Program-made: the position numbers and the translations under genes | Assembly (NCBI GenBank): GCA_963422385.1 | Contig: OY729432.1 | Coordinates: 1,237,666 to 1,301,665, forward strand | Length of the DNA: 64,000 nt | DNA from: Candidatus Binatia bacterium | GTDB lineage: Bacteria > Desulfobacterota > Binatia > UBA9968 > JAJDTQ01 | Direction: 5' to 3' | The notes under the pieces: generated by a model | Seen by the model: the letters and a program-made list of their open reading frames with translations, nothing else | Told to the model about the DNA's origin: nothing | Database searches by the model: none | In this document: positions 1 to 64,000 of the stretch, piece after piece | Position numbering within the stretch: the first letter of the stretch is position 1 | Layout: each line of letters begins with the position of its first letter

Positions 1-338
1 GCCGGCACCCGCACGTACTCGGCAAAGCCGCCATCGGTGTTGGCGCCGAGGTCGAAGCCGGTGAGGACCACGTCGTCGCCCGCAGCGAAATCGCCGACGC
101 CGCTTTCCACCACCGTGCCCGCGGCGTCGATGCCGGGGGTGTGGGGGAAGTTGCGGGTCACGCCCTTGTTGCCGGAGGCCGACAGCGCGTCCTTGTAATT
201 GAGCGAGGAATAGGCCACCGAGACGAGCAGGTCGCCGTCCGGCAGGTCGTCCGCCGCCCTCTGGCTGATGGCGCGGGAAAAGGTCTTGTCCCCGTTCTCG
301 CTCACGACCATGGCTCGAAAGCGCGTCGAGTCTGACAT
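1..338 (-). CDS. NADPH:quinone oxidoreductase / YhdH-AcuI-like MDR-family protein, N-terminal 112 codons; gene continues past window start
   Basis: Reverse translation from ATG at 338 gives MSDSTRFRAMVVSENGDKTFSRAISQRAADDLPDGDLLVSVAYSSLNYKDALSASGNKGVTRNFPHTPGIDAAGTVVESG..., typical of the YhdH/Qor N-terminal GroES-like domain. AAAGGA sits upstream on the minus strand. Confidence 0.65.
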   Translation of the reverse strand, partial: MSDSTRFRAMVVSENGDKTFSRAISQRAADDLPDGDLLVSVAYSSLNYKDALSASGNKGVTRNFPHTPGIDAAGTVVESGVGDFAAGDDVVLTGFDLGANTDGGFAEYVRVP

Positions 339-405
339 GATGGAGATCCTTTCACTCACAAGAGGTCAGATCTTGTACTGGTGCTCTTTAAGCAAAAGTA
401 CATGG

Positions 406-2733
406 TCAAGATCTGACCCCTTCGTTGCCTTGCCGGCGCTCCTGCAGGCGTTGCCATACCTTGGGCGGCGTCAGCGGCAGGTCGCGGATGCGGATGCCGA
501 CGGCATCGTCCACCGCCGCGGCAATCGCGGACGCGGCCGGCAGCACGCCGCCCTCGCCCATGCCCTTGGCCCCGAACGGCCCGGGGCCGTTTCCGCTTTC
601 CACCAGCTCCGAGATGAAATTCTCCGGCAAGTCGTGGAACGTCGGCACGCGGTAGTCCACGAGGTTGGGGTTCAGAAGCTGGCCTTCCTCGTACACCATC
701 TCTTCCAGCAGCGTGTGTCCCAGGCCGAACACCACGCCGCCCTCGTCCTGTCCCTCGGCCTGCAGCGGGTTGATGGCCCGTCCCACGTCGGCCATGGACA
801 CGTACTTGAGGATACGGATGACGCCGGTATCCGGGTCCACCTCCAACTCGACGCCGCCCCAGCCCACCTCCCAAAAGGTGGTGGGGGAACCCAGCACCGC
901 GGTCTTGCTCTTCTTGTCGCGGTAGACGCCCCGGCCGACGATCTCGGTGGCGGAGCTGCCGAAGTACTCGGCGATAACGTCGCCGTAAGGTACCCCGCGT
1001 CCCTTGGCGCCGCGCACCCGGCCGCCCTTGAGCGCGAGGTTGTCGGCCTTCTCGCCCATGACCTTGGCCGCCGCCCGCAGCAACTGCTTCTTCACGTCCT
1101 GGGCCGCCCGCTGGGTCGCGAGGCCCATGACCGTCATGGAACTGCTGGCGCTGGTGGACACGTCGAAGGGGGTGACGTCGGTATCCAACTGGGCCACGGA
1201 TACCTGCTCCAGCCTGATGCCCAGCTCCTCCGCCACCACCTGGCTCAAGGCCGTGCGGCATCCCTGGCCCACCTCCACACTGCCGGTGAGCAGCACGGCG
1301 CTGCCGTCCGAGGACATCTTCACGGTGGCGCCGGCCACCTTGTAGGTGCCCCCCGCGTCTTTCAGGCACACGCTCAGCCCCTTGCCCACGTTGGGCCGGG
1401 AAGCCTTCTTCCAGTCCAGCGCCCGGGCCACCTTGCGCAGCCCCTGCTTCAGGTCGCAGTCCACGGGGGTGTCGCCGGGGGTGTAGGGCTCGCCCTTCTC
1501 CAGCAGGTTCTTGAGCCGGAAGTCCAGCGGGTCCATGCCGAGCCGCTTGGCGATCATGTCCATCTGCGACTCGTAGGCCCACGCCACCTGGACCGCGCCG
1601 AAGCCCCGGAAGGCCCCGGCCGGCACCGTGTTGCTGTAGACGCCGTGGGCATCGATCTTGACGTTGGCGACGCGGTAGGGACCCACGGCCCGGTAACCGG
1701 CCTTCTGGGTGACCCGCGGTCCGGCGTCGGCGTAGGCGCCGGTGTCCATGTAGACTTCCAGCTCCCGCGCCACCAGCTTGCCCTTCTTGCTGACCCCGGT
1801 CTTGATGCGAATACGCGCGGGATGGCGCGTCACGGTCTTGAAGCTCTCGCTGACACTGAGAGCCAGCTTGACCGGCCGGCCGTTTCTCACCGAAAGCGCC
1901 GCGGCGATGGGGTCGGCCTTGACGTAGAGCTTGCCGCCGTAGCCGCCGCCGACGTAGGGCACCACCACGCGCACCCGGTTGAGTGGCAGCTTGAAGATCC
2001 CCGCCAAGTGCCCCCGCAGCGTGAAAGGGTCCTGGCACGAGCTCCACACCGTCAACCGGTCGCCGTCGAAGTGGGCGAGGCAGATGTGGGGCTCCAACGA
2101 GTAGTGCTGCACCCGATTGAAGCGAAAAACGTCCTCGAAGACGTGGTCGGAGCGCGCGAAGCCGCCATCGACGTTGCCGCGTGAATAACCGAAGTGATAG
2201 CACACGTTGGTGCCCTTGAACCGGTCCGGCGCGCCATATTTGGAGCCCCGCAACTCGGCCTTGGGGATGTCGCCCTCATGCACCATCGGAGCGCCGGGCG
2301 CCAAGGCATCGTCCACCGTGTCCACAAACGGAAGCTCCTCGTACTCGATCTCGATGTGCCCCAAGGCCTCCTCCGCCACCAACTCGTCCGCGGACAGCAC
2401 CGCTGCCACCGGGTCGCCGACGTAGCGGACCTTGTCCACCGCCACCACTGCCTGGTCCTTGTAGGTGGCGCCGTAGTTATAATTCAGGCCGGCCAACTCG
2501 TCCCGGGTGAGGACGTCAACGACCCCGGGCAAGGCCCTGGCCTTGCTCGCATCGACCTTGAGAATCCGCGCGTGGGGCAAGGGGCTCCTCAGAATCTTCG
2601 CATACGCCATCCCCGGAAGCTCGATGTCCCCGGTATAGAACGCCTTGCCCGAAACCTTCTCGATCGCGTCGACGCGCACCGCCGGGCGCCCGGCCACTGA
2701 TAGTCGCTGTTTTTTCATGGGTGTCTCCGACAC
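406..2733 (-). CDS. xanthine dehydrogenase/aldehyde oxidase family molybdopterin-binding subunit (CoxL/XdhA-like)
   Basis: 775-aa ORF with long aldehyde oxidase/XDH a/b-hammerhead and MoCo-binding domain-like sequence (GYGGK..., AFRGFG..., VEVGQG motifs); GGAGA 5 nt upstream of the ATG. Confidence 0.88.
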   Translation of the reverse strand: MSETPMKKQRLSVAGRPAVRVDAIEKVSGKAFYTGDIELPGMAYAKILRSPLPHARILKVDASKARALPGVVDVLTRDELAGLNYNYGATYKDQAVVAVDKVRYVGDPVAAVLSADELVAEEALGHIEIEYEELPFVDTVDDALAPGAPMVHEGDIPKAELRGSKYGAPDRFKGTNVCYHFGYSRGNVDGGFARSDHVFEDVFRFNRVQHYSLEPHICLAHFDGDRLTVWSSCQDPFTLRGHLAGIFKLPLNRVRVVVPYVGGGYGGKLYVKADPIAAALSVRNGRPVKLALSVSESFKTVTRHPARIRIKTGVSKKGKLVARELEVYMDTGAYADAGPRVTQKAGYRAVGPYRVANVKIDAHGVYSNTVPAGAFRGFGAVQVAWAYESQMDMIAKRLGMDPLDFRLKNLLEKGEPYTPGDTPVDCDLKQGLRKVARALDWKKASRPNVGKGLSVCLKDAGGTYKVAGATVKMSSDGSAVLLTGSVEVGQGCRTALSQVVAEELGIRLEQVSVAQLDTDVTPFDVSTSASSSMTVMGLATQRAAQDVKKQLLRAAAKVMGEKADNLALKGGRVRGAKGRGVPYGDVIAEYFGSSATEIVGRGVYRDKKSKTAVLGSPTTFWEVGWGGVELEVDPDTGVIRILKYVSMADVGRAINPLQAEGQDEGGVVFGLGHTLLEEMVYEEGQLLNPNLVDYRVPTFHDLPENFISELVESGNGPGPFGAKGMGEGGVLPAASAIAAAVDDAVGIRIRDLPLTPPKVWQRLQERRQGNEGVRS

Positions 2734-2799
2734 CCTTCTTAACCGAAGTTACGGGGTCAGGCAATGACGCCCCGGCGGGGAGCGGCCTAGCGCCCATCC

Positions 2800-4710
2800 T
2801 CACGGCGAGCTTCGCTCCGTCTCCTCCTTCAAGGTCTCCAGCTCGGTCCAGCGCTCCACGGCCCGGTCGAGGGTGGCCTTGGCGGCTTTGAGATCGTCCA
2901 GGACCGGCTGGACGCTGGCGAAGGGCCGCGCGTAGAAGTCGGGCTGGCGGGTCTTCTCCTCCAGCGCGGCCACGGCCTGCTCCATGGCCTCGATGCGGTC
3001 CGGCAGCCCGTCCAGTTCCAGTTGCAGCTTGTAGCTGAGCTTTGTGGGGCGGGACCTCGTCTCACGCCGGTCGCGAGCCGGTTCCCGGGCGGCCTTGCGC
3101 TTCGGGTCGTCGGTGACGTTCAGGGCCTTGCCACGCCTGGCCCAGTCGCTGTAGCCGCCGGCGTAGGGCTGAATCCGGCCCGAATCCTCGAACACCAGGG
3201 TGCTGGTGACGCAGTTGTCGAGAAAGCTGCGGTCGTGGCTCACCACCAGCAGCGTGCCCCGGTAGGCCACGAGCTGCTCTTCCAGCACTTCCAGGGTCTC
3301 GATGTCGAGGTCGTTGGTGGGCTCGTCCAGGATCAGCAGGTTCGCCGGCCGGGTGAGCAGCCGGGCCAGGATGACGCGGTTGCACTCGCCGCCGGACAGC
3401 GCGGCCACCGGGCTCATGGCCCGCTTGGCACTGAAGAGAAAGCCGCTGAGGTAGCCGACGACGTGGCGCGGTTTGCCGCTCACCATGACGTGGTCGCGGC
3501 CGTCCGCCACGGTCTCGGCCACGGTCTTGTCGGGGTCGAGCTCCCGCCGCAGTTGGTCGAAATAGCCGATCTCGAGGTTGGCGCCCGGCTCCACGGTCCC
3601 GGAGTTCGGGGTGATCTCGCCCACGAGTATACGCAACAGCGTGCTCTTGCCGACGCCGTTGTTGCCGATGAGCCCGAGGCGGTCGCCGCGCATGATGCGG
3701 AGCGACAGGTCCCGGATCAGCGGCTCGGCGCCGTAGCCGTGGGTGACGTTGCGGAGCTCCACCACCTTGCGGCCCGACTGCCCGCCGTGCTGGACGTGGA
3801 TGCGCGCCTGGCCCTGAGGCTTGAGGCGCCGCGCCGCCTCCTCCCGCATGGCCATGAGGGCGCGCACCCGGCCCTCGTTGCGCGTCCGGCGGGCCTTGAT
3901 GCCACGCCGGATCCATTCCTCCTCCTGGGCCAGCCGCTTGTCGAACAAGGCGTCGCGCCGGGCGTCCTCCGCCAAGGTCTGCTCCTTGAGCCTGAGGTAG
4001 TTGTCGTAGGTGCCGGGCCAGCTCGTGAGCCGGGTGCGGTCCAACTCCACGATGCGGGTGGCCAGCCGCCGCAGGAACGCACGGTCGTGGGTGATGAACA
4101 GGACGCTGCCCGCGTAGTTGTAGATCCGGTCCTCGAGCCACTGGATGGTGCTCAGGTCGAGATGGTTGGTGGGCTCGTCGAGCAGCAGCAACTCGGCGTT
4201 GCCGACGATGGCCCGGGCGAGCCCCACCCGGCGCTGCCAGCCGCCGGACAGTTCGTCCAGACGCCGGTCCGCCGGCAGGTCCAGCTCGCTCAGGACCGTA
4301 TCCACGCGCTGGTCCACGTGCCAGCCGCCGTGGGCGTCGATCTCCCGATGCAGCGCCTCCAGCTCCAGCAGGCCCTTGCGGTCCAGAGTCTCCATGGACC
4401 GGCGGCCGTAGAGGTCGATGAGGGCCTGGAGGTCCGCCAGCCCGGTGGCGACATATTCCCGTACCGTCTGCCGGAGCTCTTCGGGAAGCGCCTGCTCCAG
4501 CTCGCTGATCCGGATGCGGCTCTGGGTGTGGATCTCCCCGTCGTCGGGCTCGATCCGGCCGGTGATGAGACGGAGCAAAGATGTCTTGCCGGCACCGTTG
4601 CGGCCGATCAGACAAACCCGCTCCCCCGGCTCGATGGCGAGTTCGGCGTGCGCCAGCAGCCGCTGGTCGCCCAACCGGAGGGATACGTCTTCGAAGCTTA
4701 CGAGGGGCAT
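2800..4710 (-). CDS. uup: ABC-F family ATPase Uup (two ABC domains plus C-terminal coiled coil)
   Basis: 636 aa with two Walker A motifs (GRNGAGKTS, GNNGVGKST), LSGG signatures, an inter-domain KARRTRNEGRVRAL linker and C-terminal KLSYKLQ..L..LP coiled-coil. Collinear with E. coli Uup (635 aa). Confidence 0.85.
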   Translation of the reverse strand: MPLVSFEDVSLRLGDQRLLAHAELAIEPGERVCLIGRNGAGKTSLLRLITGRIEPDDGEIHTQSRIRISELEQALPEELRQTVREYVATGLADLQALIDLYGRRSMETLDRKGLLELEALHREIDAHGGWHVDQRVDTVLSELDLPADRRLDELSGGWQRRVGLARAIVGNAELLLLDEPTNHLDLSTIQWLEDRIYNYAGSVLFITHDRAFLRRLATRIVELDRTRLTSWPGTYDNYLRLKEQTLAEDARRDALFDKRLAQEEEWIRRGIKARRTRNEGRVRALMAMREEAARRLKPQGQARIHVQHGGQSGRKVVELRNVTHGYGAEPLIRDLSLRIMRGDRLGLIGNNGVGKSTLLRILVGEITPNSGTVEPGANLEIGYFDQLRRELDPDKTVAETVADGRDHVMVSGKPRHVVGYLSGFLFSAKRAMSPVAALSGGECNRVILARLLTRPANLLILDEPTNDLDIETLEVLEEQLVAYRGTLLVVSHDRSFLDNCVTSTLVFEDSGRIQPYAGGYSDWARRGKALNVTDDPKRKAAREPARDRRETRSRPTKLSYKLQLELDGLPDRIEAMEQAVAALEEKTRQPDFYARPFASVQPVLDDLKAAKATLDRAVERWTELETLKEETERSSP

Positions 4711-4762
4711 GGTCCGGTAAGCGGCACCAGCGCCCGCTCAAGCCGGTGCCGCCGCTCCAACC

Positions 4763-5104
4763 CTACTTGCGGGAGCGCGTGGCCCGGGCTCCCGGCGGCC
4801 GGTAGGGCACTTCTTTCTTGACTGCCTCATCCACCGTTTCCGGCGTGACCAGCACGGTGGCCTTGATGTCCAGGGCGCCGGCATTGGCGATGTTGAGCGA
4901 GACGGCCGTCGCCGTGGCGTCGTCGGGAAGATCGGCGATCAGGTAGAGGTCCGTGTCGCCGAAGCCGTAATAGAACCCCTCCACCGTACCGCCCATGCCC
5001 TCTATGGTCTGGACCAACGCCTCCCGGCGCCGGCTGCCGCCTTCCTTCAACAGGCCCACCAGCCCCGTTGCGGTGTACTTCGATTGGAACATGTATTTTG
5101 CCAT
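4763..5104 (-). CDS. GYD domain-containing protein
   Basis: 113-aa ORF MAKYMFQSKYTATGLVGLLKEGGSRRREALVQTIEGMGGTVEGFYYGFGDTDLYLIADLPDD... matches the GYD-family pattern. Confidence 0.75.
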   Translation of the reverse strand: MAKYMFQSKYTATGLVGLLKEGGSRRREALVQTIEGMGGTVEGFYYGFGDTDLYLIADLPDDATATAVSLNIANAGALDIKATVLVTPETVDEAVKKEVPYRPPGARATRSRK

Positions 5105-5192
5105 GGGTCTCCCTCCAAACTCAGTGATATTGGATGATGGATGATATACCGTGCTTTTTCAAGCCGCGCCCCGAATCGTATGGCCCTCACTC

Positions 5193-6074
5193 CTATTGCT
5201 GGCTTGCGATGAAGGCCCGCACCACCTCGTTGAACTCCGCCGGATGCTCGCGGTACGAGAAGTGGCCGGCCTGGTTGATGATGTGCATCTGGGTGCGGCG
5301 CTCGCTTCCCGCCAGGATCTCCATCAGGCGCATGCCCTGGTCGAGGGTCGCGGTGGGGTCGTTGTAGCCCCATACCAGCAGCGTGGGCCGTTGCAGGCCG
5401 CGGTCCCGGATCCAGCCCAGGGTCTCATCCTTCTGCCGCGCGTGCCGGGCCAGGAAGAGGTTGGTCTTGAGCCCCTGCATCTCCATCTTGTCCACGGCCT
5501 CCCGGTACTTCGGCAGTTGGGCGATGGCGGTGCAGGCGTCGAGCCAGTCGTCGGTGATGTGGTCGTGGCTGTAGGAATAGCGCTCCAGCACCCAGCGCTG
5601 GCTGTCCCGACCCAGCCGCGGCTTCGGCGCATTGGCGAACACGATATCGTTGCGCCCGACGCCGGGCGCCAGGGTGTTGGTATCCACCGGGATCACGGAC
5701 TTGACCAGATCGGCCCTTTCAAGGGTCATGCGCGCCACCAGGTAGGCGCCGCGGGAATGCCCCACGAGGTGGACGTTGCCGAGCTTCAGGGTCTCCAGAA
5801 AGGCCAGCGCGTGCCGCACCACCGCGGCCATGATGTAGTCCTCGTCGCGCTTGGGATTGTCGGTCATTCCCTGGCCGAGCTTGTCCACCGCGTAGACGTG
5901 GAACCACTGCGCCAGGCCGTCGAAGTTGAGCCCCCAGTCGAGGCTGCAGTCGGCAGCGTCGTTGGAGCCGAAATTGCCGCCGTGTAACAGCACCAGCGGC
6001 TCGCCGCTGCCCTTCTCGAAGTAGCGGGTCCGGATGCCATCCACGTCCACGAACCGTTCGTCCGCCTGGTTCAT
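5193..6074 (-). CDS. alpha/beta-fold hydrolase (meta-cleavage-product hydrolase-like)
   Basis: Start set at internal ATG 6074, preceded by GAGGAGG. It gives MNQADERFVDVDGIRTRYFEKGSGEPLVLLHGG...GHSRGAYL (GxSxG nucleophile elbow) and a C-terminal His region. The upstream in-frame extension of the 413-aa ORF is GC-junk. Confidence 0.82.
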   Translation of the reverse strand: MNQADERFVDVDGIRTRYFEKGSGEPLVLLHGGNFGSNDAADCSLDWGLNFDGLAQWFHVYAVDKLGQGMTDNPKRDEDYIMAAVVRHALAFLETLKLGNVHLVGHSRGAYLVARMTLERADLVKSVIPVDTNTLAPGVGRNDIVFANAPKPRLGRDSQRWVLERYSYSHDHITDDWLDACTAIAQLPKYREAVDKMEMQGLKTNLFLARHARQKDETLGWIRDRGLQRPTLLVWGYNDPTATLDQGMRLMEILAGSERRTQMHIINQAGHFSYREHPAEFNEVVRAFIASQQ

Positions 6075-6425
6075 GCGATTCCTCCTCGATGATCGGCCAA
6101 TCCCTGTCCGGGGAAGCCTGCCGCGGGGATCTCGTGAATCGAGTTGCTTCTGCGCCGCGGCCCCGTGGCTCTTTTCGTCGTTTGCCCCACACTGTAGCGG
6201 ATTGTCGGATGAAGGGTAAGAAAGGGGAGCGCTGAAATTCCCGTTTCCCGTGGTCGCCGCAGTCCGGGAAGACCACGCTCTTGAGAAGGCTCTTCGAGCC
6301 GCGGTTCCGCTACGTCTCCCTCGATCCGCCGGACCTTCGGGCCACCTTTGCCTCGGACCCATGCGTGCTTCTGGGGCAGTTCCCCCGGGTTGACACGTGA
6401 CGTCCGGACGTCGATACTGTGGTTC

Positions 6426-7615
6426 ATGGAACAAGGCAGATTACGAAATTTTCCTGGACAGGTACGAGACGCCATCTTGCAGGTGCTGGTGCTGACGTCC
6501 CAACCGCTGTCCGCCAAGGAGATCGAAAGCCGGGTGCGGAAAATCACTGGCCCAACGCCCGCATCCTCAATCAGGTCTTACCTGAGGCTCAATACGCCGG
6601 GGCTTTTCGTTCGCGAAGAGCGTGGCGTATACGCTTTGCGAACACGCCGAAGCCGCGGCACCGGCACTCAAAGAGAGCTCGGCTACCCACGGCAATGGCA
6701 AGCGCCGTTCCATTGTGGGAAAGCGACCATCGTGAACGCCGACTGCTTCGACTGGATAGAAAGCCGGGAAGCGAATAGTCTTCATGCCGTGGTGACCGAT
6801 CCGCCTTACGGTTTGCACGAGTATACACCCGAGCAGCAGCAAAAATTGCGCAAGGGTAAGGGCGGCGTCTGGCGCGTCCCGCCCTCCTTCGATGGGAACA
6901 GGCGTTCTCCGCTTCCCCGTTTCACTACTCTGACCCGGGATCAACTGGAGCAATTGGAGACGTTTTTCTTCGTCTGGGGCAAATCCCTGCTTCCCAAGCT
7001 CGTTCCCGGCGCACATGTCGTAGTAGCCTCCAATCCCCTCGTTTCCTACATCATTTCAAGGGCATTGGCCGATGCCGGCCTGGAGAGAAGGGGAGAGATA
7101 GCGCGCCTGACCATGACCATGCGGGGGGGGGAGATCGTCCGAAGGCGGCGCATGAAGAGTTCAGCGAAGTGAGCGTCATGCCGCGTTCGATGTGGGAGCC
7201 GTGGGTGGTATGCAGGAAGCCTTTCGACGGCCGCGTTCAGGACAACTTGAGGAAATGGCAAACGGGAGGCTTTCGCCGCCCCACACCGGACAAGCCCTTC
7301 GGCGATGTCATCGCATCGGGGCCGACGAGAAAGAGCGAAAGGGCCCTTGCCCCCCATCCGAGCCTGAAACCGCAGGCATTCATGAGACAACTCGTTCATG
7401 CCGTGTTGCCCTTGGGAGAGGGTGTGATTCTCGATCCGTTTGCAGGGGCGGGCTCTACGTTGGCAGCGGCGGAGGCGGTCGGTTACGAGAGCATCGGCGT
7501 AGAGAAGGATCCTGAATTTTTTTCCCTGGCGTGCTCGTCGATACCGAAGCTTGCCGGCCTGAAGATCAACGGCAACACTAGAGCATGTATATCCAGCTAT
7601 CCCGAAGTTTCATGA
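6426..7615 (+). pseudogene. HTH-fused beta-class DNA methyltransferase (DPPY motif before FxGxG), frameshifted in a G9 homopolymer
   Basis: Frame 0 (6426..7172) has an N-terminal winged-helix-like segment then ...VVTDPPYGLHEY... and stops just after the G run at 7123-7131. Frame 2 (7169..7615) continues ...HPSLKPQAFMRQLVHAVLPLGEGVILDPFAGAGSTLAAAEAVGYESIGVEKDPEFF. Adding one G (G10) fuses the two frames into one full-length methyltransferase. The locus is lower-GC than its flanks. Confidence 0.7.
7123..7131 (+). repeat. G9 homopolymeric tract inside the methyltransferase ORF (frameshift site)
   Basis: Nine consecutive G at 7123-7131. A G10 tract would give one full-length methyltransferase reading frame. 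Confidence 0.9.
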
Positions 7616-7994
7616 TGCCGTCTTTGTGTAGCGTGGCGGTGCGTGTTCCGAGCTCCCCTCTCGGGTTCTTCCTGAAATCATCCATTGTCACCTTGCCCGG
7701 ATAAATCTCCGTGAAAGTCATCGGCGTCCTGTCCACGGCCGGTTCGGAAACGGTATCTACCGCGTAGACGAAAACACACATCCACTGGTCTCTCGCTCCG
7801 TGGGTATCGACAGCGCCTCCGGCTTTTCTTGTGGTTTTTATTTCCACGCCTTCGGCTCCGGCCTTGCCAGCGTTGCCGGCATAAAGCCCTCTCACGATGA
7901 GATCAGGATGACCATTGAAATACCTGTTTTCCGTCAAAACGCGAGAATGATTGGCGAGGCTCGCCGTCAACATGTCGGAAAGCAGGCCCGACAT
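7578..7994 (-). CDS. PD-(D/E)XK restriction endonuclease-like protein (candidate Type II REase, possibly the C-terminal part of a split gene)
   Basis: 138 aa: ...NRYFNGHPDLIVRGLYAGNAGKAGAEGVEIKTTRK... gives a PD...(E)IK catalytic motif. Convergent with the methyltransferase and overlapping it by 38 bp; lower GC; weak SD for this ATG. Confidence 0.5.
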   Translation of the reverse strand: MSGLLSDMLTASLANHSRVLTENRYFNGHPDLIVRGLYAGNAGKAGAEGVEIKTTRKAGGAVDTHGARDQWMCVFVYAVDTVSEPAVDRTPMTFTEIYPGKVTMDDFRKNPRGELGTRTATLHKDGIMKLRDSWIYML

Positions 7995-8170
7995 GATCGC
8001 ATGTCATCAAGCCGCTGCAAACCCTTCTCGGCAAGATGCGAATTGACGTCGTAAAAGAAATCGTAGACGTCCTGCATCGCCATCTGGAAATCCTGCTGTC
8101 GCAGTCCATACGGAGGTTCTGCCTTCCGATTGAACCTGGAGCTTTCAACAGTATTGCGTATGGTTGACAT
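7967..8170 (-). CDS. small ORF (67 aa), possibly the N-terminal segment of the endonuclease gene separated by a frameshift near 7995-8003
   Basis: ATG at 8170 with GGGAG 6 nt upstream. Translation MSTIRNTVESSRFNRKAEPPYGLRQQDFQMAMQDVYDFFYDVNSHLAEKGLQRLDDM... has natural, non-GC-junk composition and ends 28 nt inside the 7578..7994 ORF in another frame. The rest of the 429-aa ORF in the track is antisense to the SDR gene and spurious. Confidence 0.35.
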   Translation of the reverse strand: MSTIRNTVESSRFNRKAEPPYGLRQQDFQMAMQDVYDFFYDVNSHLAEKGLQRLDDMRSCRACFPTC

Positions 8171-8308
8171 GGCAAACTCCCAACAGCGCGAATTCCTGGT
8201 AGTTTCCAGCAACCTCGACTCTTGATCCTTCATCTCACGCTTGGAAATCAACCGGCAATCGGATAAGGGAGAGTGAGCCGGAAGGGGCAAAATCCAAGGA
8301 GGCAGGCA

Positions 8309-9133
8309 ATGGCGAAACCGAACGGCGACGAGCATCCCATGCTGAGGGAGGGGTTGGGGCGGCTGAGAGGCAGAGTGGCCATCATCACCGGCGCCAACAG
8401 CGGCATCGGCCGGGCCACCGCCCGGCTGTTCGCGCGCGAGGGGGCCAACGTTCTGTGCTGCGACATCCAGGAGACCATGACGCCGCGGGTGGACGAGCTC
8501 ATCATCAAGGATGGCGGCGAAGCCACCTTCCTGAACGTGAACGTGACCGCGGCCGGCGGTCCCGAGGAGATGGTCCGGACCGCCATCGCACGGTACGGGG
8601 ACGTGGACATCCTCTACAACAACGCCGGCGGCGGGATACGCAAGCAGGCTCACGAGTTCACGGACGAAGAGTGGAACTTCATCATGGACCTCAACCTGAA
8701 CGCCATCCAGAGGAGTGTCCGTGCGGTCATCCCCCACTTCATCGAGAAGGGTAGCGGCAACATCGTCAGCACCGCGTCCACCTTTGGACTGCTGGCCTCG
8801 GGCAACTACCCGGCCTACTGCGCCACCAAGGCGGCGGTGATCAGCCTGACCCGGCAGATGGCGCTGGACTACGGTCCCAGGGGCATCCGCGTGAACTGCA
8901 TCTGTCCCGGCGCCACCGAGACCCCGCGCTTCCGCGGGCATCCGCCGGTACCTTCGCTGCAGGCCGCCACCCCCGAGCAGCGCAAGCGCATGGCCGACAG
9001 CAACAAGGCGCTGCTGCGAATGGCGCGGCCGGAGGAGATGGCCTACGGCGTCCTGTTTCTGGTGTCCGACGAGGCGTCCTTCGTCACCGGCCACGCCCTG
9101 GTGGTGGACGGCGGCCAGACCATCGCCGTGTAA
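8309..9133 (+). CDS. SDR-family NAD(P)-dependent oxidoreductase
   Basis: TGANSGIGRATA Rossmann motif, NNAG, YxxxK (YCATKAAV) active site; AAGGAGG 6 nt upstream of ATG 8309. Confidence 0.88.
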   Translation: MAKPNGDEHPMLREGLGRLRGRVAIITGANSGIGRATARLFAREGANVLCCDIQETMTPRVDELIIKDGGEATFLNVNVTAAGGPEEMVRTAIARYGDVDILYNNAGGGIRKQAHEFTDEEWNFIMDLNLNAIQRSVRAVIPHFIEKGSGNIVSTASTFGLLASGNYPAYCATKAAVISLTRQMALDYGPRGIRVNCICPGATETPRFRGHPPVPSLQAATPEQRKRMADSNKALLRMARPEEMAYGVLFLVSDEASFVTGHALVVDGGQTIAV

Positions 9134-9185
9134 AGCAGGACACCGGCATTTGGACGAGAGGCCATAGGGATCAGGAGGACAGGCA

Positions 9186-9905
9186 TTGTATTGCTGGCGC
9201 GGCACGGTGGGGGTGGTGAAGCCGACGCTGCGGCCCGGGTCGCTGGAGACCTTCATCCGGCTGATGCCGGAGGGGGTGTGCGTGGTGCCGCGCTACGTCG
9301 GCATCCGCACCGGCACGGAGGCGGAGTTCGACGAGGCCATCACCATGGCCGAATCCAGGGTGGCCGAGCTGGCGGAGATGGGGGTCGACCTGGTGGTGAT
9401 CCAGGGGGTGCCCCCGATCATGCTCCGAGGCTACCGCTTCGATGGCGAGCTGACCGAGCGGCTCAGCCGGCAGTACTCGGTACCGGTGCTCACCGCCGCC
9501 ACCGCGCAGGTGGAGGCGTTGCGGGCGCTGGAGGTGCGGACGATGGCCGGCCTCTCGTACATCCAGGGCGAAATGAACGCGAAGTTCGCCGACTTTTTCG
9601 AGCAGGCCGGCTTCAAGGTGACCGCCATGAGGGAGATCGGGGGCGTGACCTTCGCCGACGCCGGCCGGATTCCGGCCGAGGATATCTACCACCAGGCCAA
9701 GAATGCCTTCGTCGAGTGCGGCGGGGAGTGCATCTACCTTCTGGGGGCGGGCTGGGACTGCCTGCCCGTCATCGAGTCCCTGGAAGAGGACCTTGGGGTG
9801 CCGGTGGTCACCAACCTCAACGCCGACGTGTGGGCCACCCAGAAGCGCCTCAAGATTCACGAGCCCGTTGCCGGCCACGGACGGCTGCTCGGGACGCTGC
9901 CGTGA
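9186..9905 (+). CDS. Asp/Glu/hydantoin-racemase-superfamily protein (arylmalonate decarboxylase / maleate isomerase-like)
   Basis: 239 aa with the two-lobed racemase-like pattern (...VVIQGVPP..., ...YLLGAGWDCLPVIESLEEDLGVPVVTNLNA...). TTG start with AGGAGG 7 nt upstream. Confidence 0.72.
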   Translation: MYCWRGTVGVVKPTLRPGSLETFIRLMPEGVCVVPRYVGIRTGTEAEFDEAITMAESRVAELAEMGVDLVVIQGVPPIMLRGYRFDGELTERLSRQYSVPVLTAATAQVEALRALEVRTMAGLSYIQGEMNAKFADFFEQAGFKVTAMREIGGVTFADAGRIPAEDIYHQAKNAFVECGGECIYLLGAGWDCLPVIESLEEDLGVPVVTNLNADVWATQKRLKIHEPVAGHGRLLGTLP

Positions 9906-10062
9906 CCGGCCGTCCGCGGTTGGAAGACTTGAGGTATGGACATGGCGCCATCATGGCGCCCTTCGACTTCGCTCCGCTACGCCTGCCTTGAGCTTGCCGA
10001 AGGGCTCGGAACGAACGTTTGCGGTTTGACGGGATACCGGGATCCGAAAAAAAGGGAAGCAC

Positions 10063-11130
10063 ATGGGACAGATACTCGGCCTGGGCATCACGCACTATCC
10101 CGGACTCGGGTTTCAGGGGAACATGACCCGCCGCATCAAGATGTGCCTGGAGGACCCGGCGCTGCCGGAAAGGTTGCGCAACATGGGGAACTGGCCGGCG
10201 CCCATGCGCGAGCAGTGGAGCACGGACGATGGCCAGGACCACTCCGACGCCCACCGGCAGGACATGATCGACCGCTTCCGCATCGCCCGCCGGGCCCTGG
10301 ACGAGTTCCAGCCCGACCTGTGCGTGCTATGGGGCGACGATCAGTATGAGAACTACCACGAAGACTGCGTGCCGGCCTTCTCCATTCTCGCCTATGAGTC
10401 GGTCGACGCACAGCCTTGGATGCATAGCCGCCGGGGCGCCAACGTGTGGGACGAGCCGGATGACAAGACCTTCACCATCCAGGGCCATCAGGAAGGCGGA
10501 AAGTATCTGGCTTCCAGCCTGCTGGACAACGGCTTCGACGTGGCCTACTCCTACAAGCCGCTCCACCGAGGGCTGGGCCACGCCTTCGTCAACTCCATCC
10601 TTTACCTCGACTGGGACCGCCAGGGGTTCCCCTACCCGCTGGTGCCTTTCACGGTGAACAGCTACGGCCGCAAGCTCGTGGGCAGCCGGGGCATCCCGCT
10701 GACGCCTTCGGCCGCCCGGAACATTGCGGACCAGTGGGACCCGCCGGGCCCCCAGCCCTGGCGCTGTTTCGACATCGGCGCGGCCACCGTCCGCGCCTTC
10801 TTGAAAAGTCCGTGGCGGGTGGCCCTCATTGCCTCGTCGAGCTGGTCCCATTCTTTCCTCACCGCCAAACACGCCTTCATGTACCCGGACGTGGAATCCG
10901 ACAAGCGCTACTTCCAGGCGCTCAGGGACGGCGACTGGGAGACCTGGCGCAAGACCAACCTGCCGGAAGCCGAGGACCGGGGACACCACGAGCTGCTCAA
11001 CTGGTTCGCCTTGGCCGGCGCCATGGCCGAGATCGGCCGCAAGCCCGACGACGCAGTGTTCCTGGAGTCGTGGATCTCCAACTCCGACAAGGTGTTCGCG
11101 CTCTTTCGCCCGCCGGAGCATCGGGGTTAG
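10063..11130 (+). CDS. class III (LigB-type) extradiol ring-cleavage dioxygenase
   Basis: 355 aa: GITHYPG..., ...CVLWGDDQYENYHED..., conserved His/Asn positions of the LigB/AmnB family. Sits with the SDR, isomerase and cupin genes. Confidence 0.8.
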   Translation: MGQILGLGITHYPGLGFQGNMTRRIKMCLEDPALPERLRNMGNWPAPMREQWSTDDGQDHSDAHRQDMIDRFRIARRALDEFQPDLCVLWGDDQYENYHEDCVPAFSILAYESVDAQPWMHSRRGANVWDEPDDKTFTIQGHQEGGKYLASSLLDNGFDVAYSYKPLHRGLGHAFVNSILYLDWDRQGFPYPLVPFTVNSYGRKLVGSRGIPLTPSAARNIADQWDPPGPQPWRCFDIGAATVRAFLKSPWRVALIASSSWSHSFLTAKHAFMYPDVESDKRYFQALRDGDWETWRKTNLPEAEDRGHHELLNWFALAGAMAEIGRKPDDAVFLESWISNSDKVFALFRPPEHRG

Positions 11131-11662
11131 CCTGGAGCTGCAATTCGGACCTTCTCTACATAAAGTCCGGCCCATGGTCGAGGAAGAAGATACCAAGGCC
11201 TCAGGGGAAACCTGTTCAGCAAGCTGCATGGCGAGATCGGATCAGGGCCGATCTCGCTGCTCAAGTCGAGGCCGGTGGCACACTCTACGGCTATCGCCAG
11301 GATGGCGCGTATGTTGCCCGGACCAAGAATGGTGACGAAATCGTCACGCCGGGCGCAAGTAAGAACGCCTGAGCCGGAAGGGGATGTGAGGCGGAGGTTT
11401 GCTCGCTCGCTAACGAACCTTCGGGCGGCTGTCGCACGGTCCGACGAAACCCGGATCTACGACAATGCCAACCCTGAGAATCCACGTCGCGAGGTCACGA
11501 TTCTGACGCCCGAGTCAAGGTGGATCGCAGAGAACCCGCCGCCGTAGCTGGACACCACTGCACTCCACCTGGTGTCGTCACGCTAGACCTCACTGTCCAT
11601 AACGCAGGCAAAGTGTTGGCTTGGCGAATCGTTTGTACCTGCCACGGGAGACTTAATTCAAT

Positions 11663-11986
11663 ATGTGGGTCAATCTCTATAACCTGCCCGAACCGCTCCC
11701 GGACGCCGAGGAGTTCACCGACCTGATTCCCGACCGGGGCGTGAAGATCGAACGCATCGTCTCCCACGGCCAGACCTCGCCCGCCGACGAGTGGTACGAC
11801 CAGGACCGCGACGAGTGGGTCGTGCTGGTCCAGGGCGAGGCCGTGCTGGAATACGAGAGCGGCGAGAAGCTGCGGCTCGGCGCCGGCGACCACGTGCTGA
11901 TACCCGCCCACCGCCACCACCGGGTAGACTACACCAGCCGGACGCCGCCATGCATCTGGATCGCCGTGTTCGGGAAGATGGCATAG
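11663..11986 (+). CDS. cupin domain protein
   Basis: 107 aa: ...GVKIERIVSHGQTSPADEWYDQDRDEWVVLVQGEAVLEYESGEKLRLGAGDHVLIPAHRHHRV matches the cupin-2 beta-barrel motifs. Confidence 0.72.
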   Translation: MWVNLYNLPEPLPDAEEFTDLIPDRGVKIERIVSHGQTSPADEWYDQDRDEWVVLVQGEAVLEYESGEKLRLGAGDHVLIPAHRHHRVDYTSRTPPCIWIAVFGKMA

Positions 11987-12411
11987 TCATCCGCCCGACG
12001 CCGCAGGCCCCGTTGACATCTCTCCCCATCCCTTCCACCGTGAGCCAGATCCCTGAACGCACCCCGCCGGTGCGGCAGTCGGCACCGCGTTCCACCCCTG
12101 CACAACCCCTCTGCCACCATCCTCCGACGCACCATGTCCGCAGAGAACGAGAGCCGGGCCGTAAGAGCGCGGGCAGAGATTGGATATCCGGGAGAGCATC
12201 CCCGCTGTTCCCAACCGCCTGCACAAAGGAGACGGCACCATGACTACCAGTGTCACCTCGCAATCCTGGTAACGCAGAGGGGTCTCCCGGGCAATCTGAA
12301 GAAATTCGCACCACTGTATCTTGTCGGGCATTCAGAGCGCCGGAACCGTAGAGTTAATTCAGAATGGCGGGATCGTCGGAAGTATCGTAACGGCAGGAAC
12401 TACGGCTCACG

Positions 12412-13116
12412 TCAGCGGTCCGCGCTCTCCCATGTGCTGTGTAGGGTGTGCAAGAGTGCTTCGGCGTTCCGGGTGTCTTCTATCCAGCTCAACATGAACG
12501 CCCTGTTACCCGCATCCTTGATCGAACATCCGATATGCCAGCACCCTCTTTCATTCTCGTAGGCGAAATCGGACGGGAGATTCGCAGCCAGCAGTTCAAC
12601 CTTCAGCGGTCCCTGAACGCTGCCGAGAATGATGAAGATCGATCCGTCCATGTACGGATCGATGACGCGAACCGATTGCGTGTCGCGGCGAAAAATCGCC
12701 CTTATCTGCACGTAGGCATCGTGCTGTGTGCCTTGCGGGAAGAACAATTCGCGGACGGTTTCAGTTGCTGGCGCGAGAGTACCGCCGTCGATACGCCAGC
12801 AGATCCGCTGCAAACCGGCGTTGAGCTGTTCTACCAGACCCCCGAGGGCGAGTTCCTCGAAAACAATGAAAGCGACGCGTAGCTTGTCCTCCCCGTCCAG
12901 GGCTTCGTACGCTGCGTTGATCCGATGCCGGTACGCTGCCTTGCGGTACTTATGCGAGGAGTCTTCCCGCACCGTGAGCCTCCAATCGACCGTTACGCCG
13001 GACATGTCGATGATGCCGGGTATCTCATGGCTGTCGAGTTCGAAGAGGCATGCGACAATGACTCGCCAAGGGTCGCGTTCGCGCCTAGTCTTCCCATCGT
13101 CGTTAGGGAAAGACAT
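12412..13116 (-). CDS. hypothetical protein (island cargo, lower GC)
   Basis: 234-aa ORF with natural amino-acid composition in a lower-GC stretch; no recognisable motif by eye. Confidence 0.45.
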   Translation of the reverse strand: MSFPNDDGKTRRERDPWRVIVACLFELDSHEIPGIIDMSGVTVDWRLTVREDSSHKYRKAAYRHRINAAYEALDGEDKLRVAFIVFEELALGGLVEQLNAGLQRICWRIDGGTLAPATETVRELFFPQGTQHDAYVQIRAIFRRDTQSVRVIDPYMDGSIFIILGSVQGPLKVELLAANLPSDFAYENERGCWHIGCSIKDAGNRAFMLSWIEDTRNAEALLHTLHSTWESADR

Positions 13117-13177
13117 GCAGGGTTTCCAGGCTCCGTTTTCGTGGTCCGAACGGAAATGTCGGCAATGTGAGGTCAGG

Positions 13178-13998
13178 CTATGCGCCGTTTTCGACCAAGA
13201 GGTTGACCAACTTCGGATAGCGTCTCGCGATATCGGGATGACGGAGCAACCGGCTTTCCAGGTCGCGCTTTTCCCACCATTGGACCAGGAAATCTGTCAG
13301 TCTTCGCAGGTCTTCAAGATGATCGACGAGGGGAGCGGTGACGCGAGGATGCGCGATCAGCAGGAACCCCTTGGCATCGTGCCGCTCAAGGGTATCTCGT
13401 ATATCCTGCACATCGCCCTTCCCGACAGTGCGCCCGCGCGTTTGACCTAGGCCAGGATGCGTATGCGTTGCTTCTGGCGGTTGCCACGCGCAAAGTGGGG
13501 CCTCGGAATCGTCCAGTCGATCAGGATATCCCTGCTGCTGTCCCGGTCGTTGACACCGCCAACCGGCTTGGCGCGCGAAACGCCTGGTTCCCGGCGGAGA
13601 AGATCGACGAACAAATTCTCGAAGTTCCCCGCATCGAGCGAGGAATACCAGTCGGTGCGGGAATCGGCGAAGAAAACTTGATCCTCGGCCGTGCGCCGTT
13701 TCAAGAACCGCTTGCGCTCGGCATCGTAGACTTCCCGCCCACAATTCTCGCGGATGGCTATTAGCGTCTTATCGCCGAGAAAGATACAATGACTGTCGAT
13801 CGGAAGAAGCAGAGGCCTATCGCAGGGGCCGCCGGTCTTGTCCATGAGACGTTCGGCGAGCTTGATTGTCTTGAAAGGAACGACGTTAGTGATTCCATTC
13901 GCGAAGACCGCGAGCGCATGTTCGCCCGGTACGATGCTCCGGCGGTTCGTGCGTATTCGAACCGTACGGTAAGAATGGCGGGCTGTAGAGCATTTCAC
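13178..13998 (-). CDS. hypothetical protein, apparently frameshifted or split (two overlapping frames)
   Basis: Frame A 13447..13998 (...NFENLFVDLLRREPGVSRAKPVGGVNDRDSSRDILIDWTIP...) and frame B from about 13423 down to 13178 (GKGDVQDIRDTLERHDAKGFLLIAHPRVTAPLVDHLEDLRRLTDFLVQWW...) both look protein-like. They join only via a frameshift around 13424-13447. Lower GC. Confidence 0.38.
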
Positions 13999-14150
13999 TT
14001 TCGCCTGCGAGAATCGATCTGGTTACGTCCGCCAGTAGTATATCGGGCTCCGTTTCACGACCGATCCGGTGCCTGTCGTGCGTCACCGCCTTCCCCGGAA
14101 ACCGCTGTTGTGAATGCATGGAGTCCAATATACACCATAGCGTTGGAGAA

Positions 14151-14165
14151 ACACCAAAATGGTGT
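14151..14165. promoter_or_regulatory. perfect palindrome ACACCAAAATGGTGT (with extra ACACCA/TGGTGG half-sites nearby) upstream of the six-gene operon; candidate operator
   Basis: ACACCA at 14133-14138, ACACCAaaaTGGTGT at 14151-14165, TGGTGG at 14171-14176. A sigma70-like TTGCCA-18-CACAAT lies at 14197-14226. About 215 bp upstream of ATG 14380. Confidence 0.35.
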
Positions 14166-14379
14166 AAAATTGGTGGCCGTTTCAAGGAGTTAGGAATTGC
14201 CACAGCCAAAGTCGGAGAGGCACAATGTTGGCCTGTCCGAAGTCGACCTTCTGTGGCGTGATTGATCCGACGGACCATGTCGGAATTCGTGGCGTGGCAC
14301 CGCCACGGCCTCGCTCAGGATCTGCCGCTACGACGCCTCGAACCGGATTCGCGCGGCAGCAAGAAGGCGGGAGGATCGC

Positions 14380-16554
14380 ATGACGCATGATCCGGTGGTG
14401 CAGGACGATCCCGTTATCGCAACGGCGGAAGGAACGCTGCGGTTGCTGGACGGAGTTCGGCCACTCTACATGCTGCCTGCGGATCCGCTGGCGGAGGAAG
14501 TCCTGATCCCGGGCTTCCAGGCGGCGGGGAAGGTTGATTGCATCATGGTTGGGTTCTTCTCAAGCGAGGTGCTGGCCTCGCTTGCCCCCGGCCTCGCGAC
14601 CTACATCGCCGGTTCCGAGAACAGCTTCCGGCTTATCGTAAGCCCCCTGCTACAGACCGAAGACCAGGTGGCCATAGAGGACGGCCTGAAATCGGCGGAA
14701 GTAGTAGCGGACAGGATTCTCGAAGAACTGACCGTCACGGAGGACCTTCTTCAGCGCCATACGCTGAAGTGCCTGTCGTGGCTGCTCCGGGAGCGCAGAA
14801 TCGAAATCAAGGTCGCCCTGATGAAGGATGCTCTCTTTCATCCCAAGGTCTGGCTCTTCGAGAACAGGTCTGATGTCGTCGCGGCGCACGGGTCGAGCAA
14901 CGTAACCATTGCGGGCATTTGGAAGAACATCGAACAGATCGCCATATCCAGGTCGTGGCAGGACCCGAATCAGCGTTATATCACTGGCAAGCTTCGCTAC
15001 GAATTCGGCCGGTTGTGGGAGAACAAGGACGAGAACTGTATCGTCATCGCGATGCCGGAGGCGGTCAGACAGCGCCTGCTGCGGACGTACAGTTCAGAAT
15101 TCCCACCGACCGAAGACGAGCTGCGTGCTCTCTACGGTCGCGCGACAGGCGTATCGGAGGAGCCCGAACCCTACGAGGCCGTTTCAGTACCGGCGACGAG
15201 TTTCGCGATACCAGGCTGGCTGAGTTACAAAGACGGACCATTCGAACACCAGGGAAAAGCGGTCGATGCATGGGACGAGGCCCGGTATCGCGGTGTTCTG
15301 GAAATGGCGACCGGCTCGGGCAAGACGATCACCTCTATGATCGGCGCGTACCGTCTCTGCCAACGACACAAGCCTCTCCTGATCGTCGTCGCCGCGCCTT
15401 ATGTGCCGCTAATCGAACAGTGGTGCGATGAAATCGCGCCGTTCGGCTTGAAGCCGGTCAACCTCACCACGGCCGGGAGCGCCGCGAAACGCGCGAGCGA
15501 GTTGCAAAAACTGAAACGACGGCTGCGCACCGGCCTGTCGGATGTTGAAGCGGTTGTCGTCAGCCACGACACGCTGTGCACTCCGGAGTTCCTTGCCGCC
15601 ATCGAGGCGTTCGACTGCGCACGCCTACTGATCGCGGACGAGGTGCACAACCTCGGGCGGCCATCCTTTATCAACGATCCGCCCGAATTCTTCGAGTACC
15701 GTCTTGGCCTCTCGGCGACGCCGATACGCCAGTATGACGAAGACGGAACGGAAGCGTTGTTTGGGTTCTTCGGACCTGTGGCCTTCCGGTTCACGCTCGA
15801 AGAAGCCATCGGCCAGTGCCTTGTCGAATACGACTACTACGTCCATGCCGTGTACCTCACGAAAAGTGAGATGGACGAATGGTTCGACCTCACGGGAAAA
15901 ATCAAGCAGAACGCGTGGCGCAGTGAGGGCGGAAAGCCGGAAGAATATCTCGCCAAGTTGCTGCGGGACCGGCGCGCTTTGCTGGAGACGGCGTCGGGCA
16001 AGGTTGCCACCCTAGGTACTCTTCTGAAGGAAGAGAACACGGGCAACCTGCGGCACACGCTGGTCTACACGTCGGACAAGGGACCAGATCAGCTCGACAA
16101 CGTGAACCGGCTGCTGCGACACAGGAATATCCTGTTCCACCAGCTCACAGCCAAGGAGACAGCAAGCCGGCATCAGACGAAGCAGATCATCAAATCCTTT
16201 CAGGAGGGTGAAATCCAGATGCTGACCGCAAAGCGTGTGCTAGACGAAGGGGTGAACATCCCGCAGATATGCAAGGCGTTCATCCTCGCGAGCACGACGG
16301 TCGAACGGCAATGGGTGCAGCGGCGCGGGCGACTTCTGCGCAAATGCAGCGCCATTGGCAAGACTCACAGCGTCATCCACGACCTGCTAGCCCTACCACC
16401 GGGCATGGAGGAAGGGCTAGATACCGATGCGCGCGCTCTTGTGCGCTCAGAGCTGCACCGGGCACAGGAATTTGCGAGGCTTGCGAGAAATGCAGGCCGA
16501 CCGGACGGGCCGCTGGTGACAATCGATAGAATGGTTGACGCCGCGTTCCTGTAG
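14380..16554 (+). CDS. PLD-family nuclease / SF2 (DEAH-type, ResIII-like) helicase fusion protein
   Basis: 724 aa. N-terminal HxK...GSSN phospholipase-D-like motif (HPKVWLFENRSDVVAAHGSSNVT). Helicase motifs I (ATGSGKT), II (DEVHNL), III (LSATP), VI (QRRGRLLR). GGGAGGA 4 nt upstream of the ATG. First gene of the operon. Confidence 0.82.
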   Translation: MTHDPVVQDDPVIATAEGTLRLLDGVRPLYMLPADPLAEEVLIPGFQAAGKVDCIMVGFFSSEVLASLAPGLATYIAGSENSFRLIVSPLLQTEDQVAIEDGLKSAEVVADRILEELTVTEDLLQRHTLKCLSWLLRERRIEIKVALMKDALFHPKVWLFENRSDVVAAHGSSNVTIAGIWKNIEQIAISRSWQDPNQRYITGKLRYEFGRLWENKDENCIVIAMPEAVRQRLLRTYSSEFPPTEDELRALYGRATGVSEEPEPYEAVSVPATSFAIPGWLSYKDGPFEHQGKAVDAWDEARYRGVLEMATGSGKTITSMIGAYRLCQRHKPLLIVVAAPYVPLIEQWCDEIAPFGLKPVNLTTAGSAAKRASELQKLKRRLRTGLSDVEAVVVSHDTLCTPEFLAAIEAFDCARLLIADEVHNLGRPSFINDPPEFFEYRLGLSATPIRQYDEDGTEALFGFFGPVAFRFTLEEAIGQCLVEYDYYVHAVYLTKSEMDEWFDLTGKIKQNAWRSEGGKPEEYLAKLLRDRRALLETASGKVATLGTLLKEENTGNLRHTLVYTSDKGPDQLDNVNRLLRHRNILFHQLTAKETASRHQTKQIIKSFQEGEIQMLTAKRVLDEGVNIPQICKAFILASTTVERQWVQRRGRLLRKCSAIGKTHSVIHDLLALPPGMEEGLDTDARALVRSELHRAQEFARLARNAGRPDGPLVTIDRMVDAAFL

Positions 16555-16571
16555 CGGCTGGAGGAAGAGAT

Positions 16572-16817
16572 ATGGCACTAAACGACAAAAAGATAATCTC
16601 GATCATCCTTGAGCAGTACTCGGGAATCGAGAAACGGTGCGAAGGCTACCGGGAACAGATTATCCAAGTGATTTCCGAAATTCTGGAATACGAACGAAGC
16701 CACAGGGTCTCCGCGACGAATATCCAGAAGAAGATCAACGACAAGTGCAACGCCACGGCGCGGTTCCTTGCGACGCAGCGCGGCCAAGACACCGGCACGG
16801 AGGAACTGGACTCATGA
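16572..16817 (+). CDS. small hypothetical protein (81 aa)
   Basis: Natural composition (MALNDKKIISIILEQYSGIEKRCEGYREQIIQVISEILEYERSHRV...). Its stop overlaps the next start (ATGA at 16814-16817), indicating translational coupling. Confidence 0.5.
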   Translation: MALNDKKIISIILEQYSGIEKRCEGYREQIIQVISEILEYERSHRVSATNIQKKINDKCNATARFLATQRGQDTGTEELDS

Positions 16818-18949
16818 AACTTCTCCGCGCCGAATTTCAGAACTTCCGTCTGCTCCGCGACCTTGAGCTTGAATTCTCCAGCGATCCCGACAGGAAGCTG
16901 ACGGTCATCCGCGCGGCGAATGAGTCGGGCAAGACGACGATCCTTCACGGCCTGCAATGGGTGCTCTATGGAGACGGGGCGTTACCTGGTAAAGGCGAGG
17001 GCTTTCGGCTCCATCCTATCGACTGGGATGCCAGCGAAGGCCAGCGCGTCCCGATCACAGCCACGGTGAAGTTCGAGTTGACGAAGTATCGTCGCACTTC
17101 AGGTGAAATGCGCGAAATGCGCCGGCGCTATCGCCTCGTGCGCTCCGCATTCGAGGATGTCGACAGTCAGGTCCATCGTTCCGCCTCGACCGTGAAGCTG
17201 TTTGCGCTGAACGAGACTGGAGCAAGTCCTATCGACGCGCCGGAAGCTCTGGTCAACGAGGAACTGCCGCCGGAGCTGCGGGAAGTCTTTTTCACCGATG
17301 GCGACCGGGCTCTAAGCTTTATTGAGGCGGATATCGCCCTGTCCACAAAACGCGAGCGCGTGCAGCGGGCGATCCGTTCCCTTCTCGGCCTCGGCGTGAT
17401 CGACGACGCAATCAAGCATGTGCGCAAATCGGCGGCGGAAGTGAACAAGAAGGCGAAACAGGTCGGTGGCGGCAGCGAACTGAACGCAATCGCTACGCGC
17501 CTCGAAGAGATGGAAAACAACCGCGAGAAATTAGAGGCCGACCTTGATGACGCGAAACAGCAATTCGGCGCTTTCGACGAGAAGATTGACGAAATCGATC
17601 GCAAGATCGCAGCGGCCCTCCAGAAGGGTGACAAGGAGAAGCTGCGCAAGGACCTCGACCACGCACGGGCCGAAATCAGGCACTTCGACAGCCAACTGGC
17701 GGCAGCGAACAAAGAACACTCGGCACTGTTTCACAGTCGGTCTATTGCAACCGACCTGCTCGCACCTGTGCTCACGGGCGCATTTGACAAGCTGGAAGAG
17801 TTGCACGACCAAGGCAAGATTCCGAACACGACGATCCCAGTGCTGCATGACCGCCTTGAAGCAAAAGTGTGCATTTGTGGCGAAACGCTGGAACCTGGTA
17901 ACCCGGGTGGCGACAAGCGCCGCGCGCGTATCCGAAAGCTGATCGACGACAACCAGCGCGTCGATGAAATCCAGGAAATCATCACAGACCTGTACTACAG
18001 CGCAAAGCCGCTACAGGGCAGCGGCGGATCGAGCGGGTGGCTAGAGGAATACAAGAAAGTGGTCAAGGGTCGCGACGGCATCCAGGCACTACGCGACAAA
18101 GCGGGCCGGAAGTTCCGAGCGCTGGAAATGCAGCTCGACTCGCTTCCCGACACGGACATCCAGGGCCTGCGCGAAACGTGCCGCCAGTACAAGGACAATC
18201 GTGACCGCCACCTGTCGAAAAGGTCGGCCATCGAAACCCAGCTTATGGGGCTGAGGCGCGATCGCGAAGGGATGGAAGCGAAGCGCGACCGCCGGCTGCG
18301 CGAACAGAAAAAGGGCGCGCGTATTCTGGCCGAGCGGGACGTCACGCAGGACGTGATGAAGGTGCTGAAAAGCGCTTATGCGCAAATTACGAACGAGGAA
18401 TTGCAAAAAGTCAGCGATCTGATGAACAGCATATTCCTCGAAATGATCGGTGCGGACCCTGAACAGGGCGCAATCATCCGGCACGCTGAGATCAGCCCGG
18501 AATTCGATATCATTGTCTATGGTCCGCAGGACAGGACACTTAACCCCGACCGGGACCTGAACGGTGCGTCACGGCGGGCGCTGACGCTCGCATTCATTCT
18601 GGCGCTGACGAAGGTCAGCGAGGTCGAAGCGCCGAATGTGATCGATACGCCGCTCGGCATGACGAGCGGCTTTGTGAAACGGTCTATTCTGCGCACGGCC
18701 GTGCGGGAGAGTGCGCAACTGATCCTGTTCCTGACGCACGATGAAATCGCCGGCTGCGAGGAGATCATCGACGAGGCCGCGGGCGTCGTCTTCACGCTGA
18801 CGAACCCGGCGCACTATCCGAAAATGCTCATCAACGATCCGGGGGTCGTCGAGCGCAAGGTGGTCCGCTGCGCCTGCGACCACTTGAACGAATGTGAACT
18901 CTGCCAGCGCCGCTCGGATGCGGAGGTCGAGTTGGGTATAGCGTCATAG
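16814..18949 (+). CDS. SMC/Rad50/DndD-like ABC ATPase with coiled coil, central CxC zinc hook and C-terminal Cys cluster
   Basis: 711 aa from ATG 16814. N-terminal FQNFRLL...IRAANESGKTTILHGLQWVLYG Walker A. About 350 aa of coiled coil with KVCICGE in the middle. C-terminal ABC signature/D-loop region (LTLAFILAL...VIDTPLGM...LFLTHD) and CACDHLNECELC. Confidence 0.82.
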   Translation: MKLLRAEFQNFRLLRDLELEFSSDPDRKLTVIRAANESGKTTILHGLQWVLYGDGALPGKGEGFRLHPIDWDASEGQRVPITATVKFELTKYRRTSGEMREMRRRYRLVRSAFEDVDSQVHRSASTVKLFALNETGASPIDAPEALVNEELPPELREVFFTDGDRALSFIEADIALSTKRERVQRAIRSLLGLGVIDDAIKHVRKSAAEVNKKAKQVGGGSELNAIATRLEEMENNREKLEADLDDAKQQFGAFDEKIDEIDRKIAAALQKGDKEKLRKDLDHARAEIRHFDSQLAAANKEHSALFHSRSIATDLLAPVLTGAFDKLEELHDQGKIPNTTIPVLHDRLEAKVCICGETLEPGNPGGDKRRARIRKLIDDNQRVDEIQEIITDLYYSAKPLQGSGGSSGWLEEYKKVVKGRDGIQALRDKAGRKFRALEMQLDSLPDTDIQGLRETCRQYKDNRDRHLSKRSAIETQLMGLRRDREGMEAKRDRRLREQKKGARILAERDVTQDVMKVLKSAYAQITNEELQKVSDLMNSIFLEMIGADPEQGAIIRHAEISPEFDIIVYGPQDRTLNPDRDLNGASRRALTLAFILALTKVSEVEAPNVIDTPLGMTSGFVKRSILRTAVRESAQLILFLTHDEIAGCEEIIDEAAGVVFTLTNPAHYPKMLINDPGVVERKVVRCACDHLNECELCQRRSDAEVELGIAS

Positions 18950-18955
18950 GAGGCG

Positions 18956-19420
18956 ATGATGACGGATCGATATTTCAATCCGTTCCAGGCAATCGATATC
19001 AACGTGCCAGTCGAATTCCATGAGGCGTTCATACGGTACTGCCAGCGAAGCGCCAACGCGGTGATCGACCAGAGCCCGTTTCCGCGCATGGTCGATCTCT
19101 GGTTCCTGTCCGTATGCGTCGCGAGTCGGCTCGGGCTTGATCCCGCCGACATCGCGAAATTCGATACGCGCAAGATCATTGATGGGTCGATATTTGGCAG
19201 CGATCCATGGCGTGTTCACACGATCATGCTCATTGCGATTGGCACATTGGGCGATGTGCAGGTCGTCTCCGAACCCCGCAAAATGATGACGCTGGCTAAC
19301 GGCCTTGCCGTGGCCGGCCTTCCAAAAGTCATCGAAATGCTCAAGGACGGCGATGCGGAACCGATCTGGAACCTGTCGGACGCTGTTGACGCTCTCTTGC
19401 GCAAAGAGAGGACAGCGTAG
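18956..19420 (+). CDS. hypothetical protein (154 aa) coupled to the SMC-like ATPase
   Basis: ATG 7 bp after the ATPase stop, with GGAGG spanning that stop. Natural composition; no motif recognised. Confidence 0.55.
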   Translation: MMTDRYFNPFQAIDINVPVEFHEAFIRYCQRSANAVIDQSPFPRMVDLWFLSVCVASRLGLDPADIAKFDTRKIIDGSIFGSDPWRVHTIMLIAIGTLGDVQVVSEPRKMMTLANGLAVAGLPKVIEMLKDGDAEPIWNLSDAVDALLRKERTA

Positions 19421-19534
19421 GAGCCGGTGCATGTCGATATCGGTTTGTGGGAATGCCTGGCGAAAAGCCGAATTTGGTGGCAGCAGTTGGGCGGGCGTAA
19501 TTGGGAAGCCGCATAACAAACGGAGATAAACGGC

Positions 19535-21907
19535 TTGTTCAAGATTTGTGCCCGCACAGTTCTGGAGCTAGGCGCTGAACTTATCAGTTCCGATGTCATC
19601 GCGTTCTATGAACTGATCAAGAATGCATTCGATGCCGAGTCCCCGACGGGAGCCGAGATTCGTTTCGAGATCACCCTGAGACGGAACGATTACCTGAAAT
19701 TCCGCCATCGGGCGGTCGAAGGACTTGCAGATATAGAGCATCTGAAATCCGACATCGAGAAATCACTCGACCAGTCGGCGCCGAAGGACTCACTGAACCG
19801 TTTCCGCAACGCGATACAGGGTGCGGATAATCTGGAAGAGCTTGTTGGAGTTCTGGACGCGGCGCACGCTTCGGAGAACAGGATTATCGTGTCCGACGAG
19901 GGCACGGGGATGTCGCGACAGGATTTGATAGACAACTATCTCGTTATCGGCACGGCATCGCGCAAGCGCGCGATCAACGCGGCCCTTGCGGGACACCACG
20001 CGGGAGACCGGCGCGCCCCGTTCCTCGGCGAGAAAGGCATCGGTCGGCTGTCGGCGATGCGACTCGGCGACCGGCTGATGGTCGAAACGGCCGAGCGTCG
20101 CGACAAGCGGCTAAACCTGCTCAGGATCGACTGGTCGGTTTTCGAAGACCTCGACGCGATGCTGGACGAGATCCATGTCGCGCCCGAGCATGGCACGTCC
20201 AAGCCGGATGGGAACTGGAGCGGCACGAAGCTGATTATGACCGCGCTCACTGCGGACTGGACGCATGATCGCGTCAAGCATCTTGGCGAGCATGATATTG
20301 CGCGGCTGACCGACCCGTTTGCCGATGTGAAACGGCGTCCACGTATCGCGATCTTCTGGAACGGCACACGCATCCCGGTTGCTCATATGAATCGAAACCT
20401 GCTGTCGCACGCCCATGCGTCCGTCAAGGGCCGGTTCATATACAGAGAATCAGGACCGATGTTACAGTGCACTTTCGAGGCGCTCGATCTTGGGTTTGAG
20501 CATCCGCACGAAGTGGAGAAGAGAGAATTTGTGCGGGCCGACCTCGAGGGCTCGATCATCGGTACCTCCAGCGAAGTTCCGTTGTCCGCACTTGATGGTC
20601 TTGGACCGTTCGAGTTCGAGGTCTACTGGTTTAACCGGCAGCGCCTCGGTCGCATCGACAGCATCGGCGACCGAAAGATTGTCCGTGACCTGCAAAGGAG
20701 GTGGTCAGGAATCCTGCTGTTCCGCGACGGGTTTCGCGTACTTCCCTATGGGGAAGATGATGACGACTGGCTTGCTCTGGACCGGCGCGCTCTGGCCAGC
20801 ACCGGATATCTCTTGAACAAGACACAGTTCGTCGGACGAGCCACAATCTCCCGTCTTGGCAATCCGTTGCTGATTGACCAGACAAACCGTGAAGGCTTGC
20901 GGGTTTGCTCCGAACAGCAAGCGTTCGTCAGCTTGTTGCAGCTCGCTATCCAGTCTCAGCTTCGCGATTTCATCCGGGAAGTCGAGCGCCGTCACAAGAA
21001 CCAACCTCTTGACATGACCGAGGCAAAGACCGGTGTGTCGAACCTCGAAAAGAGAGCGAAGGCCGCCCTCCGCCAGATCAGGAAAATTGCACCACAGTCC
21101 TCCGAGACGATCGAGGAATTGCAGCACACCTTCTTCGAGATCAAGGAGTTCTTCGACCGGGCGCAGCGCCGAATCGACGAAGTGGAGAGCGAGAACCGAC
21201 AGATGGTGCAGATGGCGGGCGTGGGTCTCTTGGTCGAAGTTGTAGCGCATGAACTTGCGCGATCGACCGAGAATGCGCTGGCGGCTCTTGAGGCTCTGCG
21301 CGGCAGGGACCTACCGGAACAGATCGGCGGCCTGCTCAACGCCCTCAGATCGGAGATGACATCGGTCAGTAAACGCGTCCGCGTGCTCGACCCGCTGAGC
21401 GTATCAGGACGACAACGCAAGGAAAGCTTCGATTTCGGCGCGTTGATTGAGGACATACTGAGCGGGCACGAGCTTCAGTTCGAACGTCATGACGTAAAAC
21501 TCAAGGCCAGCTTGCCTGACAACACCGTCCGCATCCGCGCGGTGAAGGGCATGCTCGTGCAGATTTTCGAAAACCTCTTGTCCAACTCGCTATACTGGCT
21601 CGACCTCCGTAAACAGCATGAGCCAAACTTTCGGCCGCGGATTGCCATTGCGATGGAAGACGACCCTCTCACGATCATCTATGAGGACAATGGCCGCGGA
21701 ATTGCACAAGAGAATCGTGAAAGCGTCTTTCGTGCCTTCTTCTCTCTGAAGGAGAAGTCGAAGCGCCGGGGGCTTGGCTTGTATATCGCGCGCGAATGCG
21801 CAGAATATCATGGTGGCAGCTTGACGCTGGACAATCACGTCAATCGCCAGACGGGACGCCTTCACCGTTTTGTGCTGCGACTGCCGGACGAGGTTATGGT
21901 CTCGTGA
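19535..21907 (+). CDS. dual GHKL ATPase: N-terminal MORC/MutL-like domain plus C-terminal histidine-kinase-like (H-box plus HATPase_c) module
   Basis: 790 aa. N-terminal N-box ELIKNAFDA, G1 DEGTGM, G2 GEKGIGRLS. C-terminal VAHELARSTEN (H-box-like), N-box ENLLSNSLYW, G1 EDNGRGI, G2 GLGLYIAREC. A 115-bp gap upstream suggests a possible internal promoter. Confidence 0.78.
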   Translation: MFKICARTVLELGAELISSDVIAFYELIKNAFDAESPTGAEIRFEITLRRNDYLKFRHRAVEGLADIEHLKSDIEKSLDQSAPKDSLNRFRNAIQGADNLEELVGVLDAAHASENRIIVSDEGTGMSRQDLIDNYLVIGTASRKRAINAALAGHHAGDRRAPFLGEKGIGRLSAMRLGDRLMVETAERRDKRLNLLRIDWSVFEDLDAMLDEIHVAPEHGTSKPDGNWSGTKLIMTALTADWTHDRVKHLGEHDIARLTDPFADVKRRPRIAIFWNGTRIPVAHMNRNLLSHAHASVKGRFIYRESGPMLQCTFEALDLGFEHPHEVEKREFVRADLEGSIIGTSSEVPLSALDGLGPFEFEVYWFNRQRLGRIDSIGDRKIVRDLQRRWSGILLFRDGFRVLPYGEDDDDWLALDRRALASTGYLLNKTQFVGRATISRLGNPLLIDQTNREGLRVCSEQQAFVSLLQLAIQSQLRDFIREVERRHKNQPLDMTEAKTGVSNLEKRAKAALRQIRKIAPQSSETIEELQHTFFEIKEFFDRAQRRIDEVESENRQMVQMAGVGLLVEVVAHELARSTENALAALEALRGRDLPEQIGGLLNALRSEMTSVSKRVRVLDPLSVSGRQRKESFDFGALIEDILSGHELQFERHDVKLKASLPDNTVRIRAVKGMLVQIFENLLSNSLYWLDLRKQHEPNFRPRIAIAMEDDPLTIIYEDNGRGIAQENRESVFRAFFSLKEKSKRRGLGLYIARECAEYHGGSLTLDNHVNRQTGRLHRFVLRLPDEVMVS

Positions 21908-23814
21908 CGGAGCTGAAGGATCTTCTCGCAGCACGGGGAATCACACGCGCCCTCGTCATAGACGACGTGTTTGACTCCCTTCCACGTCCCGAGGAACTCA
22001 ATGACGGTGATTGGTCGAATTTCTTCGATGACCTCGGCGATGCCGGAAACGAACTGCTCAAGGAATTGTATAAAGGATATGAAGAAGCATCAGCCGAAGA
22101 GCTGAAGGCATCTCAGGATTTTATCACGGTAGTTTGGGAAAACCGTACGAAACTGCCGAACGCGGCCTGCGATCACCTGTTCCACGACTATGAGGAGACG
22201 AAGACTACGGAACGCGCGGGCCTCGATGTGCTCGTCGGCGCACTGGGAGCGCTGGGGCTGGCCTGCACAACGATGGGGCGCGAACTTAACGAGGGAGCGA
22301 AGCAAGCAGAGCTGATCTTTGTCGACTTGTTCTTGGGTTTCCATCAGTCCGAAGACGATATGGAACGAGCAGTCAGACGTGTCGGTGAACTGGTCGAAGG
22401 GCGTGTTCAGAACCCGCCGCTCGTCGTCCTCATGTCACGTAGTCCCCGGCTTCAGGAAAAACGAAACGAGTTTCGGGACACGGCGGGACTCTTAGGGTCC
22501 ACGTTTCGCGTCGTCAGCAAAGCTGACCTCGCCAGGGAAGGAACGCTGGAGACCCTGTTGACGCGGCTGGCGAATCACTACGAGGACGCAAAACGTGTTG
22601 CTGGCTTTGTCCATGCGTGGGACAGCGGCCTCGACCAGGCACGGCGGAATTTTGTCCGCATACTGCGCCGTCTGGATCTATCGGACCTTGCACAGGTGCG
22701 GGCGCTGCTGCTCGACTTCGAGGGGCAGCGCCTCGGTGAGTATCTTCTCGACGTTGCCGACCGGGTTTTGCAGCATGAGATAGAAGATGACGACAATACG
22801 ATTGCGGCGGCTCTGAAGCTGAACAAAATCGATTTGAGAAAATACCCAGCCCCGCATCTGGCCGGTTCTCCGGATTTGCAGGAACTCGTGCACCGCATGG
22901 TGTTTGTGCACCCTGATCGCCTGCGTCTTTCGGCGAACGAAAACAAGGTGCAATTGCAGTTTGGCGACGTGCTGCGTTGGAAGGCTGATGAGGGCGATGG
23001 CTACGGTGGTGCTGTTTCGCTGGTCGTGAGTCCGGCATGTGATCTTGTGCGCGACGGCGCCGAGCGCGTCATGCTGCTTTCGGGTACGCTCGAAGAGCTT
23101 CAGCCCAAGAATTGGTCTTACAGGGCCGGCCCGATCAGAACAGCCATTGTGATACTACCCGACGAGGGGCGGAAGTGGATCAGGTGGAACCTCAAGAATG
23201 TCAGAAGCCTGGAGTGGAACAAGCTGGACAAGTTGATCGGAGAGGACGTCAGTCTAAAGCGCATTGGCCGGCTCCGGGAAATCTACGCAATCGAAATCCA
23301 GCAAATGCTCCTGACGAACCTAGGCCGAATCGGCCAGCCCGCGAACCTGCCGGTCCCATTCCCGGTTGCCATTTCGTTGTTCTACGTAGGAATCGATTGC
23401 AAGGCGCGTAGACTTGCTGTCAACCATATCGACTCCGCTGCCTGCTACGTCGGGCGCGGCGAAAGGCCGCAACCGGTACACCGGCTGGTCCTGTCGGAGC
23501 AAACTTGCGATCACATAGAGCAGGCTTTGCAGGCGTTGGGCCAGGATGCCGTTCGGCAATCCGCCCAAGCCAGCCTTGCAGCCGTAAAGGCGGACCGCGA
23601 CTTCTTCACCAAGTTCGAGCGAGGCGAGATCGAGATGCCCACCGACGCAGGCACGAAGGTCATCAAGGCGGACAACAATAGGGTCTATGCCGCGATCATT
23701 CGAGGCGGAAAATTCGACGAAGGAAGTGATATCGTAGGCGAACCCCGGAAAGCGGCTTTGATCGTCAAAGTGACGGATATCGCCGGCCATGACGGGGACC
23801 AAAACGGTCCCTGA
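21904..23814 (+). CDS. hypothetical protein (636 aa), last gene of the operon; possibly a receiver-like N-terminus
   Basis: GTG start overlapping the preceding stop (GTGA). N-terminal ...RALVIDDVFD... and later ...LIFVDLFLG...PPLVVLMSRS... resemble a degenerate receiver domain (inference only). The remainder is unassigned. Confidence 0.6.
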   Translation: MTELKDLLAARGITRALVIDDVFDSLPRPEELNDGDWSNFFDDLGDAGNELLKELYKGYEEASAEELKASQDFITVVWENRTKLPNAACDHLFHDYEETKTTERAGLDVLVGALGALGLACTTMGRELNEGAKQAELIFVDLFLGFHQSEDDMERAVRRVGELVEGRVQNPPLVVLMSRSPRLQEKRNEFRDTAGLLGSTFRVVSKADLAREGTLETLLTRLANHYEDAKRVAGFVHAWDSGLDQARRNFVRILRRLDLSDLAQVRALLLDFEGQRLGEYLLDVADRVLQHEIEDDDNTIAAALKLNKIDLRKYPAPHLAGSPDLQELVHRMVFVHPDRLRLSANENKVQLQFGDVLRWKADEGDGYGGAVSLVVSPACDLVRDGAERVMLLSGTLEELQPKNWSYRAGPIRTAIVILPDEGRKWIRWNLKNVRSLEWNKLDKLIGEDVSLKRIGRLREIYAIEIQQMLLTNLGRIGQPANLPVPFPVAISLFYVGIDCKARRLAVNHIDSAACYVGRGERPQPVHRLVLSEQTCDHIEQALQALGQDAVRQSAQASLAAVKADRDFFTKFERGEIEMPTDAGTKVIKADNNRVYAAIIRGGKFDEGSDIVGEPRKAALIVKVTDIAGHDGDQNGP

Positions 23815-23817
23815 GAC

Positions 23818-24657
23818 CTACTTGTGGCAGGCAAGACAAACCTTTGCCTGCCCGTACAGGTCGTCAATGTCCAGCGGCTCGATATCCGGCCTTAAGGGGT
23901 TGGTCTGTACCTTCGAGCGCATCCGTGCAAGCCGTTGTTCATGATCCTGCCTGATCTGTTCGACGCGATCCGGCCGTTCCAGATCTTCAAGCGACTCCCC
24001 CTGACTCCAGGTAAAAGGCGAGCCGTGCTCGACGGCGTTCTTCTCGTATGCCTTGGCCTCTTCGAACGCCTCAGGGTGCTGCTCTTTGAGCCGTACCCAT
24101 TCAATCTTTTGCTGGAAGAAGCAGAAGGTGCAGCCGCTACGCGTGCGCCAGGAATAGTATTTGGGTAGACCGAGCCCAGCCCCATCGAGAATCTCAAGGA
24201 CCCCTGCCTTGTCGATCCCCGCCTGCTTGAACGGCAAGTTGATGACCAGGTTGTCGTGCTTGGAAGAATAGCCTTCGCGGTATTCCTCATCGCTGCGGAT
24301 CGCGACGTAACTATGGACCGTCGTCCCATCGACCAGCAGCGGGCGAAGCCAGTGCTCGAACGGACGGAGTTTTAGCTGCCGCGTGCACCAGCGCGTCTGT
24401 GGCGAAGGAAGGAAATCATTGTATTGCTTGAGCCAGAAGTCGAAGTCGCGGTCCGGGTTCAGTTTGCGTATCGGTTGACCGAGAAATCCCTCCAGCAGCC
24501 CGAGATATTCGTAAACCTCGGGCAGTTCCTTGCCCGTATCCGTAAAAAAGTATTCGATTTCGAGTTCGGGGTGACGCTGTCGCATGTAAACGGCGAGCGC
24601 CGCGCTGTCGCGCCCGCCGGATAGGCCAAGTACGTGTTTCACAGGACCGGTCGTCAA
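23818..24657 (-). CDS. sspD: SspD/DndC-like PAPS-reductase-family ATP pyrophosphatase (phosphorothioation)
   Basis: 279 aa with PP-loop LSGGRDS and conserved Cys cluster (CTFC...). TTG start overlaps the sspC stop. Small size fits SspD rather than the roughly 500-aa DndC. Confidence 0.8.
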   Translation of the reverse strand: MTTGPVKHVLGLSGGRDSAALAVYMRQRHPELEIEYFFTDTGKELPEVYEYLGLLEGFLGQPIRKLNPDRDFDFWLKQYNDFLPSPQTRWCTRQLKLRPFEHWLRPLLVDGTTVHSYVAIRSDEEYREGYSSKHDNLVINLPFKQAGIDKAGVLEILDGAGLGLPKYYSWRTRSGCTFCFFQQKIEWVRLKEQHPEAFEEAKAYEKNAVEHGSPFTWSQGESLEDLERPDRVEQIRQDHEQRLARMRSKVQTNPLRPDIEPLDIDDLYGQAKVCLACHK

Positions 24658-27600
24658 GAAGCGGCCTTTTCTTTCCCATTTTTTTGTGCAGGCGGATAAT
24701 TTTGCATGTAGCGCGTGCTGAGTTCCGCCAGCGCCGCCAGAATGATGCTCCGGCGGCTAGTGTCGGCGGCCTCCAACGAGGCGGCAACACGCTCGATGAG
24801 ATCATTGACGGCAACACGGTCGGCGTCGGCGATGTCGAATTCCTCGAGCAGCGGCACCGGCCGGCCGTCCATACCGATGATGACGGCCATGGCCTGTCGC
24901 TTGTCGGGGCGGCCCTGAACGCGCGCATACGTCTCGGCCCGGAGGAATTTCTGCGCCATGTCGGCAAGCTCGATTGCCGCATGGTCTATATCGGGATCGA
25001 CCCATTCACGCGGCGACTTGTTCGCGGCAAGACTCGCGATCCCTTCGAAACTCTCGTCCGAACCGTCGAACTGCGCCAGTCGGCCGACGAAGGCGTCGAG
25101 CCGGAAATCTCCGGCAAGCCGCCTGATATTCTCGGCGCGCTTGCGCAATTCCACCAGGGACTGCGGAGAGACGTTAGGAACCTGCATCTCCTCCAGCATG
25201 ATATCGCGCAGGCGGTGAAGCATCGACGGATAGGCCATTACCAGTTCTTCCAGGCCTTCGCGGACGCTTACGACGACACGGCGCAAACCGTCTTCGTCTT
25301 CATTGGCAAGCGAAACGTCTTCGCCAAGCGTTTCCGGTATGTCGTCGAACAGGAACCGGTTGGGATCGTGCGCCCGTTTGAACAGATCGCGAATTTTTAC
25401 AGCATTGGATGACAGCCGCATCGTCAGCCCGGTCCATTTGGGAAGCCGGTCGTAGATCCCGACAAGGCCGCGCCCGACATCGATGGGCTCCAGGTGAACA
25501 AGCTCGTTCGCGTCGTCGAGATCGCGGACTACCTGCGCCATACCCGACAACAAGCGGCGTGCAACATCGGTCAGATCCATCCAGCGCAACTGGATGAAGG
25601 TCGGGTCCTTGGCAAGATACTCCACGTCCACGTCGTCGAACTTGGTCCTAAATATGCCATTCCGGTAGACCGCCAGTTTTTTGTGCTGGGACAGAACGAA
25701 TGCTACGGCAAGGATCGGCATGAGACCGTCCTTCACGCCAAAGGGCATCTCGCGCCATAGTTCGAACAGCTCGGATACCGCGACGGTGCGCGAGGAGCGT
25801 TCCTTCACATGGTCGAGCGCGGCAGTCCACAGCGGGGCCAGGTGGCAAGGATCTGCACCATTCGTCGGGGCAACGAATCGCCACCCCTTGCCTTCCCGGG
25901 CATAGAGCCCAGTCGCTTCCAGGACGGATTCGAACAGCCCACCCTCGGCCGGGTACCCTTGGATACCAAGGCGAGCTTCGCCCTCGTTCAGGACCATGCG
26001 GCGCAACAGGGCGTTCTGTGCCGCGATGGCATTGCTTGACGGTTTCTGCCGACTCAGCAATTCGTTATGCAGCCGCGGCGACTTCGCGAAGCGGCGGTCT
26101 GCTAGCTCGGAGGCGATGCCGTTCAGATCGGCCTGCCGCAGGCGTTTGGGCAGGTAGTTTTTCCGGAACCACAGCGCATTGTCGAATGCCTTGTGCAGTT
26201 CGGTTTCAAGCAGGGCCTGCAAGGCCGCAAGGCGAGCGGAGACTTCCCGCCGCGCAACGAAATCGCCCGCGAGTTCCGGATGATCATTGCTGACACTATC
26301 GAGCGCAAACAGCTCCCGCGCTAGGGGCACAACTACCCATGACTTTTTCGAAATCCCGACGACGACGTCCCATGCATCGCTATACCGCGCGGCTTTGCGG
26401 CACAGGTCCTCGGCACAGGCCTCGCTCTCTCCCTCGGTCGGAATCGCCAGCAGGAATTGTCCTATAGCGCCGTTCTCCGGCCCAAGCCTCGTGGCGAATT
26501 CGACGAGGCCACTGATCGGCACGACGTATACGTCGAACCATCTCAGCGCGCCGGTGTCATGATAGTGGCGCTTGGCGAGGATCGGCTGAAGTCCCGCGAC
26601 GGATTTCAACTCGGTGAAATCCACCTCGTCAATCTCGTCGAGCGCGGCCCGCACCGCTCTATCAATATCGAAATCGCTCCCTGCGAAGATGGCGCGTGCG
26701 TCGAGGAATTTCTTGAAGATCGTGAACGACCATGTGTCCAGTTGCGAGAGCACTTTTTCAAGCGCCTTGTCCGATGTACCGTGGAAACAGGTGCGCAGCA
26801 GGTCAAAATTTGCCACGAGGCCCGAGCGTTCCTTGAACAGGTCAATGACGGCGATTGTCTTGAGTAACCCGACATGAAGGGAGTCGCCGCCAATGGATTC
26901 GCATCGTTCGATCGCTTCCGCTGCCAAGGCCCACCGATGTCCGTCCGGCGAAGCGAGGATGGACGGTTCCAGGTTGGCGCGAAGATAGTCCCAAAGCCGG
27001 TCGGGGCCGTACAGTTCGCCGTCCCCGTCATGGTTCAGATAGTCCTGAAATCCGTGCGGTTCGGAGGAATTCAGGAAACCGAATATGCTGCGCTGATTTT
27101 GCCCGAATCGCCGCCGCGATATCGGTCCAAGCAAACAAGCGACAACGGGATGCAGTGGCCAGCATGCTTCCAGCATTGCGGCGAGCCGTGCAACGTCACC
27201 AGCGCGTTCCCGACGTGCGAAACCGGCGACGGCGGACGCGAGCGGGCCGGGCTTCTTTGGACGATAATCACTCTCGATGGCGCGTGAGATCAGGTCGATT
27301 TGCTCTTCAACCGCAGTGTTGACAACGAGGTCGATGAAACGCCCCTGAACTTTCGCCCACTCGTCGCGCATTTCGTGCGAGAGGCGATGGGCGTATTCCT
27401 CGAACGCTTGGTGCAACACGCCGATGACAAGAAAACGCCCCTTGCTTCGCGACGCGGCTTCAGCAAGCTGCTGGAGGATGTAGATGTCGGAGCCGTCCCG
27501 CGCGGCGGCCTCCAGAAACTTGCCCATCTCGTCGATGACCAGGACTAGCCCGCCGTGCGTCTTCGGCCTGGATGCAGCCGCCTCGGTCAGGGTGTCGATC

Positions 27601-28049
27601 AGATTGCTTTCAGTCCAGCCGTCGCGTGGCTGCCGTGCCACGAGTCCTGTTCGCTTCACAGCCTCGCCGATGACCGCGACGGGGTCGTCGCGACGCGCGA
27701 CGACGGGAAGGATGCGCCATCCCTTCGTGCCTGTCGGTAACGCGGTCCAGATCGTTTTCGCCAGATTCTGTCCGAAGACCCCGGCGGCCTCCTTCTGCAA
27801 ACCGGCCTTGCCCCTCAGCAAGGCGCTCAGGGCCACGACGAGGCTCGATTTGCCGCTGCCGTAGGGACCTGTCCATGTGAATGCGCCTTGGCCCGTTTCG
27901 GAGACGTGGCGCGCCATCGTTGCCAGAACATCGGCGGATGACTGCGGACAAATGAATCCTTCAAGGGCGGCGGCGTCACCGAGATCGGCATCAATGCGGA
28001 TCGATCTGAGAAAACGGCGGGCGATCCAGACACGTTCGTTGAGCACCAT
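24654..28049 (-). CDS. sspC: SspC-like large P-loop ATPase (DUF499/BrxC-like)
   Basis: 1131 aa with N-terminal Walker A TGPYGSGKSSL and Walker B LVLVIDEMGKF. ATG 28049 is preceded by GAGGAGG and overlaps the sspB stop (ATGA). Confidence 0.75.
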   Translation of the reverse strand: MVLNERVWIARRFLRSIRIDADLGDAAALEGFICPQSSADVLATMARHVSETGQGAFTWTGPYGSGKSSLVVALSALLRGKAGLQKEAAGVFGQNLAKTIWTALPTGTKGWRILPVVARRDDPVAVIGEAVKRTGLVARQPRDGWTESNLIDTLTEAAASRPKTHGGLVLVIDEMGKFLEAAARDGSDIYILQQLAEAASRSKGRFLVIGVLHQAFEEYAHRLSHEMRDEWAKVQGRFIDLVVNTAVEEQIDLISRAIESDYRPKKPGPLASAVAGFARRERAGDVARLAAMLEACWPLHPVVACLLGPISRRRFGQNQRSIFGFLNSSEPHGFQDYLNHDGDGELYGPDRLWDYLRANLEPSILASPDGHRWALAAEAIERCESIGGDSLHVGLLKTIAVIDLFKERSGLVANFDLLRTCFHGTSDKALEKVLSQLDTWSFTIFKKFLDARAIFAGSDFDIDRAVRAALDEIDEVDFTELKSVAGLQPILAKRHYHDTGALRWFDVYVVPISGLVEFATRLGPENGAIGQFLLAIPTEGESEACAEDLCRKAARYSDAWDVVVGISKKSWVVVPLARELFALDSVSNDHPELAGDFVARREVSARLAALQALLETELHKAFDNALWFRKNYLPKRLRQADLNGIASELADRRFAKSPRLHNELLSRQKPSSNAIAAQNALLRRMVLNEGEARLGIQGYPAEGGLFESVLEATGLYAREGKGWRFVAPTNGADPCHLAPLWTAALDHVKERSSRTVAVSELFELWREMPFGVKDGLMPILAVAFVLSQHKKLAVYRNGIFRTKFDDVDVEYLAKDPTFIQLRWMDLTDVARRLLSGMAQVVRDLDDANELVHLEPIDVGRGLVGIYDRLPKWTGLTMRLSSNAVKIRDLFKRAHDPNRFLFDDIPETLGEDVSLANEDEDGLRRVVVSVREGLEELVMAYPSMLHRLRDIMLEEMQVPNVSPQSLVELRKRAENIRRLAGDFRLDAFVGRLAQFDGSDESFEGIASLAANKSPREWVDPDIDHAAIELADMAQKFLRAETYARVQGRPDKRQAMAVIIGMDGRPVPLLEEFDIADADRVAVNDLIERVAASLEAADTSRRSIILAALAELSTRYMQNYPPAQKNGKEKAAS

Positions 28050-29005
28050 CACGCATCCTCCTCAGCGGGCCCGCCGTAATCGCCTCGAATCCACAACAAG
28101 GCTGCCTCTTTACTGATTTCGACGTTGCGCTCAACATGCTTTACCCCGGCGGTTTCGGTCCAGCGGAGCGCGCCGCCCGTCACGTCTTCGAGCGTCGCCA
28201 AGCGGTCAGCCACATCGTTCTCATCGAAAAGGAACACGCGGCCAGGCCCGCCGGGCGCATGGGCGATGGCCTCGAACGAGAGCGTGGCGACATTCGGAGC
28301 GTAGCGCGACCAGAAGTCGATCAGCGCATAGGTAAAAACAGCATCGCCCAATGTCGTCTTGGGACCTCGCACAAAGCGGAAGCCGTCCTTCCTGCCGATG
28401 GCCTTGATCAGCCCGAGTTCCGTGAGAGGCGACTCAAGCGCGTCGTCGTGCCCGGTCTTGCCGGACAGTTGCCGCGCGACATAGGTGCGAATGAAACATG
28501 CGACGTCATTTCTTATCGTCGTGTTAGCGGGCTGAGGCCAATTACGGTCCTTGGCAAGACGGTCGAGCCTCTTGATTAGCCCGTCCCGCTCGAAGGTGAC
28601 GGCGGGATAGTGGCTGAACGCCCAGAACCACGTCGTCTTCTCCTCGCGGGCCGCCAACTGCCAATGGATCAGCCACAGCGTGGTGGGGTGCTCCATATAC
28701 GGATCAAGGCCTTTCGGGCCGAACAAGAGATCACCGAGTTCCGTCGTTTGAACGGAAGTCGTTTCCGGCTCGGAGATTATTCCGCTGGCTTTCGCCCAAT
28801 GGCGCATCGACGTGACCATGTTCTTGCCGACGCCGAATCGCGCGATGGCGTCTTTGTCCCAACAGGCGGCCCTGTTGCCGGGTCGGTCTTGGGTTTCAGC
28901 GACGCGGTCGTACACCTTCTTCAGCCACCCGTAGCGCAACGGGAAGGTATCGTGGCCTGAGAATTGCGGGATGTAGTCTGTTTGATATAAAGGACCGTGT
29001 GACAT
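28049..29005 (-). CDS. sspB: SspB-like protein (DUF4007-type; proposed nickase of Ssp systems)
   Basis: Start set at ATG 29005 (GAGGGGAG immediately upstream), giving MSHGPLYQTDYIPQFSGHDTFPLRYGWLKK... (318 aa). Position between sspA and sspC, size and N-terminal motif fit SspB; the family call needs HMM confirmation. Confidence 0.68.
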   Translation of the reverse strand: MSHGPLYQTDYIPQFSGHDTFPLRYGWLKKVYDRVAETQDRPGNRAACWDKDAIARFGVGKNMVTSMRHWAKASGIISEPETTSVQTTELGDLLFGPKGLDPYMEHPTTLWLIHWQLAAREEKTTWFWAFSHYPAVTFERDGLIKRLDRLAKDRNWPQPANTTIRNDVACFIRTYVARQLSGKTGHDDALESPLTELGLIKAIGRKDGFRFVRGPKTTLGDAVFTYALIDFWSRYAPNVATLSFEAIAHAPGGPGRVFLFDENDVADRLATLEDVTGGALRWTETAGVKHVERNVEISKEAALLWIRGDYGGPAEEDA

Positions 29006-29159
29006 GCTCCCCTCGGTCACTGGATGATGCCTCCAGTTCGACTGTAGCCGACGAGTCATGCTATGGTCAACAGATACTTGGATGGTGCACCTAGAAGCAC
29101 ACGGTCGCCGGAACCCCGGCAATCAACAAGCCTTTGTGGTTCTAACTCATTGAAGCACA

Positions 29160-30347
29160 ATGAAAATTAGAAACACGATCTACCTTGATCATCAGGCGAC
29201 GACCCCGGTCGATCCGCGTGTTTTGGCCGAAATGACGCCCTATTTCAGCGACTCGTTCGGTAATCCGCACTCGTCGGATCATTGCCTCGGGTGGGAATCT
29301 TCACGCGCCGTCGAGGTCGCCGCCGCGCGAGTCGCACACCTGATCGGCGCGGACGCAAACGAAATCACCTTCACGTCCGGCGCAACCGAGTCGAACAATT
29401 TTGCCCTGCTCGGCCTCGGACACTACGCGGCGTGCGGCAAGCGCCGCCGAATTCTGCTGAGCGCCATCGAGCATAAATGCGTGTTGGCGGTGGGAAGAGT
29501 CCTGGACGAGCGCTACGGGTTCGTCGTCGAGTCGATCCCCGTCGATTGCGAAGGTTTCGTGAAGCTGTCGGCTCTCGAAGCAAAGCTAGACGAAAGTGTT
29601 CTTGCCGTGTCGGTCATGGCAGTGAACAACGAGATCGGAACCATACAGGACATCGAGAGAATCTCGCAGCTCGTAAGAGACTGCGGCGCCCTATTCCATT
29701 GCGATGCGGCGCAAGCGCCTGTTGCAATGAACGTCGAAGGAATTGGAAGGCATGCTGATGTCCTCAGTCTCTCGTCGCACAAGATGTACGGGCCGAAAGG
29801 GATCGGCGTCGTCTATATCGCGCGCGGGTTGCAAGACAGGTTCGAACCCCTGATCTACGGCGGCGGCCAACAGAACGGTTTACGCTCAGGCACCGTGCCC
29901 GTTCCGCTCTGCGTTGGCATGGGGGCTGCAGCAGGTTTACTGGTTGGCGACACCGCCGAGGAAAGGCGCGCGAACCTGAGCCGTCGGCGCGACATGTTCG
30001 TCGAAAAACTGAAGGGCCTGACGTGGCCGGTGGCTGTAAATGGCCCTGGAAATCGCGACCGGCATCCGGGCAACGCGAATGTGCGATTCGCGGGTTTTGC
30101 CGCGCATGACACCTTGAACACGCTTCAACCGCGACTCGCAGCCTCAACGGGTTCTGCTTGCACCTCCGGTATCCCGGAGCCTTCACACGTCTTAAGGGCA
30201 ATTGGTCTAAACACTGACGATGCCGAGTCTTCTATCCGTTTCAGCCTCGGCTTCAGTACAAGTGATGAAGACGTTGAAGAGGCTGTGGGCCTGATTGACG
30301 AGACGTTGGCGAAATTGTCGAAGACCAAGCCGGTGTGCTCAGCCTGA
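29160..30347 (+). CDS. sspA: cysteine desulfurase (IscS/NifS class V; SspA/DndA-like)
   Basis: 395 aa with PLP-lysine motif SSHKMYGPKG and active-site Cys in STGSACTSG. Divergent from sspB across a 154-bp intergenic region. Confidence 0.88.
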   Translation: MKIRNTIYLDHQATTPVDPRVLAEMTPYFSDSFGNPHSSDHCLGWESSRAVEVAAARVAHLIGADANEITFTSGATESNNFALLGLGHYAACGKRRRILLSAIEHKCVLAVGRVLDERYGFVVESIPVDCEGFVKLSALEAKLDESVLAVSVMAVNNEIGTIQDIERISQLVRDCGALFHCDAAQAPVAMNVEGIGRHADVLSLSSHKMYGPKGIGVVYIARGLQDRFEPLIYGGGQQNGLRSGTVPVPLCVGMGAAAGLLVGDTAEERRANLSRRRDMFVEKLKGLTWPVAVNGPGNRDRHPGNANVRFAGFAAHDTLNTLQPRLAASTGSACTSGIPEPSHVLRAIGLNTDDAESSIRFSLGFSTSDEDVEEAVGLIDETLAKLSKTKPVCSA

Positions 30348-30679
30348 CTTGACTATTGAAATGCCTCGAACGGATGCAGCCCACCGGGCCGGCTCGGACG
30401 GCTGCCCAAGGCATGTTCGTTGCATGGCTAGGAAGGGCGGCACCGCATCCGTCCTGGATTGCCACGCCACGTGCCACAGCGTCTCGCCGATTTTCGGTGC
30501 CGAACCCGGATAGTGATGGGCCTGCATCAGGCGTCGATAACGCCCTTCCTCCCAGCCGCCACCGGCTCGACCACCACCTCGCGCAAATTCAAAGGAGTCC
30601 CCTCGCTCCATCCTGTAATCTCCGCCTTTCTACTCCTTTCCTCCCCGAAAGTTCATACCTGACCCTAACTCCGTGTCCT

Positions 30680-30853
30680 CTAACTCTTTTTGGAAGGGAC
30701 AAATCCTACATTGGTCGTAAGGGGTAAAACCTGAACCCTGTTCAAGTAAGATAGAGCCAAATCGTTGGTCACGACGACCGCCGGCCTCTGTTTACGGATT
30801 TCTCCGCCAACAGACGGCCCGAACCTTACCCACCAGGCTTCACCCCGCTTCAT
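30680..30853 (-). pseudogene. MazF/PemK-family toxin, C-terminally truncated
   Basis: MKRGEAWWVRFGPSVGGEIRKQRPAVVVTNDLALSYLNRVQVLPLTTNVGFVPSKKS* covers only about half of a 110-aa PemK. No MazF-like continuation is found in the other frames downstream. Confidence 0.55.
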
Positions 30854-31070
30854 CCCTGATGTCCTCGGCCGTCCCCTCCATCCACTCCGTCGCCTCGGCT
30901 TCTCGTTGGGTATCTGCCGCCATCCGACGGTAACCCTCCTGAATATCGCCATATATGACGTAAGGCCTGACCAGGGACTCGATGAATCGACTGATCTTGC
31001 GTCTGCCTACGACCTGATAGAGACCTGCGTACACACTTTCATCCAGGGTGATTGTCAGCTTCTTTTGCAT
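30840..31070 (-). CDS. type II antitoxin (RHH/MazE-like), cognate of the truncated toxin
   Basis: MQKKLTITLDESVYAGLYQVVGRRKISRFIESLVRPYV...; AGGAG 5 nt upstream of ATG 31070; overlaps the toxin start by 14 nt. Confidence 0.6.
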   Translation of the reverse strand: MQKKLTITLDESVYAGLYQVVGRRKISRFIESLVRPYVIYGDIQEGYRRMAADTQREAEATEWMEGTAEDIRDEAG

Positions 31071-31160
31071 GGCGACTCCTAATACGTATATTACGCGAAT
31101 AGTACACGTATGTACCGTCATGACCGAAGAGACGCAATACGGCCGGCCTCTGTCACTGAA

Positions 31161-32054
31161 CTAACCGCGCGACTGGAAGAGAAAGAAGACGCCGGCCACC
31201 ACCAGGACGGCAGCCAGACCGTCCTTGACGGTTACGGTCTCGTCTTCTCTCAGGATCAACCGCGCCAGCGAGAAAGTGATCAGCGGTTGAACGTTCCAGA
31301 TGGGGGCGACGATGATGGCCGGGGCGTAGCTCACCGCGAGATAGGTCAGGATCGAGCCCACGCCCTGAAAGAATCCCGACAGGAGGAGAAAGAAGTAGCT
31401 GTCCCCGGAGATCCGGATGCCTTCCCGCCAGTCGATGCGCAGGACCCTGCCGAACAGCATGACGAGCGTGAGTCCCGTGACGTGGGTCACCAGCGATCCC
31501 GGAACGGGCGTGCCGCCGGCAAGGATCGCCACCTTCTTGAGGATTGGCCCGAAGCCGAAGAACACGATGGACAGGAGCGGGTTGAGGAACGCCTTGTAGC
31601 TCACGGGCCGTCCGGTGACCTTATCGTCGGGGGTCTTGCGGGTAATGAGCAGCAGCCCGGTCACGATCAGGACGACGCCGATGACGATGAGCGGGGTCGC
31701 GGTCTCCCCCAACAGGATGATGGCATAGACGGCGGTCAGCAGCGGCGCGGAGTTGGCGATGGACTGGGCCTTGGAGGCGCCGAGCTCGTCGATGCCCTTG
31801 AGCACGAAGGTGCGGCCGAGGAAACTTCCCACCAGACCCACGGAAACGAAGCCCCCGGCCGCGGTCCAGGGCATGCGGAGATGTACATCGCTGAACGGAA
31901 GAACCATGATCAGCACAAGGATGAGCACCGAGCCCACCTGTTGCAGCAGCACCGCGGCGCTGACGTTGGAGTGCCTGAGGCCGCGCTTGACCAGGACTGG
32001 AGAGGTTCCCCAGAATAGCGCGGCCGCCAGCGCGTAGGCGACGCCGGTGTCCAT
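31161..32054 (-). CDS. DMT-superfamily (EamA-like) transporter
   Basis: 297 aa from ATG 32054, about 10 TM helices and two EamA-like repeats. The upstream extension of the 481-aa ORF is GC-junk. Confidence 0.78.
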   Translation of the reverse strand: MDTGVAYALAAALFWGTSPVLVKRGLRHSNVSAAVLLQQVGSVLILVLIMVLPFSDVHLRMPWTAAGGFVSVGLVGSFLGRTFVLKGIDELGASKAQSIANSAPLLTAVYAIILLGETATPLIVIGVVLIVTGLLLITRKTPDDKVTGRPVSYKAFLNPLLSIVFFGFGPILKKVAILAGGTPVPGSLVTHVTGLTLVMLFGRVLRIDWREGIRISGDSYFFLLLSGFFQGVGSILTYLAVSYAPAIIVAPIWNVQPLITFSLARLILREDETVTVKDGLAAVLVVAGVFFLFQSRG

Positions 32055-32056
32055 CC

Positions 32057-32653
32057 CTAGGGGATAGCACCGCCCGGAGCGGGCCGGAAGTAACGCGAGG
32101 CACCCCGACCCTTTTTGTTGTCGGTGACCTGTGAAGACATGTAGGGCGGGTTTCTGACCCGCCCGCGCTCGGGCGCCGCCTCGGCCAGGTAGAACGGCGG
32201 AAGACCGCCGAACCGGAATCGGTGATCGAGTCCGCGGGCTCCGAACTCCTGCTCGTCCTGCCTCAACATCGGCGTCAACCACGGATCCCGCTTGCGGTCG
32301 GTGAGGGTGTCGCGGAATCTTCGAGACGCCCCCAGGGACGATGAGCCCGTGGCGATGACCTTCGCTTTCGGGTGGTAGTCTGCGGCGATCTTCAAGACCT
32401 CCGACGGATTGGGCAGGCGATGGACCTCGTTCAACACCACCCTCTTGGGCCCCAGGTCCTGGAAAAAGCCTTCGGGATCGGCCAGTCTGCGGCGCGTGCT
32501 CGGCAACTCGCAATCGAGATACTCGACATCCGGCAGGGATTGGCAGAGAACCGTCTTGCCCGCTCTGCGGACACCCGCGAGCCAGACCACGGACTTCGTT
32601 ATCCAAAGGTCCTCAATGGCTTTTATCCAATGACTTCGTTGAACCATATGCAA
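32057..32653 (-). pseudogene. AAA-family ATPase (AAA_14/DUF4143-type) N-terminal fragment, truncated
   Basis: Walker A WLAGVRRAGKTVL and Walker B-like ...RVVLNEVH..., but protein-like sequence ends after about 150 aa and the tail is GC-junk running into the transporter start. Full-length members are about 390 aa. Confidence 0.5.
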
Positions 32654-32835
32654 AATATGATTGCGTTTAGTGCTACTACATGAAGTTTATTGGCGTTTGG
32701 TACACGAGTCGCATCACCTCCGACCGACCAGGCGCCCGTCCGAGTAGTCGAATCGGCTTGAAACCCTCCTCCGACATGTCATGGTTAAGGGATCGGGATT
32801 CGATGCAGCACGGTTCCTTGCGAAAGGAGACGGTA

Positions 32836-33480
<645 letters not shown>

Positions 33481-33541
33481 ATCCGGGGCCTCCGCCACCG
33501 GACAGCCAAGGCTGTTATGCCCGCGTTGCCGGGTGGGGGCA

Positions 33542-34456
33542 ATGGGTGCTAATGTCCTGTCCCCTATGCTCTACGACTATGTCGCCTTTCCCGACCGCCC
33601 GCCGTTACATTGGCCCCACGGCGCGCGGGTGGCGCTGATCTTCACCATCAACATCGAATACTGGGAGATGACCCGCGACGGCGCGGAGCCCCTCTACCCC
33701 GGCGGTCCGGCGACGATTCCGCACGTGCTCCCGGGCAACGTCCCCGATTACGCCAACTGGACCTGGCGCGAGTACGGGCAGCGCGTCGGAGTCTGGCGCA
33801 TCATCGACGTGTTCGACAAGGCCGGCGTGCCCGCCACCTGCACCATGAACGCGCTCACCGGCATCGAGCGACGCCGCATCATCGACGCCGCCAACGAGCG
33901 CGGCTGGGAGATCCTGGCCCACAACTACGCCCAGAACGACGTGCTGACCTACTACGCGCACCAGCCCGACAAGGAGCGCGAGGTCATCCGCCGCACCCTG
34001 GACGCCTACGCCGAGGCGGTGGGACGGCCGGCCCGGGGCTGGCTGTCGTCGTCGCTCAGGAGCACCCACGAGACCCCACACATCCTGAAGGAGCTGGGGC
34101 TGCTGTTCCAGGCGGACTATCTGAACGACGATCAGCCCTACCTGCTCGACACCCGCCACGGGCCGCTGGTGTGCATCCCCTACTCCAACGACGTCAACGA
34201 CTTCGCGGTCTTCTCCCGCGGCGGCCGCACCACCTCCCAGGCGATGGAGCTGTTCAAGGAGCAGTTCGACCAGCTCTATCTGGAAGGAGCCACGAGCGGC
34301 CGCATCATGAACGTGGGCATGCACCCCCACGTCATGGGGCAGGCCTACGCCATCCGCGCCCTGCGCGACTTCGTTGACTACGTCAAAACCTTCGACGGGG
34401 TATGGTATCCCAAGCGCGAGGAGATGGCCGAGTGGTACCTGGAGAGCAGGGCATAG
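33542..34456 (+). CDS. polysaccharide deacetylase-family protein (PuuE/allantoinase-like)
   Basis: NodB-type deacetylase pattern (TINIEYWE..., ...LAHNYAQND..., ...MNVGMHPHVMGQ). Start ambiguous among GTG 33533, ATG 33542 and ATG 33566. Confidence 0.78.
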   Translation: MGANVLSPMLYDYVAFPDRPPLHWPHGARVALIFTINIEYWEMTRDGAEPLYPGGPATIPHVLPGNVPDYANWTWREYGQRVGVWRIIDVFDKAGVPATCTMNALTGIERRRIIDAANERGWEILAHNYAQNDVLTYYAHQPDKEREVIRRTLDAYAEAVGRPARGWLSSSLRSTHETPHILKELGLLFQADYLNDDQPYLLDTRHGPLVCIPYSNDVNDFAVFSRGGRTTSQAMELFKEQFDQLYLEGATSGRIMNVGMHPHVMGQAYAIRALRDFVDYVKTFDGVWYPKREEMAEWYLESRA

Positions 34457-34465
34457 GGAGGTGTC

Positions 34466-35317
34466 ATGAAACCGTATCGTGTGGCTTTGATTCAGCAGCA
34501 GACCCGGGTGATCGTGGAGCCGAAGGAGCGTAACGCGATCATCGACGAAAATCTCGACCGCATCTTCGAGCTGCTGGACTGGACCGCCATGCGTCTGGGC
34601 GACGTGAAGCTCGCGGTGTTCTCGGAGTACGGGATTATCGGGCAGTACCGGCCGCGGTCGGTGGACGAGTGGCTGGCCCTGGCCGAGACCATTCCCGGCG
34701 ACGTCTACACCGAGTATACCGAGCGTTACGGCGAGGACTCCATGTTCCCGGTGGCCGACACCGACATCGGCCGGCTGGCGTGTCTGACCTGCACCGACGT
34801 CGTGTTCCCGGAGATGGCCCGCTGCCTGGCGCTGCGCGGTGCCGAGGTGCTGGTCCACCCCACCGCGGAGCCCTACGCGCCGGAAGGAGAGGCATGGGAC
34901 GTGCTGCGGCGGGCCCGGGCGTATGAGAATCTCTGCTATTTTCTCTCGGTCAATGCCGGGGCTTTCGTCGGTTCCAACCGGCCTACCGGAGGCTATCGCG
35001 GCATGACGCAGCTCATCGACTACATGGGGCACGTGCAGTCCGCGGCGTCCGCTCCCGGAGAGGCGGTGGTCACCGGCACCGTGGACCTCGACAACCTGCG
35101 CTGGGAACGGACGCGCATGGCCGACTCGGGCCACGTATGGAACTTCCTCGTGGAGCTGCGCAGCGATCTCTACGCCCCGGTGTACGCCAAGGCCAGGCGC
35201 TGGCCCAACGACGGCTGGAGCGACCGAAACCTGCAAGACACCGTAGAGACCCGCGCCGAGGCCCGCAAGATCATCGAGCGGCTGGTGCGGGAAGGGCGGC
35301 TGGTGAAACCGGAATGA
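34466..35317 (+). CDS. carbon-nitrogen hydrolase (nitrilase-superfamily) protein
   Basis: 283 aa with Glu (FSEY), Lys and Cys (LACLTCTD) catalytic-triad spacing of the CN-hydrolase fold. Confidence 0.78.
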   Translation: MKPYRVALIQQQTRVIVEPKERNAIIDENLDRIFELLDWTAMRLGDVKLAVFSEYGIIGQYRPRSVDEWLALAETIPGDVYTEYTERYGEDSMFPVADTDIGRLACLTCTDVVFPEMARCLALRGAEVLVHPTAEPYAPEGEAWDVLRRARAYENLCYFLSVNAGAFVGSNRPTGGYRGMTQLIDYMGHVQSAASAPGEAVVTGTVDLDNLRWERTRMADSGHVWNFLVELRSDLYAPVYAKARRWPNDGWSDRNLQDTVETRAEARKIIERLVREGRLVKPE

Positions 35318-36774
35318 GCCGTTCGGCGGTGTCATCGCGCGAGACCGACGTGGCCGTGGTGGGTTACGGTGGGGCGGGCGCCGCGGCGGCCATCACCGCC
35401 GCCGACCACGGAGCCAAGGTCCTGATCGTCGAGAAAGCGGCCTCGGGCGGCGGCAACACGCGGCTGTCCGCCGGCTCGGTGCGCACCTTCGGCGCCCTCG
35501 ATCGGGCCGTGGAGCACATCACCTTCCTGTGCGGCGGCGCCACCGATCCCGGGGTCATCGAAGCACTGGTGCGCGAGAGCCACGACAACGAACCGTGGCT
35601 CCGCTCCCTCGGGGGCGAGGTGGTCGTCGACCCGCTCCAGGCTGCGCCCCCCAGCTATCCCGTCTATCCCGCCGGCGCCGCCTCGCCGAAGCAGCCCGGA
35701 GCGGACGGCGTCGGGCCGCGGCTCAGGGTCAAGGGCGAGACCACCGCCAAGGGCAGCGACCTGTGGGAGCTGCTGGCCCGTAACGTCGAGGAACGCTGCA
35801 TCCCGGTGCTGTTCGAGAGCCCCGCTCTCCGGCTGCTCCGGAACAGCGACGGCGCGGTCGACGGACTCGTGGCGCGCCGCGACGGGGAAGAAATCTCTAT
35901 CCAGGCACGGAAGGCGGTGGTCCTCACCTGCGGCGGCTACGAACGAGACCCCGACATGCAACTCCAGTTCCTGGGACAACGGTACTGGTCCCTGGGGGCG
36001 TCCGGTCACACCGGGGACGGCATCCGCCTGGCCGCGGACGTGGGCGCGTCCCTGTGGCACATGAATGCCGTGGCCGCGGGCTTCGGCTACCGGGTGGACG
36101 GGTTCGACGGCGCCGTCATCCACGCCATGCCGGGTCCGGGATTCATCTACTTGGACCGGAACGCCCGCCGTTTCGTGGACGAGACGGCCATGGACGCCCA
36201 CGCCGTGGGCTCGCTGGTGACGGAGCTGGACCTGGAAACCATGGAACGGCCTCGGGTGCCCTCCTTCGTGGTCTTCGACGAGGCCACCCGCACGGCCGGG
36301 CCGGTGGCCAGCACCGGTCGCGGCGCGGCGGCCGAACGGTACCGGTGGAGTGATGACAACGCGACGGAGATAGCCAAGGGCTGGATCAAGACGGGATCCA
36401 CCCCGGGGGAGTTGGCCGCCGCGCTCGGGCTGGACCCGACGGCGCTGGAACGGACCATCGAGGCGTACAACAAGGCCTGCGCCGACGGGAATGATGCGAA
36501 TTTCGGTCGATCCGTCGCGACCCTGAAGCCCCTGGAGCACGGCCCGTTCTACGGCGCCGCGCTGTGGCCGAGCCTGTTCAACACCCAGGGCGGCCCCCGG
36601 CGGAACGACAGAGCGCGGGTGCTGGACGCCTGGGGCCATCCCATCAAGGGGCTTTACAGCGCCGGCGAGCTGGGCTCCATGTGGTCCCGGAACTACCCGG
36701 GAGCGAGCAACCTGACGGAGGCACTGGCGTTCGGCCGCATCGCGGGCCGCAATGCCGCCGCCGAAAGCCGATGA
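35314..36774 (+). CDS. FAD-dependent oxidoreductase (fumarate reductase/succinate dehydrogenase flavoprotein-like)
   Basis: ATG overlaps the previous stop (ATGA). N-terminal VAVVGYGGAGAAAAITAADHGAKVLIVEK dinucleotide-binding motif and C-terminal ...LYSAGELG... FAD motif. Confidence 0.82.
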   Translation: MSRSAVSSRETDVAVVGYGGAGAAAAITAADHGAKVLIVEKAASGGGNTRLSAGSVRTFGALDRAVEHITFLCGGATDPGVIEALVRESHDNEPWLRSLGGEVVVDPLQAAPPSYPVYPAGAASPKQPGADGVGPRLRVKGETTAKGSDLWELLARNVEERCIPVLFESPALRLLRNSDGAVDGLVARRDGEEISIQARKAVVLTCGGYERDPDMQLQFLGQRYWSLGASGHTGDGIRLAADVGASLWHMNAVAAGFGYRVDGFDGAVIHAMPGPGFIYLDRNARRFVDETAMDAHAVGSLVTELDLETMERPRVPSFVVFDEATRTAGPVASTGRGAAAERYRWSDDNATEIAKGWIKTGSTPGELAAALGLDPTALERTIEAYNKACADGNDANFGRSVATLKPLEHGPFYGAALWPSLFNTQGGPRRNDRARVLDAWGHPIKGLYSAGELGSMWSRNYPGASNLTEALAFGRIAGRNAAAESR

Positions 36775-37108
36775 TCCGGTTCGGGGGCACAGAGGAACGC
36801 AGCGAGAGGCAGGGTATGGCGATTTACCGCCGGAGCATGGACCTTGGTCATGTTCTTCAAGCATTTCGCATCCTGATCGGGAATGCGGTGACGAGCCGGA
36901 GCACGTCATCCCCGTTGTCAATGATCCAGATGGTTCTCACGCGCGGGTTGCGGCCATCGGGTGTCTCCATAACGCCATCGACGCTATAACGCACACCATA
37001 ATCGGATGCTGCGACGCTGACCTTCACCCCTGCCCCTCTCCCAGAGGGAGAGAGTTGGGGAGGGCTACAACTGGCTTCCCGCCTGATCGAACCGGGAAAG
37101 GAGTCCCT

Positions 37109-38581
37109 TTGGAACTCATCGAATTCGTGGACACGACGTTGCGCGACGGGCACCAGAGCCTGTGGGCCGAGTCCATGCGCACGGGCATGATGCTGGCGGT
37201 GGGCGACCGCATGGACCGGGCCGGTTTCAAGGGCATGGAGCTGATGTCGAGCTCCCACATCAAGAAGTGCGTGCGGGAGCTGCACGAGGACCCTTGGGAG
37301 CGGATACGGCTGGTGGCCGGCCGGATCCGGGAGACGCCGCTGCGGGTCATCATCGGGAGCCGGAACGGTTTCGAGCTCACACCGGAGTCCATTCAGCGGA
37401 TCTTCCTGGAGCGGATGGCGGCCAACGGCGTCCGCCAGGGCCGCATCTCCGACGAGTGGAACGACCCCGCGGGCTGGCGCAAGACCCTGCGCATCGCCAC
37501 GGAGGCTGGGCTCGAGCCCATCCTGAATATCATCTACTCGGTTTCGCCCAGGCATACCGATGCCTACTACGCGGAACGGGCGCGGCAGGCGGCGACGCTG
37601 CCGGTGGCGCGGCTTTGCTTCAAGGACCCCGGAGGCCTGCTGACGCCGGACCGCACCCGCGCGCTGGTGCCGCTCATCATGGAGAACATCGGCGGCATCC
37701 CGCTGGAGTTCCACACTCACTGCACCACCGGCCTGGGGCCGCTGTGCGCCCTGGAGGCCATCAAGCAGGGCGTGCGCATGGTCAACACCGCACTGCCGCC
37801 GCTGGCCAACGGTTCGTCCAACCCATCGCTTTTCAACGTCGCGGCCAATGCCCGGAGCCTGGGCTACGAGACGGCAGTGGACGAGGGGATCCTGCGACCG
37901 GTGTCCGAGTACTTCACCAACGTCGCCCGCCGGGAGGGGCTCCCGATAGGCGCGCCGGTCGAGTACGACTACAACCAGTACCTGCACCAGGTGCCGGGAG
38001 GCATGATCTCGAACCTCCGCCACCAGCTCGCCCGCGTCGGGCTCGGTGATCACATGGAACGGGCCCTGGAGGAAGTGGTGCGGGTGCGGGAGGAGCTGGG
38101 CTATCCCATCATGGTCACGCCCCTGTCCCAGTTCGTGGGGAGCCAGGCCGCCATCAACATCATTGTCGGGGAGCGTTACAAGGAAATCACCGACCAGGTG
38201 ATCCTCTACGCCCTGGGGCGCTGGGGCCGGGAGGGGAGCGACTCCATGCACGCCGACGTCAAGGACAGGATCCTCGCGTGCCCGCGGGCCCGGGAGCTGG
38301 CCGCGTGGGAGCCGCCGGAGCCCACGGTCCGCGAGCTGCACGCAAAGTACGGCGGCAGCGGGGTGTCGGACGAGGAGCTGCTGCTACGGTATTTTCTGAC
38401 CCGGGAGGAGATCGACACCATGCGCGCCGCCGGCAGCCCGAAGGACTACCCCTTCGCGGCCGAGCCGGCGTCGCGGACGGTCGAGCGATTCACACAACGG
38501 CGCGAGTACTCGCACATCCAGGTTCGAAGCGGCGGCTTCGCCCTGAGTCTGTCGCGGCGAGCTCCCTCGGTCGGAGGCTAA
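37109..38581 (+). CDS. pyruvate carboxyltransferase (PYC subunit B / oxaloacetate decarboxylase alpha-like, HMGL-like domain)
   Basis: ELIEFVDTTLRDGHQS..., ...FKDPGGLLTP..., ...FHTHCTTG... TIM-barrel motifs. TTG 37109 with AAAGGAG 5 nt upstream; GTG 37127 is an alternative. No C-terminal biotinyl domain seen. Confidence 0.78.
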   Translation: MELIEFVDTTLRDGHQSLWAESMRTGMMLAVGDRMDRAGFKGMELMSSSHIKKCVRELHEDPWERIRLVAGRIRETPLRVIIGSRNGFELTPESIQRIFLERMAANGVRQGRISDEWNDPAGWRKTLRIATEAGLEPILNIIYSVSPRHTDAYYAERARQAATLPVARLCFKDPGGLLTPDRTRALVPLIMENIGGIPLEFHTHCTTGLGPLCALEAIKQGVRMVNTALPPLANGSSNPSLFNVAANARSLGYETAVDEGILRPVSEYFTNVARREGLPIGAPVEYDYNQYLHQVPGGMISNLRHQLARVGLGDHMERALEEVVRVREELGYPIMVTPLSQFVGSQAAINIIVGERYKEITDQVILYALGRWGREGSDSMHADVKDRILACPRARELAAWEPPEPTVRELHAKYGGSGVSDEELLLRYFLTREEIDTMRAAGSPKDYPFAAEPASRTVERFTQRREYSHIQVRSGGFALSLSRRAPSVGG

Positions 38582-38687
38582 CCAACTGCCTCCGCGCCCC
38601 GAGACTCGGCGCTGGCGGGGTCGCGACAATCATCTGACGACGCGGAGACGGATACGGCGGTCGGAGGCGGACTGCACGAGACAGGTA

Positions 38688-40892
38688 TCAACGCTCTTGT
38701 CCCGACGACGGGCAATCTCCGGCGTTCTCGACGATCTCGATGGCGGCCGCGTCGAGGCCCAGCGATTCGAGTGCGGGACCGAAGTACCCTGTGAAGGTGC
38801 CCGTCACGGAACCGTCGACAATCAGACGCTGGTCGCCACCGCAATGGATAATGAGGGCATCCGCCAGGGAGAGTGACAGGCGGTTGAAACGGACCTCGTC
38901 TTTCAGGTAGGTCCTCGGTTCGCCGTCGTCGAGTGAGAAATCCTCTTTCGGAACCTCACCCACGACGACGCGGTCGGCAAACAGGAGCACCCAGCGCGCC
39001 CGGGCGTTGCCGGAAGACGCCTCGAACACCGCGACGGCCCGGGTCTGAACGCCCGAAACGACGACGCGGCCTGCCGGCGCAGGGAGCTCCCGGTCGCCGA
39101 TCTGCCGCAGGATACCCGGCGCCGACCCTGGCGGGACGGTGGATAGCGTCCCGTACCCCAGGCGATCACGCAGCCGTGACTCCACCGCTTTCAGGTATCG
39201 CGACCAGAGCGTAGTGACTTGCTTGCGCTCCGGGAGCAACACCGAAGCGTTGAGCAACACCATATGGTCGTGTTCGACCGGCCAGTCCGCCGCAGCCTTC
39301 GTCGCCAGCAGATCGACGAAGGACGAGAGCAGTGGCTCGGCCAGGGGGTCTCCGATCAGATCGCGCGGGGGCTCGATCAGGCGTTGCTCCCTTTCCGCAA
39401 CCCGGTCAGCGTCGGAGCCGCCATCGTCGAAGGCGATCGACATCGCCCTCTCCAACGGCACACGGTTCACGTCGGCGTCACCGATGCGCTTGTGCGCCGC
39501 CATGGCGAATGCGCTGCCTTCGATCACCTGCTGCGCTTCCTCGATGTCGAGTCGACACCAGTCGCGGGCAAGCATCGCGAGCTGAATGAATCCCTCCTCG
39601 ATACATATCTCCTCACGGCTGCCGGCATTGATCAGATCGACCTGCAGACCTATCGACAGCCCCTTCTCCATTTCCTCTATCGCCTTGCTGGCCTTCGGCT
39701 CGTTCAATCCACGCATGTCCCGCAGGACCGCGCCGAGACGCTCGGCAATGGCCTGGCGTTGCGCGGGGCGCAGGGACGCGAAGTCGATGGGCGGCGTCAG
39801 CGTGGAGTCCGGTTCGCCGTCGTCGGCAAGTGCGCGCAGCAGCGCCAACTTGGCGAACTCGTCCGGGATCTGCGCGCACAGAATGCGGTCCAACAGGAGC
39901 TTGCGGTTGTGGTCGATGCCCGGAACCAGCTTGTGAATGCGAAGCGCCTCGGCGAGCCCCAGCCAGTCAGCGCTCCGATACGTGTGGCGCGGATCGTATG
40001 TGCGCGCCACCTGCAGATAGACCAGCGCAACGGAACCTTCCAGCAGTTCCTTCAGCCAGCCCTCGGCGTACCTCTTGAGGACGGGTCCGCCGACCTGCTT
40101 GAATGCCTCCCAGCCGAGAGTCCCCGCCGCCAGCGTGACCGGGTTCATACCGAGAGCAAGGCGTGCGGCCAGCGTCGCGCCGCGCACGTAATGCTGCCAG
40201 GGCGTGAACTTCCGGTGGAGGTTGCGCACCTTCTGCACCCGTTCGAGCCACGCCACGACTTCCCTCACGGTCCAACCGGAGACGTTGACGACCGGCACCT
40301 GCCGCGCCACTTGCAGGAAGTCGCCGATAGCGGACCGGGCGGCGAGCGCGATATCACCGATGCGCGCATCGAGTTCCGCTCTCTCCGCATCCTTCCCGTA
40401 CAGGCGGGCGACTTCCTCCACAACGCCGCGGATTTCCTCGAAAATGGCGCGGCCGTCGAGGCCGGCGACCTCCCCGTGCTCTTGCTTCACGTAGCGCCGG
40501 TCGCGGATACCGTCCCAGACGCGGTCGCAGCGGGCCTGGATCATCCTCCCGAGCCGTGCGTCCAGTTCCGACGGCACCCCGTCCGTTTCGGGGTCGGGCG
40601 ACCACTGGAGCGCGCGCCAAGCCTGCTCGACCGGCGACATGCCCTCAGCGAGCCAGCGCTTCTCGACCTCTCTCAGATCGCACTCACGCAACTCGTCGAT
40701 GTGCTGCTCGATCTCCGTGACGAGCCTACGGTCAACGGCAGCGGATCGCATGAGGCCCACCGCGAAACCGAGCGCACCGGCGCCGAGCAGGCCGAGCGCC
40801 ATTCCCACTTCTACCGAGAGCAGGAAGAAGAGAGAGACCCCGGAGACCATGACTCCGCACCCTGCCATGAACCAGCCGGCGGCCGCGCTCAT
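38688..40892 (-). CDS. hypothetical membrane-anchored protein (734 aa), last gene of the metal-uptake operon
   Basis: Two N-terminal hydrophobic helices followed by a large soluble domain of natural composition. Immediately downstream of the ZnuB-like gene on the same strand. Confidence 0.6.
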   Translation of the reverse strand: MSAAAGWFMAGCGVMVSGVSLFFLLSVEVGMALGLLGAGALGFAVGLMRSAAVDRRLVTEIEQHIDELRECDLREVEKRWLAEGMSPVEQAWRALQWSPDPETDGVPSELDARLGRMIQARCDRVWDGIRDRRYVKQEHGEVAGLDGRAIFEEIRGVVEEVARLYGKDAERAELDARIGDIALAARSAIGDFLQVARQVPVVNVSGWTVREVVAWLERVQKVRNLHRKFTPWQHYVRGATLAARLALGMNPVTLAAGTLGWEAFKQVGGPVLKRYAEGWLKELLEGSVALVYLQVARTYDPRHTYRSADWLGLAEALRIHKLVPGIDHNRKLLLDRILCAQIPDEFAKLALLRALADDGEPDSTLTPPIDFASLRPAQRQAIAERLGAVLRDMRGLNEPKASKAIEEMEKGLSIGLQVDLINAGSREEICIEEGFIQLAMLARDWCRLDIEEAQQVIEGSAFAMAAHKRIGDADVNRVPLERAMSIAFDDGGSDADRVAEREQRLIEPPRDLIGDPLAEPLLSSFVDLLATKAAADWPVEHDHMVLLNASVLLPERKQVTTLWSRYLKAVESRLRDRLGYGTLSTVPPGSAPGILRQIGDRELPAPAGRVVVSGVQTRAVAVFEASSGNARARWVLLFADRVVVGEVPKEDFSLDDGEPRTYLKDEVRFNRLSLSLADALIIHCGGDQRLIVDGSVTGTFTGYFGPALESLGLDAAAIEIVENAGDCPSSGQER

Positions 40893-40908
40893 TCAGATCA
40901 ATCGCATG

Positions 40909-41727
40909 TCACCGTCCGAACCTCCACGCTCCTCGCCTGCCCAGAAGGCGTGCCAGCAGAGAGACGAAGAAGAGCGCAACAGCGACCATCACGATGGTGC
41001 CGCCGGCGGCGATGTCAAACTGATACGCCAGCACGAGCCCCGCCACACCTGAAAGCGATCCGATCAACGCCGCCAGCAACACCTGCCACCGGAAATTCAA
41101 CGCCCAAAGCGCCGCTATGGCAGCGGGCACCACCAGCAAGGCCTGGATGAGCAACAGGCCCACCAGCCTCACTCCGATGACCACGGTGAGGGCCAGCACC
41201 ACCAGCAGCAGCACGTTGAGAGCCAGAACCCTGTGGCCGTAGGCCGCCGCCACCTCTTCGTCGAACGCGATCAGCAGATGCTCCTTGAAGGTCATCAGCA
41301 TGATCACCATGAGCACCGCACTGACGCCGGCGAGAGCCACGAGCTCGCCGGTGGAGATGGCCAGCACGTTGCCGAAGAGGTAGCTGAAGAGATCCTGTTG
41401 ATAACCGCTCTTCAGGCTGAAGAGGACCACGCCCAAAGCCATGGAGCCCGAGAAGAACACGCCGATGACCGCGTCTTCGCTGATGTTGTCGCTCTGGGTG
41501 ACGAGGGCGATACCCAGCGCCACGGCCACGCCGAAGACCGCGCCGGTCAGCAGGGGATTCCATCCCGCCAGGATGCCGATGGCCACGCCTCCGATGGCGG
41601 AATGGGAGATCCCGACGCCGATGAAGGCCAGGCGGCGCAGCACCACGAAGAAACCCAGGATGCCGCACAGCAGGCCCACCAGGACCGCTGCCGCCAAGGC
41701 GCGCTGCATGAAGGCAAAGTCGAACAT
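40909..41727 (-). CDS. znuB: ABC-3 family metal (Zn/Mn) ABC transporter permease
   Basis: 272 aa, 8-9 TM helices, conserved ...GVGISHSAIGG... of ZnuB/MntB/TroC permeases. Confidence 0.82.
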   Translation of the reverse strand: MFDFAFMQRALAAAVLVGLLCGILGFFVVLRRLAFIGVGISHSAIGGVAIGILAGWNPLLTGAVFGVAVALGIALVTQSDNISEDAVIGVFFSGSMALGVVLFSLKSGYQQDLFSYLFGNVLAISTGELVALAGVSAVLMVIMLMTFKEHLLIAFDEEVAAAYGHRVLALNVLLLVVLALTVVIGVRLVGLLLIQALLVVPAAIAALWALNFRWQVLLAALIGSLSGVAGLVLAYQFDIAAGGTIVMVAVALFFVSLLARLLGRRGAWRFGR

Positions 41728-41772
41728 CAGGGAGGGTTCTCGAATTTCGGGAAACAGGACGCTACCGGCGTG

Positions 41773-42564
41773 TCACGTCCCATAATAATGGCCCTGTTGC
41801 TCGTGATGGGCGAGCTCGCCACCCAGGAAGTCGAACTCGCAGCGGTAGGCTTCGCGAATGGCGTGGCTGTGGATCACGTCTTCGGCGTTCCCGTGGATGT
41901 GCATACGGCAGTTGATGCAGATCAGCTCATCGGTTTGGCCGGCCATGGCCACGAGATCATGGGACACCGTGACGATGGTCAGGGTCAGGTCGCGGACAAG
42001 CCTGCGAAGCAATCCATAGAACTCATGCTCCGCGGGCAGATCGAGGCCTACCGTGGGCTCGTCGAGCACCAGCAGCCGGGTGCTGGCGCACAAGGCCTGG
42101 GCCAGCATGACCCGGCGCTGCTCACCTCCGGACAACCGGCCCACGGGACGGTCCCTGTGATCCTGCATGCCCACCAGCTCGAGGCTGTCCTCCACCCGCT
42201 GCCAGTCCTTCCGGCCCGGAAACCCGAATGCGCCTAGATGCCGCAGCCGCCCCATTATCACCACGTCACCGACGGTTGCCGGAAAGTCAGCCGCGACACT
42301 CTGCCGTTGCGGGACGTAACCGATGGCGTGAGAGCCTTTCCGGCCCGGCGGGTAGCCGAACACCTCCACCCGCCCGCTCAACGCCGGCACGAGTCCCATG
42401 ATCGTTCGCATGAGCGTGGTCTTGCCGGCCCCGTTGGGGCCGACGATCCCCACGAAACCGCCCTCGTGCACGTCGAAGTTGATGTCGTGCAGCACGCAAC
42501 AGCCGTCCAGCTCCACCGTAACGCCGCTCAAGCCCACGACGACGTTCCGGTCTCCTTCGCTCAA
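41773..42564 (-). CDS. znuC: metal ABC transporter ATP-binding protein
   Basis: Walker A GPNGAGKTTL, signature LSGGEQRR, Walker B LLVLDEP; overlaps the end of znuA. Confidence 0.85.
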   Translation of the reverse strand: MSEGDRNVVVGLSGVTVELDGCCVLHDINFDVHEGGFVGIVGPNGAGKTTLMRTIMGLVPALSGRVEVFGYPPGRKGSHAIGYVPQRQSVAADFPATVGDVVIMGRLRHLGAFGFPGRKDWQRVEDSLELVGMQDHRDRPVGRLSGGEQRRVMLAQALCASTRLLVLDEPTVGLDLPAEHEFYGLLRRLVRDLTLTIVTVSHDLVAMAGQTDELICINCRMHIHGNAEDVIHSHAIREAYRCEFDFLGGELAHHEQQGHYYGT

Positions 42565-43556
42565 TTCTGTTTCCCCTGTAGCGCCCGCCCGAAAGCGCGC
42601 GCGTTGTACAGCATCAGCCCTTCGTAGGTGGAACGCTCCGGATCGCCGGGGTCGCCCAGCGGGTCCACGAGGACGGTCCCGGCACCGAACTCGCCGGCCA
42701 TGGTCTGCGCCACCCGCGGGCTCAATTGCGGTTCCACCAGAATGGCCCGGATCCCCGCGGCCCGAGCGCTGCGCACCAAGTCGGCGACCTCCCTCGGCGT
42801 CGGCTCCTCGCCGCCGAACTCCTGGACTACTGCGACCTCCTCAAGGTCATACCTTTCGGCAAAGTAGCGCCAGGCATCGTGAAAGGCGATGAACTTGCGC
42901 GACTTCGCCTTGCCGAGCTCCCGTCTGATCTGCCCGTCCAATGCCGTCAACCTGTTTCGGAAGTGGTCGCTACGCCTCTGGTAGTAACTCTTGCCGTCCG
43001 GGTCCGCGGCGATGAGATGCTCGACCACGGCCGGGACCACCGCGTCTCTCACCCGGATGGGGTCCAGCCAGAAATGGGGGTCGAACGCTTCGCCTTCCTT
43101 TTCACCGCCCCCCTTGGCAGCCTGTTCCTCGCCGTGATCTTCGTTCTCCCTGACGGCTGCCTTCTCCTCACCGTGTTCCTCGCCGTGATGATGGTCCTCC
43201 CCCTCCAGGGGCTTCAGGTCCGGAACCTTCATGAGAGCCAGGGTCTTGAGGGGGTGGGATGCCGCCCCCAGGAGCCTTTCCGACCACGCGTCGAAGCCTC
43301 CGCCCACGACGACAAAGAGCCGGGCGCGCGAAACCTTCCTTAAATCGCTCGGCACCGGCTCGAAAGTATGCGGGCTCGCGCCCGGCGGCACCAGTGAATC
43401 CACTTTGACGCGCTCACCGCCCAACTCGCCAACGATATAGGTCACGGGAATCACGCTGGTCACCACGCCAAGGGGCTGTCCGCTTGCCAGTGCCGGGGCG
43501 GCACCGATCCAACAGCTTGCGATGACCGTGAGCACAAGGCTTCCCAGTCTCTTCAT
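42561..43556 (-). CDS. znuA: metal ABC transporter substrate-binding protein (ZnuA/TroA family) with His-rich loop
   Basis: Signal peptide MKRLGSLVLTVIASCWIGAAPALA. Cluster-9 SBP pattern and a His/Glu/Asp-rich loop (EDHHHGEEHGEEKAAVRENEDHGEE) typical of zinc-binding ZnuA. The start lies in a 21-bp tandem duplication (alternative start 43577). Confidence 0.82.
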   Translation of the reverse strand: MKRLGSLVLTVIASCWIGAAPALASGQPLGVVTSVIPVTYIVGELGGERVKVDSLVPPGASPHTFEPVPSDLRKVSRARLFVVVGGGFDAWSERLLGAASHPLKTLALMKVPDLKPLEGEDHHHGEEHGEEKAAVRENEDHGEEQAAKGGGEKEGEAFDPHFWLDPIRVRDAVVPAVVEHLIAADPDGKSYYQRRSDHFRNRLTALDGQIRRELGKAKSRKFIAFHDAWRYFAERYDLEEVAVVQEFGGEEPTPREVADLVRSARAAGIRAILVEPQLSPRVAQTMAGEFGAGTVLVDPLGDPGDPERSTYEGLMLYNARAFGRALQGKQN

Positions 43557-43595
43557 TGCGTCATCCTCCTGAATCATTGCGTCATCCTCCTGAAT
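43554..43595. repeat. perfect 21-bp tandem duplication (x2) covering the SD plus ATG of znuA
   Basis: cattgcgtcatcctcctgaat repeated head-to-tail. On the coding strand attcaggaggatgacgcaATG x2, giving MKRLGSL... or MIQEDDAMKRLGSL... Confidence 0.9.
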
Positions 43596-43597
43596 CT

Positions 43598-44224
43598 TCA
43601 GTCTGCCGGATCCCTTTCGAGCGCCCGCAGATCCTTCAACAGCACGTCGGGATCCGGAGCGGATCCGAAGTAGGCAAAGCGCATGTGGCCGTCCCCATCC
43701 GCCACCACGGTAAGCGTCGTGTGCTCGATGAGCCCCCGTGCCAGCCGCCGCACGCTCACCCCGAACTCCTGCCACACCGGGGCCAGCTCCCGGGCCTCGC
43801 CCGTGAGCCACGACCAGCGGACGGCGTCCGCTTTGTGCCGCCGGCTGTAGGCCTTCAGCACCTTCGGCGTATCGACCTCGGGATCCGTGGTGATGGAGAG
43901 GAAGCGGATGTCCCTGGCCTCCGCGGGTTTCATGTGCTCTCGGACGATCTTGAGGCTCGCGGTCAGCAGCGGACAGACGTCCGGGCACGATGTGTACATG
44001 AAGTTGATCACCACCGGCTTGCCCCTGAGTTTCCGGAACGCCACGCGCTTGCCGTTCTGGTCGGTGAGGACGAAGCTGCCGATGAGGACGTTCATCTCGC
44101 GTCTTTCCGCGAACTTGACCTTGAGGATGGACTTGTGGGTGAGTGCGTCCGCCCCCGGCATGAACAGGACCGCCAGCGCCAGCACCGTAACTCCCAGCGT
44201 CCTCGAGAAAAGAACCCCCCTCAT
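43598..44224 (-). CDS. SCO1/SenC-family copper chaperone (thioredoxin-like)
   Basis: 208 aa with N-terminal TM/signal and CPDVCP metal-binding motif. Confidence 0.8.
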   Translation of the reverse strand: MRGVLFSRTLGVTVLALAVLFMPGADALTHKSILKVKFAERREMNVLIGSFVLTDQNGKRVAFRKLRGKPVVINFMYTSCPDVCPLLTASLKIVREHMKPAEARDIRFLSITTDPEVDTPKVLKAYSRRHKADAVRWSWLTGEARELAPVWQEFGVSVRRLARGLIEHTTLTVVADGDGHMRFAYFGSAPDPDVLLKDLRALERDPAD

Positions 44225-44251
44225 GTCCTCCGCCCCTTCACCGGTCCGGCT

Positions 44252-45685
44252 TCATACGCCCCATTTTCTGGCGACCGTCTCCTTGTACTCTCGCTTGAAC
44301 GCGTTCACCGGCGGGAACCGGTCGATCCACTGGTACGGACGGCAGGCGTCGATGAGCACGCGATCCGTCACGTAGCCTTTGGTGTCCCGGTCCATGGGGG
44401 AGATGACCGGCTCGCATACCGAGGCCCACACGTTCTTCACGATGTCGATGCCCTCGCGCGGGTCGCAGCGGGTGGAGATGGCCCAGATGACTTCGCCGGG
44501 ATTGGTGATGTCCACGTCGTCGTCCACCACCACCACCATCTTGCCGCCGTACGCGCCGGCCCGGGCGCCCGCCGCCACCAGCAAGGCCTGCTTGGCGTGT
44601 CCGGTATAACGCTGCTTGATGGAAATGACGGTGAACGGACCGGTCTGGCCGCCGTAGACGAAGCCCCAGACTCCCGTCACGTCCGGAATCCCGGCCTTTT
44701 CCAACTGTTCCCACAGCGTGATGGCGCCCAGGGGAATGGGCAGGTAGCTGTTGGGCGGCCGCACCGGCGGTGCGCCGAGAAGGATGGGGTCGTCGCGGTA
44801 GTAGACCCGCTTGACGGTCATGAGCGGGACGTCGCCCTCGGTGGCGTCGGTGTAATAACCCGGCCACTCGCCGAACGGACCCTCCCTGGGCAACTGCTCG
44901 GGCGGCAGCGGCGGGATTTCGCCTTCCAGCACCACCTCGCCGTTGGCGGGGATGGGCAGGCCGGTGACGGCGCCGCGGACCACCGGGACGGGACTGCCCT
45001 GCATCCATCCGGCGAACTCGTACTCGTTCACCGAGGGCGGCAGCGGCATCTGGGACGACAGCATCACGGTGGGCTCCTGTCCCAGCGTGATGGCCACGGG
45101 CAGCGGCTGGCCCCGGGCGTGGGCGCGCTCCATGGCCAGCCGCCCGTGCTTGCCCTTGTTCATCTTGACCGAGACCTTGTTCTTCTCCTGGATCATCACC
45201 CGGTAGGTGCCGATGTTGATGCCGCCGGACTCCGGGTCCCTGGTGATGATACCGCATCCGGTGCCGATATAGCGGCCGCCGTCGAGGTCGTGCCACAGCG
45301 GCGTGGGAAACCGCGTCAGGTCCACCTCATCCTCTTCCATCCGGTTTTCGAACACCGGCCCGCCTTCCACCTGCTCATAGGGCACCGGCTGGAATTCCAG
45401 CGACCGGTTGCGCCAGGCGTGGAGAAAGTCCACCCCCTTGACGTCGGTGGGCAGGCCCATGGCCACCGCCGAGCGCCGGCAGGTGCGGAACAGGTTGGAG
45501 ATGATCCGGAAACCCTTGGGAAATCCCGTGAATCCGTCGAACAGGAGCGCTGACGATTCCACGTCGCCCATGTACTCCGTGAGCGCCCCCACCTCCGTGT
45601 CGAGATCCGCCCCCTCGACCCGCCTGACCTCGCCCATGTCATCCAGTCGCTCGATGAAGCTTCTCATGTCGGTTACCGGCTGCAT
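44252..45685 (-). CDS. UbiD-family (prFMN-dependent) decarboxylase
   Basis: 477 aa from ATG 45685 (GGGGGAGAG upstream), collinear with UbiD/Fdc. The upstream ORF extension is junk. Confidence 0.82.
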   Translation of the reverse strand: MQPVTDMRSFIERLDDMGEVRRVEGADLDTEVGALTEYMGDVESSALLFDGFTGFPKGFRIISNLFRTCRRSAVAMGLPTDVKGVDFLHAWRNRSLEFQPVPYEQVEGGPVFENRMEEDEVDLTRFPTPLWHDLDGGRYIGTGCGIITRDPESGGINIGTYRVMIQEKNKVSVKMNKGKHGRLAMERAHARGQPLPVAITLGQEPTVMLSSQMPLPPSVNEYEFAGWMQGSPVPVVRGAVTGLPIPANGEVVLEGEIPPLPPEQLPREGPFGEWPGYYTDATEGDVPLMTVKRVYYRDDPILLGAPPVRPPNSYLPIPLGAITLWEQLEKAGIPDVTGVWGFVYGGQTGPFTVISIKQRYTGHAKQALLVAAGARAGAYGGKMVVVVDDDVDITNPGEVIWAISTRCDPREGIDIVKNVWASVCEPVISPMDRDTKGYVTDRVLIDACRPYQWIDRFPPVNAFKREYKETVARKWGV

Positions 45686-45713
45686 TCGGCTCTCCCCCAT
45701 CTTTACCCTGATG

Positions 45714-46388
45714 TCACTGCACGTAAATCTTCCTGGCGGCTTCCAGGCCAAGGACGACCTGGTCTGTCTGGTCTTCGTCCACCCGGAGGCTAATGGTACC
45801 CAGCGACGGGGCGACGTCATCGACCATGATCGTCGATCCGGGACGGACCTTGTGATCGTAGAGGAACGAAAGCAGCCGCTCGTCGCGCACCCCGGTCTCG
45901 GTGATGCAGCGGAAGATGACCTCGGTGCCCGCTTCCACCGTATTCAGGGGGTTCCACTCCCGGCGCGGAGACGGCTGTCCCTTTACGGGTATGGGATTGC
46001 CGTGGGGGCAGGTGGAGGGATTGTCGAGGATCGCGCTCAGGCGTTCCTCCACCACCGGCGATATCGCGTGCTCCAGGTGGTGCGCCTCCTGGTGGGCCGT
46101 GACCCAGTCCAGCCCCAACAGGTCCGTCAGCAGCCGCTCTGTCAGAAAGTGCCGGCGCAGGATGGCCTCGGCGACCTCACGGCCCTTGAGGGTCAGGTAG
46201 ATGTTCTTGCGACGCTCCACCCTGACGAACTCTTCCTTCTCGAGCCGCCGCAGGGCGCTGAACATGGTGGAGGGCGTCACGCCGATCTCTTCCGCCACCC
46301 GCGCCGCGATGACCTGGTCGCTTTCCTCGGCCAGACTGTAGATGGCCTTCAGGTAGTCTTCGGTCGCTTCCGAGCGTTTTACGGCCAT
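45714..46388 (-). CDS. DtxR/MntR/IdeR-family metal-dependent transcriptional regulator with C-terminal FeoA/SH3-like domain
   Basis: N-terminal HTH (EDYLKAIYSL...), metal-site residues and C-terminal SH3-like domain; 224 aa. Confidence 0.85.
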   Translation of the reverse strand: MAVKRSEATEDYLKAIYSLAEESDQVIAARVAEEIGVTPSTMFSALRRLEKEEFVRVERRKNIYLTLKGREVAEAILRRHFLTERLLTDLLGLDWVTAHQEAHHLEHAISPVVEERLSAILDNPSTCPHGNPIPVKGQPSPRREWNPLNTVEAGTEVIFRCITETGVRDERLLSFLYDHKVRPGSTIMVDDVAPSLGTISLRVDEDQTDQVVLGLEAARKIYVQ

Positions 46389-46422
46389 TTTGGTCTTGTC
46401 TCGATGACGCCGGCCACTGCCC

Positions 46423-46917
46423 TCACGCGCCGCCTTCCGTGCCGCCGTCCTTGTAAATCTGTTGAGCCAGGTAGTTCTCCCGGCCTACCTGCTGCATCAG
46501 GTTGAGCTGCGCCTCGATCCAGTCCACGTGACCCTCCTCGTCTGCCAGAATCTGCTCCAGGAGCTCGCGGCTCACGTGGTCTCCCGCTTCATGGCATGTC
46601 GCGATAACGGCGTGCAGCACCTTGATGGCGGCCTCTTCCAGCCCGAGATCGTTCTCCAACTGTTCCTTGACGGCCTTGCCCACCGTTATCTTGTCATAAC
46701 CGGCAACGTTGGGGACGCCGTCCAGCAGCAGGATGCGGTTGATGATCCGGTCCGCGTGCTGCATCTCCTCGATGGATTCCCTGAAGAGGGCGTCATCCAG
46801 GACCTGATACCCCCAATTGCGGCACATCCGCGAATGCATGAAGTATTGATTGATCCCGGTCAGCTCTTTCCGCAGCACGTCGTTGATCGCCTTGAGCACC
46901 CTCGGATCGCCTTTCAT
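46423..46917 (-). CDS. bfr: bacterioferritin
   Basis: MKGDPRVLKAINDVLRKELTGINQYFMHSRMCRNWGY... with ferroxidase-centre Glu/His and heme-ligand Met positions; 164 aa. Confidence 0.9.
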   Translation of the reverse strand: MKGDPRVLKAINDVLRKELTGINQYFMHSRMCRNWGYQVLDDALFRESIEEMQHADRIINRILLLDGVPNVAGYDKITVGKAVKEQLENDLGLEEAAIKVLHAVIATCHEAGDHVSRELLEQILADEEGHVDWIEAQLNLMQQVGRENYLAQQIYKDGGTEGGA

Positions 46918-47052
46918 GTCACTTCCTCCTCCGTCAATGGGCTCCCTTTCCCCGACCGAAGAGCTCCGGGACCAGGATCATAGTCGAATATCGCCGGGCT
47001 TGAAAGGCGAAACCTACGCCGCTCGCTACGATTCGCTTACTCGGACAGGACA

Positions 47053-48087
47053 CTAGGGAATGCCTACACGGTCGAAGATCCTGAGCGCCGTCGCCCGGTT
47101 CCGGGCGATCTTGACCATGTCGATGGTGTCCGCCTTGAACTTGCCCCAGGACTCCACGATGCCGGACCAGGGCACGCCGGGCTTCACGGGATACTCGAAG
47201 TTCTGCTCGGCGTACATCTTCTGTGCGAGGTCATCGCTCAGGAACTCAAGCAGCTTGACCGCGTTGTCCTTCCGCCCCGAGTGCCTGGTGACGCCGGCGC
47301 CGCTGATGTTCATGTGGGCACCGCGGTCCTTCTGGTTGGGGAAGAACACGTTGACGGCCTCCGCCCAGGCGATCTGCTTCTTGTTGGTGAGCATCTTGCC
47401 CATGTAGTAGGAGTTTCCGAGGGAGATGTCGCATTCGCCCGCGAAGATGGCCTTGACCTGGGCTCGGTCGTTGCCCTGAGGCTTGCGCGCCAGGTTGGCA
47501 TTGAGGCCCTTGGCCCACGCCTCGGCCTTTTTCTCGCCGTGATGAGCCACCAGCGAAGCAAGCAGCGCCACGTTGTAGACGTGTTGCGACGAGCGGATAC
47601 AGATGCGGCCCTTCCACTTGGGAGTGGCGAGGTCCTCGTAGGTCGAAAGCTCGCCCGCCTTCACCCTTTCCCTGGAGGCGTAGACGATGCGGGCGCGCCT
47701 GGTGAGCCCGAACCACAGACCCGAGGGGTCCCGGTCATGCGCCGGAACGTTGGCGGTGAGCTTCCCGCTCTTCACCGGTTGCAGCACCCCGGCTTCCACG
47801 GCGTCGTTGATCCGGCCGATGTCCACGGTCAGGACCACGTCGGCGGGGCTGTTCCTGCCTTCCTTCCGCAGGCGCGTGATCATCCCCTTGGGCGCGAACA
47901 CCACGTTGGTCCTGATCCCGGTCTGCTGGGTGAAGGCGTTCAGCATAGGCTTGATGAGGAACGGCTGCCGGTACGAGTAGATATTGACTTCCCCGTCCGC
48001 CAAGGCGTTTGCCGCAATGCCCACGGACAGGGCAGCGGCCGCCACCACGGACACGACAAAACTGCTCCCCGACATTCTTGCAGTCAT
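47053..48087 (-). CDS. Fe3+-type ABC transporter periplasmic substrate-binding protein (FbpA/FutA-like), orphan
   Basis: Family-1 SBP with signal peptide ...FVVSVVAAAALSVGIAANALA. The start region holds a 30-bp tandem duplication giving in-frame ATGs at 48075, 48087 and further upstream. Start set at 48087 (GGGGGAG 7 nt upstream). Confidence 0.75.
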   Translation of the reverse strand: MTARMSGSSFVVSVVAAAALSVGIAANALADGEVNIYSYRQPFLIKPMLNAFTQQTGIRTNVVFAPKGMITRLRKEGRNSPADVVLTVDIGRINDAVEAGVLQPVKSGKLTANVPAHDRDPSGLWFGLTRRARIVYASRERVKAGELSTYEDLATPKWKGRICIRSSQHVYNVALLASLVAHHGEKKAEAWAKGLNANLARKPQGNDRAQVKAIFAGECDISLGNSYYMGKMLTNKKQIAWAEAVNVFFPNQKDRGAHMNISGAGVTRHSGRKDNAVKLLEFLSDDLAQKMYAEQNFEYPVKPGVPWSGIVESWGKFKADTIDMVKIARNRATALRIFDRVGIP

Positions 48088-48134
48088 TGTCATGCTCCCC
48101 CTTGTTCTTGCAGTCATTGTCATGCTCCCCCTTG
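48075..48134. repeat. perfect 30-bp tandem duplication (x2) covering the SD plus ATGs of the Fe3+ SBP gene
   Basis: ttcttgcagtcattgtcatgctcccccttg x2. On the coding strand caaGGGGGAGcATGacaATGactgcaaga x2, an in-frame 10-aa duplication TRGSMTMTAR at the N-terminus. Confidence 0.9.
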
Positions 48135-48182
48135 GAGGGTTACTTCGGCTACATACTTCATTGATCACGGTAATGCAATACC

Positions 48183-48201
48183 TAAAGTTAGGCTAACACA
48201 A
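48183..48201. promoter_or_regulatory. IdeR/DtxR-type iron box (TAAAGTTAGGCTAACACAA), 15 of 19 positions matching consensus TTAGGTTAGGCTAACCTAA
   Basis: Perfect palindromic core GTTAGGCTAAC in the divergent promoter region between the Fe3+ SBP gene and the fused ABC exporter. A DtxR-family regulator gene lies 2 kb away. Confidence 0.55.
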
Positions 48202-48472
48202 TTTTTTTCTTTTGCCCGCAAACAGGATGCCGGCTGATCAAGGGGCCCTGTACGCCGGCCAGCCTTGTATTCGCGGCCATGACCTTCTAATGTCACGGGA
48301 CTGGTGTTGTGTCTCACAAGCAGGGTTAAGAAGATGCTCGGGATTTTTTGTTGCCGGCAAGGCGACGAGCACTGGCCAGTACCACGGGCGGAGGAGCAAC
48401 GCAGCCGACGACAAAAAGACCGGCGGATTTGTAAACCTGCTTGTGAGACGCAACACCGGGATCGGTGAATTC

Positions 48473-51400
48473 ATGTACCTGGACCGACGACTGCTGACCC
48501 ACACCCGCGGGGTGCGCGTGCGCATTGCCGCGGCCGCCGTTCTCGGCCTGTGCGCGGTGGCCGCCGGCATCTCGCGCCTGGCGTTTTCCGGGCTGATCAT
48601 CGCCGGGGTCCTCACCGGCGCCGCTTTCTCGTCGCTTGTCCCCTACCTGGCGGCCGTCGCCGGCTTCATCGCGCTACGCGCGCTGTTCCAGTATCTGCGG
48701 GATATGGTGAGTCAGGAGACCGCCGCCCGGGTGAAGGAAGGGCTGCACGACAAGCTATACCGGCACGCCCTCGACCTGGGTCCCGGGCACTTCAACCAGG
48801 AGCGAACGGGTGACGTGCTGGTCTCGCTGGGCGAGGGGGTGGAGCGGCTCCAGGTCTTCTACGGCCAGTTCCTGCCGCAGATGGTGGTGGCCGGGGTGGC
48901 GCCGGTGCTGATCTTCTTCCTGATGGCGTCCTTCGACCTAGTCATCGGGCTCATCTTCGTGGTCTTCGCCCTGCTGACGCTGGCGGCGACGCCGCTGTTC
49001 CTGCTCTTCACCGAAGAGAGCAGCCGGCGCCGGCGCACCTCCTACGGCGCCTTCGGCGCCGATTTCCTCGACGGTATCCAGGGCATCGCCACCCTCAAGA
49101 TCTTCGGCCGGAGCCGCAGCCAGGGGGAGCGCCTCGCGGACCGGGCGCGCCATCTCTACCGCACCACCATGGGCGTCCTGGCGGTCAACATGGTCTCCGT
49201 CGGCGTCACTACCTTCGGCATCCTCGGCGGCACCGCCTGCGCCCTGGGCTGGGGCGCCCTCCAGGTCAGCGCCGGCGACCTGGAGGTGCGCTCGCTGATC
49301 GTGATCCTGATCATGGGCGCGGAGATCTTCCGTCCCATGCGGGAGCTGATGATCCTGTACCACCAGGGCATCAATGCCATGGCTGCGGCCGAGGGCATCT
49401 TCGAGCTGCTGGAGGCACCGGTGATGGTGCGGGAGCCGGCGGCGGCCGAGGCAGCGGCCGGGACCTCCTTCGAGCCCGCCGTCCGTTTCGAGGACGTGAG
49501 CTTCGCATACCAGGAGGGCAGCCGCCCGGCCCTCCGGGACGTTTTCCTCGAGCTTCGCGCGGGCGAGAAGCTCGGCGTCGTGGGCCCCAGCGGCGCCGGC
49601 AAGTCCACGCTGGTCTCGCTGATGCTGCGCTTCGCCGACCCCCGGCAGGGTCGCGTCTTGCTGGGCGGCCAGGACATCCGCGCCATCCCCCTGCACGTCC
49701 TGCGCCGGCACGTCGCCGTGGTGGCCCAGGACATGTACCTCTTCTACGGCACCATCGCCGACAACCTGCGCATGGCCAAACCCGAGGCCACCCCGGAGGA
49801 GATCGCGGCGGCGGCCCGGGCGGCCAACATCCACGAGTTCATCGCCGGGCTGCCCGAAGGGTACGACACCGTGGTGGGCGAGCGCGGCGTGCGCCTCTCG
49901 GGCGGCGAGCGCCAGCGCATCGCCATCGCCCGGGCCATTCTCAAGGACGCCCCGATCCTGGTGCTGGACGAGGCGCTGTCGAGCGTGGACGCCCGGAGCG
50001 AGGCGGTGATCAACCAGGCGCTGCGCAAGCTCATGGAGGGGCGCACCACCCTGATCATCGCGCACCGGCTGTCGAGCGTCATCCACGCGGACCGCATCCT
50101 GGTGCTGGAACGGGGTCAGGTGGTGGAAACCGGCGGCCACGGCGCGCTGCTGGAGAGCGGCGGCACCTACGCCCGGCTCATGGCCGCCCAGGCCCAGGCC
50201 GGCGACGCCGAGGCGATGGCGGAGCGCGCGGCCCCGGCCGCGGCGGCCGAGCCCGAGGAAGCCGCCGAGACGCCCGCCACGCGAACCGCACGCGCGCGGG
50301 CGCCACTGGCCGCCCTCACGGTGCTGCGGCGGCTGGCGGAACTGGTACGGCCCTTCCGCCGGAAGCTCGCGGTATCGTTCTCCGCCGGGGTGCTCTTTCA
50401 GGCTTCGGTGGTGGGCGTCGGCGCGGCCGGCGCGCTCCTGGTGAGCCAGTTGATACGCGGCGAAGACATCGCGTTCCACCTGCTCCTGCTGGGTTCCATG
50501 GTGGGGCTGGCTTCCGTGCTTTCCTGGGCCGATTGCTGGCTGCCCCACGACCTCGCCTACCAGCTCCTGGCGGAGATGCGCATCGACTTCTACGACACAC
50601 TGGACCCGCTGGCGCCGGCCTATCTGACCCGCCGCCGCTCCGGCGATCTCGTGAGCATCGCCGGCGCCGACGTGGAGACGGTGGAGCTCTTCTTCGCCCA
50701 TACCATCACCCCGGCCTTCATCGCCGTAGTGGTTCCCGCCGGGATCCTGACGGTGCTGGGCCTGGTGGGCTGGCCGCTGATGCTGGCCCTGGCCCCCTTT
50801 CTGGTGCTGCTGGCGCTGTCGCCGTTCCTGGCGCAGAAGCGTTCGGACCGGCTGGGCGGAGCGGTACGCCGGGAGCTTGGGCACCTGAACGCCCACCTGG
50901 TGGACAGCATCCAGGGCATGCGCGAGGTGGTCTCCTTCGGCCACGAGAAGCGCCAGGTCGCCGCGGTGTTGGCCAACAGCCTGCGGCTCGCCAAGGCCCA
51001 GCTCGCGTTCCACAAGGACCAAGCCTTTCAGGCCAGCTTCAACGAGGCAGTGACCGGCATCGGCGCCCTGGCGGTGCTGAGCACGGGGGTCTGGCTCGTG
51101 AGCCAGCTCGAGATGGACCGGGCGCTGCTGCCGCTGGCCAGCGTGCTGGCGCTCCTGGCCTTCGGGCCGGTGACCGACGTCGCCCGCACGGTCAAGGAGC
51201 TGATGGAGACGCTGGAGTCGGGCCGCCGGGTGTTCGCGGTCAAGGACGAGCCCGTGCCGGTGCGGGACGGCGCCGGGGTGCCGGCGCTCGTCGGCAACGG
51301 CCACACCCCGCCGGCCATCCGCTTCGACCACGTGAACTTCGGCTACGACGCCGGCAACGGCTTGGCGCTGCGGGACGTGTGCCTCGACGTGGAGCCGGGC

Positions 51401-52096
51401 CAGACCGTGGCGCTGGTGGGTCCCTCGGGCGCCGGCAAGACCACCTGCGCTCACTTGCTGCTGCGTTTCTGGGACCCCGCCAACGGCGCGGTAACGCTGG
51501 CCGGCCGGGACCTGCGGGAGTTCACCCTGGACCACCTCCGGGCCCAGGTCTCGCTGGTGTCCCAGGACACCTATCTGTTCAACACCACGCTGCGCGACAA
51601 CATCCGTCTGGGCCGGCCCGAGGCCTCCCGGGAGGAGGTGGAGGAAGCCGCCGGCCTGGCCCACATCCATCGTTTCATCAGCCGCCTGCCCTCGGGTTAC
51701 GACACGATGATCGGCGAGCGCGGCGTGCGGCTTTCCGGGGGCCAGCGGCAGCGCATCGCCATCGCCCGGGCGTTGCTCAAGGACGCCCCCGTGCTGATAC
51801 TCGACGAGGCCACCTCACATCTCGACGCCATCAACGAGGAGCTGATCCACCAGGCGGTGGACCGGCTGACGCAGGGCCGCACCACGTTGGTCATCGCCCA
51901 CCGGCTGTCCACCATCCGCGACGCGGACCGGATCGTCGTGCTGGATTCCGGCGACATCGCCGAGCAGGGAACCCACGACGACCTGCTCCGGGCCAACGGC
52001 CTCTATGCGGACCTGGTGATGACCCAGCTCGTCAGCGCCAACGCGCCGGCGCGGATGGCGGAGGACCAGGAGCCTGTCCGAGTGAGCGAATCGTAG
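48473..52096 (+). CDS. fused ABC exporter with two TMD-NBD halves (CydDC-like type I exporter)
   Basis: Two 6-TM domains each followed by an NBD (Walker A GPSGAGKST / GPSGAGKTT, signatures LSGGERQR / LSGGQRQR, Walker B ILVLDEA / LILDEAT). Start ATG 48473 is uncertain (weak SD); the 300-bp upstream region is AT-richer. Confidence 0.78.
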   Translation: MYLDRRLLTHTRGVRVRIAAAAVLGLCAVAAGISRLAFSGLIIAGVLTGAAFSSLVPYLAAVAGFIALRALFQYLRDMVSQETAARVKEGLHDKLYRHALDLGPGHFNQERTGDVLVSLGEGVERLQVFYGQFLPQMVVAGVAPVLIFFLMASFDLVIGLIFVVFALLTLAATPLFLLFTEESSRRRRTSYGAFGADFLDGIQGIATLKIFGRSRSQGERLADRARHLYRTTMGVLAVNMVSVGVTTFGILGGTACALGWGALQVSAGDLEVRSLIVILIMGAEIFRPMRELMILYHQGINAMAAAEGIFELLEAPVMVREPAAAEAAAGTSFEPAVRFEDVSFAYQEGSRPALRDVFLELRAGEKLGVVGPSGAGKSTLVSLMLRFADPRQGRVLLGGQDIRAIPLHVLRRHVAVVAQDMYLFYGTIADNLRMAKPEATPEEIAAAARAANIHEFIAGLPEGYDTVVGERGVRLSGGERQRIAIARAILKDAPILVLDEALSSVDARSEAVINQALRKLMEGRTTLIIAHRLSSVIHADRILVLERGQVVETGGHGALLESGGTYARLMAAQAQAGDAEAMAERAAPAAAAEPEEAAETPATRTARARAPLAALTVLRRLAELVRPFRRKLAVSFSAGVLFQASVVGVGAAGALLVSQLIRGEDIAFHLLLLGSMVGLASVLSWADCWLPHDLAYQLLAEMRIDFYDTLDPLAPAYLTRRRSGDLVSIAGADVETVELFFAHTITPAFIAVVVPAGILTVLGLVGWPLMLALAPFLVLLALSPFLAQKRSDRLGGAVRRELGHLNAHLVDSIQGMREVVSFGHEKRQVAAVLANSLRLAKAQLAFHKDQAFQASFNEAVTGIGALAVLSTGVWLVSQLEMDRALLPLASVLALLAFGPVTDVARTVKELMETLESGRRVFAVKDEPVPVRDGAGVPALVGNGHTPPAIRFDHVNFGYDAGNGLALRDVCLDVEPGQTVALVGPSGAGKTTCAHLLLRFWDPANGAVTLAGRDLREFTLDHLRAQVSLVSQDTYLFNTTLRDNIRLGRPEASREEVEEAAGLAHIHRFISRLPSGYDTMIGERGVRLSGGQRQRIAIARALLKDAPVLILDEATSHLDAINEELIHQAVDRLTQGRTTLVIAHRLSTIRDADRIVVLDSGDIAEQGTHDDLLRANGLYADLVMTQLVSANAPARMAEDQEPVRVSES

Positions 52097-52121
52097 CGAG
52101 AGGCATGGAAATGGAGGCCAT

Positions 52122-53132
52122 TTGCGGACGGTTTCAAGGAGAATACAGGAGGGGCGGAGTGTCGCGGGCATGGCCCTGGCGCTGCTGCTCGGACTGATAC
52201 TGGCGCTTCCAGCCCGGCTCTCGGCGGCGCCCCTGCGGGTGGTCGCCACCGTGGCGCCGATCACCAGTATCGTGGAGAACGTCGCCGGGGATCGAGCGCA
52301 GGTGACCGGCATCGTCCCGGAAGGGGTAAACTCCCACACTTTCCGGCCGGTTCCGTCGGACGCCAGGACCATGGCGAGGGCGGATCTCATCATCCTGAAC
52401 GGCCTTGATCTGGAGATCCCCACCCTCAAGCTCGCCCGCGCCAACAAGCGGCCGGATACGCCGATCCTGCTGCTGGCCGACCTCACCGTCACCGAGCGGG
52501 ACTACGTCTTCGACTTCAGCTTTCCCCGGGACCGGGGGCATCCCAACCCGCACCTGTGGCCCGATCCGGTGCACGTGATGAACTACGCGCGTCTCGTGCG
52601 CGACGCCTTGGCCGGGGCGGACCCCGAGGGGCGGACGGTGTATCAGGCCAACACCCAGCGCTACTTGGCGAAGCTCAGGGCGCTGGACGGGGCCATTGCC
52701 GCGGCCGTGGCTACCGTGCCGCCGGGGAACCGACGGCTCCTCACCTATCACGACTCGTGGCCCTATTTCGCCAAACGCTACGGCTTCAGCGTCATCGGCG
52801 CGGTGCAGCCCTCCAGCTTCTCCGAACCGAGCCCGCGGGAAGTGGCCCGGCTCATCGATCAATTGAACCGGGCACGGGTGCCGGCGGTATTCGGCTCCGA
52901 GGTGTTTCCCAGCCCGGTCCTTCAACAGATCGCCCGGGAAGCGACGACGACATTCGTCGAGAGCCTTAGAGACGATGACCTCCCCGGGGAGTCCGGCGAC
53001 CCGATCCATTCCTACACCGGCATGATGCTCATGAACATCCGGACCATCGTCTCGGCATTGGGCGGCTCGCCCGACGCCCTGAAGACCGTGGACCCGGCGC
53101 CGGTGGCCGGCCATCACGCGCGCTACCGGTAG
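52122..53132 (+). CDS. metal ABC transporter substrate-binding protein (TroA/ZnuA/MntC family, no His-rich loop)
   Basis: Signal peptide ...MALALLLGLILALPARLSAAPL; cluster-9 SBP pattern. TTG 52122 with GGAGG 4 nt upstream; ATG 52170 is an alternative. Confidence 0.75.
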   Translation: MRTVSRRIQEGRSVAGMALALLLGLILALPARLSAAPLRVVATVAPITSIVENVAGDRAQVTGIVPEGVNSHTFRPVPSDARTMARADLIILNGLDLEIPTLKLARANKRPDTPILLLADLTVTERDYVFDFSFPRDRGHPNPHLWPDPVHVMNYARLVRDALAGADPEGRTVYQANTQRYLAKLRALDGAIAAAVATVPPGNRRLLTYHDSWPYFAKRYGFSVIGAVQPSSFSEPSPREVARLIDQLNRARVPAVFGSEVFPSPVLQQIAREATTTFVESLRDDDLPGESGDPIHSYTGMMLMNIRTIVSALGGSPDALKTVDPAPVAGHHARYR

Positions 53133-53228
53133 GCACATCGAAGGCCGCCGGTCCGGCACGAAAATGGTACTGCCCGTCGAATAGTGGTACTGTTCTTCGC
53201 ATTCGCAGCAGAGGAAAGGACGGTACCG

Positions 53229-54260
53229 ATGATCAACGTGGACTACCCCATTATCGACGGCGACGGCCACGTGGTGGAGCCCGACAAGGAGATGGCCCGG
53301 TACCTGCCGGAACGGTTCCGGCGCATTCCGGGCAACCGCGAGTACTCCCTGTTTCCCCAGGATTCCTGGGCCTTTGGTGTCGTCGATCCGCACAAGCAGG
53401 ACGTCCCGGACGCGGCCATGTGGCTGAGCTTTCTGGACGAGGCCGGCATCAGCGCCACCGTGCTGTATCCCAGCAACGCCGCGGCCGTGGGCATGGTGCG
53501 CCGGGTGGAGTGGTCGGTGGACCTGGCGCGGGCATACAACGACTGGCTTCACGACAAGTTCCTGCGCCAGAGTGAGCGGCTCCTCGGGGTGGCCCTGCTG
53601 CCGGTGCACGACGTCGCCGCGTGCGTCACGGAACTGCGCCGATGCGTGGGCGAGCTCGGCTTCGTGGGCGCGGTCCTGCCGTCCATCTCCTCGCCCCTGA
53701 TGGCCTACGGCAACCCGGAGTTCGACCCCATCCATGCCACCGCCCACGAGCTCGACACCATGATCGCCGTCCACGGCGGCTTCGTGGGGGCCCACAACTT
53801 CGCCGATCCGCTGCGCACCTATCGGGAGGTCCGGGCGCTCAAGCACGTGATCCCGCTCATGAGCCATGCCACCAGCATGATCTCCCAAGGAGTGTTCGAC
53901 CGCTACCCGAACCTTCGGGTGGCCTATCTGGAGGCGGGCTGCGGCTGGGTGCCGTACCTGATGGACGTGCTCGACGAACAGTTCGAGCGCAAGGGCGCCG
54001 GCGACCTCAAGCGCAAGCCCAGCGAGTACCTGATGGACCCCAACGTCTACTTCTCCTTCGAGATCGAGGAGAGGACCCTGCCCTTCTTCATCCAGCTCGT
54101 GGGAGACGAAAAGCTCGTCTGGCCGTCAGACTATCCGCACGAGCGGGCGCGGGCGGAGTTCTTCGGGGATCTGCCGGAATTCTTCGCGCGGGAGGATGTC
54201 TCGGCCGACTCCAAGCGCCGTATCCTGTCGGAGAATCCCAAGCGATTGTACAAGATCTAG
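53229..54260 (+). CDS. amidohydrolase-2 family metal-dependent hydrolase (ACMSD-like) within the transporter operon
   Basis: MINVDYPIIDGDGHVVEP... N-terminal HxH-like metal site (D-x-H), ...AYLEAGCGWVPY..., C-terminal D...H pattern of amidohydrolase_2. AGGAAAGGA upstream of ATG 53229. Confidence 0.75.
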   Translation: MINVDYPIIDGDGHVVEPDKEMARYLPERFRRIPGNREYSLFPQDSWAFGVVDPHKQDVPDAAMWLSFLDEAGISATVLYPSNAAAVGMVRRVEWSVDLARAYNDWLHDKFLRQSERLLGVALLPVHDVAACVTELRRCVGELGFVGAVLPSISSPLMAYGNPEFDPIHATAHELDTMIAVHGGFVGAHNFADPLRTYREVRALKHVIPLMSHATSMISQGVFDRYPNLRVAYLEAGCGWVPYLMDVLDEQFERKGAGDLKRKPSEYLMDPNVYFSFEIEERTLPFFIQLVGDEKLVWPSDYPHERARAEFFGDLPEFFAREDVSADSKRRILSENPKRLYKI

Positions 54261-54369
54261 TGTGGTGTCCTCCGAAAAGCATACCGACAGGGTCCACCAC
54301 GTACACGGCAGGCTTCACGGGCACCGGCATGCCGAAGGCCGCGAGTGGAGCGAGCAGGGGAGCCCCATC

Positions 54370-55122
54370 GTGGAGCTCACCGACGTGTCCGGCGGCTACC
54401 GGCAGACCCTCGGCATCGCCCACGTCAACCTGAAGCTCTGGCCGGCGCAGTTCCTCGCGGTGGTGGGGCCCAACGGCGGCGGCAAGACCACGCTGCTCCG
54501 CACCATCCTGGGGCACATCCGACCCAGGGAAGGCCGGGTGACGGTCCACGGCCCGTCCCTCGGAGCGGTGGGCTACGTGCCGCAACTGGAGCAGATCGAC
54601 CTGAGCTTTCCCATCACGGTGGAGGAGGTGGTGCTGCTGGGGTTGTCCCGGCGCCGGCAATGGTTTCGCCGCACCAGCGCGGAAGACCGCGACCGCGCGT
54701 ACGAAATCATGCAACGGCTCAACCTGCTGGATCTGCGGGACCGCCAGATCCGGGAACTTTCCGGTGGTCAACAACAAGCCGTGTTCATTGCCCGCGCCTT
54801 GCTGGGGGAGCCGGAGCTGATCCTGCTCGACGAGCCCACCTCCGGCCTGGATATCCGCTCCCGCGACGAGGTGATCCATTTCCTCCACGAGATCAACCAC
54901 TCGGGCGTCGCCATCCTCATCACCAGCCACGACCTCAACTGGGTGGCCGCGCACCTGCCGTGGGTGGTGTGTCTGAACCGCCACGTCATCGCCGAAGGCG
55001 GTCCCCAGGAGGTCTTCAACACCCAGGTACTGGGGGAGACCTACAAGGGGGAGATGGTGGTCTTCCAGCATGGCGACATGATCATGGTGGGAGAACGGCC
55101 CCACTCCCCCAACGGGCGCTGA
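54370..55122 (+). CDS. metal ABC transporter ATP-binding protein
   Basis: GTG 54370 with GGGGAG 7 nt upstream; Walker A GPNGGGKTTL, signature LSGGQQQ, Walker B LILLDEP. Confidence 0.8.
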   Translation: MELTDVSGGYRQTLGIAHVNLKLWPAQFLAVVGPNGGGKTTLLRTILGHIRPREGRVTVHGPSLGAVGYVPQLEQIDLSFPITVEEVVLLGLSRRRQWFRRTSAEDRDRAYEIMQRLNLLDLRDRQIRELSGGQQQAVFIARALLGEPELILLDEPTSGLDIRSRDEVIHFLHEINHSGVAILITSHDLNWVAAHLPWVVCLNRHVIAEGGPQEVFNTQVLGETYKGEMVVFQHGDMIMVGERPHSPNGR

Positions 55123-55958
55123 TGCTGGAGCCGTTCGCGTACGAGTTCTTCCGCAACGGCATGATCGCCGCGATCATCGTGGGGGCGGTGTGCGGCTTCG
55201 TCGGCGTGTATGTCGTGCTTCGGCGCATGAGCTATATCGGCCACGGGCTGGCCCACGCGCTCTTCGGCGGGGCGGTCCTGAGCAACATCGTCGGCGTCAA
55301 CTTCTTCATCGGCGCCGGCGCCTGGGCGCTGGTCAGCGCGGTGCTGATCCACCTCATCAGCCACCGCCGGCTGGTGGGGGCCGATGCCGCCATCGGGGTG
55401 GAGACCACGTCGAGCTTTGCCCTGGGGGTGGCCGTGGTCTCCACCTACCGGAAATTCACCCTTGACTTCGAGGCCGCGCTCTTCGGCAACCTGCTGGGCA
55501 TCACGCCGCTGGATCTCTGGGTCATCGCGCTGACTTCCGCCGCGGTGGTGTTCGTCATGATCGTCATCCGCCACCAGCTCCTGTTCTCGACCTTCGACCC
55601 CGAGGTGGCGCCGGTCTACGGCATCTCCACCAACCGCACCGAGCTCATCTTCATCCTGCTCCTGGCCGTCGCCATCGTGGCCTCGACGCGCATCCTCGGC
55701 GTCACCCTGGTGTCCGCGGCCGTGGTCATCCCCCCCGTCATCGCCCGTTACCTGACCCAGCGGTTCCAGACCCTCCTGATCGTGGCGCCGGTGGTCGGCG
55801 CCGTGTGCGCGGCATCGGGTATGTACCTCAGCTATTTCATCGATATCTCCTCGGGCGCCATGATCGTCCTCACCTTCGCGCTGGTCTTTTTCTTCGTGGG
55901 TGGCCGCCGGTGGCTACGCGGTAGCCGCCAGGAGCCCGTCCGAGCAAGCGAATGGTAA
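55122..55958 (+). CDS. ABC-3 family metal ABC transporter permease
   Basis: ATG overlaps the preceding stop (TGATG); 278 aa, ABC-3 TM pattern (...YIGHGLAHALFGG...). Confidence 0.82.
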   Translation: MLEPFAYEFFRNGMIAAIIVGAVCGFVGVYVVLRRMSYIGHGLAHALFGGAVLSNIVGVNFFIGAGAWALVSAVLIHLISHRRLVGADAAIGVETTSSFALGVAVVSTYRKFTLDFEAALFGNLLGITPLDLWVIALTSAAVVFVMIVIRHQLLFSTFDPEVAPVYGISTNRTELIFILLLAVAIVASTRILGVTLVSAAVVIPPVIARYLTQRFQTLLIVAPVVGAVCAASGMYLSYFIDISSGAMIVLTFALVFFFVGGRRWLRGSRQEPVRASEW

Positions 55959-56093
55959 TTTGACGAAAATCCAACCACACATGGACCCATTTCCCTGCCT
56001 CGCAGTAGATTCCTGCTTTACCCGGACAGGCCCCCGGAAGCCTGTCCGGTTGCAGGGCAATGCACTTGGCGTACGTTCATGCTTTAATGGGGA

Positions 56094-56909
56094 GTGTCCC
56101 GCGGCCGGCCGATCATGAACCCCTTGAACGACAAGAAACGTCTTTGCGCACGGTCGGCCTGGTTGGCCGCGGCCGTGATTGCCGTTGTGCTTTGGGCCGG
56201 TTTCGCCCGGGCAGGCACCGAGGAAGCGGACGCCGAGTATCTCAGCGTCATACAGTGCTTCTGCTTTCTGCGGGAAACCCTGAAACCCGGCCAGGAAAAG
56301 GAACTGCCCCTGGTGTTTCGGATGAATTGGGACGTGCCCCGCGAAAACAAGGCGTTCCATGTCACCTATCAGCTCTATCCGAGCGACCGGTTTCCCGACG
56401 GCGCCCACGAGGCCCGGGCTCGACAGGAAGGGACCCTGGAGGTCCGGGTCAAGGACCACCGGAACGCCATCGACGACTTCCGAAGCCTCGACCTGAGCCT
56501 CGGAAAATTGCGGCTGGCGCCGAACCGGCGCCTGAGTTCCTCCGATCCAGGGTGGCTGGATCTGACGCCGCAACTCGACCGGATGGACCTGACCCGGTAC
56601 AAGGACGGAACCTCGGCCGCGACGGTGTACCGGGGCGAGCTCCGGCCGCAACGGTTCGCGGCCGTCGACCTGCAAGTCACCGGAATCCAGGGAATTCTCC
56701 GGAAGACCGGGGCTCCGGTCCGGGTCAGGAACGCCGTGGGCCCCATCCGCCTCGACTTCGAGCTCAAGCCGGCCGTGGCCACCGTGGTGATCCTGGATCT
56801 CGAGCTGCTCGACCTGAGCGATCATCCCGGCAGGGGTTACGAGTTGCTGATCAAAGGGTACGAGCTCTACCAGGATGACAAACTGCTGCAGCGGATTCCG
56901 CCCGGATAG
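56094..56909 (+). CDS. hypothetical exported protein
   Basis: Signal-peptide-like N-terminus (…LAAAVIAVVLWAGFARA). No recognisable domain; start could be 56094 or 56115. Confidence 0.5.
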   Translation: MSRGRPIMNPLNDKKRLCARSAWLAAAVIAVVLWAGFARAGTEEADAEYLSVIQCFCFLRETLKPGQEKELPLVFRMNWDVPRENKAFHVTYQLYPSDRFPDGAHEARARQEGTLEVRVKDHRNAIDDFRSLDLSLGKLRLAPNRRLSSSDPGWLDLTPQLDRMDLTRYKDGTSAATVYRGELRPQRFAAVDLQVTGIQGILRKTGAPVRVRNAVGPIRLDFELKPAVATVVILDLELLDLSDHPGRGYELLIKGYELYQDDKLLQRIPPG

Positions 56910-56942
56910 CGGCCTGTCTCGGAGCGGCGCGGGGTCCGGAAC

Positions 56943-57581
56943 ATGACGCAACGGCGTTTCCTGATCCACGTCACCGTGGGGACGGTGCTGTTCGCCGTCC
57001 TCGTGGGCCTGGTCATCCAGCAGCTTCGAACGCCCGCGGCCCCGCCCCGCCAGCCCGCCCTGGAGCGACTGGCGCGGTACGGTCCGGCGCCGGACTTCTC
57101 ACTGGTCGAACGTAGCGGCAGGCCCTTGTCCGCCGGCGACCTCCGGGGCCACGTGTGGATCGCCGACTTCATCTACACCAAGTGCCAGGACACCTGTCCG
57201 CTCCAGAGCCGCGCCATGGCCGCGCTGCAAGCGGACCTGAAAGCCTACGGCGACCTCCGGTCGGTGTCCATCACCGTGGACCCGCTCACGGACTCCGCCG
57301 CCCTGCTGTCCCGATACGCGGACCGCTACGGCGCCGACCCCGAGCGCTGGCTGTTCCTCACCGGCGAGTTGCGGGATATCCGCCGGATCGTGCAGGAAGG
57401 CTTTCGCCTGAGCGCCGCCCCGGTTGACGACAATGCCCCGGATCCCGTGGTCTTCCACAGCGCTCGCTTCGTGCTGGTGGATCGTAACGGCGAGATCCGC
57501 GGCTACTACGACAGCAATGACCCACGGGCATTGAAACGCCTGCGCGAGAATGCCCGGAGCCTCCTGGACGGCAAGGCGTAG
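56943..57581 (+). CDS. SCO1/SenC-family copper chaperone (second copy)
   Basis: N-terminal TM helix, CQDTCP motif, thioredoxin-like fold residues. Confidence 0.8.
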   Translation: MTQRRFLIHVTVGTVLFAVLVGLVIQQLRTPAAPPRQPALERLARYGPAPDFSLVERSGRPLSAGDLRGHVWIADFIYTKCQDTCPLQSRAMAALQADLKAYGDLRSVSITVDPLTDSAALLSRYADRYGADPERWLFLTGELRDIRRIVQEGFRLSAAPVDDNAPDPVVFHSARFVLVDRNGEIRGYYDSNDPRALKRLRENARSLLDGKA

Positions 57582-57698
57582 GCCACCCGCTGCCACGAAG
57601 CGCCGTTTCTTGTCCTGGAAGCGCCGGGTCTGTTAGACTCCACTTGAGCGTCACGGACGGACTGCCACCGAGGGCCGGCCGTAATCGGGGGGAAATTC

Positions 57699-58595
57699 AT
57701 GGGCAAAGCATCCAGGAAAAAGGGGGGCCGGGGACCCCGGCAACAGGCGCCGGCGACCCCGCCGCCAAGCCCCGACTGGCCGGTTCTGGCCTTGGCGGTG
57801 GTGGGGCTGGTGCTGGCGGGATATTTGACCGGCACCACCTGGTCGGGGGAGAAGGCCGCCTTTTGCGAGGCCGGGGCCGACTGCGACATCGTGTTGCACA
57901 GTCGCTGGTCCACGCTCCTCGGCCTGCCCACCTCGCTCTGGGGATTCCTCGTCTACACGGTGCTGGCGGGCGCTGCTTTCATCAAGCGCCGGAGCCAGCG
58001 CTGGAAGGTCACGGCCGCGGTGTCGCTGTTCGGCGTCGCCTACAGCCTTTATCTCACGGCCATTTCCGTGTTCCGGCTCGAGGCCGCCTGCCCGTACTGC
58101 CTGACGTCCCTGGGGCTGCTTGCGGCCATCCTCGGCGTCACCCTGTTCCAGATACCGCAGGCGAGCCGGCGCGTGGCATGGAGACCCTGGCTCGTCTCGA
58201 GCTTCATGGCCGCCGCGGTGGCGGTGCTGGCGGTTCATCTGATCTTCTATTCCGGCGGCACCGTGGTTGCGGCGGGCAAGGAGGACCCCTGGATGAAGGG
58301 GTTGGCCACCCACCTGGAGGAGAGCGGCGCCAAGATGTACGGGGCGTTCTGGTGTCCCGCCTGCGAGAGTCAGAAGGAGATGTTCGGGGCGTCCGCCCAC
58401 CGCATCCCGTACATCGAATGCAGCCCCGCCGGACGCAACGGTCCAACGTTGTCCAAGTGTCTGGCGGCCGGCGTCCGTTCGTATCCCACGTGGATCATCA
58501 AGGGCCAGCGTCACACCGGAGTGTTGTCGCCCGGGGCGCTGGCGGACCGCGCCGGCTTCGCCGGCATCAGGACCCCGGAAAGGCAGGGAGGCTGA
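57699..58595 (+). CDS. vitamin K epoxide reductase (VKOR)-family protein fused to a thioredoxin-like domain
   Basis: Multi-TM VKOR core with CPYC, then C-terminal Trx-like domain with CPAC. Confidence 0.78.
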   Translation: MGKASRKKGGRGPRQQAPATPPPSPDWPVLALAVVGLVLAGYLTGTTWSGEKAAFCEAGADCDIVLHSRWSTLLGLPTSLWGFLVYTVLAGAAFIKRRSQRWKVTAAVSLFGVAYSLYLTAISVFRLEAACPYCLTSLGLLAAILGVTLFQIPQASRRVAWRPWLVSSFMAAAVAVLAVHLIFYSGGTVVAAGKEDPWMKGLATHLEESGAKMYGAFWCPACESQKEMFGASAHRIPYIECSPAGRNGPTLSKCLAAGVRSYPTWIIKGQRHTGVLSPGALADRAGFAGIRTPERQGG

Positions 58596-58763
58596 TTTGC
58601 TAGACAGGACACGGCACTTTGCCATCGGCCTGTCGGACCGCAAAAGGCTATCCCATCGAGCATGAACCGTCGCCCACGACGCCGTGAACTCGCTACCGGC
58701 TCCGGAGATTGTCCCGGGTCTCGTCGGTGATGGCCGGCGGACGCCCCGGACGGCCAAGCAATC

Positions 58764-59573
58764 GTGTCGAGAGTCATCACCCTGACCACCGACTTCGGTT
58801 ACCAGGACCCCTTCGTCGGCATCATGAAGGGGGTGGTGTCCGGGATCGACCCGACGGCCACGATCATCGACCTGACCCACGGCGCGGCGCCTCAGGACGT
58901 CGGCGGTGGGGCGCTGGCGCTGGCGGCCGCGGTGGACTTCTTTCCTGACGGCGCGATCCACGTGGCGGTGGTGGACCCCGGGGTCGGCGGGGACCGGCGG
59001 CCCATCCTCCTGGAAACCGACCGCGCCTGCTTCATCGGACCGGACAACGGCCTCTTGAGTCTTGCGGCGAACCGGCAACGGCTGATCCGCATCGTCCACC
59101 TTTCCAATCCCGCATATCACCTGCGGCCCACCAGCACGACGTTCCACGGCCGGGACATCTTCGCGCCCGTGGCCGCCCACGTCTCCGCGGGCGTTCCGCC
59201 GGAAAAGCTCGGCCAAACGGTGGATGCCTACAAGGCTCTGACCCTTCCGGCCCCGGAAAAGCACGCCGCCGGCCGCATTGCCGGCAAGGTGATCCATGTC
59301 GACGTCTTCGGCAACCTCACCACCAACATCCGCCGCGAGGACCTGGAGCGGTTCGACCCGGAGAACGTTTCGGTACGTACCGGCGACAGGCTGATCCGCG
59401 GCCTGTCAGCCAACTACGCCTCGGCCGGAACCGGCAACTATCTCGCCCTCATCAATAGCTGGGGATTTCTCGAGATATCCCGGTGTGACGGCAACGCCCG
59501 GGCCGGCCTTGGCGCCCGGGTCGGCACCCCGGTGTGGGTGGCCGGGAACACCGTAGCCGTTGGCGCGCAATAG
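58764..59573 (+). CDS. SAM hydroxide adenosyltransferase-family protein (DUF62, fluorinase/chlorinase-like)
   Basis: ITLTTDFGYQDPFVGIMKG... and ...FHGRDIFAP... motifs of the SAM-hydrolase family. Confidence 0.78.
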   Translation: MSRVITLTTDFGYQDPFVGIMKGVVSGIDPTATIIDLTHGAAPQDVGGGALALAAAVDFFPDGAIHVAVVDPGVGGDRRPILLETDRACFIGPDNGLLSLAANRQRLIRIVHLSNPAYHLRPTSTTFHGRDIFAPVAAHVSAGVPPEKLGQTVDAYKALTLPAPEKHAAGRIAGKVIHVDVFGNLTTNIRREDLERFDPENVSVRTGDRLIRGLSANYASAGTGNYLALINSWGFLEISRCDGNARAGLGARVGTPVWVAGNTVAVGAQ

Positions 59574-59728
59574 CCCCCGCCCCAACGGGTCCCTACCAAT
59601 GAACGGCCCGCCCCAGCTCCATGGCTTCGAACATCGGAACCGGCTTGACGAGTGCCGCGATACGAAGAGGCTGCCTGATATGTTATCCTTTCAAGGCGGA
59701 TGCGCGGCTGAAAGGAAAGGCCCGAAAG

Positions 59729-60193
59729 GTGAGCACGGAAGACGAACGGCCAAGCTGGGATCAGTACTTCATGACCATCACGCGGCAAGTGGCGGAACGT
59801 TCCACCTGCACCCGCGCCAAGGTAGGCGCCGTGATCGTCCGGGACCGGAGCATCCTCGCTACGGGCTACAATGGCTCGCCGGCGGGCATGCCCCATTGCA
59901 CGAGGGTGGGCTGTCTGATCTACGAATCCAGGACCCCGAACGGGGAGATCGAGCAGAACTGCTTTCGCACCATTCATGCGGAGATCAACGCCATCGCCCA
60001 GTCCGCCAGGAACGGTGCCAGCATCAAGGAAGCCTCCATCTACATCACCCACACCCCCTGCATTCACTGCCTCAAGGTCCTCGTCAACACCGGGATCCGC
60101 GACATCTTCTACGAGAAACCCTACAAGCTCGATACCGTAGGGGACATTATCGAGTACACCGGGGTCAACCTGCACCCGGTGGCCATGCCCTGA
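59729..60193 (+). CDS. dCMP deaminase (ComEB-type cytidine/deoxycytidylate deaminase)
   Basis: Zn-binding HAEINAI and PCIHC motifs. GTG 59729 preceded by AAAGGAAAGG; the upstream part of the ORF is junk. Confidence 0.82.
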   Translation: MSTEDERPSWDQYFMTITRQVAERSTCTRAKVGAVIVRDRSILATGYNGSPAGMPHCTRVGCLIYESRTPNGEIEQNCFRTIHAEINAIAQSARNGASIKEASIYITHTPCIHCLKVLVNTGIRDIFYEKPYKLDTVGDIIEYTGVNLHPVAMP

Positions 60194-60269
60194 AGACTTG
60201 ATGTGGAAAGGCAGGAGCCACCATGGGCGGCCCCTGCCTGAAGGTTTCCGCTGGGCGCCGCGAATGCGC

Positions 60270-60596
60270 CTAAACCTTGCCCGCGAGAATAAAAGCGATG
60301 ATCAGGGCGTAGATGCCCAGCGCTTCGATGAGGGCCAGGGACAGGATCAACGGGGTGAAGATCTTGTCGGCGGAGTTGGGGTTGCGGCCGATGCTTTCCA
60401 TGGCGGCGCCACCGACCCGGCCTTGCGCGAGCGCGCAGCCGAACGCGGCAATGGCGATGCCCAGACCGGCACCCAGCGCAACGATACCCGGGACCAGGCT
60501 TGCCGTGCTCGCGCCGGCGGCATCCGCCGCGGCGGCGACCCCGCACAGGATCAGCAGGAAGAGTCCCGTCAGAACAAAGACTGTCATTTGCTTCAT
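60270..60596 (-). CDS. atpE: F0F1 ATP synthase subunit c
   Basis: Two-helix proteolipid with conserved Glu/Asp region (...GLGIAIAAFGCALAQGRVGGAAMESIGRNP...ALIEALGIYALIIAFIL). AAGGAG 8 nt upstream of ATG 60596. Confidence 0.85.
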   Translation of the reverse strand: MKQMTVFVLTGLFLLILCGVAAAADAAGASTASLVPGIVALGAGLGIAIAAFGCALAQGRVGGAAMESIGRNPNSADKIFTPLILSLALIEALGIYALIIAFILAGKV

Positions 60597-60673
60597 CCTT
60601 TTTCTCCTTTCCGGCGCTGCGGACGTGTTGGCCAACCTCTCCTCTTCATCCTCTCCGGGTGCCGCCGTGGCGC

Positions 60674-61384
60674 TCAATGATCATGGCTCAAGGCCAAGGA
60701 CGCATAAATCATGCTCAACAGGGTGAAAACAAAAGCCTGGATGACTGACACCAGTGCCCCCAACAGATAGAAAAGCACCGGGATCACCACGTAGGTGAGA
60801 CCGGTGAAAATCTCCACCACCAAGTGGTCGGCGAACATGTTGAATGCCAGCCGCAGGCCCAACGTGAGCGGCCGGAACATGTGGGAGAACATCTCGATCA
60901 GGAAGAACAGCGGCGCGATCACCAGAAACGGCCCCATGAACTGCTTGATGTAGCCGCCGCCGTGCTCCCGGATGCCGAAGTAGTGATAGGCGCCGAAGGA
61001 GATCAGCCCCAGTCCCAGCGTGATGTTCAGATTGCTTGTCGGGGGCGAGAACCCCGGCACCAGACCGATGAAGTTGGAGATCAGGATAAAGATGAAGAAG
61101 GTGCCATAAAGGGAAAGATACTGCCGCCCCTGGCGGCCGATGATGCTATCGCTCAAGCCCCTCACGAACTCGATCAGCAGCTCGAAGACGTTCATCAGCG
61201 TGATGCGGTCGCTGGGGATGACCGGGTCATGGGTATCCAACAGCCGGCGCCTGACGCCCAACGCGAGAAAGACCAACAGGACCATGGTCACCAGCGAGAA
61301 GAAGATCTGCAGGGGCAGCACGCCTTGCAATGCCACCGGCAACAGATCGTACCATGTAAACGGATGATGTCCCATCTTACCCAC
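60674..61384 (-). CDS. atpB: F0F1 ATP synthase subunit a
   Basis: 236 aa, 5-6 TM helices, conserved Arg in ...LTLGLRLAFNMFADHLV... Start is GTG 61384 or ATG 61375. Confidence 0.88.
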   Translation of the reverse strand: MGKMGHHPFTWYDLLPVALQGVLPLQIFFSLVTMVLLVFLALGVRRRLLDTHDPVIPSDRITLMNVFELLIEFVRGLSDSIIGRQGRQYLSLYGTFFIFILISNFIGLVPGFSPPTSNLNITLGLGLISFGAYHYFGIREHGGGYIKQFMGPFLVIAPLFFLIEMFSHMFRPLTLGLRLAFNMFADHLVVEIFTGLTYVVIPVLFYLLGALVSVIQAFVFTLLSMIYASLALSHDH

Positions 61385-61751
61385 CGAACTTCGTATCGTA
61401 GAGCCGATCCCACAAGAGCGCGAGGATCAGGCAGTTGACACCCACGGCAAACGACACCGCATCCGGCGCGACCCGGGTCAACAGAACCCAGGAAGCGCCG
61501 AGCAGGAAGCAGAACTTCAGGATCAGCAACGCCACCCCTGCCCGGACCCTGCCCTTGCTCGCGAACGGGGTGATGACCCAACGGATGCCCACCGCCAGGA
61601 GCAGGAAGTTGACGCCCATGAACAGGCCGCCCAGCAAGAGGCCGACCGGCTCCACCCAGTCCAGCGGCGCCAGCACCATCGACGCCAGCACCAGGAGCCC
61701 ATGCCAGAGCTCCACCCGAAACACCGGCAAACCTTGAGCTTCCCAGCTCAT
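61377..61751 (-). CDS. atpI: ATP synthase protein I-like small membrane protein
   Basis: 124-aa hydrophobic protein directly upstream of atpB; ATG 61751 with GGAGAG 4 nt upstream. Confidence 0.55.
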   Translation of the reverse strand: MSWEAQGLPVFRVELWHGLLVLASMVLAPLDWVEPVGLLLGGLFMGVNFLLLAVGIRWVITPFASKGRVRAGVALLILKFCFLLGASWVLLTRVAPDAVSFAVGVNCLILALLWDRLYDTKFGG

Positions 61752-61993
61752 CTGCTCTCCGCCGAGAAGTGACGCAACAAGAGAACCAGCCGGTAGAAGG
61801 CGACGGCAAGCCCCAGAAGCCCCAACACCAGCACCATCCACGGGGAGCTTCCCAAGTATTGATCCGCGTAGTAACCCAGGACCAAGCCGGCTCCGACCGT
61901 CGAGGGGAATTCAAACCCGACCGCCGTATACTTGGCGGCTCGAAAGAGAAGGGGACTCTTTGGAGGCGGGCCGTCTCCGCTTTCATTGCTCAC
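61748..61993 (-). CDS. AtpZ/AtpR-like small membrane protein of the F0 operon
   Basis: 81 aa with two TM segments, overlapping the atpI-like start (ATGA). This position at the head of an atpZIBE-type operon occurs in lineages with split atp operons. Confidence 0.55.
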   Translation of the reverse strand: MSNESGDGPPPKSPLLFRAAKYTAVGFEFPSTVGAGLVLGYYADQYLGSSPWMVLVLGLLGLAVAFYRLVLLLRHFSAESR

Positions 61994-62027
61994 CGGAAAG
62001 GTTCTTTAACATGCGGGCCGCGGACGG

Positions 62028-63326
62028 TCAATGTCGCGACGAGTCTTCGTCCGCCCAATCGGCAAACGCCGCCACGGTGGCGGCGATGTCGTCTTCGCTG
62101 TGGGCCAGGGACAGGAACAACGCCTCGAAGGGCGAGGACGGAAGGTGGATCCCTCGCGCCATCATGCCATGAAAGAAGCGCGCGAAACGATCCCGGTCGC
62201 TGTCTCGTGCATGATCCGGTGCGGTAACCCGTTCGGGCCCCAGAAACAGCGTCAGCATGGAGCCCACCCGGTTCACCGTGCCCTGGACACCGGGGCCGAG
62301 CACACCCTTCAGCCCCTCCTCGAGTCTCCGCCCCTTCTCCTCCAGCTCCGGGTACACGCCCGGCGCCTCCAGCGCCTTCAGGGTGGCCAATCCGGCGGTG
62401 ACCGTCACCGGGTTTCCCGAAAGGGTGCCCGCCTGATAGACCGGGCCCACCGGCGCCAGGCAACTCATGATGTCCCGGCGCCCGCCGAAGGCTCCCACCG
62501 GCAGTCCGCCGCCCAGAACCTTGCCCAGACAGGTAATATCCGGGGTCACTCCGTACCGCTCCTGGGCGCCGCCCCGGGCCACCCGGAAACCCGTGATCAC
62601 CTCGTCGAAGATCAGCACGATGCCGTAGCGGCAGGTCAGCTCCCGCAGCGCTTCCAGGAAACCGGGGGAGGGCGGGATCACTCCCATGTTGCCGCACACG
62701 GGCTCGACGATCACCGCCGCCAGGTCCTCGTGGTTCTCCCGGATCAGGCTCCGGACCGAAGCCACGTCGTTGAAACCCGCGATCAGGGTCTGCCCGGTGA
62801 AGCTCTCGGGTACGCCGGCACTGTCCGGCAGGGAAAAGCTGGCCACGCCCGAACCTGCCTTCGCCAGCAGGGCGTCCACGTGCCCGTGGTAGCAGCCGTC
62901 GAACTTCAAGACCTTGTTTCTGCCGGTATACCCGCGCGACAGCCGGATGGCGCTCATGGTCGCCTCGGTGCCCGAGTTCACCAGCCGCAACTGCTCGATG
63001 CCGGCGATCCGCTCACTCACCAACTCGGCCAGCTCCAGCTCATTCCTTGTCGGTGCGCCGAACCCCGTCCCCTGCGGCACCGCGTTGACGACCGCTTCCA
63101 CCACCGCCGGCGGCGCGTGGCCCAGGATCAACGGCCCCCAAGCGCAGACGTAGTCGAGGTAGCCGCGGCCCTCTTCGTCAAAGATCCTGGAGCCCTCGCC
63201 GCGGCCGACGAAAAGCGGCTCGCCGCCCACCGCGCTCCAGGCCCGCACCGGGCTGTTGACGCCACCCGGCACCACCCGTTTCGAGCGCTCGAAGAGCCCG
63301 TGCGACACCCGTGAACCCCTACCCAT
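62028..63326 (-). CDS. hemL: glutamate-1-semialdehyde 2,1-aminomutase
   Basis: 432 aa, class-III aminotransferase collinear with HemL (...GGVNSPVRA..., ...LIFDEVITGFR..., PLP-Lys region ...CLGKVLGGGLP...). Confidence 0.9.
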   Translation of the reverse strand: MGRGSRVSHGLFERSKRVVPGGVNSPVRAWSAVGGEPLFVGRGEGSRIFDEEGRGYLDYVCAWGPLILGHAPPAVVEAVVNAVPQGTGFGAPTRNELELAELVSERIAGIEQLRLVNSGTEATMSAIRLSRGYTGRNKVLKFDGCYHGHVDALLAKAGSGVASFSLPDSAGVPESFTGQTLIAGFNDVASVRSLIRENHEDLAAVIVEPVCGNMGVIPPSPGFLEALRELTCRYGIVLIFDEVITGFRVARGGAQERYGVTPDITCLGKVLGGGLPVGAFGGRRDIMSCLAPVGPVYQAGTLSGNPVTVTAGLATLKALEAPGVYPELEEKGRRLEEGLKGVLGPGVQGTVNRVGSMLTLFLGPERVTAPDHARDSDRDRFARFFHGMMARGIHLPSSPFEALFLSLAHSEDDIAATVAAFADWADEDSSRH

Positions 63327-63559
63327 ACGACGCCCCTAACAAGCCATCGGCGTCGGGACGGCGATCCCGTGGATTTCGTTAGAGAAAATCCGACAACCCA
63401 TTTTGTCCTTGCAATACACCCGAAAAACCATTAGACGATCCCCTTTTCTTGCATCATTTCACAAGCTCAACAAGCCGAAAACTTGCCGTCGCCATCAGAA
63501 TCCTCAGCGGCCAAGAGGAACTTTGTATGGCTTGAATCCCCGGTCAGGAAGACGAAAGG

Positions 63560-63591
63560 TTATCCACAATAGTGGATAGATTTGTTGATAA
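63560..63591. promoter_or_regulatory. cluster of DnaA boxes upstream of dnaA (dnaA promoter/oriC-proximal)
   Basis: Perfect TTATCCACA at 63560-63568, inverted near-consensus box (cTATCCACt) at 63571-63579, and TGTTGATAA (reverse complement of TTATCAACA) at 63583-63591. Confidence 0.7.
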
Positions 63592-63619
63592 CTCGTGTCC
63601 CCCAAGCATTCGGAAAAGG

Positions 63620-64000
63620 TAAGAAAACGATGAAATCGGTTCCCCGCAATATACAGGATCGCCTCAAGGAAAAAGTCGGCTTACACAATTTCGAGACATG
63701 GATCAAACCTTTGCAAATGGCCGAAATCCAGGATGGCACAGTCGTCATCGGGGTCCCCAGCACCCTGTTTCGGGATTGGCTCAACGACAACTATCTCGGG
63801 ACCATTGAAGCAGAGCTTTCGCGCCACTATGACAAGCCTGTAGCCATAACCATTTCGGTCAACCCGGCCAACGGGAGCGACGGCCAACAAACCCGTCCCA
63901 AGCGGAAACCGCGGCAACCCGAACCGTCGACCCTGATCCTGCGCTATACCTTCGATGATTTCGTGGTCGGCACCAGCAATCAGTTCGCCCACGCTGCCTG
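63620..64000 (+). CDS. dnaA: chromosomal replication initiator DnaA, N-terminal part (continues past window end)
   Basis: MKSVPRNIQDRLKEKVGLHNFETWIKPL... (domain I) through ...RYTFDDFVVGTSNQFAHAA (start of the AAA+ domain). AAGGT upstream of ATG 63620; DnaA boxes immediately upstream. Confidence 0.88.

Follow-up and report, generated by a model that had tools for sequence, protein, structure and literature searches.

A DNA methyltransferase (MTase) gene and a convergent endonuclease-like gene lie end to end in the window, by which we mean the whole 64-kb stretch of Candidatus Binatia DNA analysed here, and neither can be read in a single frame. The question is whether this pair is a restriction–modification (R-M) system switched by a run of nine guanines (G9), a pair whose damage is in part a sequencing error, or a system that has been lost. 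We conclude, with a probability of about 0.7, that the pair is a compact Type II R-M cassette, acquired horizontally and placed between two housekeeping genes, that died recently and has both genes frame-broken; the likeliest reading is an ordinary defence system now lost, as opposed to an on/off switch. The features used below are as follows, with positions counted from the first base of the window.

5193–6074, minus strand: alpha/beta hydrolase gene, one flank of the insert, divergent from the SDR gene
6220–8237, no strand: inserted segment of ~2.0 kb, based on empty sites in relatives and the GC shift
6236–6400, plus strand: remnant of an ATPase N-terminus (AAA_14-type), Walker A SGKTTLL, ~54 codons, without a start codon, inside the insert
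6390–6418, plus strand: predicted MTase promoter, TTGACA, 17-nt spacer, GATACT (promoter scan, 10/12 positions)
6426–7172, plus strand: 5' part of the MTase pseudogene, with winged helix–turn–helix (wHTH), variable linker and motif IV DPPY, out of frame after the G run to a premature stop
7123–7131, plus strand: G9 homopolymer, the ancestral CGG GGG GGA (G7) lengthened by two G, which breaks the MTase frame
7132–7615, plus strand: 3' part of the MTase pseudogene, with target-recognition region, motif X and SAM-binding motif I FAGAGS, in the -1 frame relative to the 5' part
7578–7994, minus strand: 3' fragment of the endonuclease pseudogene, 138 aa, ATG at 7994, stop at 7578–7580, in a different frame from the 5' fragment, with the PD...ExK core GHPDL ... 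VEIKT
7992–8005, minus strand: site of a 10-nt deletion, placed by homolog DNA in register and by alignment to the closest intact cassette
7967–8170, minus strand: 5' fragment of the endonuclease pseudogene, 67 aa, ATG at 8170, stop at 7967–7969, out of frame at its end
8309–9133, plus strand: SDR gene, the other flank of the insert

Lesions in the two genes

The MTase reading frame opens at ATG 6426, is lost in the G run and stops at 7170–7172, while the remainder continues in another frame to a stop at 7613–7615; tblastn accordingly recovers the protein as two pieces in two frames, residues 1–234 and 232–392. Across the break, Pfam N6_N4_Mtase (PF01555) matches residues 120–369 of the restored protein (E = 1.6e-14; 54.9 bits against a cut-off of 26.7 bits), with DPPY at residue 125 and FAGAGS at residue 338, as expected of the beta class. 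Each of 10 aligned homologs also has a PF01555 match, and the PADLOC MTase_II profile matches at E = 7.5e-104. The ORFs and the domain match thus confirm the proposal of an earlier note, made from the letters alone, that a beta-class MTase (DPPY then FxGxG) is split at the G9 run. DPPY favours m6A, and the enzyme is probably of the m6A type. PF01555 and the motif order are shared with CcrM, M.RsrI, M.MboIIA and DpnA, and distant sequence matches to the CcrM, DpnA, MboIIA and RsrI structures cover the SAM-binding part only; the window MTase differs from these enzymes in its extra N-terminal wHTH. This domain matches Pfam HARE-HTH weakly, under the curated cut-off (E = 0.021 in the window, at best 0.0034 in homologs).

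Two edits of the G run give a single ORF: one additional G (396 aa) or two fewer (395 aa). At this site, 118 of 120 homologous MTases have R-G-G-D with exactly two glycines, the other two being unmatched by the search pattern, and RGGD is encoded in 81/81 species-level loci; one of them (L073) reads exactly ATGCGGGGGGGAGATCGT, in frame. Alignment to the closest intact cassette (L001) likewise places a 2-nt GG insertion at 7123. Since the homologs encode R-G-G-D, the window carries two extra G relative to a natural in-frame state of G7. The earlier claim that one added G restores the ORF is therefore right as arithmetic, yet the homologs put the natural state two G below that of the window, and a repair by one base may mislead about the ancestral state when homologs are left aside.

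The endonuclease gene is also broken, as had been suspected from the natural-looking 67-aa ORF upstream in another frame. Together, the 67-aa and 138-aa pieces align end to end with intact homologs of 200 aa. Where homologs read, for example, GACATGC TTCGCCCTGC GATCATG, the window has GACATGC directly followed by GATCATG; 40 homolog DNAs in register span 63 nt here against 53 nt in the window, and the alignment to L001 puts the 10-nt deletion at 7998. The deletion takes out Leu-Arg-Pro-(Ala) and shifts the frame, is present in none of the homologs that have the region, and is irreversible. In homologs whose Ala codon is GCG (e.g. L020), a TGC microhomology borders the deleted segment. The 67-aa fragment holds the first N-terminal helix (model residues 25–48) and ends just short of the second (60–78). 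At its other end, the gene overlaps the 3' end of the MTase gene by 38 nt, the same as in L001.

The endonuclease family keeps the motif N-G-H-P-D-L ... G-x-E-x-K down to 29–30% identity, and the window has HPDL ... VEIKT. Across a diverse alignment of 40 sequences, down to 29% identity, P92 never varies, at least 90% of sequences keep E113 and K115, and D93 follows P92 in most. An AlphaFold2 (AF2) model built from this diverse alignment has a pLDDT of 92.9; it replaced a first model built from 120 close homologs, which had a pLDDT of 69, less than 50 in the catalytic region, and no significant Foldseek matches. With the new model, the top 31 Foldseek matches in the PDB are all Type II endonucleases (NaeI, EcoRV, BglI, SfiI and NlaIV), with a best E of 1.4e-3 and probabilities up to 1.00 at TM scores of only 0.3–0.45. 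The model suggests an EcoRV/NaeI-like PD-(D/E)XK fold. Shared with these enzymes are the PD...ExK motif, the small size (200 aa) and an MTase partner, whereas sequence similarity is not detectable: there is no sequence match in the PDB, where a profile search gave 0 matches at E<=10. Nor did the family match Pfam (40 members run), NCBIfam, PADLOC or PHROG, or any phage genome. PF01555, the PD...ExK motif and the recurring pairing support the view that the pair is a Type II R-M system, its beta-class MTase facing an endonuclease of the PD-(D/E)XK type in convergent orientation.

The insert, the cassette family and its promoter

In two relatives (L090 and L091), the hydrolase and SDR genes are divergently adjacent without the cassette, separated by spacers of 149 and 284 bp, and their hydrolases are 85% and 89% identical to the window copy. 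The match to these spacers ends at ~6219 and restarts at ~8238. Because the two genes are neighbours in both relatives, the ~2.0 kb between them in the window (about 6220–8237) is an inserted segment comprising the R-M cassette and an ATPase remnant. The region 6427–8170 has a GC fraction of 0.571, against 0.669 upstream and 0.626 downstream, so the lower GC seen earlier holds and the locus is compositionally foreign. The Pfam AAA_14 match of the ATPase remnant is weak (E = 0.0084, under the cut-off), and no counterpart of it lies beside the cassette in the 81 other loci. A search for direct or inverted repeats around the insert, as a signature of transposition or integration, gave short chance matches only. 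Exact-sequence look-ups for the window MTase fragment, the endonuclease fragment and the flanking hydrolase returned no identical record. The host's relatives carry the labels Deltaproteobacteria or Ca. Binatia.

Beyond this host, more than 545 species-level genomes from many phyla were matched, a lower bound among the matches listed. The convergent pair is present in 57 of 81 species-level loci surveyed; L001 and small plasmids of Klebsiella, Citrobacter and Raoultella carry it intact with the 38-nt 3' overlap, 4.9-kb Col440I-type Klebsiella plasmids also carry the cassette, and the divergent members L092 and L093 keep the MTase–endonuclease pairing. This distribution indicates a very widespread mobile two-gene family. 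All annotations of its endonuclease read 'hypothetical protein', none of Pfam, NCBIfam and PADLOC detects it, and literature on Col440I plasmids, WP_047715645 and GACGTC methylomes gave no direct link to a characterised member.

Upstream of the MTase gene, two GACGTC hexamers occupy the promoter spacer (6399–6404 and 6407–6412). The ATG lies 7 nt past the -10 element, so the MTase mRNA would be leaderless or nearly so. The layout TTGAC-N-GACGTC-NN-GACGTC-TAnnnT precedes the MTase gene in nearly all 81 loci, across many phyla, and the exact GACGTC-N2-3-GACGTC pair is found in 74 of them. In L093 the pair stands 5' of a free-standing 79-aa wHTH gene, and in L092, whose MTase is without the wHTH, it is absent. 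The hexamer pair thus appears to follow the wHTH domain, and an operator fits at least as well as an AatII-type target. No conserved region of any kind is seen upstream of the endonuclease gene in the family.

R-M autoregulation is known through an HTH borne by the MTase (SsoII, Ecl18kI, EcoRII) or through a separate C protein with a leaderless transcript (PvuII, AhdI, Esp1396I). The MTase promoter of the cassette is a candidate for such control: it shares with these systems a palindromic element between -35 and -10 that travels with a wHTH, fused or separate, and with the PvuII, AhdI and Esp1396I type a near-leaderless start, the ATG following the -10 element so closely. It differs in that a HARE-like winged helix is joined to a PF01555 MTase, and not an SsoII-type HTH to a C5 MTase, and in the convergent gene order, with nothing conserved upstream of the endonuclease.

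GACGTC is also the AatII site, and on the strength of this hexamer M.AatII is a candidate for the closest characterised relative. M.AatII methylates the adenine of GACGTC (G-m6A-CGTC; PMC3287169). The GACGTC pair in the leaderless promoter could be the enzyme's own target, with expression sensitive to methylation; if true, this would be new for this family. Host avoidance was considered as a sign of GACGTC specificity and set aside, as the signal is too weak: observed/expected in the host flanks is 0.77 beside an intact endonuclease and 0.94 after its loss, and GACGTC ranks 31st of 64 palindromes. GACGTC sites inside the genes were likewise rejected as a signal; they lack conservation, and Asp-Val and Leu-Thr-Ser codons account for them.

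Decay and its alternatives

Compared with the closest intact cassette (L001, 84% nucleotide identity), the window has three indels: one of 6 nt that keeps the frame of the linker, a GG insertion at 7123 and a loss of 10 nt at 7998. Only the last two break a frame. Both genes being disrupted by these changes fits the earlier description of the R-M system as decayed. Among alignment columns that at least 97% of 120 homologs share, the window departs at 1 of 101 in the endonuclease and 1 of 163 in the MTase, no more than typical intact homologs do. As the conserved residues are otherwise intact, the decay looks recent. The scarcity of other damage would be equally expected if the MTase were really intact.

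An intact MTase is what a homopolymer error would imply: the true sequence would be G7, and the locus an orphan wHTH-methyltransferase left after real endonuclease loss. We regard this as unlikely. The MTase lesion does coincide with the sole homopolymer of at least 8 bases in the 64 kb, the rest of the gene is free of excess damaging changes, and an intact MTase with a lost endonuclease is common in the family (about a quarter of the 81 loci). An artefact would, however, need +2 and not the usual +/-1. In rough checks no other gene of the window was seen broken at a homopolymer, a 1299-codon stop-free stretch included, and 17 other runs of 6–7 bases lie mostly within uninterrupted stop-free stretches. 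The 10-nt deletion in the partner gene is outside any homopolymer and shows that the cassette really is decaying. The artefact reading applies to the MTase lesion only.

Should the G run be a contingency tract, it would turn an orphan MTase ON at G7 or G10 and OFF at G8 or G9, as in a phasevarion; the earlier note saw here the classic signature of slipped-strand phase variation or of a homopolymer sequencing error. Surveys of phase-variable Type III and Type I systems are given in PMC5909438 and PMC7383803. As in phasevarion MTases, the homopolymer lies inside the ORF of an m6A-type MTase and decides its frame (G7 and G10 in, G8 and G9 out). A run of nine G falls among the lengths known for phase-variable homopolymers, is physically prone to slippage and could revert, and the promoter, putative operator and all conserved MTase residues are intact. 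Against this, the family has not kept the tract: 78 of 81 loci lack an unbroken run here and have G lengths of 2, 4 or 5, the other three carry G7 (two loci) or G9 (L026) and are in frame, and a metagenome scan for runs of at least G6 at this site returned six loci, each with an in-frame G7. The eight G7 and one G9 alleles elsewhere thus all keep the frame, length polymorphism was not found, and the run is a chance homopolymer of Arg-Gly-Gly codons and not a family feature. G10 would moreover insert a glycine into a motif kept by 118/120 homologs, the endonuclease is irreversibly dead so that R-M switching is excluded, and other long homopolymers are missing from the DNA of this high-GC environmental host. 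These comparisons do not support the phase-variation claim, and we hold such switching to be improbable. A narrower version, in which the tract is a newly arisen contingency locus switching an orphan wHTH-m6A MTase after endonuclease death, seems a little less probable still; if true, it would place a phasevarion outside host-associated pathogens, in an uncultured environmental bacterium.

That the split genes still work is scarcely credible: the G9 run may in principle allow polymerase slippage, and transcriptional or translational slippage there could restore some full-length MTase, and the 138-aa endonuclease fragment keeps the PD...ExK core and its own ATG, but this fragment is without the first 60 residues, including the long helices 25–48 and 60–78 of the high-confidence model, and many family-invariant residues, its architecture occurs in none of 120 close and ~25 distant full-length homologs, and endonuclease activity would be toxic to a cell that has no functional MTase.

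Probable course of decay and significance

We therefore return to real decay of both genes, and to its order. The earlier note expected the endonuclease to be inactivated after MTase loss. MTase loss kills a cell whose endonuclease still works, and in the 81 loci, a set seeded with MTase peptide patterns and ordered by score in which broken MTases are under-sampled, the endonuclease is frameshifted in 2, a remnant in 10 and absent in about 10 (~22/81), whereas the MTase is one uninterrupted match in 79 and frame-disrupted in at most one other locus (L018). A broken MTase beside an intact endonuclease was seen in none of the 81. The expected order is thus probably reversed.

The following course is consistent with these observations. 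The cassette landed in the divergent intergenic region between the hydrolase and SDR genes, and the endonuclease would have died first, through a 10-nt deletion possibly mediated by microhomology. The MTase, not needed any more for self-protection, would then have been frameshifted by expansion of G7 to G9, presumably by replication slippage. At present, neither gene should be able to yield a full-length enzyme. The promoter, the GACGTC-N2-GACGTC element and the N-terminal fragment bearing the wHTH are still intact, and a truncated protein without catalytic activity is probably still produced from the remnant.

Decay of Type II endonucleases that leaves an orphan MTase is described in a review (PMC12707154) and a halobacterial survey (PMC6471742). 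The window cassette shares with such decayed orthodox systems the adjacent foreign genes, the irreversible endonuclease lesion and, in its family, frequent endonuclease loss with the MTase kept; it differs in that the MTase is also frame-disrupted.

For the window itself, the outcome is a correction of annotation, two pseudogenes and not four ORFs, and one more dead R-M cassette. The family behind the cassette is more useful than the window copy. Since its endonuclease is missed by profile libraries, library-based defence-system finders would probably score cassette loci as orphan methyltransferases. With a high-confidence EcoRV-like model, the PD...ExK motif and the GACGTC-N2-GACGTC element at hand, the family should be easy to characterise.

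Two genes with one lesion each

The restriction-modification pair lying between an alpha/beta hydrolase gene (5193-6074, minus strand) and an SDR gene (8309-9133, plus strand) is most probably an ordinary Type II cassette, horizontally acquired and recently inactivated by one lesion per gene. The earlier note had correctly recognised it as a broken pair. Its parts, in window positions, are as follows.

6236-6400, plus strand: N-terminal remnant of an AAA_14-type ATPase, 54 codons, Walker A SGKTTLL, no start codon (weak Pfam match)
6390-6428, plus strand: methyltransferase promoter, with TTGACA, GACGTC-N2-GACGTC in the spacer, a -10 element and the ATG (10/12 promoter positions matched)
6426 (ATG) to 7170-7172 (stop), plus strand: methyltransferase 5' ORF, which enters the G9 run in frame and then meets a premature stop
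7123-7131, plus strand: G9 run (sequence reading)
ending at 7613-7615, plus strand: methyltransferase 3' remainder in another frame (ORF reading)
7994 (ATG) to 7578-7580 (stop), minus strand: endonuclease 3' ORF, 138 aa (ORF reading)
8170 (ATG), minus strand: endonuclease 5' ORF, 67 aa (ORF reading)

The Pfam match to PF01555 (N6_N4_Mtase) covers residues 120-369 of the restored methyltransferase (E = 1.6e-14) and spans the break, with DPPY at residue 125 and FAGAGS at 338 in the beta-class motif order. The PADLOC Type II methyltransferase profile matches the window protein at E = 7.5e-104, and among solved structures it has only distant relatives. The HARE-HTH/winged-helix (wHTH) signal over the first ~75 residues is weak (E = 0.021 in the window protein, 0.0034 in the best homolog). 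The ORF leaves frame at the G9 run, as had been noted, and this is the only homopolymer of at least 8 bases in the 64-kb window. One additional G had been proposed to restore the gene; G10 is indeed in frame, but it would add one residue to the RGGD motif, an addition seen in no matched homolog. The motif T-M/L-R-G-G-D-R-P has exactly two glycines in 118 of 120 methyltransferases among the matches listed, and each of the 81 species-level genomic loci encodes RGGD at the site. The window sequence here is ATG CGG GGG GGG AGA TCG; minus two G, it becomes ATG CGG GGG GGA GAT CGT CCG (MRGGDRP), identical to locus L073 and to six metagenome loci. Because the homologs carry the two-glycine motif and these loci match the G7 allele, the natural in-frame state is G7, and the window carries +2 G.

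The suspected second frameshift was borne out in the endonuclease, whose 67-aa and 138-aa pieces jointly align with intact 200-aa proteins. With 40 homolog DNA sequences printed in register, the lesion region measures 63 nt in the homologs versus 53 nt in the window; homologs read, for example, GACATGC-TTCGCCCTGC-GATCATG, the window GACATGC-GATCATG. The difference is a 10-nt deletion, which removes L-R-P-(A), shifts the frame and is irreversible. Where a homolog has GCG as its Ala codon, TGC microhomology flanks the deleted segment.

When the cassette is aligned globally over its full length with its closest intact relative (L001, 84% nucleotide identity), just three indels appear: an in-frame 6-nt difference, which falls in the variable linker, GG inserted at 7123 and the 10-nt deletion at 7998. 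At conserved columns, defined as positions with at least 97% agreement among 120 homologs, the restored endonuclease deviates at 1 of 101 (Leu to Pro) and the restored methyltransferase at 1 of 163 (Val to Ile), where intact homologs have medians of 0 and 1, respectively. Since no decay beyond the two lesions has accumulated at these columns, the inactivation appears recent, though the methyltransferase lesion alone could instead be an artefact.

The methyltransferase is a single uninterrupted tblastn match in 79 of the 81 loci. The endonuclease is full or near-full length in 57, frameshifted in 2, a remnant in 10, absent in about 10 and cut by a contig end in 2. Loss of the endonuclease with the methyltransferase kept is frequent among these loci, and the reverse was not seen. 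An endonuclease without protection is toxic. As the family pattern fits this toxicity, the endonuclease probably died before the methyltransferase in the window as well, reversing the order of decay proposed earlier.

Origin of the G9 run

An assembly error at the G run would mean an orphan methyltransferase whose neighbouring endonuclease is dead, a state common in this family, but we consider it unlikely: the change is +2 rather than +/-1, and the partner gene carries a 10-nt deletion outside any homopolymer. In rough checks, other window genes include stretches as long as 1299 codons free of stops, and of the 17 other homopolymers (6-7 bases) most fall inside uninterrupted stop-free stretches.

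As one alternative, the earlier note saw in the run the classic signature of phase variation, which would make it a contingency tract. The longest G run over the Arg-Gly-Gly codons is 2 in 39 of the 81 loci, 4 in 29, 5 in 10, 7 in 2 and 9 in 1, in frame in every case; the single G9 is AGG GGG GGG GAC in L026. A single scan of the metagenome collection for runs of at least G6 at the site returned six loci, all G7, all in frame and none closely related to the window. Across the 81 loci and these six, long runs are few and in frame and no length polymorphism was seen; the run is therefore a chance product of the codons that a few lineages use for Arg-Gly-Gly, not a maintained feature. A G9 run is physically slippage-prone and the window allele may occasionally revert, but with the run unmaintained and the endonuclease deletion irreversible, a reversible R-M switch loses its basis, and phase variation is not supported.

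L026 (4676-4711, MAG of Ca. Eisenbacteria) is an intact member with a full-length endonuclease adjoining its in-frame G9, and offers a natural test case for the stability of such a run.

Insertion and promoter

GC content at the locus is 57% versus 63-67% in the flanks, in agreement with the first reading. The closest relatives of the flanking hydrolase come from MAGs (85-89% identity), and more distant matches are labelled Deltaproteobacteria or Ca. Binatia. Two relatives, L090 (on a contig of 4.77 Mb) and L091, have the hydrolase gene next to the SDR gene in divergent orientation, with spacers of 149 bp (7852-8000) and 284 bp (1422-1705). Because these sites are empty and window homology to the spacers stops at ~6219 and resumes at ~8238, about 2.0 kb has been inserted, comprising the ATPase remnant, the methyltransferase and the endonuclease. 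The two spacers share the conserved motifs CACTGTAGCSGATTGTC...AAGGTTAA and CGCTTGGAAATCA...GGATAAGGGAGAGTGAGCC, which bracket the window insertion. A search for repeats flanking the insert found none. The ATPase remnant, for which no counterpart was found in the 81 other loci, may have been carried over from an earlier genomic context.

A common arrangement leads into the methyltransferase gene in nearly all loci: TTGAC(A/T), 3-4 nt, GACGTC, 2 nt, GACGTC, a -10-like TAnnnT, ~7 nt and ATG; the exact hexamer pair occurs in 74 of 81 loci plus the window. The window ATG lies 7 nt past the -10 element, which makes a leaderless mRNA probable. Both hexamers are conserved while the central dinucleotide varies. 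In the divergent member L093 the wHTH has its own 79-aa gene, which immediately precedes that of a 298-aa methyltransferase, and the hexamer pair again lies ahead of the wHTH gene; in L092, the methyltransferase has no wHTH and the pair is absent. On the simplest reading, the wHTH is a predicted controller that would bind the GACGTC pair and autoregulate the methyltransferase. GACGTC is the AatII/ZraI site. For this reason, and because M.AatII is an m6A enzyme (PMC3287169), the element could instead, or also, be a putative target of the cassette itself. Avoidance of GACGTC in the host (O/E 0.77, rank 31/64) is too weak to decide between operator and own target. Upstream of the endonuclease ATG there is no conservation at all between the 81 loci, so this ATG marks the exact end of the conserved mobile unit, and endonuclease transcription must depend on the surroundings of the insertion site.

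Neighbouring defence genes and the cassette family

Only ~4 kb from the dead cassette, positions 12400-30400 carry a defence island for DNA phosphorothioation (PADLOC E-values reaching 0), with third-codon-position GC of ~0.64-0.73 versus 0.8-0.9 in most other window genes.

14266-16551, plus strand: PbeA-like helicase
16613-18946, plus strand: PbeC/DndD-like ATPase
19517-21904, plus strand: MORC-like HATPase protein
21721-23811, plus strand: 697-codon stop-free stretch
24657-28061, minus strand: SspC
28052-29122, minus strand: SspB (DUF4007)
29154-30344, plus strand: SspA/DndA-like

Outside 6200-8240, CAGCTG (PvuII site) is the most strongly avoided of the 64 six-base palindromes in the window (0 observed, 17.7 expected by a Markov estimate), a hint that the host has, or once had, a restriction system specific for CAGCTG.

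Both cassette proteins have very many close relatives (listed matches 70-86% identical; at least 8000 candidates scored per search). In L001 the cassette is intact in an entirely different gene context, and its convergent 3' ends overlap by 38 nt, as they do in the window. At least 545 species-level genomes match, spanning Nitrospirota, Gammaproteobacteria, Chloroflexota, Planctomycetota, Verrucomicrobiota, Acidobacteriota, Desulfobacterota and others. The cassette also occurs on small plasmids, such as 4938-bp Col440I-type plasmids of Klebsiella pneumoniae, where it is annotated as "hypothetical protein" and "DNA methyltransferase". Plasmid copies L088 (NZ_CP040037.1, 2602-4322) and L089 (NZ_CP104462.1) carry the pair at ~66% identity to the endonuclease homolog P0014; the hosts are 4.9-kb mobilizable Col440I-type plasmids of K. 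pneumoniae and Citrobacter, with a further 2.2-kb Raoultella record, and the plasmid endonuclease WP_047715645.1 is annotated only as "hypothetical protein". Many representatives of the endonuclease 50%-identity clusters (P0241-P0390) are 70-170 aa fragments from varying regions of the protein, as would be expected if the gene is often truncated or frameshifted in metagenomes, or if the contigs are short.

Searches of Pfam, NCBIfam, PADLOC, PHROGs and PDB sequences gave no match for the endonuclease family. N-G-H-P-D-L and G-x-E-x-K are conserved in a diverse alignment reaching 29% identity, and the AlphaFold model built from it (pLDDT 92.9) has Type II endonucleases of the EcoRV-like branch (NaeI, EcoRV, BglI, SfiI, NlaIV) as all of its 31 best PDB matches (best E = 1.4e-3, probability 1.00, TM only 0.31-0.45). 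The sole, mildly novel aspect is the family: a very widespread endonuclease missed by current profile libraries, together with a conserved promoter element.

What the first reader, a model, noticed from the sequence alone, without database searches (positions are those of the whole stretch)
14380..23814. Six-gene operon of unusual architecture packed against an Ssp phosphorothioation module: candidate new PT-dependent (or independent) defence system
- **Missing partner:** the sspA/sspBCD modification genes here lack the canonical SspE partner (DUF262 NTPase plus DUF1524/HNH).
- **What sits there instead:** a tightly coupled, convergent operon abuts sspD with a 3-bp gap. It encodes a PLD-nuclease/SF2-helicase fusion, an 81-aa protein, an SMC/Rad50-like ATPase, a 154-aa protein, a dual-GHKL ATPase and a 636-aa unknown.
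- **Coupling:** stop/start overlaps (ATGA, GTGA) link genes 2-3 and 5-6.
- **No match to known effectors:** this set does not match the SspE, DndFGH/DptFGH or PbeABCD effector architectures as far as domain content can be judged by eye. SMC-like plus PLD plus helicase plus GHKL (paraMORC) components are recurring parts of restriction-like defence systems.
- **Alternative reading:** it could also be two independent systems sharing a transcript: genes 1-4, then genes 5-6 after a 115-bp gap.
Basis: partly seen in the sequence, partly recalled or inferred. Interest (0 to 1): 0.92.

Follow-up and report, generated by a model that had tools for sequence, protein, structure and literature searches.

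The report
PbeABCD plus kinase–receiver pair beside Ssp
The six genes are two units packed against a DNA-sulphur-marking (Ssp) module: the already named PbeABCD defence cassette, and a barely studied soluble kinase/receiver pair that was next to Ssp genes in almost every genome examined, which makes the pair a good candidate for the missing partner of Ssp systems that lack a known effector.

Summary
In detail: six co-directional, tightly spaced genes (14380-23814) end 3 bp from the stop of sspD, and the window holds no SspE or SspFGH.

- **Genes 1-4 are PbeABCD**, a named system. PbeA matches at E 3e-191 over its full length and PbeC at 5e-51 with its CxC motif. The two small genes have the right size and position. 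The claim that the operon does not match PbeABCD is refuted.
- **Genes 5-6 are a separate unit.** It is a soluble histidine kinase with an extra Hsp90/MORC-like ATPase at its N-terminus, plus a 636-aa protein. That protein's N-terminus is a receiver domain by predicted fold and keeps the DD/D/S/K residues. Its C-terminus is an orphan domain with an invariant Cys-Asp.
- **Link to Ssp:** the pair lay next to ssp genes in 27 of 27 evaluable MAG/metagenome loci and in 7 records from cultured strains, in several gene orders, and down to 21% identity.
- **Slot:** in relatives, the same position beside sspD holds SspE, SspFGH or PbeABCD.
- **Prior art:** the architectural class (HEF_HK/Response_reg_2, next to R-M systems) was described computationally in 2021. 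A 2025 paper noted in one sentence a kinase beside SspE-less Ssp in Acinetobacter baumannii global clone 2.

Verdict: a known cassette plus a new, PT-linked variant of a known but functionally untested class.

The parts
14380..16554 (+). pbeA: HKD/PLD nuclease domain fused to an SF2 (ResIII/DEAD) helicase, 724 aa
   Evidence: PADLOC PbeA 3.1e-191 over residues 33-705. TIGR04095 dnd_restrict_1 9.5e-108. Pfam ResIII, DEAD, Helicase_C and PLDc_2. The motifs HPKVWLFEN..GSSN, GSGKT and DEVH are present here; GSGKT and DE[AV]H are present in all 14 orthologues, and the strict HKD pattern was found in 11 of 14.
16572..16817 (+). pbeB: small 81-aa protein between pbeA and pbeC
   Evidence: No HMM hit even at E<=10. 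Assigned by position and size: PbeB is 66 aa in H. jeotgali and is described as a rapidly evolving small protein (PMC6459918, PMC10853773). It is present at the same position in 16 related loci at 46-84% identity. Its stop overlaps the pbeC start (ATGA).
16814..18949 (+). pbeC: CxC-type ABC (SMC/Rad50-like) ATPase, 711 aa
   Evidence: PADLOC PbeC 4.9e-51, also DndD 2.6e-28. Pfam AAA_23. A CIC motif lies at residue 353 in the middle of the coiled coil and is conserved in 15 of 15 orthologues. This is the feature by which Rakesh et al. define PbeC (PMC10853773).
18956..19420 (+). pbeD: 154-aa protein (reported to be a DndE cognate)
   Evidence: Assigned by position and size (PbeD is 152 aa, PMC6459918). 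Conserved in 16 related loci at 57-90% identity and, down to 44%, in further Ssp-linked Pbe cassettes. No Pfam, PADLOC or PDB sequence hit, so the DndE relationship rests on the literature, not on a test made here.
19535..21907 (+). Soluble dual-GHKL histidine kinase, 790 aa: N-terminal Hsp90/MORC-like ATPase (HATPase_c_3), coiled coil, HEF_HK-like DHp with H572, C-terminal HATPase_c
   Evidence: Pfam HATPase_c_3 5.4e-13 (residues 111-204) and HATPase_c 1.9e-19 (673-785). HEF_HK covers residues 563-622 over the full profile, but at 15.3 bits, below the cut-off of 24.1. PDB profile hits: histidine kinases on 528-784 and Hsp90-family proteins on 81-192. E26/N30, D121xGxG, G165xxGxG, H572, N680/N684, D718xGxG and G746xG are invariant in 30 homologues. 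No transmembrane segment. TTG start and ribosome-binding site invariant.
21904..23814 (+). Receiver-domain protein, 636 aa: divergent REC (1-225, with a helical insert at 34-116), helical linker (226-345), orphan output region (about 350-625) with invariant C379-D380
23818..24657 (-). sspD (PAPS-reductase-like), convergent on the receiver gene with a 3-bp gap
   Evidence: PADLOC SspD 1.5e-136 over its full length. Junction read.
24654..28052 (-). sspC (BrxC-like ATPase), 1132 aa
   Evidence: PADLOC SspC E=0, 1332.8 bits, full length.
28049..29122 (-). sspB (DUF4007). The true start is probably further downstream (about 29005), because the profile match starts at residue 53 and orthologues are about 320 aa
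   Evidence: Pfam DUF4007 2.7e-86. PADLOC SspB 7.3e-107. Orthologue lengths.
29160..30347 (+). sspA (cysteine desulfurase), divergent from sspB; it marks the end of the conserved mobile block
   Evidence: PADLOC SspA 1.4e-123. Pfam Aminotran_5 2.6e-75. DNA similarity to related loci stops at about 30350.

Best explanation
Window 14.4-30.35 kb is a horizontally mobile, 10-gene composite phosphorothioate (PT) defence block. SspABCD writes the PT mark. Two separable modules sit in the 'effector slot' beside sspD.

**Module 1: PbeABCD, a named cassette**
- It consists of an HKD-nuclease/helicase, a small protein, a CxC ABC ATPase and a DndE-like protein.
- Here it is paired with Ssp rather than with Dnd.

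**Module 2: a cytoplasmic two-component-like pair**
- It belongs to the HEF_HK (paraMORC-derived) class.
- This branch is specifically tied to Ssp.

**Proposed mechanism for the pair (inferred, not shown)**
1. The kinase's N-terminal Hsp90/MORC-like ATPase module engages DNA or the Ssp machinery and reads the modification or infection state.
2. This switches autophosphorylation of H572.
3. The phosphate passes to D141 of the receiver protein.
4. That releases the receiver protein's C-terminal Cys-Asp output domain, which stops phage or host growth.
5. The pair thus adds a second layer next to the nuclease-type module (PbeABCD here; SspFGH or an 810-aa GHKL protein elsewhere).

**Shown here**
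- Gene identities.
- Intact catalytic motifs in both ATPase sites and at H572.
- Receiver fold, from an AlphaFold2 model, with an intact phospho-acceptor set.
- Strict genomic linkage to ssp.
- Occupancy of the same slot as SspE and SspFGH.

**Inferred**
- That phosphotransfer occurs.
- What is sensed.
- That the output is toxic or antiviral.
- That PT is required.
For: **Identities**
- Established.

**Receiver domain**
- The DD/D/S/K set is invariant across 52 homologues of 22-50% identity.

**Linkage, sampling by the receiver protein**
- The kinase is directly upstream in every locus with a complete receiver gene and upstream sequence. In one of them (L015) an insertion interrupts the kinase.
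- ssp genes lie within 10 kb in 27 of 27 evaluable MAG/metagenome loci. For three of these, only an sspD(-like) gene lay inside the stretch fetched.
- At least three gene orders occur, with SspC identity down to 25%.
- The same holds in seven records from cultured strains:
  - Agrobacterium tumefaciens K224
  - Agrobacterium sp. T29
  - Rhizorhabdus wittichii RW1 (Swit_5323/5324)
  - R. wittichii MPO218, where SspGH-like genes are adjacent and sspBCD lies outside the stretch fetched
  - Ensifer adhaerens NER9 (receiver only 21% identical)
  - Polaromonas CJ2
  - Acinetobacter baumannii VB1190

**Converse sampling, by SspD (45 loci with at least 5 kb beyond sspD)**

| Occupant of the slot beside sspD | Loci |
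|---|---|
| PbeABCD | 15 |
| Helicase + GHKL + ~305-aa triad | 10 |
| SspFGH | 7 |
| Kinase/receiver pair | 7 |
| SspE | 6 |

- Some loci hold two occupants.
- The pair needs Ssp; Ssp does not need the pair. This is the pattern expected of an exchangeable effector.

**Cousins**
- Cousins of the pair sit convergent on DNA methylases in the same geometry (C. jejuni HK-RR> <dcm; PMC8011034).
- They share the 'GD..TPxCD' output core.

**Other support**
- Neither protein has a membrane segment, so the cue is intracellular.
- Precedent for a defensive phosphorelay: Detocs.
Against: - There is no experimental datum for this pair or for its whole class.
- The output domain has no recognisable catalytic fold. 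The MazF-like hit is weak (Foldseek E 0.01) and is not supported by HMMER or hhalign.
- In most loci another nuclease-type module (Pbe, SspFGH, the 810-aa GHKL protein) is also present. The pair may therefore be an accessory or regulator rather than an effector.
- The receiver protein does not match Pfam Response_reg_2, and the kinase matches HEF_HK only below threshold. Class membership therefore rests on architecture and a short shared motif.
- Many loci are copies of one mobile block, so the locus counts are not independent events.
- PbeABCD has been shown to work only with DndCDEA (double-stranded PT), not with the single-stranded PT made by Ssp.
Confidence: 0.6

Rival explanations
1. The kinase/receiver pair is a regulator, not an effector. 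It tunes the level or timing of PT modification, or switches on the neighbouring nuclease module (PbeABCD, SspFGH) by protein-protein contact or transcription, much as DndB controls dnd.
For: - Two-component systems usually regulate.
- The pair usually co-occurs with another effector-type module (Pbe in 16 of 25 loci, the 810-aa GHKL protein in 6, SspFGH in 4).
- An XRE regulator lies between the pair and sspA in R. wittichii RW1, and beside sspA in Ensifer.
- The TTG start of the kinase is invariant, which suggests a low, controlled dose.
Against: - No DNA-binding domain is detectable in the receiver protein.
- Its roughly 400-aa C-terminus keeps invariant acidic and Cys residues, typical of an enzyme.
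- Some loci have only Ssp plus the pair: A. baumannii VB1190, and L054 and L073, where none of the tested effector families was found.
- Methylase-linked cousins consist of little more than kinase, receiver and methylase.
Confidence: 0.25
2. Genes 5-6 are an autonomous abortive-infection system that merely clusters with Ssp and Pbe in defence islands and has no functional dependence on PT.
For: - Defence genes cluster.
- The region is a low-GC island.
- Related loci carry toxin-antitoxin genes, integrases and Tn7-like genes.
- Detocs works alone.
Against: - ssp genes lie beside the pair in every evaluable locus, across at least 10 phyla or classes and down to 21-25% identity.
- This holds in several gene orders, usually within 0-1.5 kb and often 3-40 bp from sspD.
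- The only copy without ssp genes within 10 kb is a 0.8-kb remnant (L024).
- Cousins are tied to other DNA-modification genes (PMC8011034).
Confidence: 0.08
3. One reading: all six genes form one new, indivisible defence system that replaces SspE.
For: - The genes are co-directional and tightly spaced, with two stop/start overlaps.
- The six genes travel together with sspABCD in 15-16 related loci.
Against: - Genes 1-4 are the named PbeABCD.
- Pbe occurs beside Ssp without genes 5-6 in 10 of 45 loci.
- Genes 5-6 occur beside Ssp without Pbe in at least 14 loci.
- Other genes (the 810-aa GHKL protein, SspFGH) take the place of Pbe.
Confidence: 0.05

Closest known systems
PbeABCD (the CxC ABC-ATPase/DndE-cognate system): Xiong et al. 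2019, PMC6459918; re-annotated by Rakesh, Aravind and Krishnan 2024, PMC10853773
   Same: Genes 1-4 share with it:
- the same four genes in the same order
- the same sizes
- a full-length PbeA match and a PbeC match
- the HKD motif, helicase motifs and CxC hook
- location next to PT-modification genes
   Different: - The PT module here is SspABCD (single-stranded PT), not DndCDEA.
- No dnd gene was found among the genes examined at 5-33 kb of the window, including the whole conserved block.
- I found no paper that reports the Ssp-Pbe pairing, yet it occurs in 15 of 45 SspD-sampled loci.
- PbeB and PbeD are assigned by synteny only.
HEF_HK / Response_reg_2 two-component-like pairs linked to R-M systems and paraMORC ATPases (Bellieny-Rabelo et al. 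2021, PMC8011034)
   Same: - The kinase architecture is identical: HATPase_c_3 + HEF-type DHp + HATPase_c, soluble.
- The partner has a divergent REC with loop insertions.
- The two genes are adjacent or overlapping.
- The pair lies beside a DNA-modification gene.
- The output core 'GD..TPxCD' is shared with a C. jejuni member.
   Different: - The neighbour is Ssp PT modification, not a C5 or N6 methylase.
- The receiver protein fails the Response_reg_2 model, and the kinase is below the HEF_HK cut-off.
- The receiver protein is nearly twice as long (636 aa against about 210-340 aa in the two cousins inspected).
- That paper does not mention PT and contains no functional test.
SspE and SspFGH, the validated partners of SspABCD (PMC8092258; Xiong et al. 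2020)
   Same: - They occupy the same position beside sspD in closely related Ssp modules.
- They show the same asymmetric dependence: the partner always comes with Ssp, but Ssp often comes without that partner.
- Several partners can share one Ssp module.
   Different: - No sequence or domain similarity. PADLOC has SspE, SspF, SspG and SspH models and none is hit.
- The presumed logic is phosphotransfer rather than a PT-stimulated NTPase-nuclease.
Detocs (DtcABC), the defensive two-component system (Rousset et al., bioRxiv 10.1101/2023.01.24.525353)
   Same: A cytoplasmic histidine kinase plus a receiver protein whose output is not a DNA-binding domain, a phosphorelay used for defence.
   Different: - The Detocs sensor is a TPR region, not a GHKL ATPase.
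- Detocs has a third 'buffer' receiver protein, which is absent here.
- Its effector is a PNP ATP nucleosidase.
- It has no link to DNA modification.
BREX type 2 / Pgl (PglW kinase, PglZ phosphatase), relatives of Ssp
   Same: - Ssp shares BrxC-like, PAPS-reductase-like and DUF4007/BrxA-like parts with BREX (PMC12839542).
- BREX-type systems also combine a DNA mark with protein-phosphorylation enzymes.
- A PglW-like kinase fused to SspF occupies the same slot in two loci.
   Different: - PglW is a Ser/Thr kinase and PglZ is an alkaline-phosphatase-fold enzyme.
- There is no His-Asp relay and no homology to genes 5-6.

Membership tests
PbeABCD | PbeA: HKD/PLD nuclease fused to an SF2 helicase | tested here: met
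   PADLOC PbeA 3.1e-191, full length. The HKD, GSGKT and DEVH motifs are present.
PbeABCD | PbeC: ABC ATPase with a CxC zinc hook at the coiled-coil apex | tested here: met
   PADLOC PbeC 4.9e-51. A CIC motif at residue 353 is conserved in 15 of 15 orthologues.
PbeABCD | Small PbeB between A and C, and a PbeD of about 150 aa (DndE cognate) after C, in fixed order | tested here: inconclusive
   Order and sizes match (81 and 154 aa against 66 and 152 aa), and both genes are conserved in synteny. No profile or PDB match supports homology to PbeB or to DndE.
PbeABCD | Coupled to DndCDEA modification; protection depends on PT | tested here: not met
   None of the proteins screened at 5-33 kb of the window matched a Dnd model better than an Ssp or Pbe model. 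The adjacent modification module is SspABCD. Dependence on PT cannot be tested with these tools.
SspABCD modification module | SspA, SspB (DUF4007), SspC and SspD all present and adjacent | tested here: met
   PADLOC E-values: SspA 1.4e-123, SspB 7.3e-107, SspC 0, SspD 1.5e-136.
SspABCD-SspE / SspABCD-SspFGH | Presence of SspE (DUF262 + DUF1524) or of SspF, SspG and SspH | tested here: not met
   None of the six proteins hits an SspE/F/G/H model. tblastn of bona fide SspE/F/G/H against the whole window finds nothing. The models do detect true members in related loci.
Classical two-component system | Kinase with H box and N, G1, F and G2 boxes | tested here: met
   H572 (VAHELARS), N680/N684, D718xGxG and G746xG are invariant. 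HATPase_c 1.9e-19. PDB histidine-kinase hits cover DHp plus CA.
Classical two-component system | Receiver domain: (beta-alpha)5 fold with DD, D, T/S and K at the ends of beta1, beta3, beta4 and beta5 | tested here: met
Classical two-component system | Phosphotransfer from His to Asp | not testable with these tools
   This needs biochemistry.
HEF_HK / Response_reg_2 class (PMC8011034) | Kinase architecture HATPase_c_3 + HEF_HK + HATPase_c, soluble | tested here: inconclusive
   Both HATPase domains are significant. HEF_HK aligns over positions 2-62 of 67, but at 15.3 bits against a cut-off of 24.1. Relatives score 18-22.8 bits. No membrane segment.
HEF_HK / Response_reg_2 class (PMC8011034) | Partner carries Pfam Response_reg_2 (PF19192) | tested here: not met
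   No hit in the window protein, in 65 + 52 homologues, or in four plasmid-borne relatives. A short shared output motif with a C. jejuni member is the only direct link.
Detocs | DtcA (TPR + HK), DtcB (lone REC) and DtcC (REC + PNP or another known killer domain) | tested here: not met
   No TPR, no lone REC gene and no PNP domain. Features taken.

The most novel reading that the evidence does not exclude
The kinase/receiver pair is the long-sought effector of 'orphan' Ssp systems, those without SspE or SspFGH; such systems are about 84% of sspBCD clusters (PMC8092258). They include the Ssp of Acinetobacter baumannii global clone 2. In this reading, a MORC-like ATPase reads the PT status of DNA and converts it, through a His-Asp phosphorelay, into activation of a previously unknown Cys-Asp toxin or nuclease domain. 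This would be the first case in which a DNA-modification-based immune system makes its self/non-self decision by protein phosphorylation.
Probability: 0.35. Interest if true: 0.8.

Novelty: new variant of a known kind. Interest (0 to 1): 0.6.

Why it matters
- **Orphan Ssp systems:** most Ssp modification modules have no known restriction partner (83.9% of 2,678 sspBCD clusters, PMC8092258), and why is an open question.
- **A testable candidate:** the kinase/receiver pair is strictly linked to ssp genes.
  - It sits in the slot that holds SspE or SspFGH in related loci.
  - It occurs in tractable cultured strains: R. wittichii RW1 (Swit_5323/5324), A. tumefaciens K224, Methylocaldum sp. 14B, Polaromonas CJ2.
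  - It also occurs in A. baumannii global clone 2, where Ssp is reported to be the commonest defence system and to lack sspE (PMC12421847).
- **A first concrete context for the class:** the HEF_HK/paraMORC two-component-like class has had no function since 2021. Its members sit beside a DNA-modification enzyme, whether a methylase or Ssp.
- **A second result:** PbeABCD, shown experimentally only with Dnd, is a frequent neighbour of Ssp. This suggests that it can read single-stranded PT, or that it acts independently of the mark.

Tried and rejected
**Searches that found nothing**
- PADLOC, Pfam and NCBIfam on g2, g4 and g6, even at E<=10.
- Pfam run on every member of two g6 alignments.
- PDB sequence searches with g6 profiles and with a PbeD profile.
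- A scan of viral contigs for the receiver family.
- HMMs of the four receiver sub-regions against all ORFs of all loci. They found only the receiver proteins themselves.

**Tests that were not significant**
The best local match did put D141 on CheY D57.
- As a result, the REC call rests on predicted fold plus residues, and the MazF-like idea stays a weak lead.

**Models and libraries that could not be used**
- The AlphaFold2 model of the kinase was poor (pLDDT 59), so I did not use it for fold search.
- The afdb50 library was unavailable.

**Operon structure**
- The promoter/terminator scan and an alignment of the g4-g5 spacer gave no conserved element beyond the ribosome-binding site and the TTG start. 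One versus two transcripts is left open.

**Ideas rejected**
- g5-g6 as Detocs: no TPR, no buffer REC, no PNP.
- g5 as a plain paraMORC: it has a complete DHp plus CA kinase core.
- g6 as SspE-like: no DUF262 or DUF1524.
- The 766-aa DndB-faint protein of L029 as SspE: no PADLOC hit.

Full report
**1. The observation**

| Gene | Coordinates | Length |
|---|---|---|
| g1 | 14380-16554 | 724 aa |
| g2 | 16572-16817 | 81 aa |
| g3 | 16814-18949 | 711 aa |
| g4 | 18956-19420 | 154 aa |
| g5 | 19535-21907 | 790 aa |
| g6 | 21904-23814 | 636 aa |

- The junctions were read directly. g2/g3 overlap as ATGA and g5/g6 as GTGA. The g6 stop is 3 bp from the stop of the convergent sspD.
- g5 starts at TTG, 8 nt after a GGAG.
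- sspD, sspC, sspB and the divergent sspA are unambiguous (PADLOC 1.5e-136, 0, 7.3e-107 and 1.4e-123).
- Bona fide SspE, SspF, SspG and SspH sequences taken from related loci find nothing in the whole window by tblastn. The missing canonical partner is therefore real.
- The region lies in a lower-GC stretch: 58-60% from about 6 kb to 33 kb, against about 66% elsewhere.

**2. Genes 1-4 are PbeABCD**

- g1 matches PADLOC PbeA at 3.1e-191 over residues 33-705, and TIGR04095 (DNA phosphorothioation system restriction enzyme) at 9.5e-108.
- g1 carries an intact HKD motif (HPKVWLFEN..GSSN) plus GSGKT and DEVH.
- g3 matches PbeC at 4.9e-51. It also matches DndD, its sister clade, at 2.6e-28.
- g3 carries the CxC motif (CIC at residue 353) in the middle of its coiled coil. 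The motif is conserved in 15 of 15 orthologues. Rakesh, Aravind and Krishnan use this feature to define PbeC as a 'CxC ABC ATPase' rather than an SMC (PMC10853773).
- g2 (81 aa) and g4 (154 aa) hit no profile. They do have the position and size of PbeB (66 aa) and PbeD (152 aa) of Haloterrigena jeotgali (PMC6459918), and they are conserved in synteny.
- A PbeD profile does not find DndE in the PDB. The 'DndE cognate' label therefore rests on the literature.

**3. Genes 5-6 are a soluble kinase/receiver pair**

*The kinase (g5)*
- It has an N-terminal HATPase_c_3 domain (5.4e-13), most similar to Hsp90-family ATPases in the PDB and to the GHKL module of BbrUII/HgiDII-type restriction enzymes.
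- It has a C-terminal HATPase_c (1.9e-19) preceded by a DHp helix pair. The best solved relatives over 528-784 are histidine kinases such as LvrB and HK853.
- All Bergerat motifs of both ATPase sites, and H572 in VAHELARS, are invariant in 30 homologues.
- There is no membrane segment.

*The receiver protein (g6)*
- It hits nothing by sequence.
- Its AlphaFold2 model (pLDDT 79, about 90 for residues 1-225) shows a (beta-alpha)5 domain with a helical insert after beta1.
- In an alignment of 52 homologues only 22-50% identical to it, 16 columns are invariant. They include D20, D21, D141, S178 and K206, the canonical receiver set, placed at the ends of beta1, beta3, beta4 and beta5. They also include E273, E294, D355, C379, D380, G394, W428 and R475 in the C-terminal part.
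- Foldseek's best hit for the C-terminal part is E. coli MazF (E 0.01, TM 0.55-0.60 normalised to the target). The local sequence pattern resembles MazF/PemK. HMMER and hhalign do not support the relationship, so I treat it as a weak lead.

**4. What the pair is linked to**

*Size and spread of the family*
- The receiver family is large: at least 483 close homologues, and 927 representatives at the 50% identity level. Its length is constant.

*Sampling by the receiver protein*
- This gave 30 loci from MAGs and metagenomes. They come from Binatia, Thermodesulfobacteriota, Rhodospirillales, three acidobacterial groups, Gemmatimonadota, Beta- and Gammaproteobacteria, Rhodothermales and Latescibacterota.
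- In every locus that holds a complete receiver gene and upstream sequence, the kinase is directly upstream. In L015 an insertion interrupts it.
- ssp genes lie within 10 kb in 27 of 27 evaluable loci (and the gene tables). In three of these (L013, L018, L021) only an sspD(-like) gene lay inside the stretch fetched.
- The three non-evaluable loci are two short contigs and one 0.8-kb remnant of the kinase/receiver junction.
- At least three arrangements occur:
  - pbeABCD-HK-RR> <sspDCB sspA>, as in the window
  - sspBCD>HK>RR> on one strand
  - sspBCD>pbeABCD>HK>RR>
- SspC identity falls to 25% while the linkage persists.

*Cultured strains*

| Record | Arrangement | Note |
|---|---|---|
| A. 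tumefaciens K224, pAtK224b | HK-RR, SspFGH-like genes, then <sspD sspC | |
| Agrobacterium sp. T29 | HK-RR, SspFGH-like genes, sspD, sspC | receiver 26% identical |
| R. wittichii MPO218 | SspGH-like genes, IS5, HK-RR | sspBCD outside the stretch fetched |
| R. wittichii RW1, pSWIT01 | Swit_5323/5324, XRE, sspABCD | |
| Ensifer adhaerens NER9 | HK-RR> <sspDCBA | receiver 21% identical |
| A. baumannii VB1190 | HK-RR> <sspDCB | receiver matches the family HMM at 50.7 bits and keeps DD/D/T/K and PCDL |
| Polaromonas CJ2, pPNAP02 | sspFGH>HK>RR> <sspDCB | |

**5. The converse sampling defines an 'effector slot'**

I used the window's SspD to fetch 80 metagenome loci. Of these, 45 have at least 5 kb beyond the sspD stop. 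I clustered the genes found there and named representatives with PADLOC.

| Occupant beside sspD | Loci | Evidence or note |
|---|---|---|
| PbeABCD | 15 | 5 of them also carry the pair |
| Helicase + MzaB-like GHKL + ~305-aa protein | 10 | uncharacterised triad |
| SspFGH | 7 | SspF 2.2e-219, SspG 2.5e-206, SspH 0 |
| Kinase/receiver pair | 7 | 2 of them without Pbe |
| SspE | 6 | 7.5e-264 |
| PglW-like kinase fused to SspF | 2 | |

- The pair therefore sits where validated PT-dependent effectors sit.
- The dependence is asymmetric: the pair always has Ssp, but Ssp often lacks the pair. Exchangeable effectors show this pattern.
- PbeABCD is a common neighbour of Ssp on its own. I found no paper that reports this pairing.
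- In loci without Pbe, an 810-aa family with a weak HATPase_c_3 signal often takes its place directly upstream of the kinase, in 7 loci.

**6. One block, two modules**

- DNA similarity to related loci begins at the pbeA start and ends at the sspA stop. It is a single 15,956-bp alignment at 87.6% identity to a Binatia MAG. The 10 genes therefore travel as a unit.
- Pbe occurs with Ssp and without the pair, and the pair occurs with Ssp and without Pbe.
- Whether they share a transcript is open. The 114-bp spacer has no consensus promoter or terminator, and apart from the ribosome-binding site and the TTG start it is not conserved.

**7. Prior art**

- Bellieny-Rabelo et al. 2021 (PMC8011034) defined Pfam HEF_HK (PF19191) and Response_reg_2 (PF19192).
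  - They worked from soluble kinase-like proteins (HATPase_c_3 + HEF_HK + HATPase_c) and adjacent receiver-like proteins, which were 91.6% linked.
  - The pairs were enriched next to R-M genes, especially C5 methylases, and the authors derived them from paraMORC ATPases.
  - The work is computational and never mentions PT.
- How the window's proteins compare with those models:
  - The window kinase aligns to HEF_HK over the whole profile but below threshold (15.3 bits against a cut-off of 24.1).
  - Relatives reach 22.8 bits.
  - None of the Ssp-linked receiver proteins matches Response_reg_2.
- Distant kinase homologues on plasmids show the class in its published context:
  - C. jejuni: HK-RR(340 aa)> <dcm
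  - B. finegoldii: HK, 209-aa protein, HNH, N6 methylase
- The C. jejuni receiver shares 'GDIV..ILTPSCDIV' with the window's 'FGDVL..VVSPACDLV'. The Cys-Asp core may therefore be common to the class.
[quoted passage not shown] It says no more than that.
- Searches combining SspABCD, sspBCD or phosphorothioate with histidine kinase, response regulator, MORC or GHKL found nothing else.

**8. Mechanism**

- My best-supported reading is as follows.
  1. SspABCD marks host DNA.
  2. PbeABCD and the kinase/receiver pair are two effector-side modules that share that mark, as SspE and SspFGH are known to do (PMC8092258).
  3. Within the pair, the GHKL/MORC-like head senses DNA or the Ssp machinery.
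  4. The kinase core phosphorylates D141 of the receiver protein.
  5. The Cys-Asp output domain acts.
- Detocs shows that such a relay can serve defence.
- Every step after 'intact motifs and linkage' is inference.
- The main rival is a regulatory role. It gains weight because another nuclease-type module is usually present beside the pair.

**9. Verdict**

- The operon is real and conserved.
- Two thirds of its genes are an already named system.
- The remaining pair is a PT-linked branch of a known, functionally untested class.
- Its link to Ssp is strong and consistent across the loci examined, and it bears on orphan Ssp systems, including those of a major clinical clone.
- I rate novelty as 'new variant of a known kind' and interest at 0.6.

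Noticed in passing
window 19535 (kinase start) and the same position in L003-L023: The kinase gene uses a TTG start preceded by GGAG(A/G)TAA. Both are invariant in 14 orthologous loci, while the rest of the roughly 115-bp spacer is not conserved. A fixed weak start codon suggests selection for low kinase dosage.
   Followed up: partly
L001:5136-7565, L010:5158-7590, L011:5022-7460, L027:4926-7379, L007:15028-17487(-), L016:1-2243(-), L115:4355-6772(-): A family of about 810 aa with only a weak HATPase_c_3 signal and no PADLOC hit. It replaces pbeABCD directly upstream of the kinase, or lies nearby, in 7 loci without Pbe. It may be another uncharacterised Ssp-associated component.
   Followed up: partly
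L045:14312-17165; L002:15742-20159(-); also L060, L079, L081, L086, L088, L091, L102, L103, L107: A recurrent triad beside sspD: an SF2 helicase (PbeA-helicase-like), a MzaB-like GHKL ATPase of about 630 aa, and a protein of about 305 aa. It is as frequent in the slot as SspE or SspFGH (10 of 45 loci) and is not a named Ssp partner in PADLOC.
   Followed up: partly
L075:3423-7559 and L076 (same gene): A 1378-aa fusion of a PglW-like Ser/Thr kinase (PADLOC PglW 3.2e-49) with an SspF-like region (1.1e-26) sits right after sspD. This is a second, unrelated way of putting a protein kinase beside Ssp.
   Followed up: no
L008:11899-13386, L017, L019, L023; L005:11896-14214, L007:12048-14987, L014: Extra genes are inserted between the receiver gene and sspD. 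In four loci it is a 495-aa Mrr_cat nuclease that starts at the receiver gene's stop. In three loci it is an HNH + STAND + TPR protein of 770-980 aa.
   Followed up: partly
L029/L030:1-2318: One divergent kinase/receiver + Ssp block lies next to Tn7-like genes (Mu-transposase C-terminal domain, TniB, TniQ), which suggests transposon cargo. Plasmid copies sit beside integrase and VapBC genes.
   Followed up: no
L015:5271-8571; L020:583-2543; L021:9893-14015; L024:9559-10342: Decay of the pair in some genomes: the kinase is split by an insertion of about 2.4 kb (L015), the receiver gene is frameshifted (L020) or interrupted (L021), and a Kaistiaceae MAG retains only a 0.8-kb remnant of the kinase/receiver junction, with no ssp genes nearby (L024).
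   Followed up: partly
window 7169-7615 (+), with 6348-7172 (+): An ORF matches only the C-terminal part of the N6_N4 DNA methylase profile (1.9e-13, profile positions 137-219 of 221). It is probably a decayed or frameshifted methyltransferase inside the same low-GC island.
   Followed up: no
window 9433-12012 and 31161-32847 against L004: The Thermodesulfobacteriota MAG locus L004 shares DNA similarity (76-86%) with the window outside the 10-gene block as well. No other locus does. Either the mobile unit is larger in these two genomes, or one MAG's taxonomic label deserves a check.
   Followed up: no
window 23818-24657 (sspD) against L001-L110: SspD is much more conserved than its partners: 74-90% identity in loci where SspC and SspB are 40-80% identical.
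   Followed up: no
L114:13571-13852 and L115:17902-18210: A small XRE-family regulator gene lies directly beside sspA in R. wittichii RW1 and Ensifer adhaerens NER9. The window has no counterpart between sspB and sspA.
   Followed up: no
window 28049-29122 (sspB): The longest ORF (357 aa, TTG start) is probably over-extended. The DUF4007/SspB profiles start at residue 53 and orthologues are about 320 aa, so the real start is likely the ATG near 29005.
   Followed up: partly

Follow-up and report, generated by a model that had tools for sequence, protein, structure and literature searches.

A PbeA nuclease-helicase in a predicted PbeABCD operon genetically linked to sspABCD in a Candidatus Binatia genome

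Homology indicates that the open reading frame at 14380..16554 of the window (the whole stretch of 64,000 nucleotides of Candidatus Binatia DNA that was analysed) encodes PbeA, the nuclease-motor component of an operon that holds all of PbeABCD. The best explanation of the locus, to which we assign a probability of roughly 80%, is a PbeA belonging to a complete PbeABCD module that is coupled genetically to SspABCD instead of DndCDEA and works by the mechanism proposed below. As a protein this PbeA is an ordinary family member with nothing new about it; the locus is an Ssp-coupled variant of the known PbeABCD system, the Ssp partner being the unusual point. PbeABCD was described in 2019, in the DndCDEA-PbeABCD system of Haloterrigena jeotgali A29, as an antiviral module that depends on phosphorothioate (PT) (Xiong et al., PMC6459918); it requires all four pbe genes and PT in the host, prevents viral DNA from replicating and lets virus that carries PT escape. 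The predicted features of the locus are as follows.

14380..16554, forward strand: pbeA, encoding a 724-aa protein in which an HKD/PLD nuclease precedes an XPB-like SF2 helicase
14437..15075, forward strand: PLD-fold domain of PbeA (approximately residues 20-232), with the HKD motif H154...N174 at 14839-14901
15238..16347, forward strand: SF2 helicase core of PbeA (residues 287-656), with motifs I, II (DEVH), III and VI and an XPB-like R450/D453 segment past motif III
16348..16554, forward strand: C-terminal tail of PbeA, 70 conserved residues after motif VI
16572..16817, forward strand: pbeB, encoding an 81-aa small protein; its stop overlaps the pbeC start (ATGA)
16814..18949, forward strand: pbeC, encoding a 711-aa CxC-type, DndD-like ABC ATPase that contains a coiled coil and has CICG at residues 353-356
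18956..19420, forward strand: pbeD, 154 aa, present at the same position in 36 loci
19535..21907, forward strand: GHKL/histidine-kinase gene for a 790-aa cytoplasmic protein; optional accessory gene
21904..23814, forward strand: gene for a 636-aa protein, start set by homology; overlaps the kinase stop and is always paired with the 790-aa protein
23818..24657, reverse strand: sspD, PAPS-reductase family (PADLOC SspD, E=1.5e-136); convergent with the pbe and kinase genes
24654..28052, reverse strand: sspC, BrxC-like ATPase (PADLOC SspC, E=0, 1333 bits)
28049..29122, reverse strand: sspB, DUF4007 (Pfam, E=2.7e-86; PADLOC SspB, E=7e-107)
29160..30347, forward strand: sspA, cysteine desulfurase (PADLOC SspA, E=1.4e-123; Pfam Aminotran_5); divergent from sspB

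The pbeA frame opens with an ATG that has GGAGG 6 nt upstream, and its product matches the PADLOC PbeA profile PDLC02707 with E=3.1e-191 and 635 bits; the alignment spans residues 33-705 and positions 14-665 of the 672 in the profile. Four more PADLOC PbeA models match as well. NCBIfam TIGR04095 (dnd_restrict_1) aligns to residues 288-714 at 361 bits (E=9.5e-108) and does not reach its curated cut-off of 600, a shortfall that we put down to probable divergence of this subfamily from the Dnd-linked seeds and not to a lack of homology. Close relatives are named 'DNA phosphorothioation system restriction enzyme' in RefSeq; the nearest, from 'Candidatus Binatia' MAGs, share 87% identity with the present PbeA, and nearly all full-length relatives measure 680-740 aa. 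At E<=1e-30 the PbeA family amounts to 1579 clusters.

A first-pass annotation of this DNA had described the product as a PLD nuclease fused to an SF2 helicase, and this architecture, with a DExH motor, is borne out by motifs, Pfam families and an AlphaFold2 model (mean pLDDT 78.7). The N-terminal domain has the PLD fold, and its HKD catalytic residues are complete and family-invariant. A regular-expression search locates the motif H154-P-K156-(x4)-E-(x9)-G171-S-S-N174 and no other HxK in PbeA, and H154, K156, G171, S172, N174 and E185 do not vary among 36 aligned family representatives with 29-49% identity to the query. The structural comparison that the annotation had proposed, for a PLD fold bearing the catalytic His and Lys, returned a modelled PLD domain carrying these invariant residues, with SauUSI as its top solved match. 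Pfam PLDc_2 scores 21.2 bits against a cut-off of 27 on the query alone and is matched by 30 of the 36 representatives, the NgoFVII PLD domain being matched by six. Downstream of this domain PbeA is predicted to possess a complete XPB-like SF2 ATPase core, with Pfam matches to ResIII (E=2e-15, confined to the helicase N-lobe at residues 287-450), Helicase_C (E=3e-8) and also DEAD. Motifs I (GSGKT, 312-316), II (DEVH, 420-423), III (SAT, 445-447) and VI (QRRGRLLR, 647-654), found by regular-expression search and anticipated along with HPK...GSSN by the earlier annotation, are all invariant among the 36 representatives, as are R450 and D453 in alignment A2. Because they are invariant in 36 representatives at such low identity, the PbeA motifs stand far above chance.

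The annotation had also noted a short tail of about 80 aa past motif VI and the lack of a reader domain in cis; the tail is indeed short, though it comprises 70 residues, and it contains no domain in Pfam, PADLOC or NCBIfam and no DUF3427/SRA-like reader. AlphaFold models it as one strand and two helices only, and its residues K661, D668 and R694 are invariant among the 36 representatives. The further suggestion of recognition in trans, through SMC-like or small partner proteins and the PT mark, agrees with the published PbeABCD proposal (PMC6459918; PMC10853773), in which PbeC-PbeD and the PT mark would make up for the missing reader domain.

The order pbeA-pbeB-pbeC-pbeD is repeated in 36 related loci, and pbeBCD always come after pbeA where the module is intact. 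At the pbeB position most related loci have an ORF of 76-92 aa, with 80/81-aa genes called there. The 81-aa ORF of the window gave no match in Pfam, PADLOC, PHROGs, NCBIfam or PDB sequences (E up to 10), and its size and position fit the published 'small protein' PbeB, which is 66 aa long. PbeC is matched by PADLOC (E=6e-51, from residue 60 of the longer ORF) and by Pfam AAA_23, and its CICG is kept in every homologue that aligns there, including Dnd-linked and methylase-linked ones. PbeD likewise gave no match in Pfam, PADLOC, NCBIfam, PHROGs or PDB sequences (E up to 10). The published PbeD, of 152 aa, has been called a DndE cognate; comparison of the present PbeD with DndE by hhalign gave no match, and comparison with the RefSeq 'DNA phosphorothioation-associated protein 4' gave a marginal link (E=0.016). 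These comparisons established no link between PbeD and DndE, and the proposed part of PbeD as a DNA-reading partner is taken from the literature.

Between pbeD and the ssp genes of the window are inserted the kinase gene and the gene for the 636-aa protein. The 790-aa protein has Pfam matches to HATPase_c_3 (111-204) and HATPase_c (673-785), and among PDB sequences it matches the histidine kinases LvrB and FixL (515-785) and the Hsp90-family endoplasmin (102-191), by which it is predicted to combine an N-terminal Hsp90/MORC-like GHKL ATPase with a C-terminal histidine-kinase core. Its gene lies directly 3' of pbeD in 10 of 37 genome loci. Orthologues of the 636-aa protein are 627-636 aa long, their genes overlapping the kinase gene by 4 nt; all 483 homologues are 'hypothetical', none has a Pfam domain, and the protein itself found no match in Pfam, PADLOC, PHROGs, NCBIfam or PDB sequences (E up to 10). 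At one locus (L048), which lacks pbe genes, the pair follows sspBCD immediately.

On the far side of the pair all four ssp genes are present, the start of sspB probably lying about 38 codons inside the called ORF, as its Pfam and PADLOC matches begin at about residue 53 and its orthologues are 318-319 aa long. No sspE and no DndFGH/SspFGH-like genes were found near sspABCD in the window. Ten ORFs of the island (12412-30347) were scanned and no methyltransferase family matched any of them, and no Mod or HsdM/S genes adjoin pbeA. The gene is located in a lower-GC defence island. Directly past sspA are an EamA-type transporter and then MsrA; the larger ORFs at 5-14.3 kb gave no recognisable integrase, transposase or other family, and no tRNA genes were found across the whole window. 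A scan for promoters and terminators over 13.5-30.5 kb gave counts not above shuffled expectation.

The pairing of the two modules recurs widely. Of 37 species-representative genomes, 26 have sspD, sspC and sspB within 10 kb of the pbeA homologue, across many phyla and in two arrangements, with sspD-pbeA gaps of 30-100 nt in several loci. On the Sphingomonadaceae plasmid CP099618.1 the genes form a co-directional run sspA-B-C-D-pbeA-B-C-D in which sspD overlaps pbeA by 4 nt; on a Rhizobium indigoferae plasmid a 29%-identical PbeA adjoins sspDCBA, and in one MAG the whole set is inside an integrase/AlpA/primase element. One genome (L024) has an intact pbeABCD and no ssp genes within 10 kb. As PbeABCD modules may accompany Ssp, Dnd or methylase genes or stand alone, PbeABCD is not tied to one partner. 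From this gene linkage we infer a functional coupling of Ssp and Pbe. The literature searched yielded no earlier description of an Ssp-Pbe pairing, and a prior mention may exist.

In the mechanism that we propose, SspABCD would put the PT mark on host DNA, and PbeC-PbeD would form an ATP-driven coiled-coil complex that scans DNA, the pair and the PT mark together giving a self/non-self decision beyond the reach of PbeA alone. PbeA would reach unmarked invading DNA by ATP-driven translocation on dsDNA and then nick or cut it, stopping its replication. The 2019 Southern blots, which showed viral DNA intact, fit this cutting step poorly. With a single HKD motif each, two PbeA molecules would have to pair via their PLD domains to build one active site, as in Nuc, BfiI and SauUSI. 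PbeB is probably a small regulator. A 2024 re-annotation similarly argues that the HKD-helicase is a real endoDNase and PbeC-PbeD a scanner (Rakesh, Aravind and Krishnan, PMC10853773).

The same PbeA might instead act in abortive infection, whereby a virus is sensed (for example by loss or modification of PbeB) and PbeA cuts host DNA, killing or arresting the cell. This alternative has been put forward in PMC10853773 and would account for the intact viral DNA in the 2019 Southern blots; PbeB is also small (81 aa) and, at 56-83% identity among loci, more variable than PbeA. We consider it unlikely, as the 2019 study saw no growth defect on dndCDEA deletion and PT-modified virus escaped, which fits self/non-self marking better than suicide, although the sequence fits both alike.

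PbeABCD could also be self-contained and a mere neighbour of SspABCD, responding to a cue other than Ssp-made PT or to none. Its occurrence near Dnd genes or methyltransferases, alone, and once in the same clade without ssp would agree with this, as would published analyses that stress 'mix and match' and doubt strict coupling; in the window, moreover, the pbe and ssp modules are convergent with two genes in between and form no single operon. The breadth of the linkage across genomes and phyla, the narrow or overlapping sspD-pbeA junctions, the shared integrase/AlpA/primase element and the PT requirement of Dnd-linked PbeABCD all argue against mere neighbourhood, which we regard as quite improbable. 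Equally improbable in our estimation is a PbeA that serves as translocase or roadblock only, with an HKD domain that binds DNA or phosphate but makes no cut and with a steric block to replication. An H-x-K...G-S-x-N set with E185 that is invariant down to 29% identity is unexpected for a degenerate, non-catalytic PLD domain, and nicks or heterogeneous cuts would escape a Southern assay, as the same laboratory has argued for SspFGH.

That PbeA is a stand-alone SauUSI-like Type IV enzyme attacking modified phage DNA, present in the defence island by chance, we judge very unlikely indeed: SauUSI heads the solved structural matches for full-length PbeA as well and has the same domain order, PLD followed by SF2 motor, but the sequence match is weak (E=2e-5, against 3e-20 for XPB), the 70 residues past motif VI hold no DUF3427/SRA-like recognition domain, pbeB, pbeC and pbeD invariably follow pbeA in intact modules, and Type IV logic is contradicted because published PbeABCD needs host PT and PT-modified virus escapes where it should be targeted. 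The SauUSI likeness drawn in the first-pass annotation thus holds for domain order and fold, and the identity that it implied, an unclassified SauUSI-like Type IV enzyme, gives way to PbeA of a pbeABCD operon.

We retain the Ssp-coupled PbeABCD reading, which bears on several published observations. About 84% of sspBCD clusters are reported to have no known restriction partner (PMC8092258), and the recurrent linkage makes pbeABCD a candidate partner for some of them; conversely, some of the 320 'solitary' pbeAC pairs in the 2019 census, which is older than the description of Ssp, may be Ssp-linked. The Dnd mark of H. jeotgali is double-strand GpsATC (PMC6459918) and the Ssp mark of Vibrio is single-strand CpsCA (PMC8092258), and the pairing of Pbe with two unrelated PT machineries that make different marks would constitute a natural experiment on PT sensing by PbeABCD. 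The Sphingomonadaceae (CP099618.1) and R. indigoferae plasmids come from cultured strains. We advance only tentatively, as a somewhat doubtful extension, that the locus is a ten-gene mobile PT cassette not described as such, in which one SspABCD serves both PbeABCD, hitherto known only alongside double-strand PT of the Dnd type, and the kinase/636-aa pair. Were this true, PbeABCD would read PT independently of the Dnd machinery and its sequence context, and the kinase pair would be a new Ssp-associated sensor/effector using phosphotransfer.

Among known systems the closest is DndCDEA-PbeABCD. H. jeotgali-type PbeA has the same PLD-ResIII-Helicase_C composition and a length of approximately 700-725 aa, belongs to the same operon and also stands beside phosphorothioation genes, and PbeA corresponds to the 'HKD endoDNase + SF2 helicase' of systems centred on CxC ABC-ATPases and DndE (PMC10853773) and to NCBIfam TIGR04095, titled 'DNA phosphorothioation system restriction enzyme'. 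The present locus differs in its partner, SspABCD (BrxC-like ATPase, DUF4007), which makes PT on a single strand, and in the kinase and 636-aa genes inserted past pbeD, and its PbeA is about 30% identical to the Dnd-linked or methylase-linked PbeAs examined. The same niche beside sspBCD is occupied elsewhere by SspE (a DUF262/GmrSD-type, PT-stimulated nickase) and SspFGH (DndFGH-like), whose proteins are unrelated to Pbe. Two loci (L040 and L041) have SspE and PbeABCD together behind one sspBCD, which parallels the published additive case of SspE with SspFGH. SspFGH as an identity for the pbe genes was rejected, since it is DndFGH-like, with Walker A and FtsK-like proteins and no PLD-helicase. 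The Pseudomonas MADS system might share components with the pbe/ssp locus, a suspicion on which no part of the present reading draws.

SauUSI reportedly has 953 aa and a C-terminal target-recognition domain for modified cytosine. This ATP-dependent Type IV enzyme of Staphylococcus aureus (PDB 7clg) also starts with a single-HKD PLD domain followed by an SF2 motor; it is encoded by a single gene, whereas PbeA is part of a four-gene operon and has no recognition domain. Type III Res and Type I HsdR share the ResIII N-lobe with PbeA (weak NCBIfam and PADLOC HsdR matches) and are likewise ATP-dependent translocating motors, but they use a PD-(D/E)xK nuclease and a methyltransferase/specificity partner where PbeA uses HKD.

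The best sequence and fold matches of the PbeA motor are XPB, SauUSI and SWI2/SNF2-type dsDNA translocases. Among solved helicases, archaeal XPB (Rad25) proteins come closest in sequence (E=3e-20 to 3e-16; 6p4f XPBII best, also 2fwr) and rank near the top by fold; the match includes the stretch past motif III (LSATPIRQYDEDG in PbeA, LTATPERDDG in XPB), and a Foldseek search with the PbeA model finds XPB-Bax1 complexes at E of about 1e-18. PbeA and XPB-Bax1 (6p4f, 6p4o, 6p66) both join an XPB-type dsDNA translocase to a nuclease, which for archaeal XPB is the separate protein Bax1 and for PbeA is the N-terminal PLD domain in cis. The context of XPB, a housekeeping helicase with a damage-recognition N-domain, a RED motif and a thumb insertion, is DNA repair and that of PbeA a defence island, and PbeA is probably a relative of the XPB motor rather than an XPB orthologue.

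The ORF followed up here encodes a member of the PbeA family that is ordinary at the protein level, and it heads a compact operon fitting the published description of pbeABCD. With gene limits read from the junction sequences, the operon comprises:

14380-16554, + strand: pbeA, 724 codons, ATG start with GGAGG 6 nt upstream
16572-16817, + strand: pbeB, 81 aa, stop overlapping the pbeC ATG
16814-18949, + strand: pbeC, 711 aa
18956-19420, + strand: pbeD, 154 aa

PADLOC matched residues 33-705 of the first ORF to PbeA (E=3.1e-191) and assigned the large ORF that follows to PbeC, matching from residue 60 of the ORF as listed. In RefSeq, members of the PbeA family go by 'DNA phosphorothioation system restriction enzyme', and PbeD goes by 'DNA phosphorothioation-associated protein 4'. 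Five of the eight features listed as defining the PbeA family are present; the one lacking is the curated cut-off of NCBIfam TIGR04095 (361 bits against 600), a shortfall that we attribute to this subfamily having diverged from the seed sequences, which are Dnd-linked. The pbeABCD genes were defined beside dndCDEA in Haloterrigena jeotgali, in which PbeA carries PLD, ResIII and Helicase_C domains and is accompanied by PbeB (66 aa), the AAA_23 ATPase PbeC and PbeD (152 aa); all four genes and host phosphorothioate (PT) were required, PT-modified virus escaped, and viral DNA replication was blocked with no visible degradation (Xiong et al., 2019; PMC6459918). A later re-annotation made PbeA a fusion of an HKD endoDNase with an SF2 helicase, PbeB a small, fast-evolving protein, PbeC an ABC ATPase of the CxC type bearing a Zn hook, and PbeD a cognate of DndE; its authors argued that the mechanism includes DNA cleavage (Rakesh, Aravind and Krishnan, 2024; PMC10853773). 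The window PbeC has CICG at residues 353-356, mid coiled coil, a motif kept in every collected homologue aligning there, Dnd-linked and methylase-linked ones included. A second cysteine cluster, CACDHLNECELC, lies at the extreme PbeC C-terminus (residues 686-697, window 18869-18904) and may be a further, putative metal site. For the window PbeD no link to DndE was found, and hhalign gave a marginal link to the RefSeq 'protein 4' family (E=0.016).

The first-pass annotation had described a PLD nuclease fused to an SF2 helicase, with HPK...GSSN and motifs I, II (DEVH), III and VI, and a regular-expression scan of the translation recovered each of these:

PbeA H154-P-K156-x4-E-x9-G171-S-S-N174: single HKD motif
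PbeA 312-316: motif I, GSGKT
PbeA 420-423: motif II, DEVH
PbeA 445-447: motif III, SAT
PbeA 647-654: motif VI, QRRGRLLR

ResIII, DEAD and Helicase_C are confident Pfam matches and PLDc_2 a weak one (E=2.7e-4; 21.2 bits, where the cut-off is 27). Searched exhaustively with HMMER, 1.84 billion cluster representatives yielded 1579 relatives at E<=1e-30, the best 150 being mostly full-length (680-740 aa) and the remainder shorter fragments. Across an alignment of 36 family representatives that share only 29-49% identity with the query, residues H154, K156, G171, S172, N174, E185 and all helicase motifs are invariant; PLDc_2 was matched by 30 of the 36 (best E=5.5e-12) and the NgoFVII PLD domain by six. 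The weak PLDc_2 score is real rather than noise, since the relatives share the catalytic set and have PLDc_2 or NgoFVII matches of their own. In the window PbeA the HKD site is intact and conserved, and the SF2 ATPase, which is of the type seen in dsDNA translocases, is intact too.

An AlphaFold2 model of whole PbeA was built with 51 homologues (46-87% identical; mean pLDDT 78.7). The comparison with SauUSI suggested at first pass placed that enzyme (7clg_B) top among PDB entries in Foldseek (E=5e-20, 737 aligned columns), followed by XPB and XPB-Bax1 complexes and then by CSB, SWI2/SNF2 remodellers and TFIIH XPB. With SauUSI first by fold and H154 and K156 invariant, the N-terminus is not a domain lacking the PLD fold or the catalytic His and Lys. 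When sequences are compared, archaeal XPB helicases come out nearest among solved proteins (E=3e-20 to 3e-16), SauUSI matching at 2e-5 at best; the segment past motif III, LSATPIRQYDEDG, aligns with XPB LTATPERDDG, and R450 and D453 are invariant among closer family members. Best matches to housekeeping helicases had been weighed at first pass as a contrary outcome; the similarity to XPB does not show PbeA to be one, since it begins with a nuclease and its surroundings have a GC content of 58-60% over about 12-32 kb, pbeA included, versus 65-67% for the genome. Beyond motif VI there remain 70 residues, not the earlier estimate of about 80, modelled as one strand and two helices, with K661, D668 and R694 conserved and no family match; on this model the tail is too small to hold a reader domain, in line with the first pass.

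Downstream, convergent with the pbe genes, lies an Ssp modification module, each gene with a very strong PADLOC score:

23818-24657, - strand: sspD, convergent with the pbe genes
24654-28052, - strand: sspC
28049-29122, - strand: sspB
29160-30347, + strand: sspA, divergent from sspB

As listed, the sspB ORF (357 aa from a TTG) probably exceeds the true gene by about 38 codons, profiles matching from residue 53 and orthologues having 318-319 aa; a shorter sspB would widen the divergent sspB/sspA gap from 37 nt to roughly 150 nt. Models for SspE and DndF/G/H had no match among the ten island ORFs scanned. EamA-type transporter and MsrA genes lie just past sspA. The window yielded no tRNA gene, and no integrase was recognised in it, the larger ORFs at 5-14.3 kb included. 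The lower-GC stretch starts about 2 kb upstream of pbeA (window about 12000-14380), and the putative ORFs there gave no family matches bar one:

12412-13116, - strand: 234-aa putative ORF, weak PADLOC PDC-S05 match (E=2.5e-10)

To gauge linkage we surveyed one genome per GTDB species and typed neighbourhoods by tblastn with the window proteins; the figures are raw counts over 37 loci from many phyla, whose PbeA relatives are 52-87% identical, with a few contigs from plasmids and metagenomes added. Genes sspD/C/B occur no more than 10 kb from the pbeA homologue in 26 of the 37, 15 convergent like the window, 10 co-directional (sspB-C-D then pbeA, gaps mostly 30-330 nt) and one otherwise. The 11 ssp-less loci include seven truncated or disrupted, three with a kinase pair, past which just 2-3 kb of ssp-free sequence is left, and one (L024) with an intact pbe module and ssp genuinely absent. 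A Sphingomonadaceae plasmid (CP099618.1) reads sspA-B-C-D-pbeA-B-C-D in one direction with a 4-nt sspD/pbeA overlap. Two metagenomic contigs (L040:2260-14723 and L041:2272-14723) carry, co-directionally, sspB-C-D, an SspE-like GmrSD_N gene and pbeABCD, hence two different PT-linked effector modules behind one modification module. The Rhizobium indigoferae plasmid pRinCIP108029a (L050:7330-18389) encodes a PbeA 29% identical to that of the window, in the permuted order small ORF (pbeB), pbeC, pbeD, pbeA, convergent with sspD-C-B-A; its host has been cultured, and coupling of Ssp and Pbe is testable there. Elsewhere, plasmid PbeABCD modules lie beside dndBCDE, beside DNA methyltransferases or alone, and PbeABCD therefore partners several modification systems, Ssp frequently. 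In a betaproteobacterial MAG (SCUF01000310.1; L047:1-21908) an HTH gene and then the whole ten-gene set, ordered pbeABCD, kinase pair, sspDCB, sspA, have a phage-type integrase on one side and AlpA with a DUF3987 primase on the other, flanks which indicate that the cassette travels on an integrative element. The kinase pair of the window is:

19535-21907, + strand: 790-aa cytoplasmic protein, N-terminal Hsp90/MORC-like GHKL domain and complete C-terminal histidine-kinase core
21904-23814, + strand: 636-aa protein, start overlapping the kinase stop, between the 790-aa gene and sspD

The H-box of the former is VVAHELARS; the latter has no detectable family, each of its 483 homologues being 'hypothetical', and the likeness of its N-terminus, ALVIDDVFDS, to a receiver is by eye alone. 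Of the 37 loci, 10 have the pair after pbeD. A metagenomic contig (L048, 1-11884) has sspB-C-D, an 812-aa protein without a Pfam match and then the kinase/627-aa pair, with no pbe genes, which ties the pair to Ssp in its own right and suggests that it forms, perhaps with the 812-aa protein, a separate Ssp-associated module.

Our account of how the window locus would function is inferred from its sequence, from structure prediction and from the linkage of genes. PbeA has no reader domain, PbeB, PbeC and PbeD are its obligate company and Ssp is a frequent one. SspABCD would place the PT mark on host DNA; PbeC-PbeD may scan DNA and, together with the mark, license PbeA, which would translocate along unmarked DNA and nick or cut it. 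Nuc, BfiI and SauUSI are single-HKD PLD nucleases that complete their active site with a second copy, and PbeA, with one HKD motif, would likewise need a second copy. Abortive infection, in which PbeA would cut the cell's own DNA, seems unlikely. Functional independence of the Pbe module from Ssp is decidedly unlikely, as is a PbeA that translocates and does not cut: nicking or heterogeneous cutting, which the laboratory of the 2019 study invoked for SspFGH (PMC8092258), would explain how catalytic residues can be invariant although the Southern blot was negative.

That PbeA is a stand-alone Type IV enzyme is highly improbable, and the SauUSI-type resemblance first noted gives way to the PbeA family on the PADLOC match, the missing SauUSI recognition domain and the operon context. 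SauUSI and XPB-Bax1, like PbeA, couple a nuclease to an XPB-type motor, but PbeA belongs to neither family: SauUSI has a recognition domain, whereas PbeA lacks one and sits in an operon. The first-pass annotation thus describes a known family, and its question of target recognition already has a published proposal. The 2019 census, made before Ssp was known, counted 320 of 553 pbeAC pairs as 'solitary' (PMC6459918), and the 2021 SspFGH paper, which saw no known partner for 83.9% of sspBCD clusters, called for 'more diversified restriction counterparts' (PMC8092258). In the literature searched we found no description of PbeABCD or a CxC-centred system paired with SspABCD, though an earlier mention may exist. 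What may be new is therefore rated at the system level, as the pairing of PbeABCD with SspABCD.
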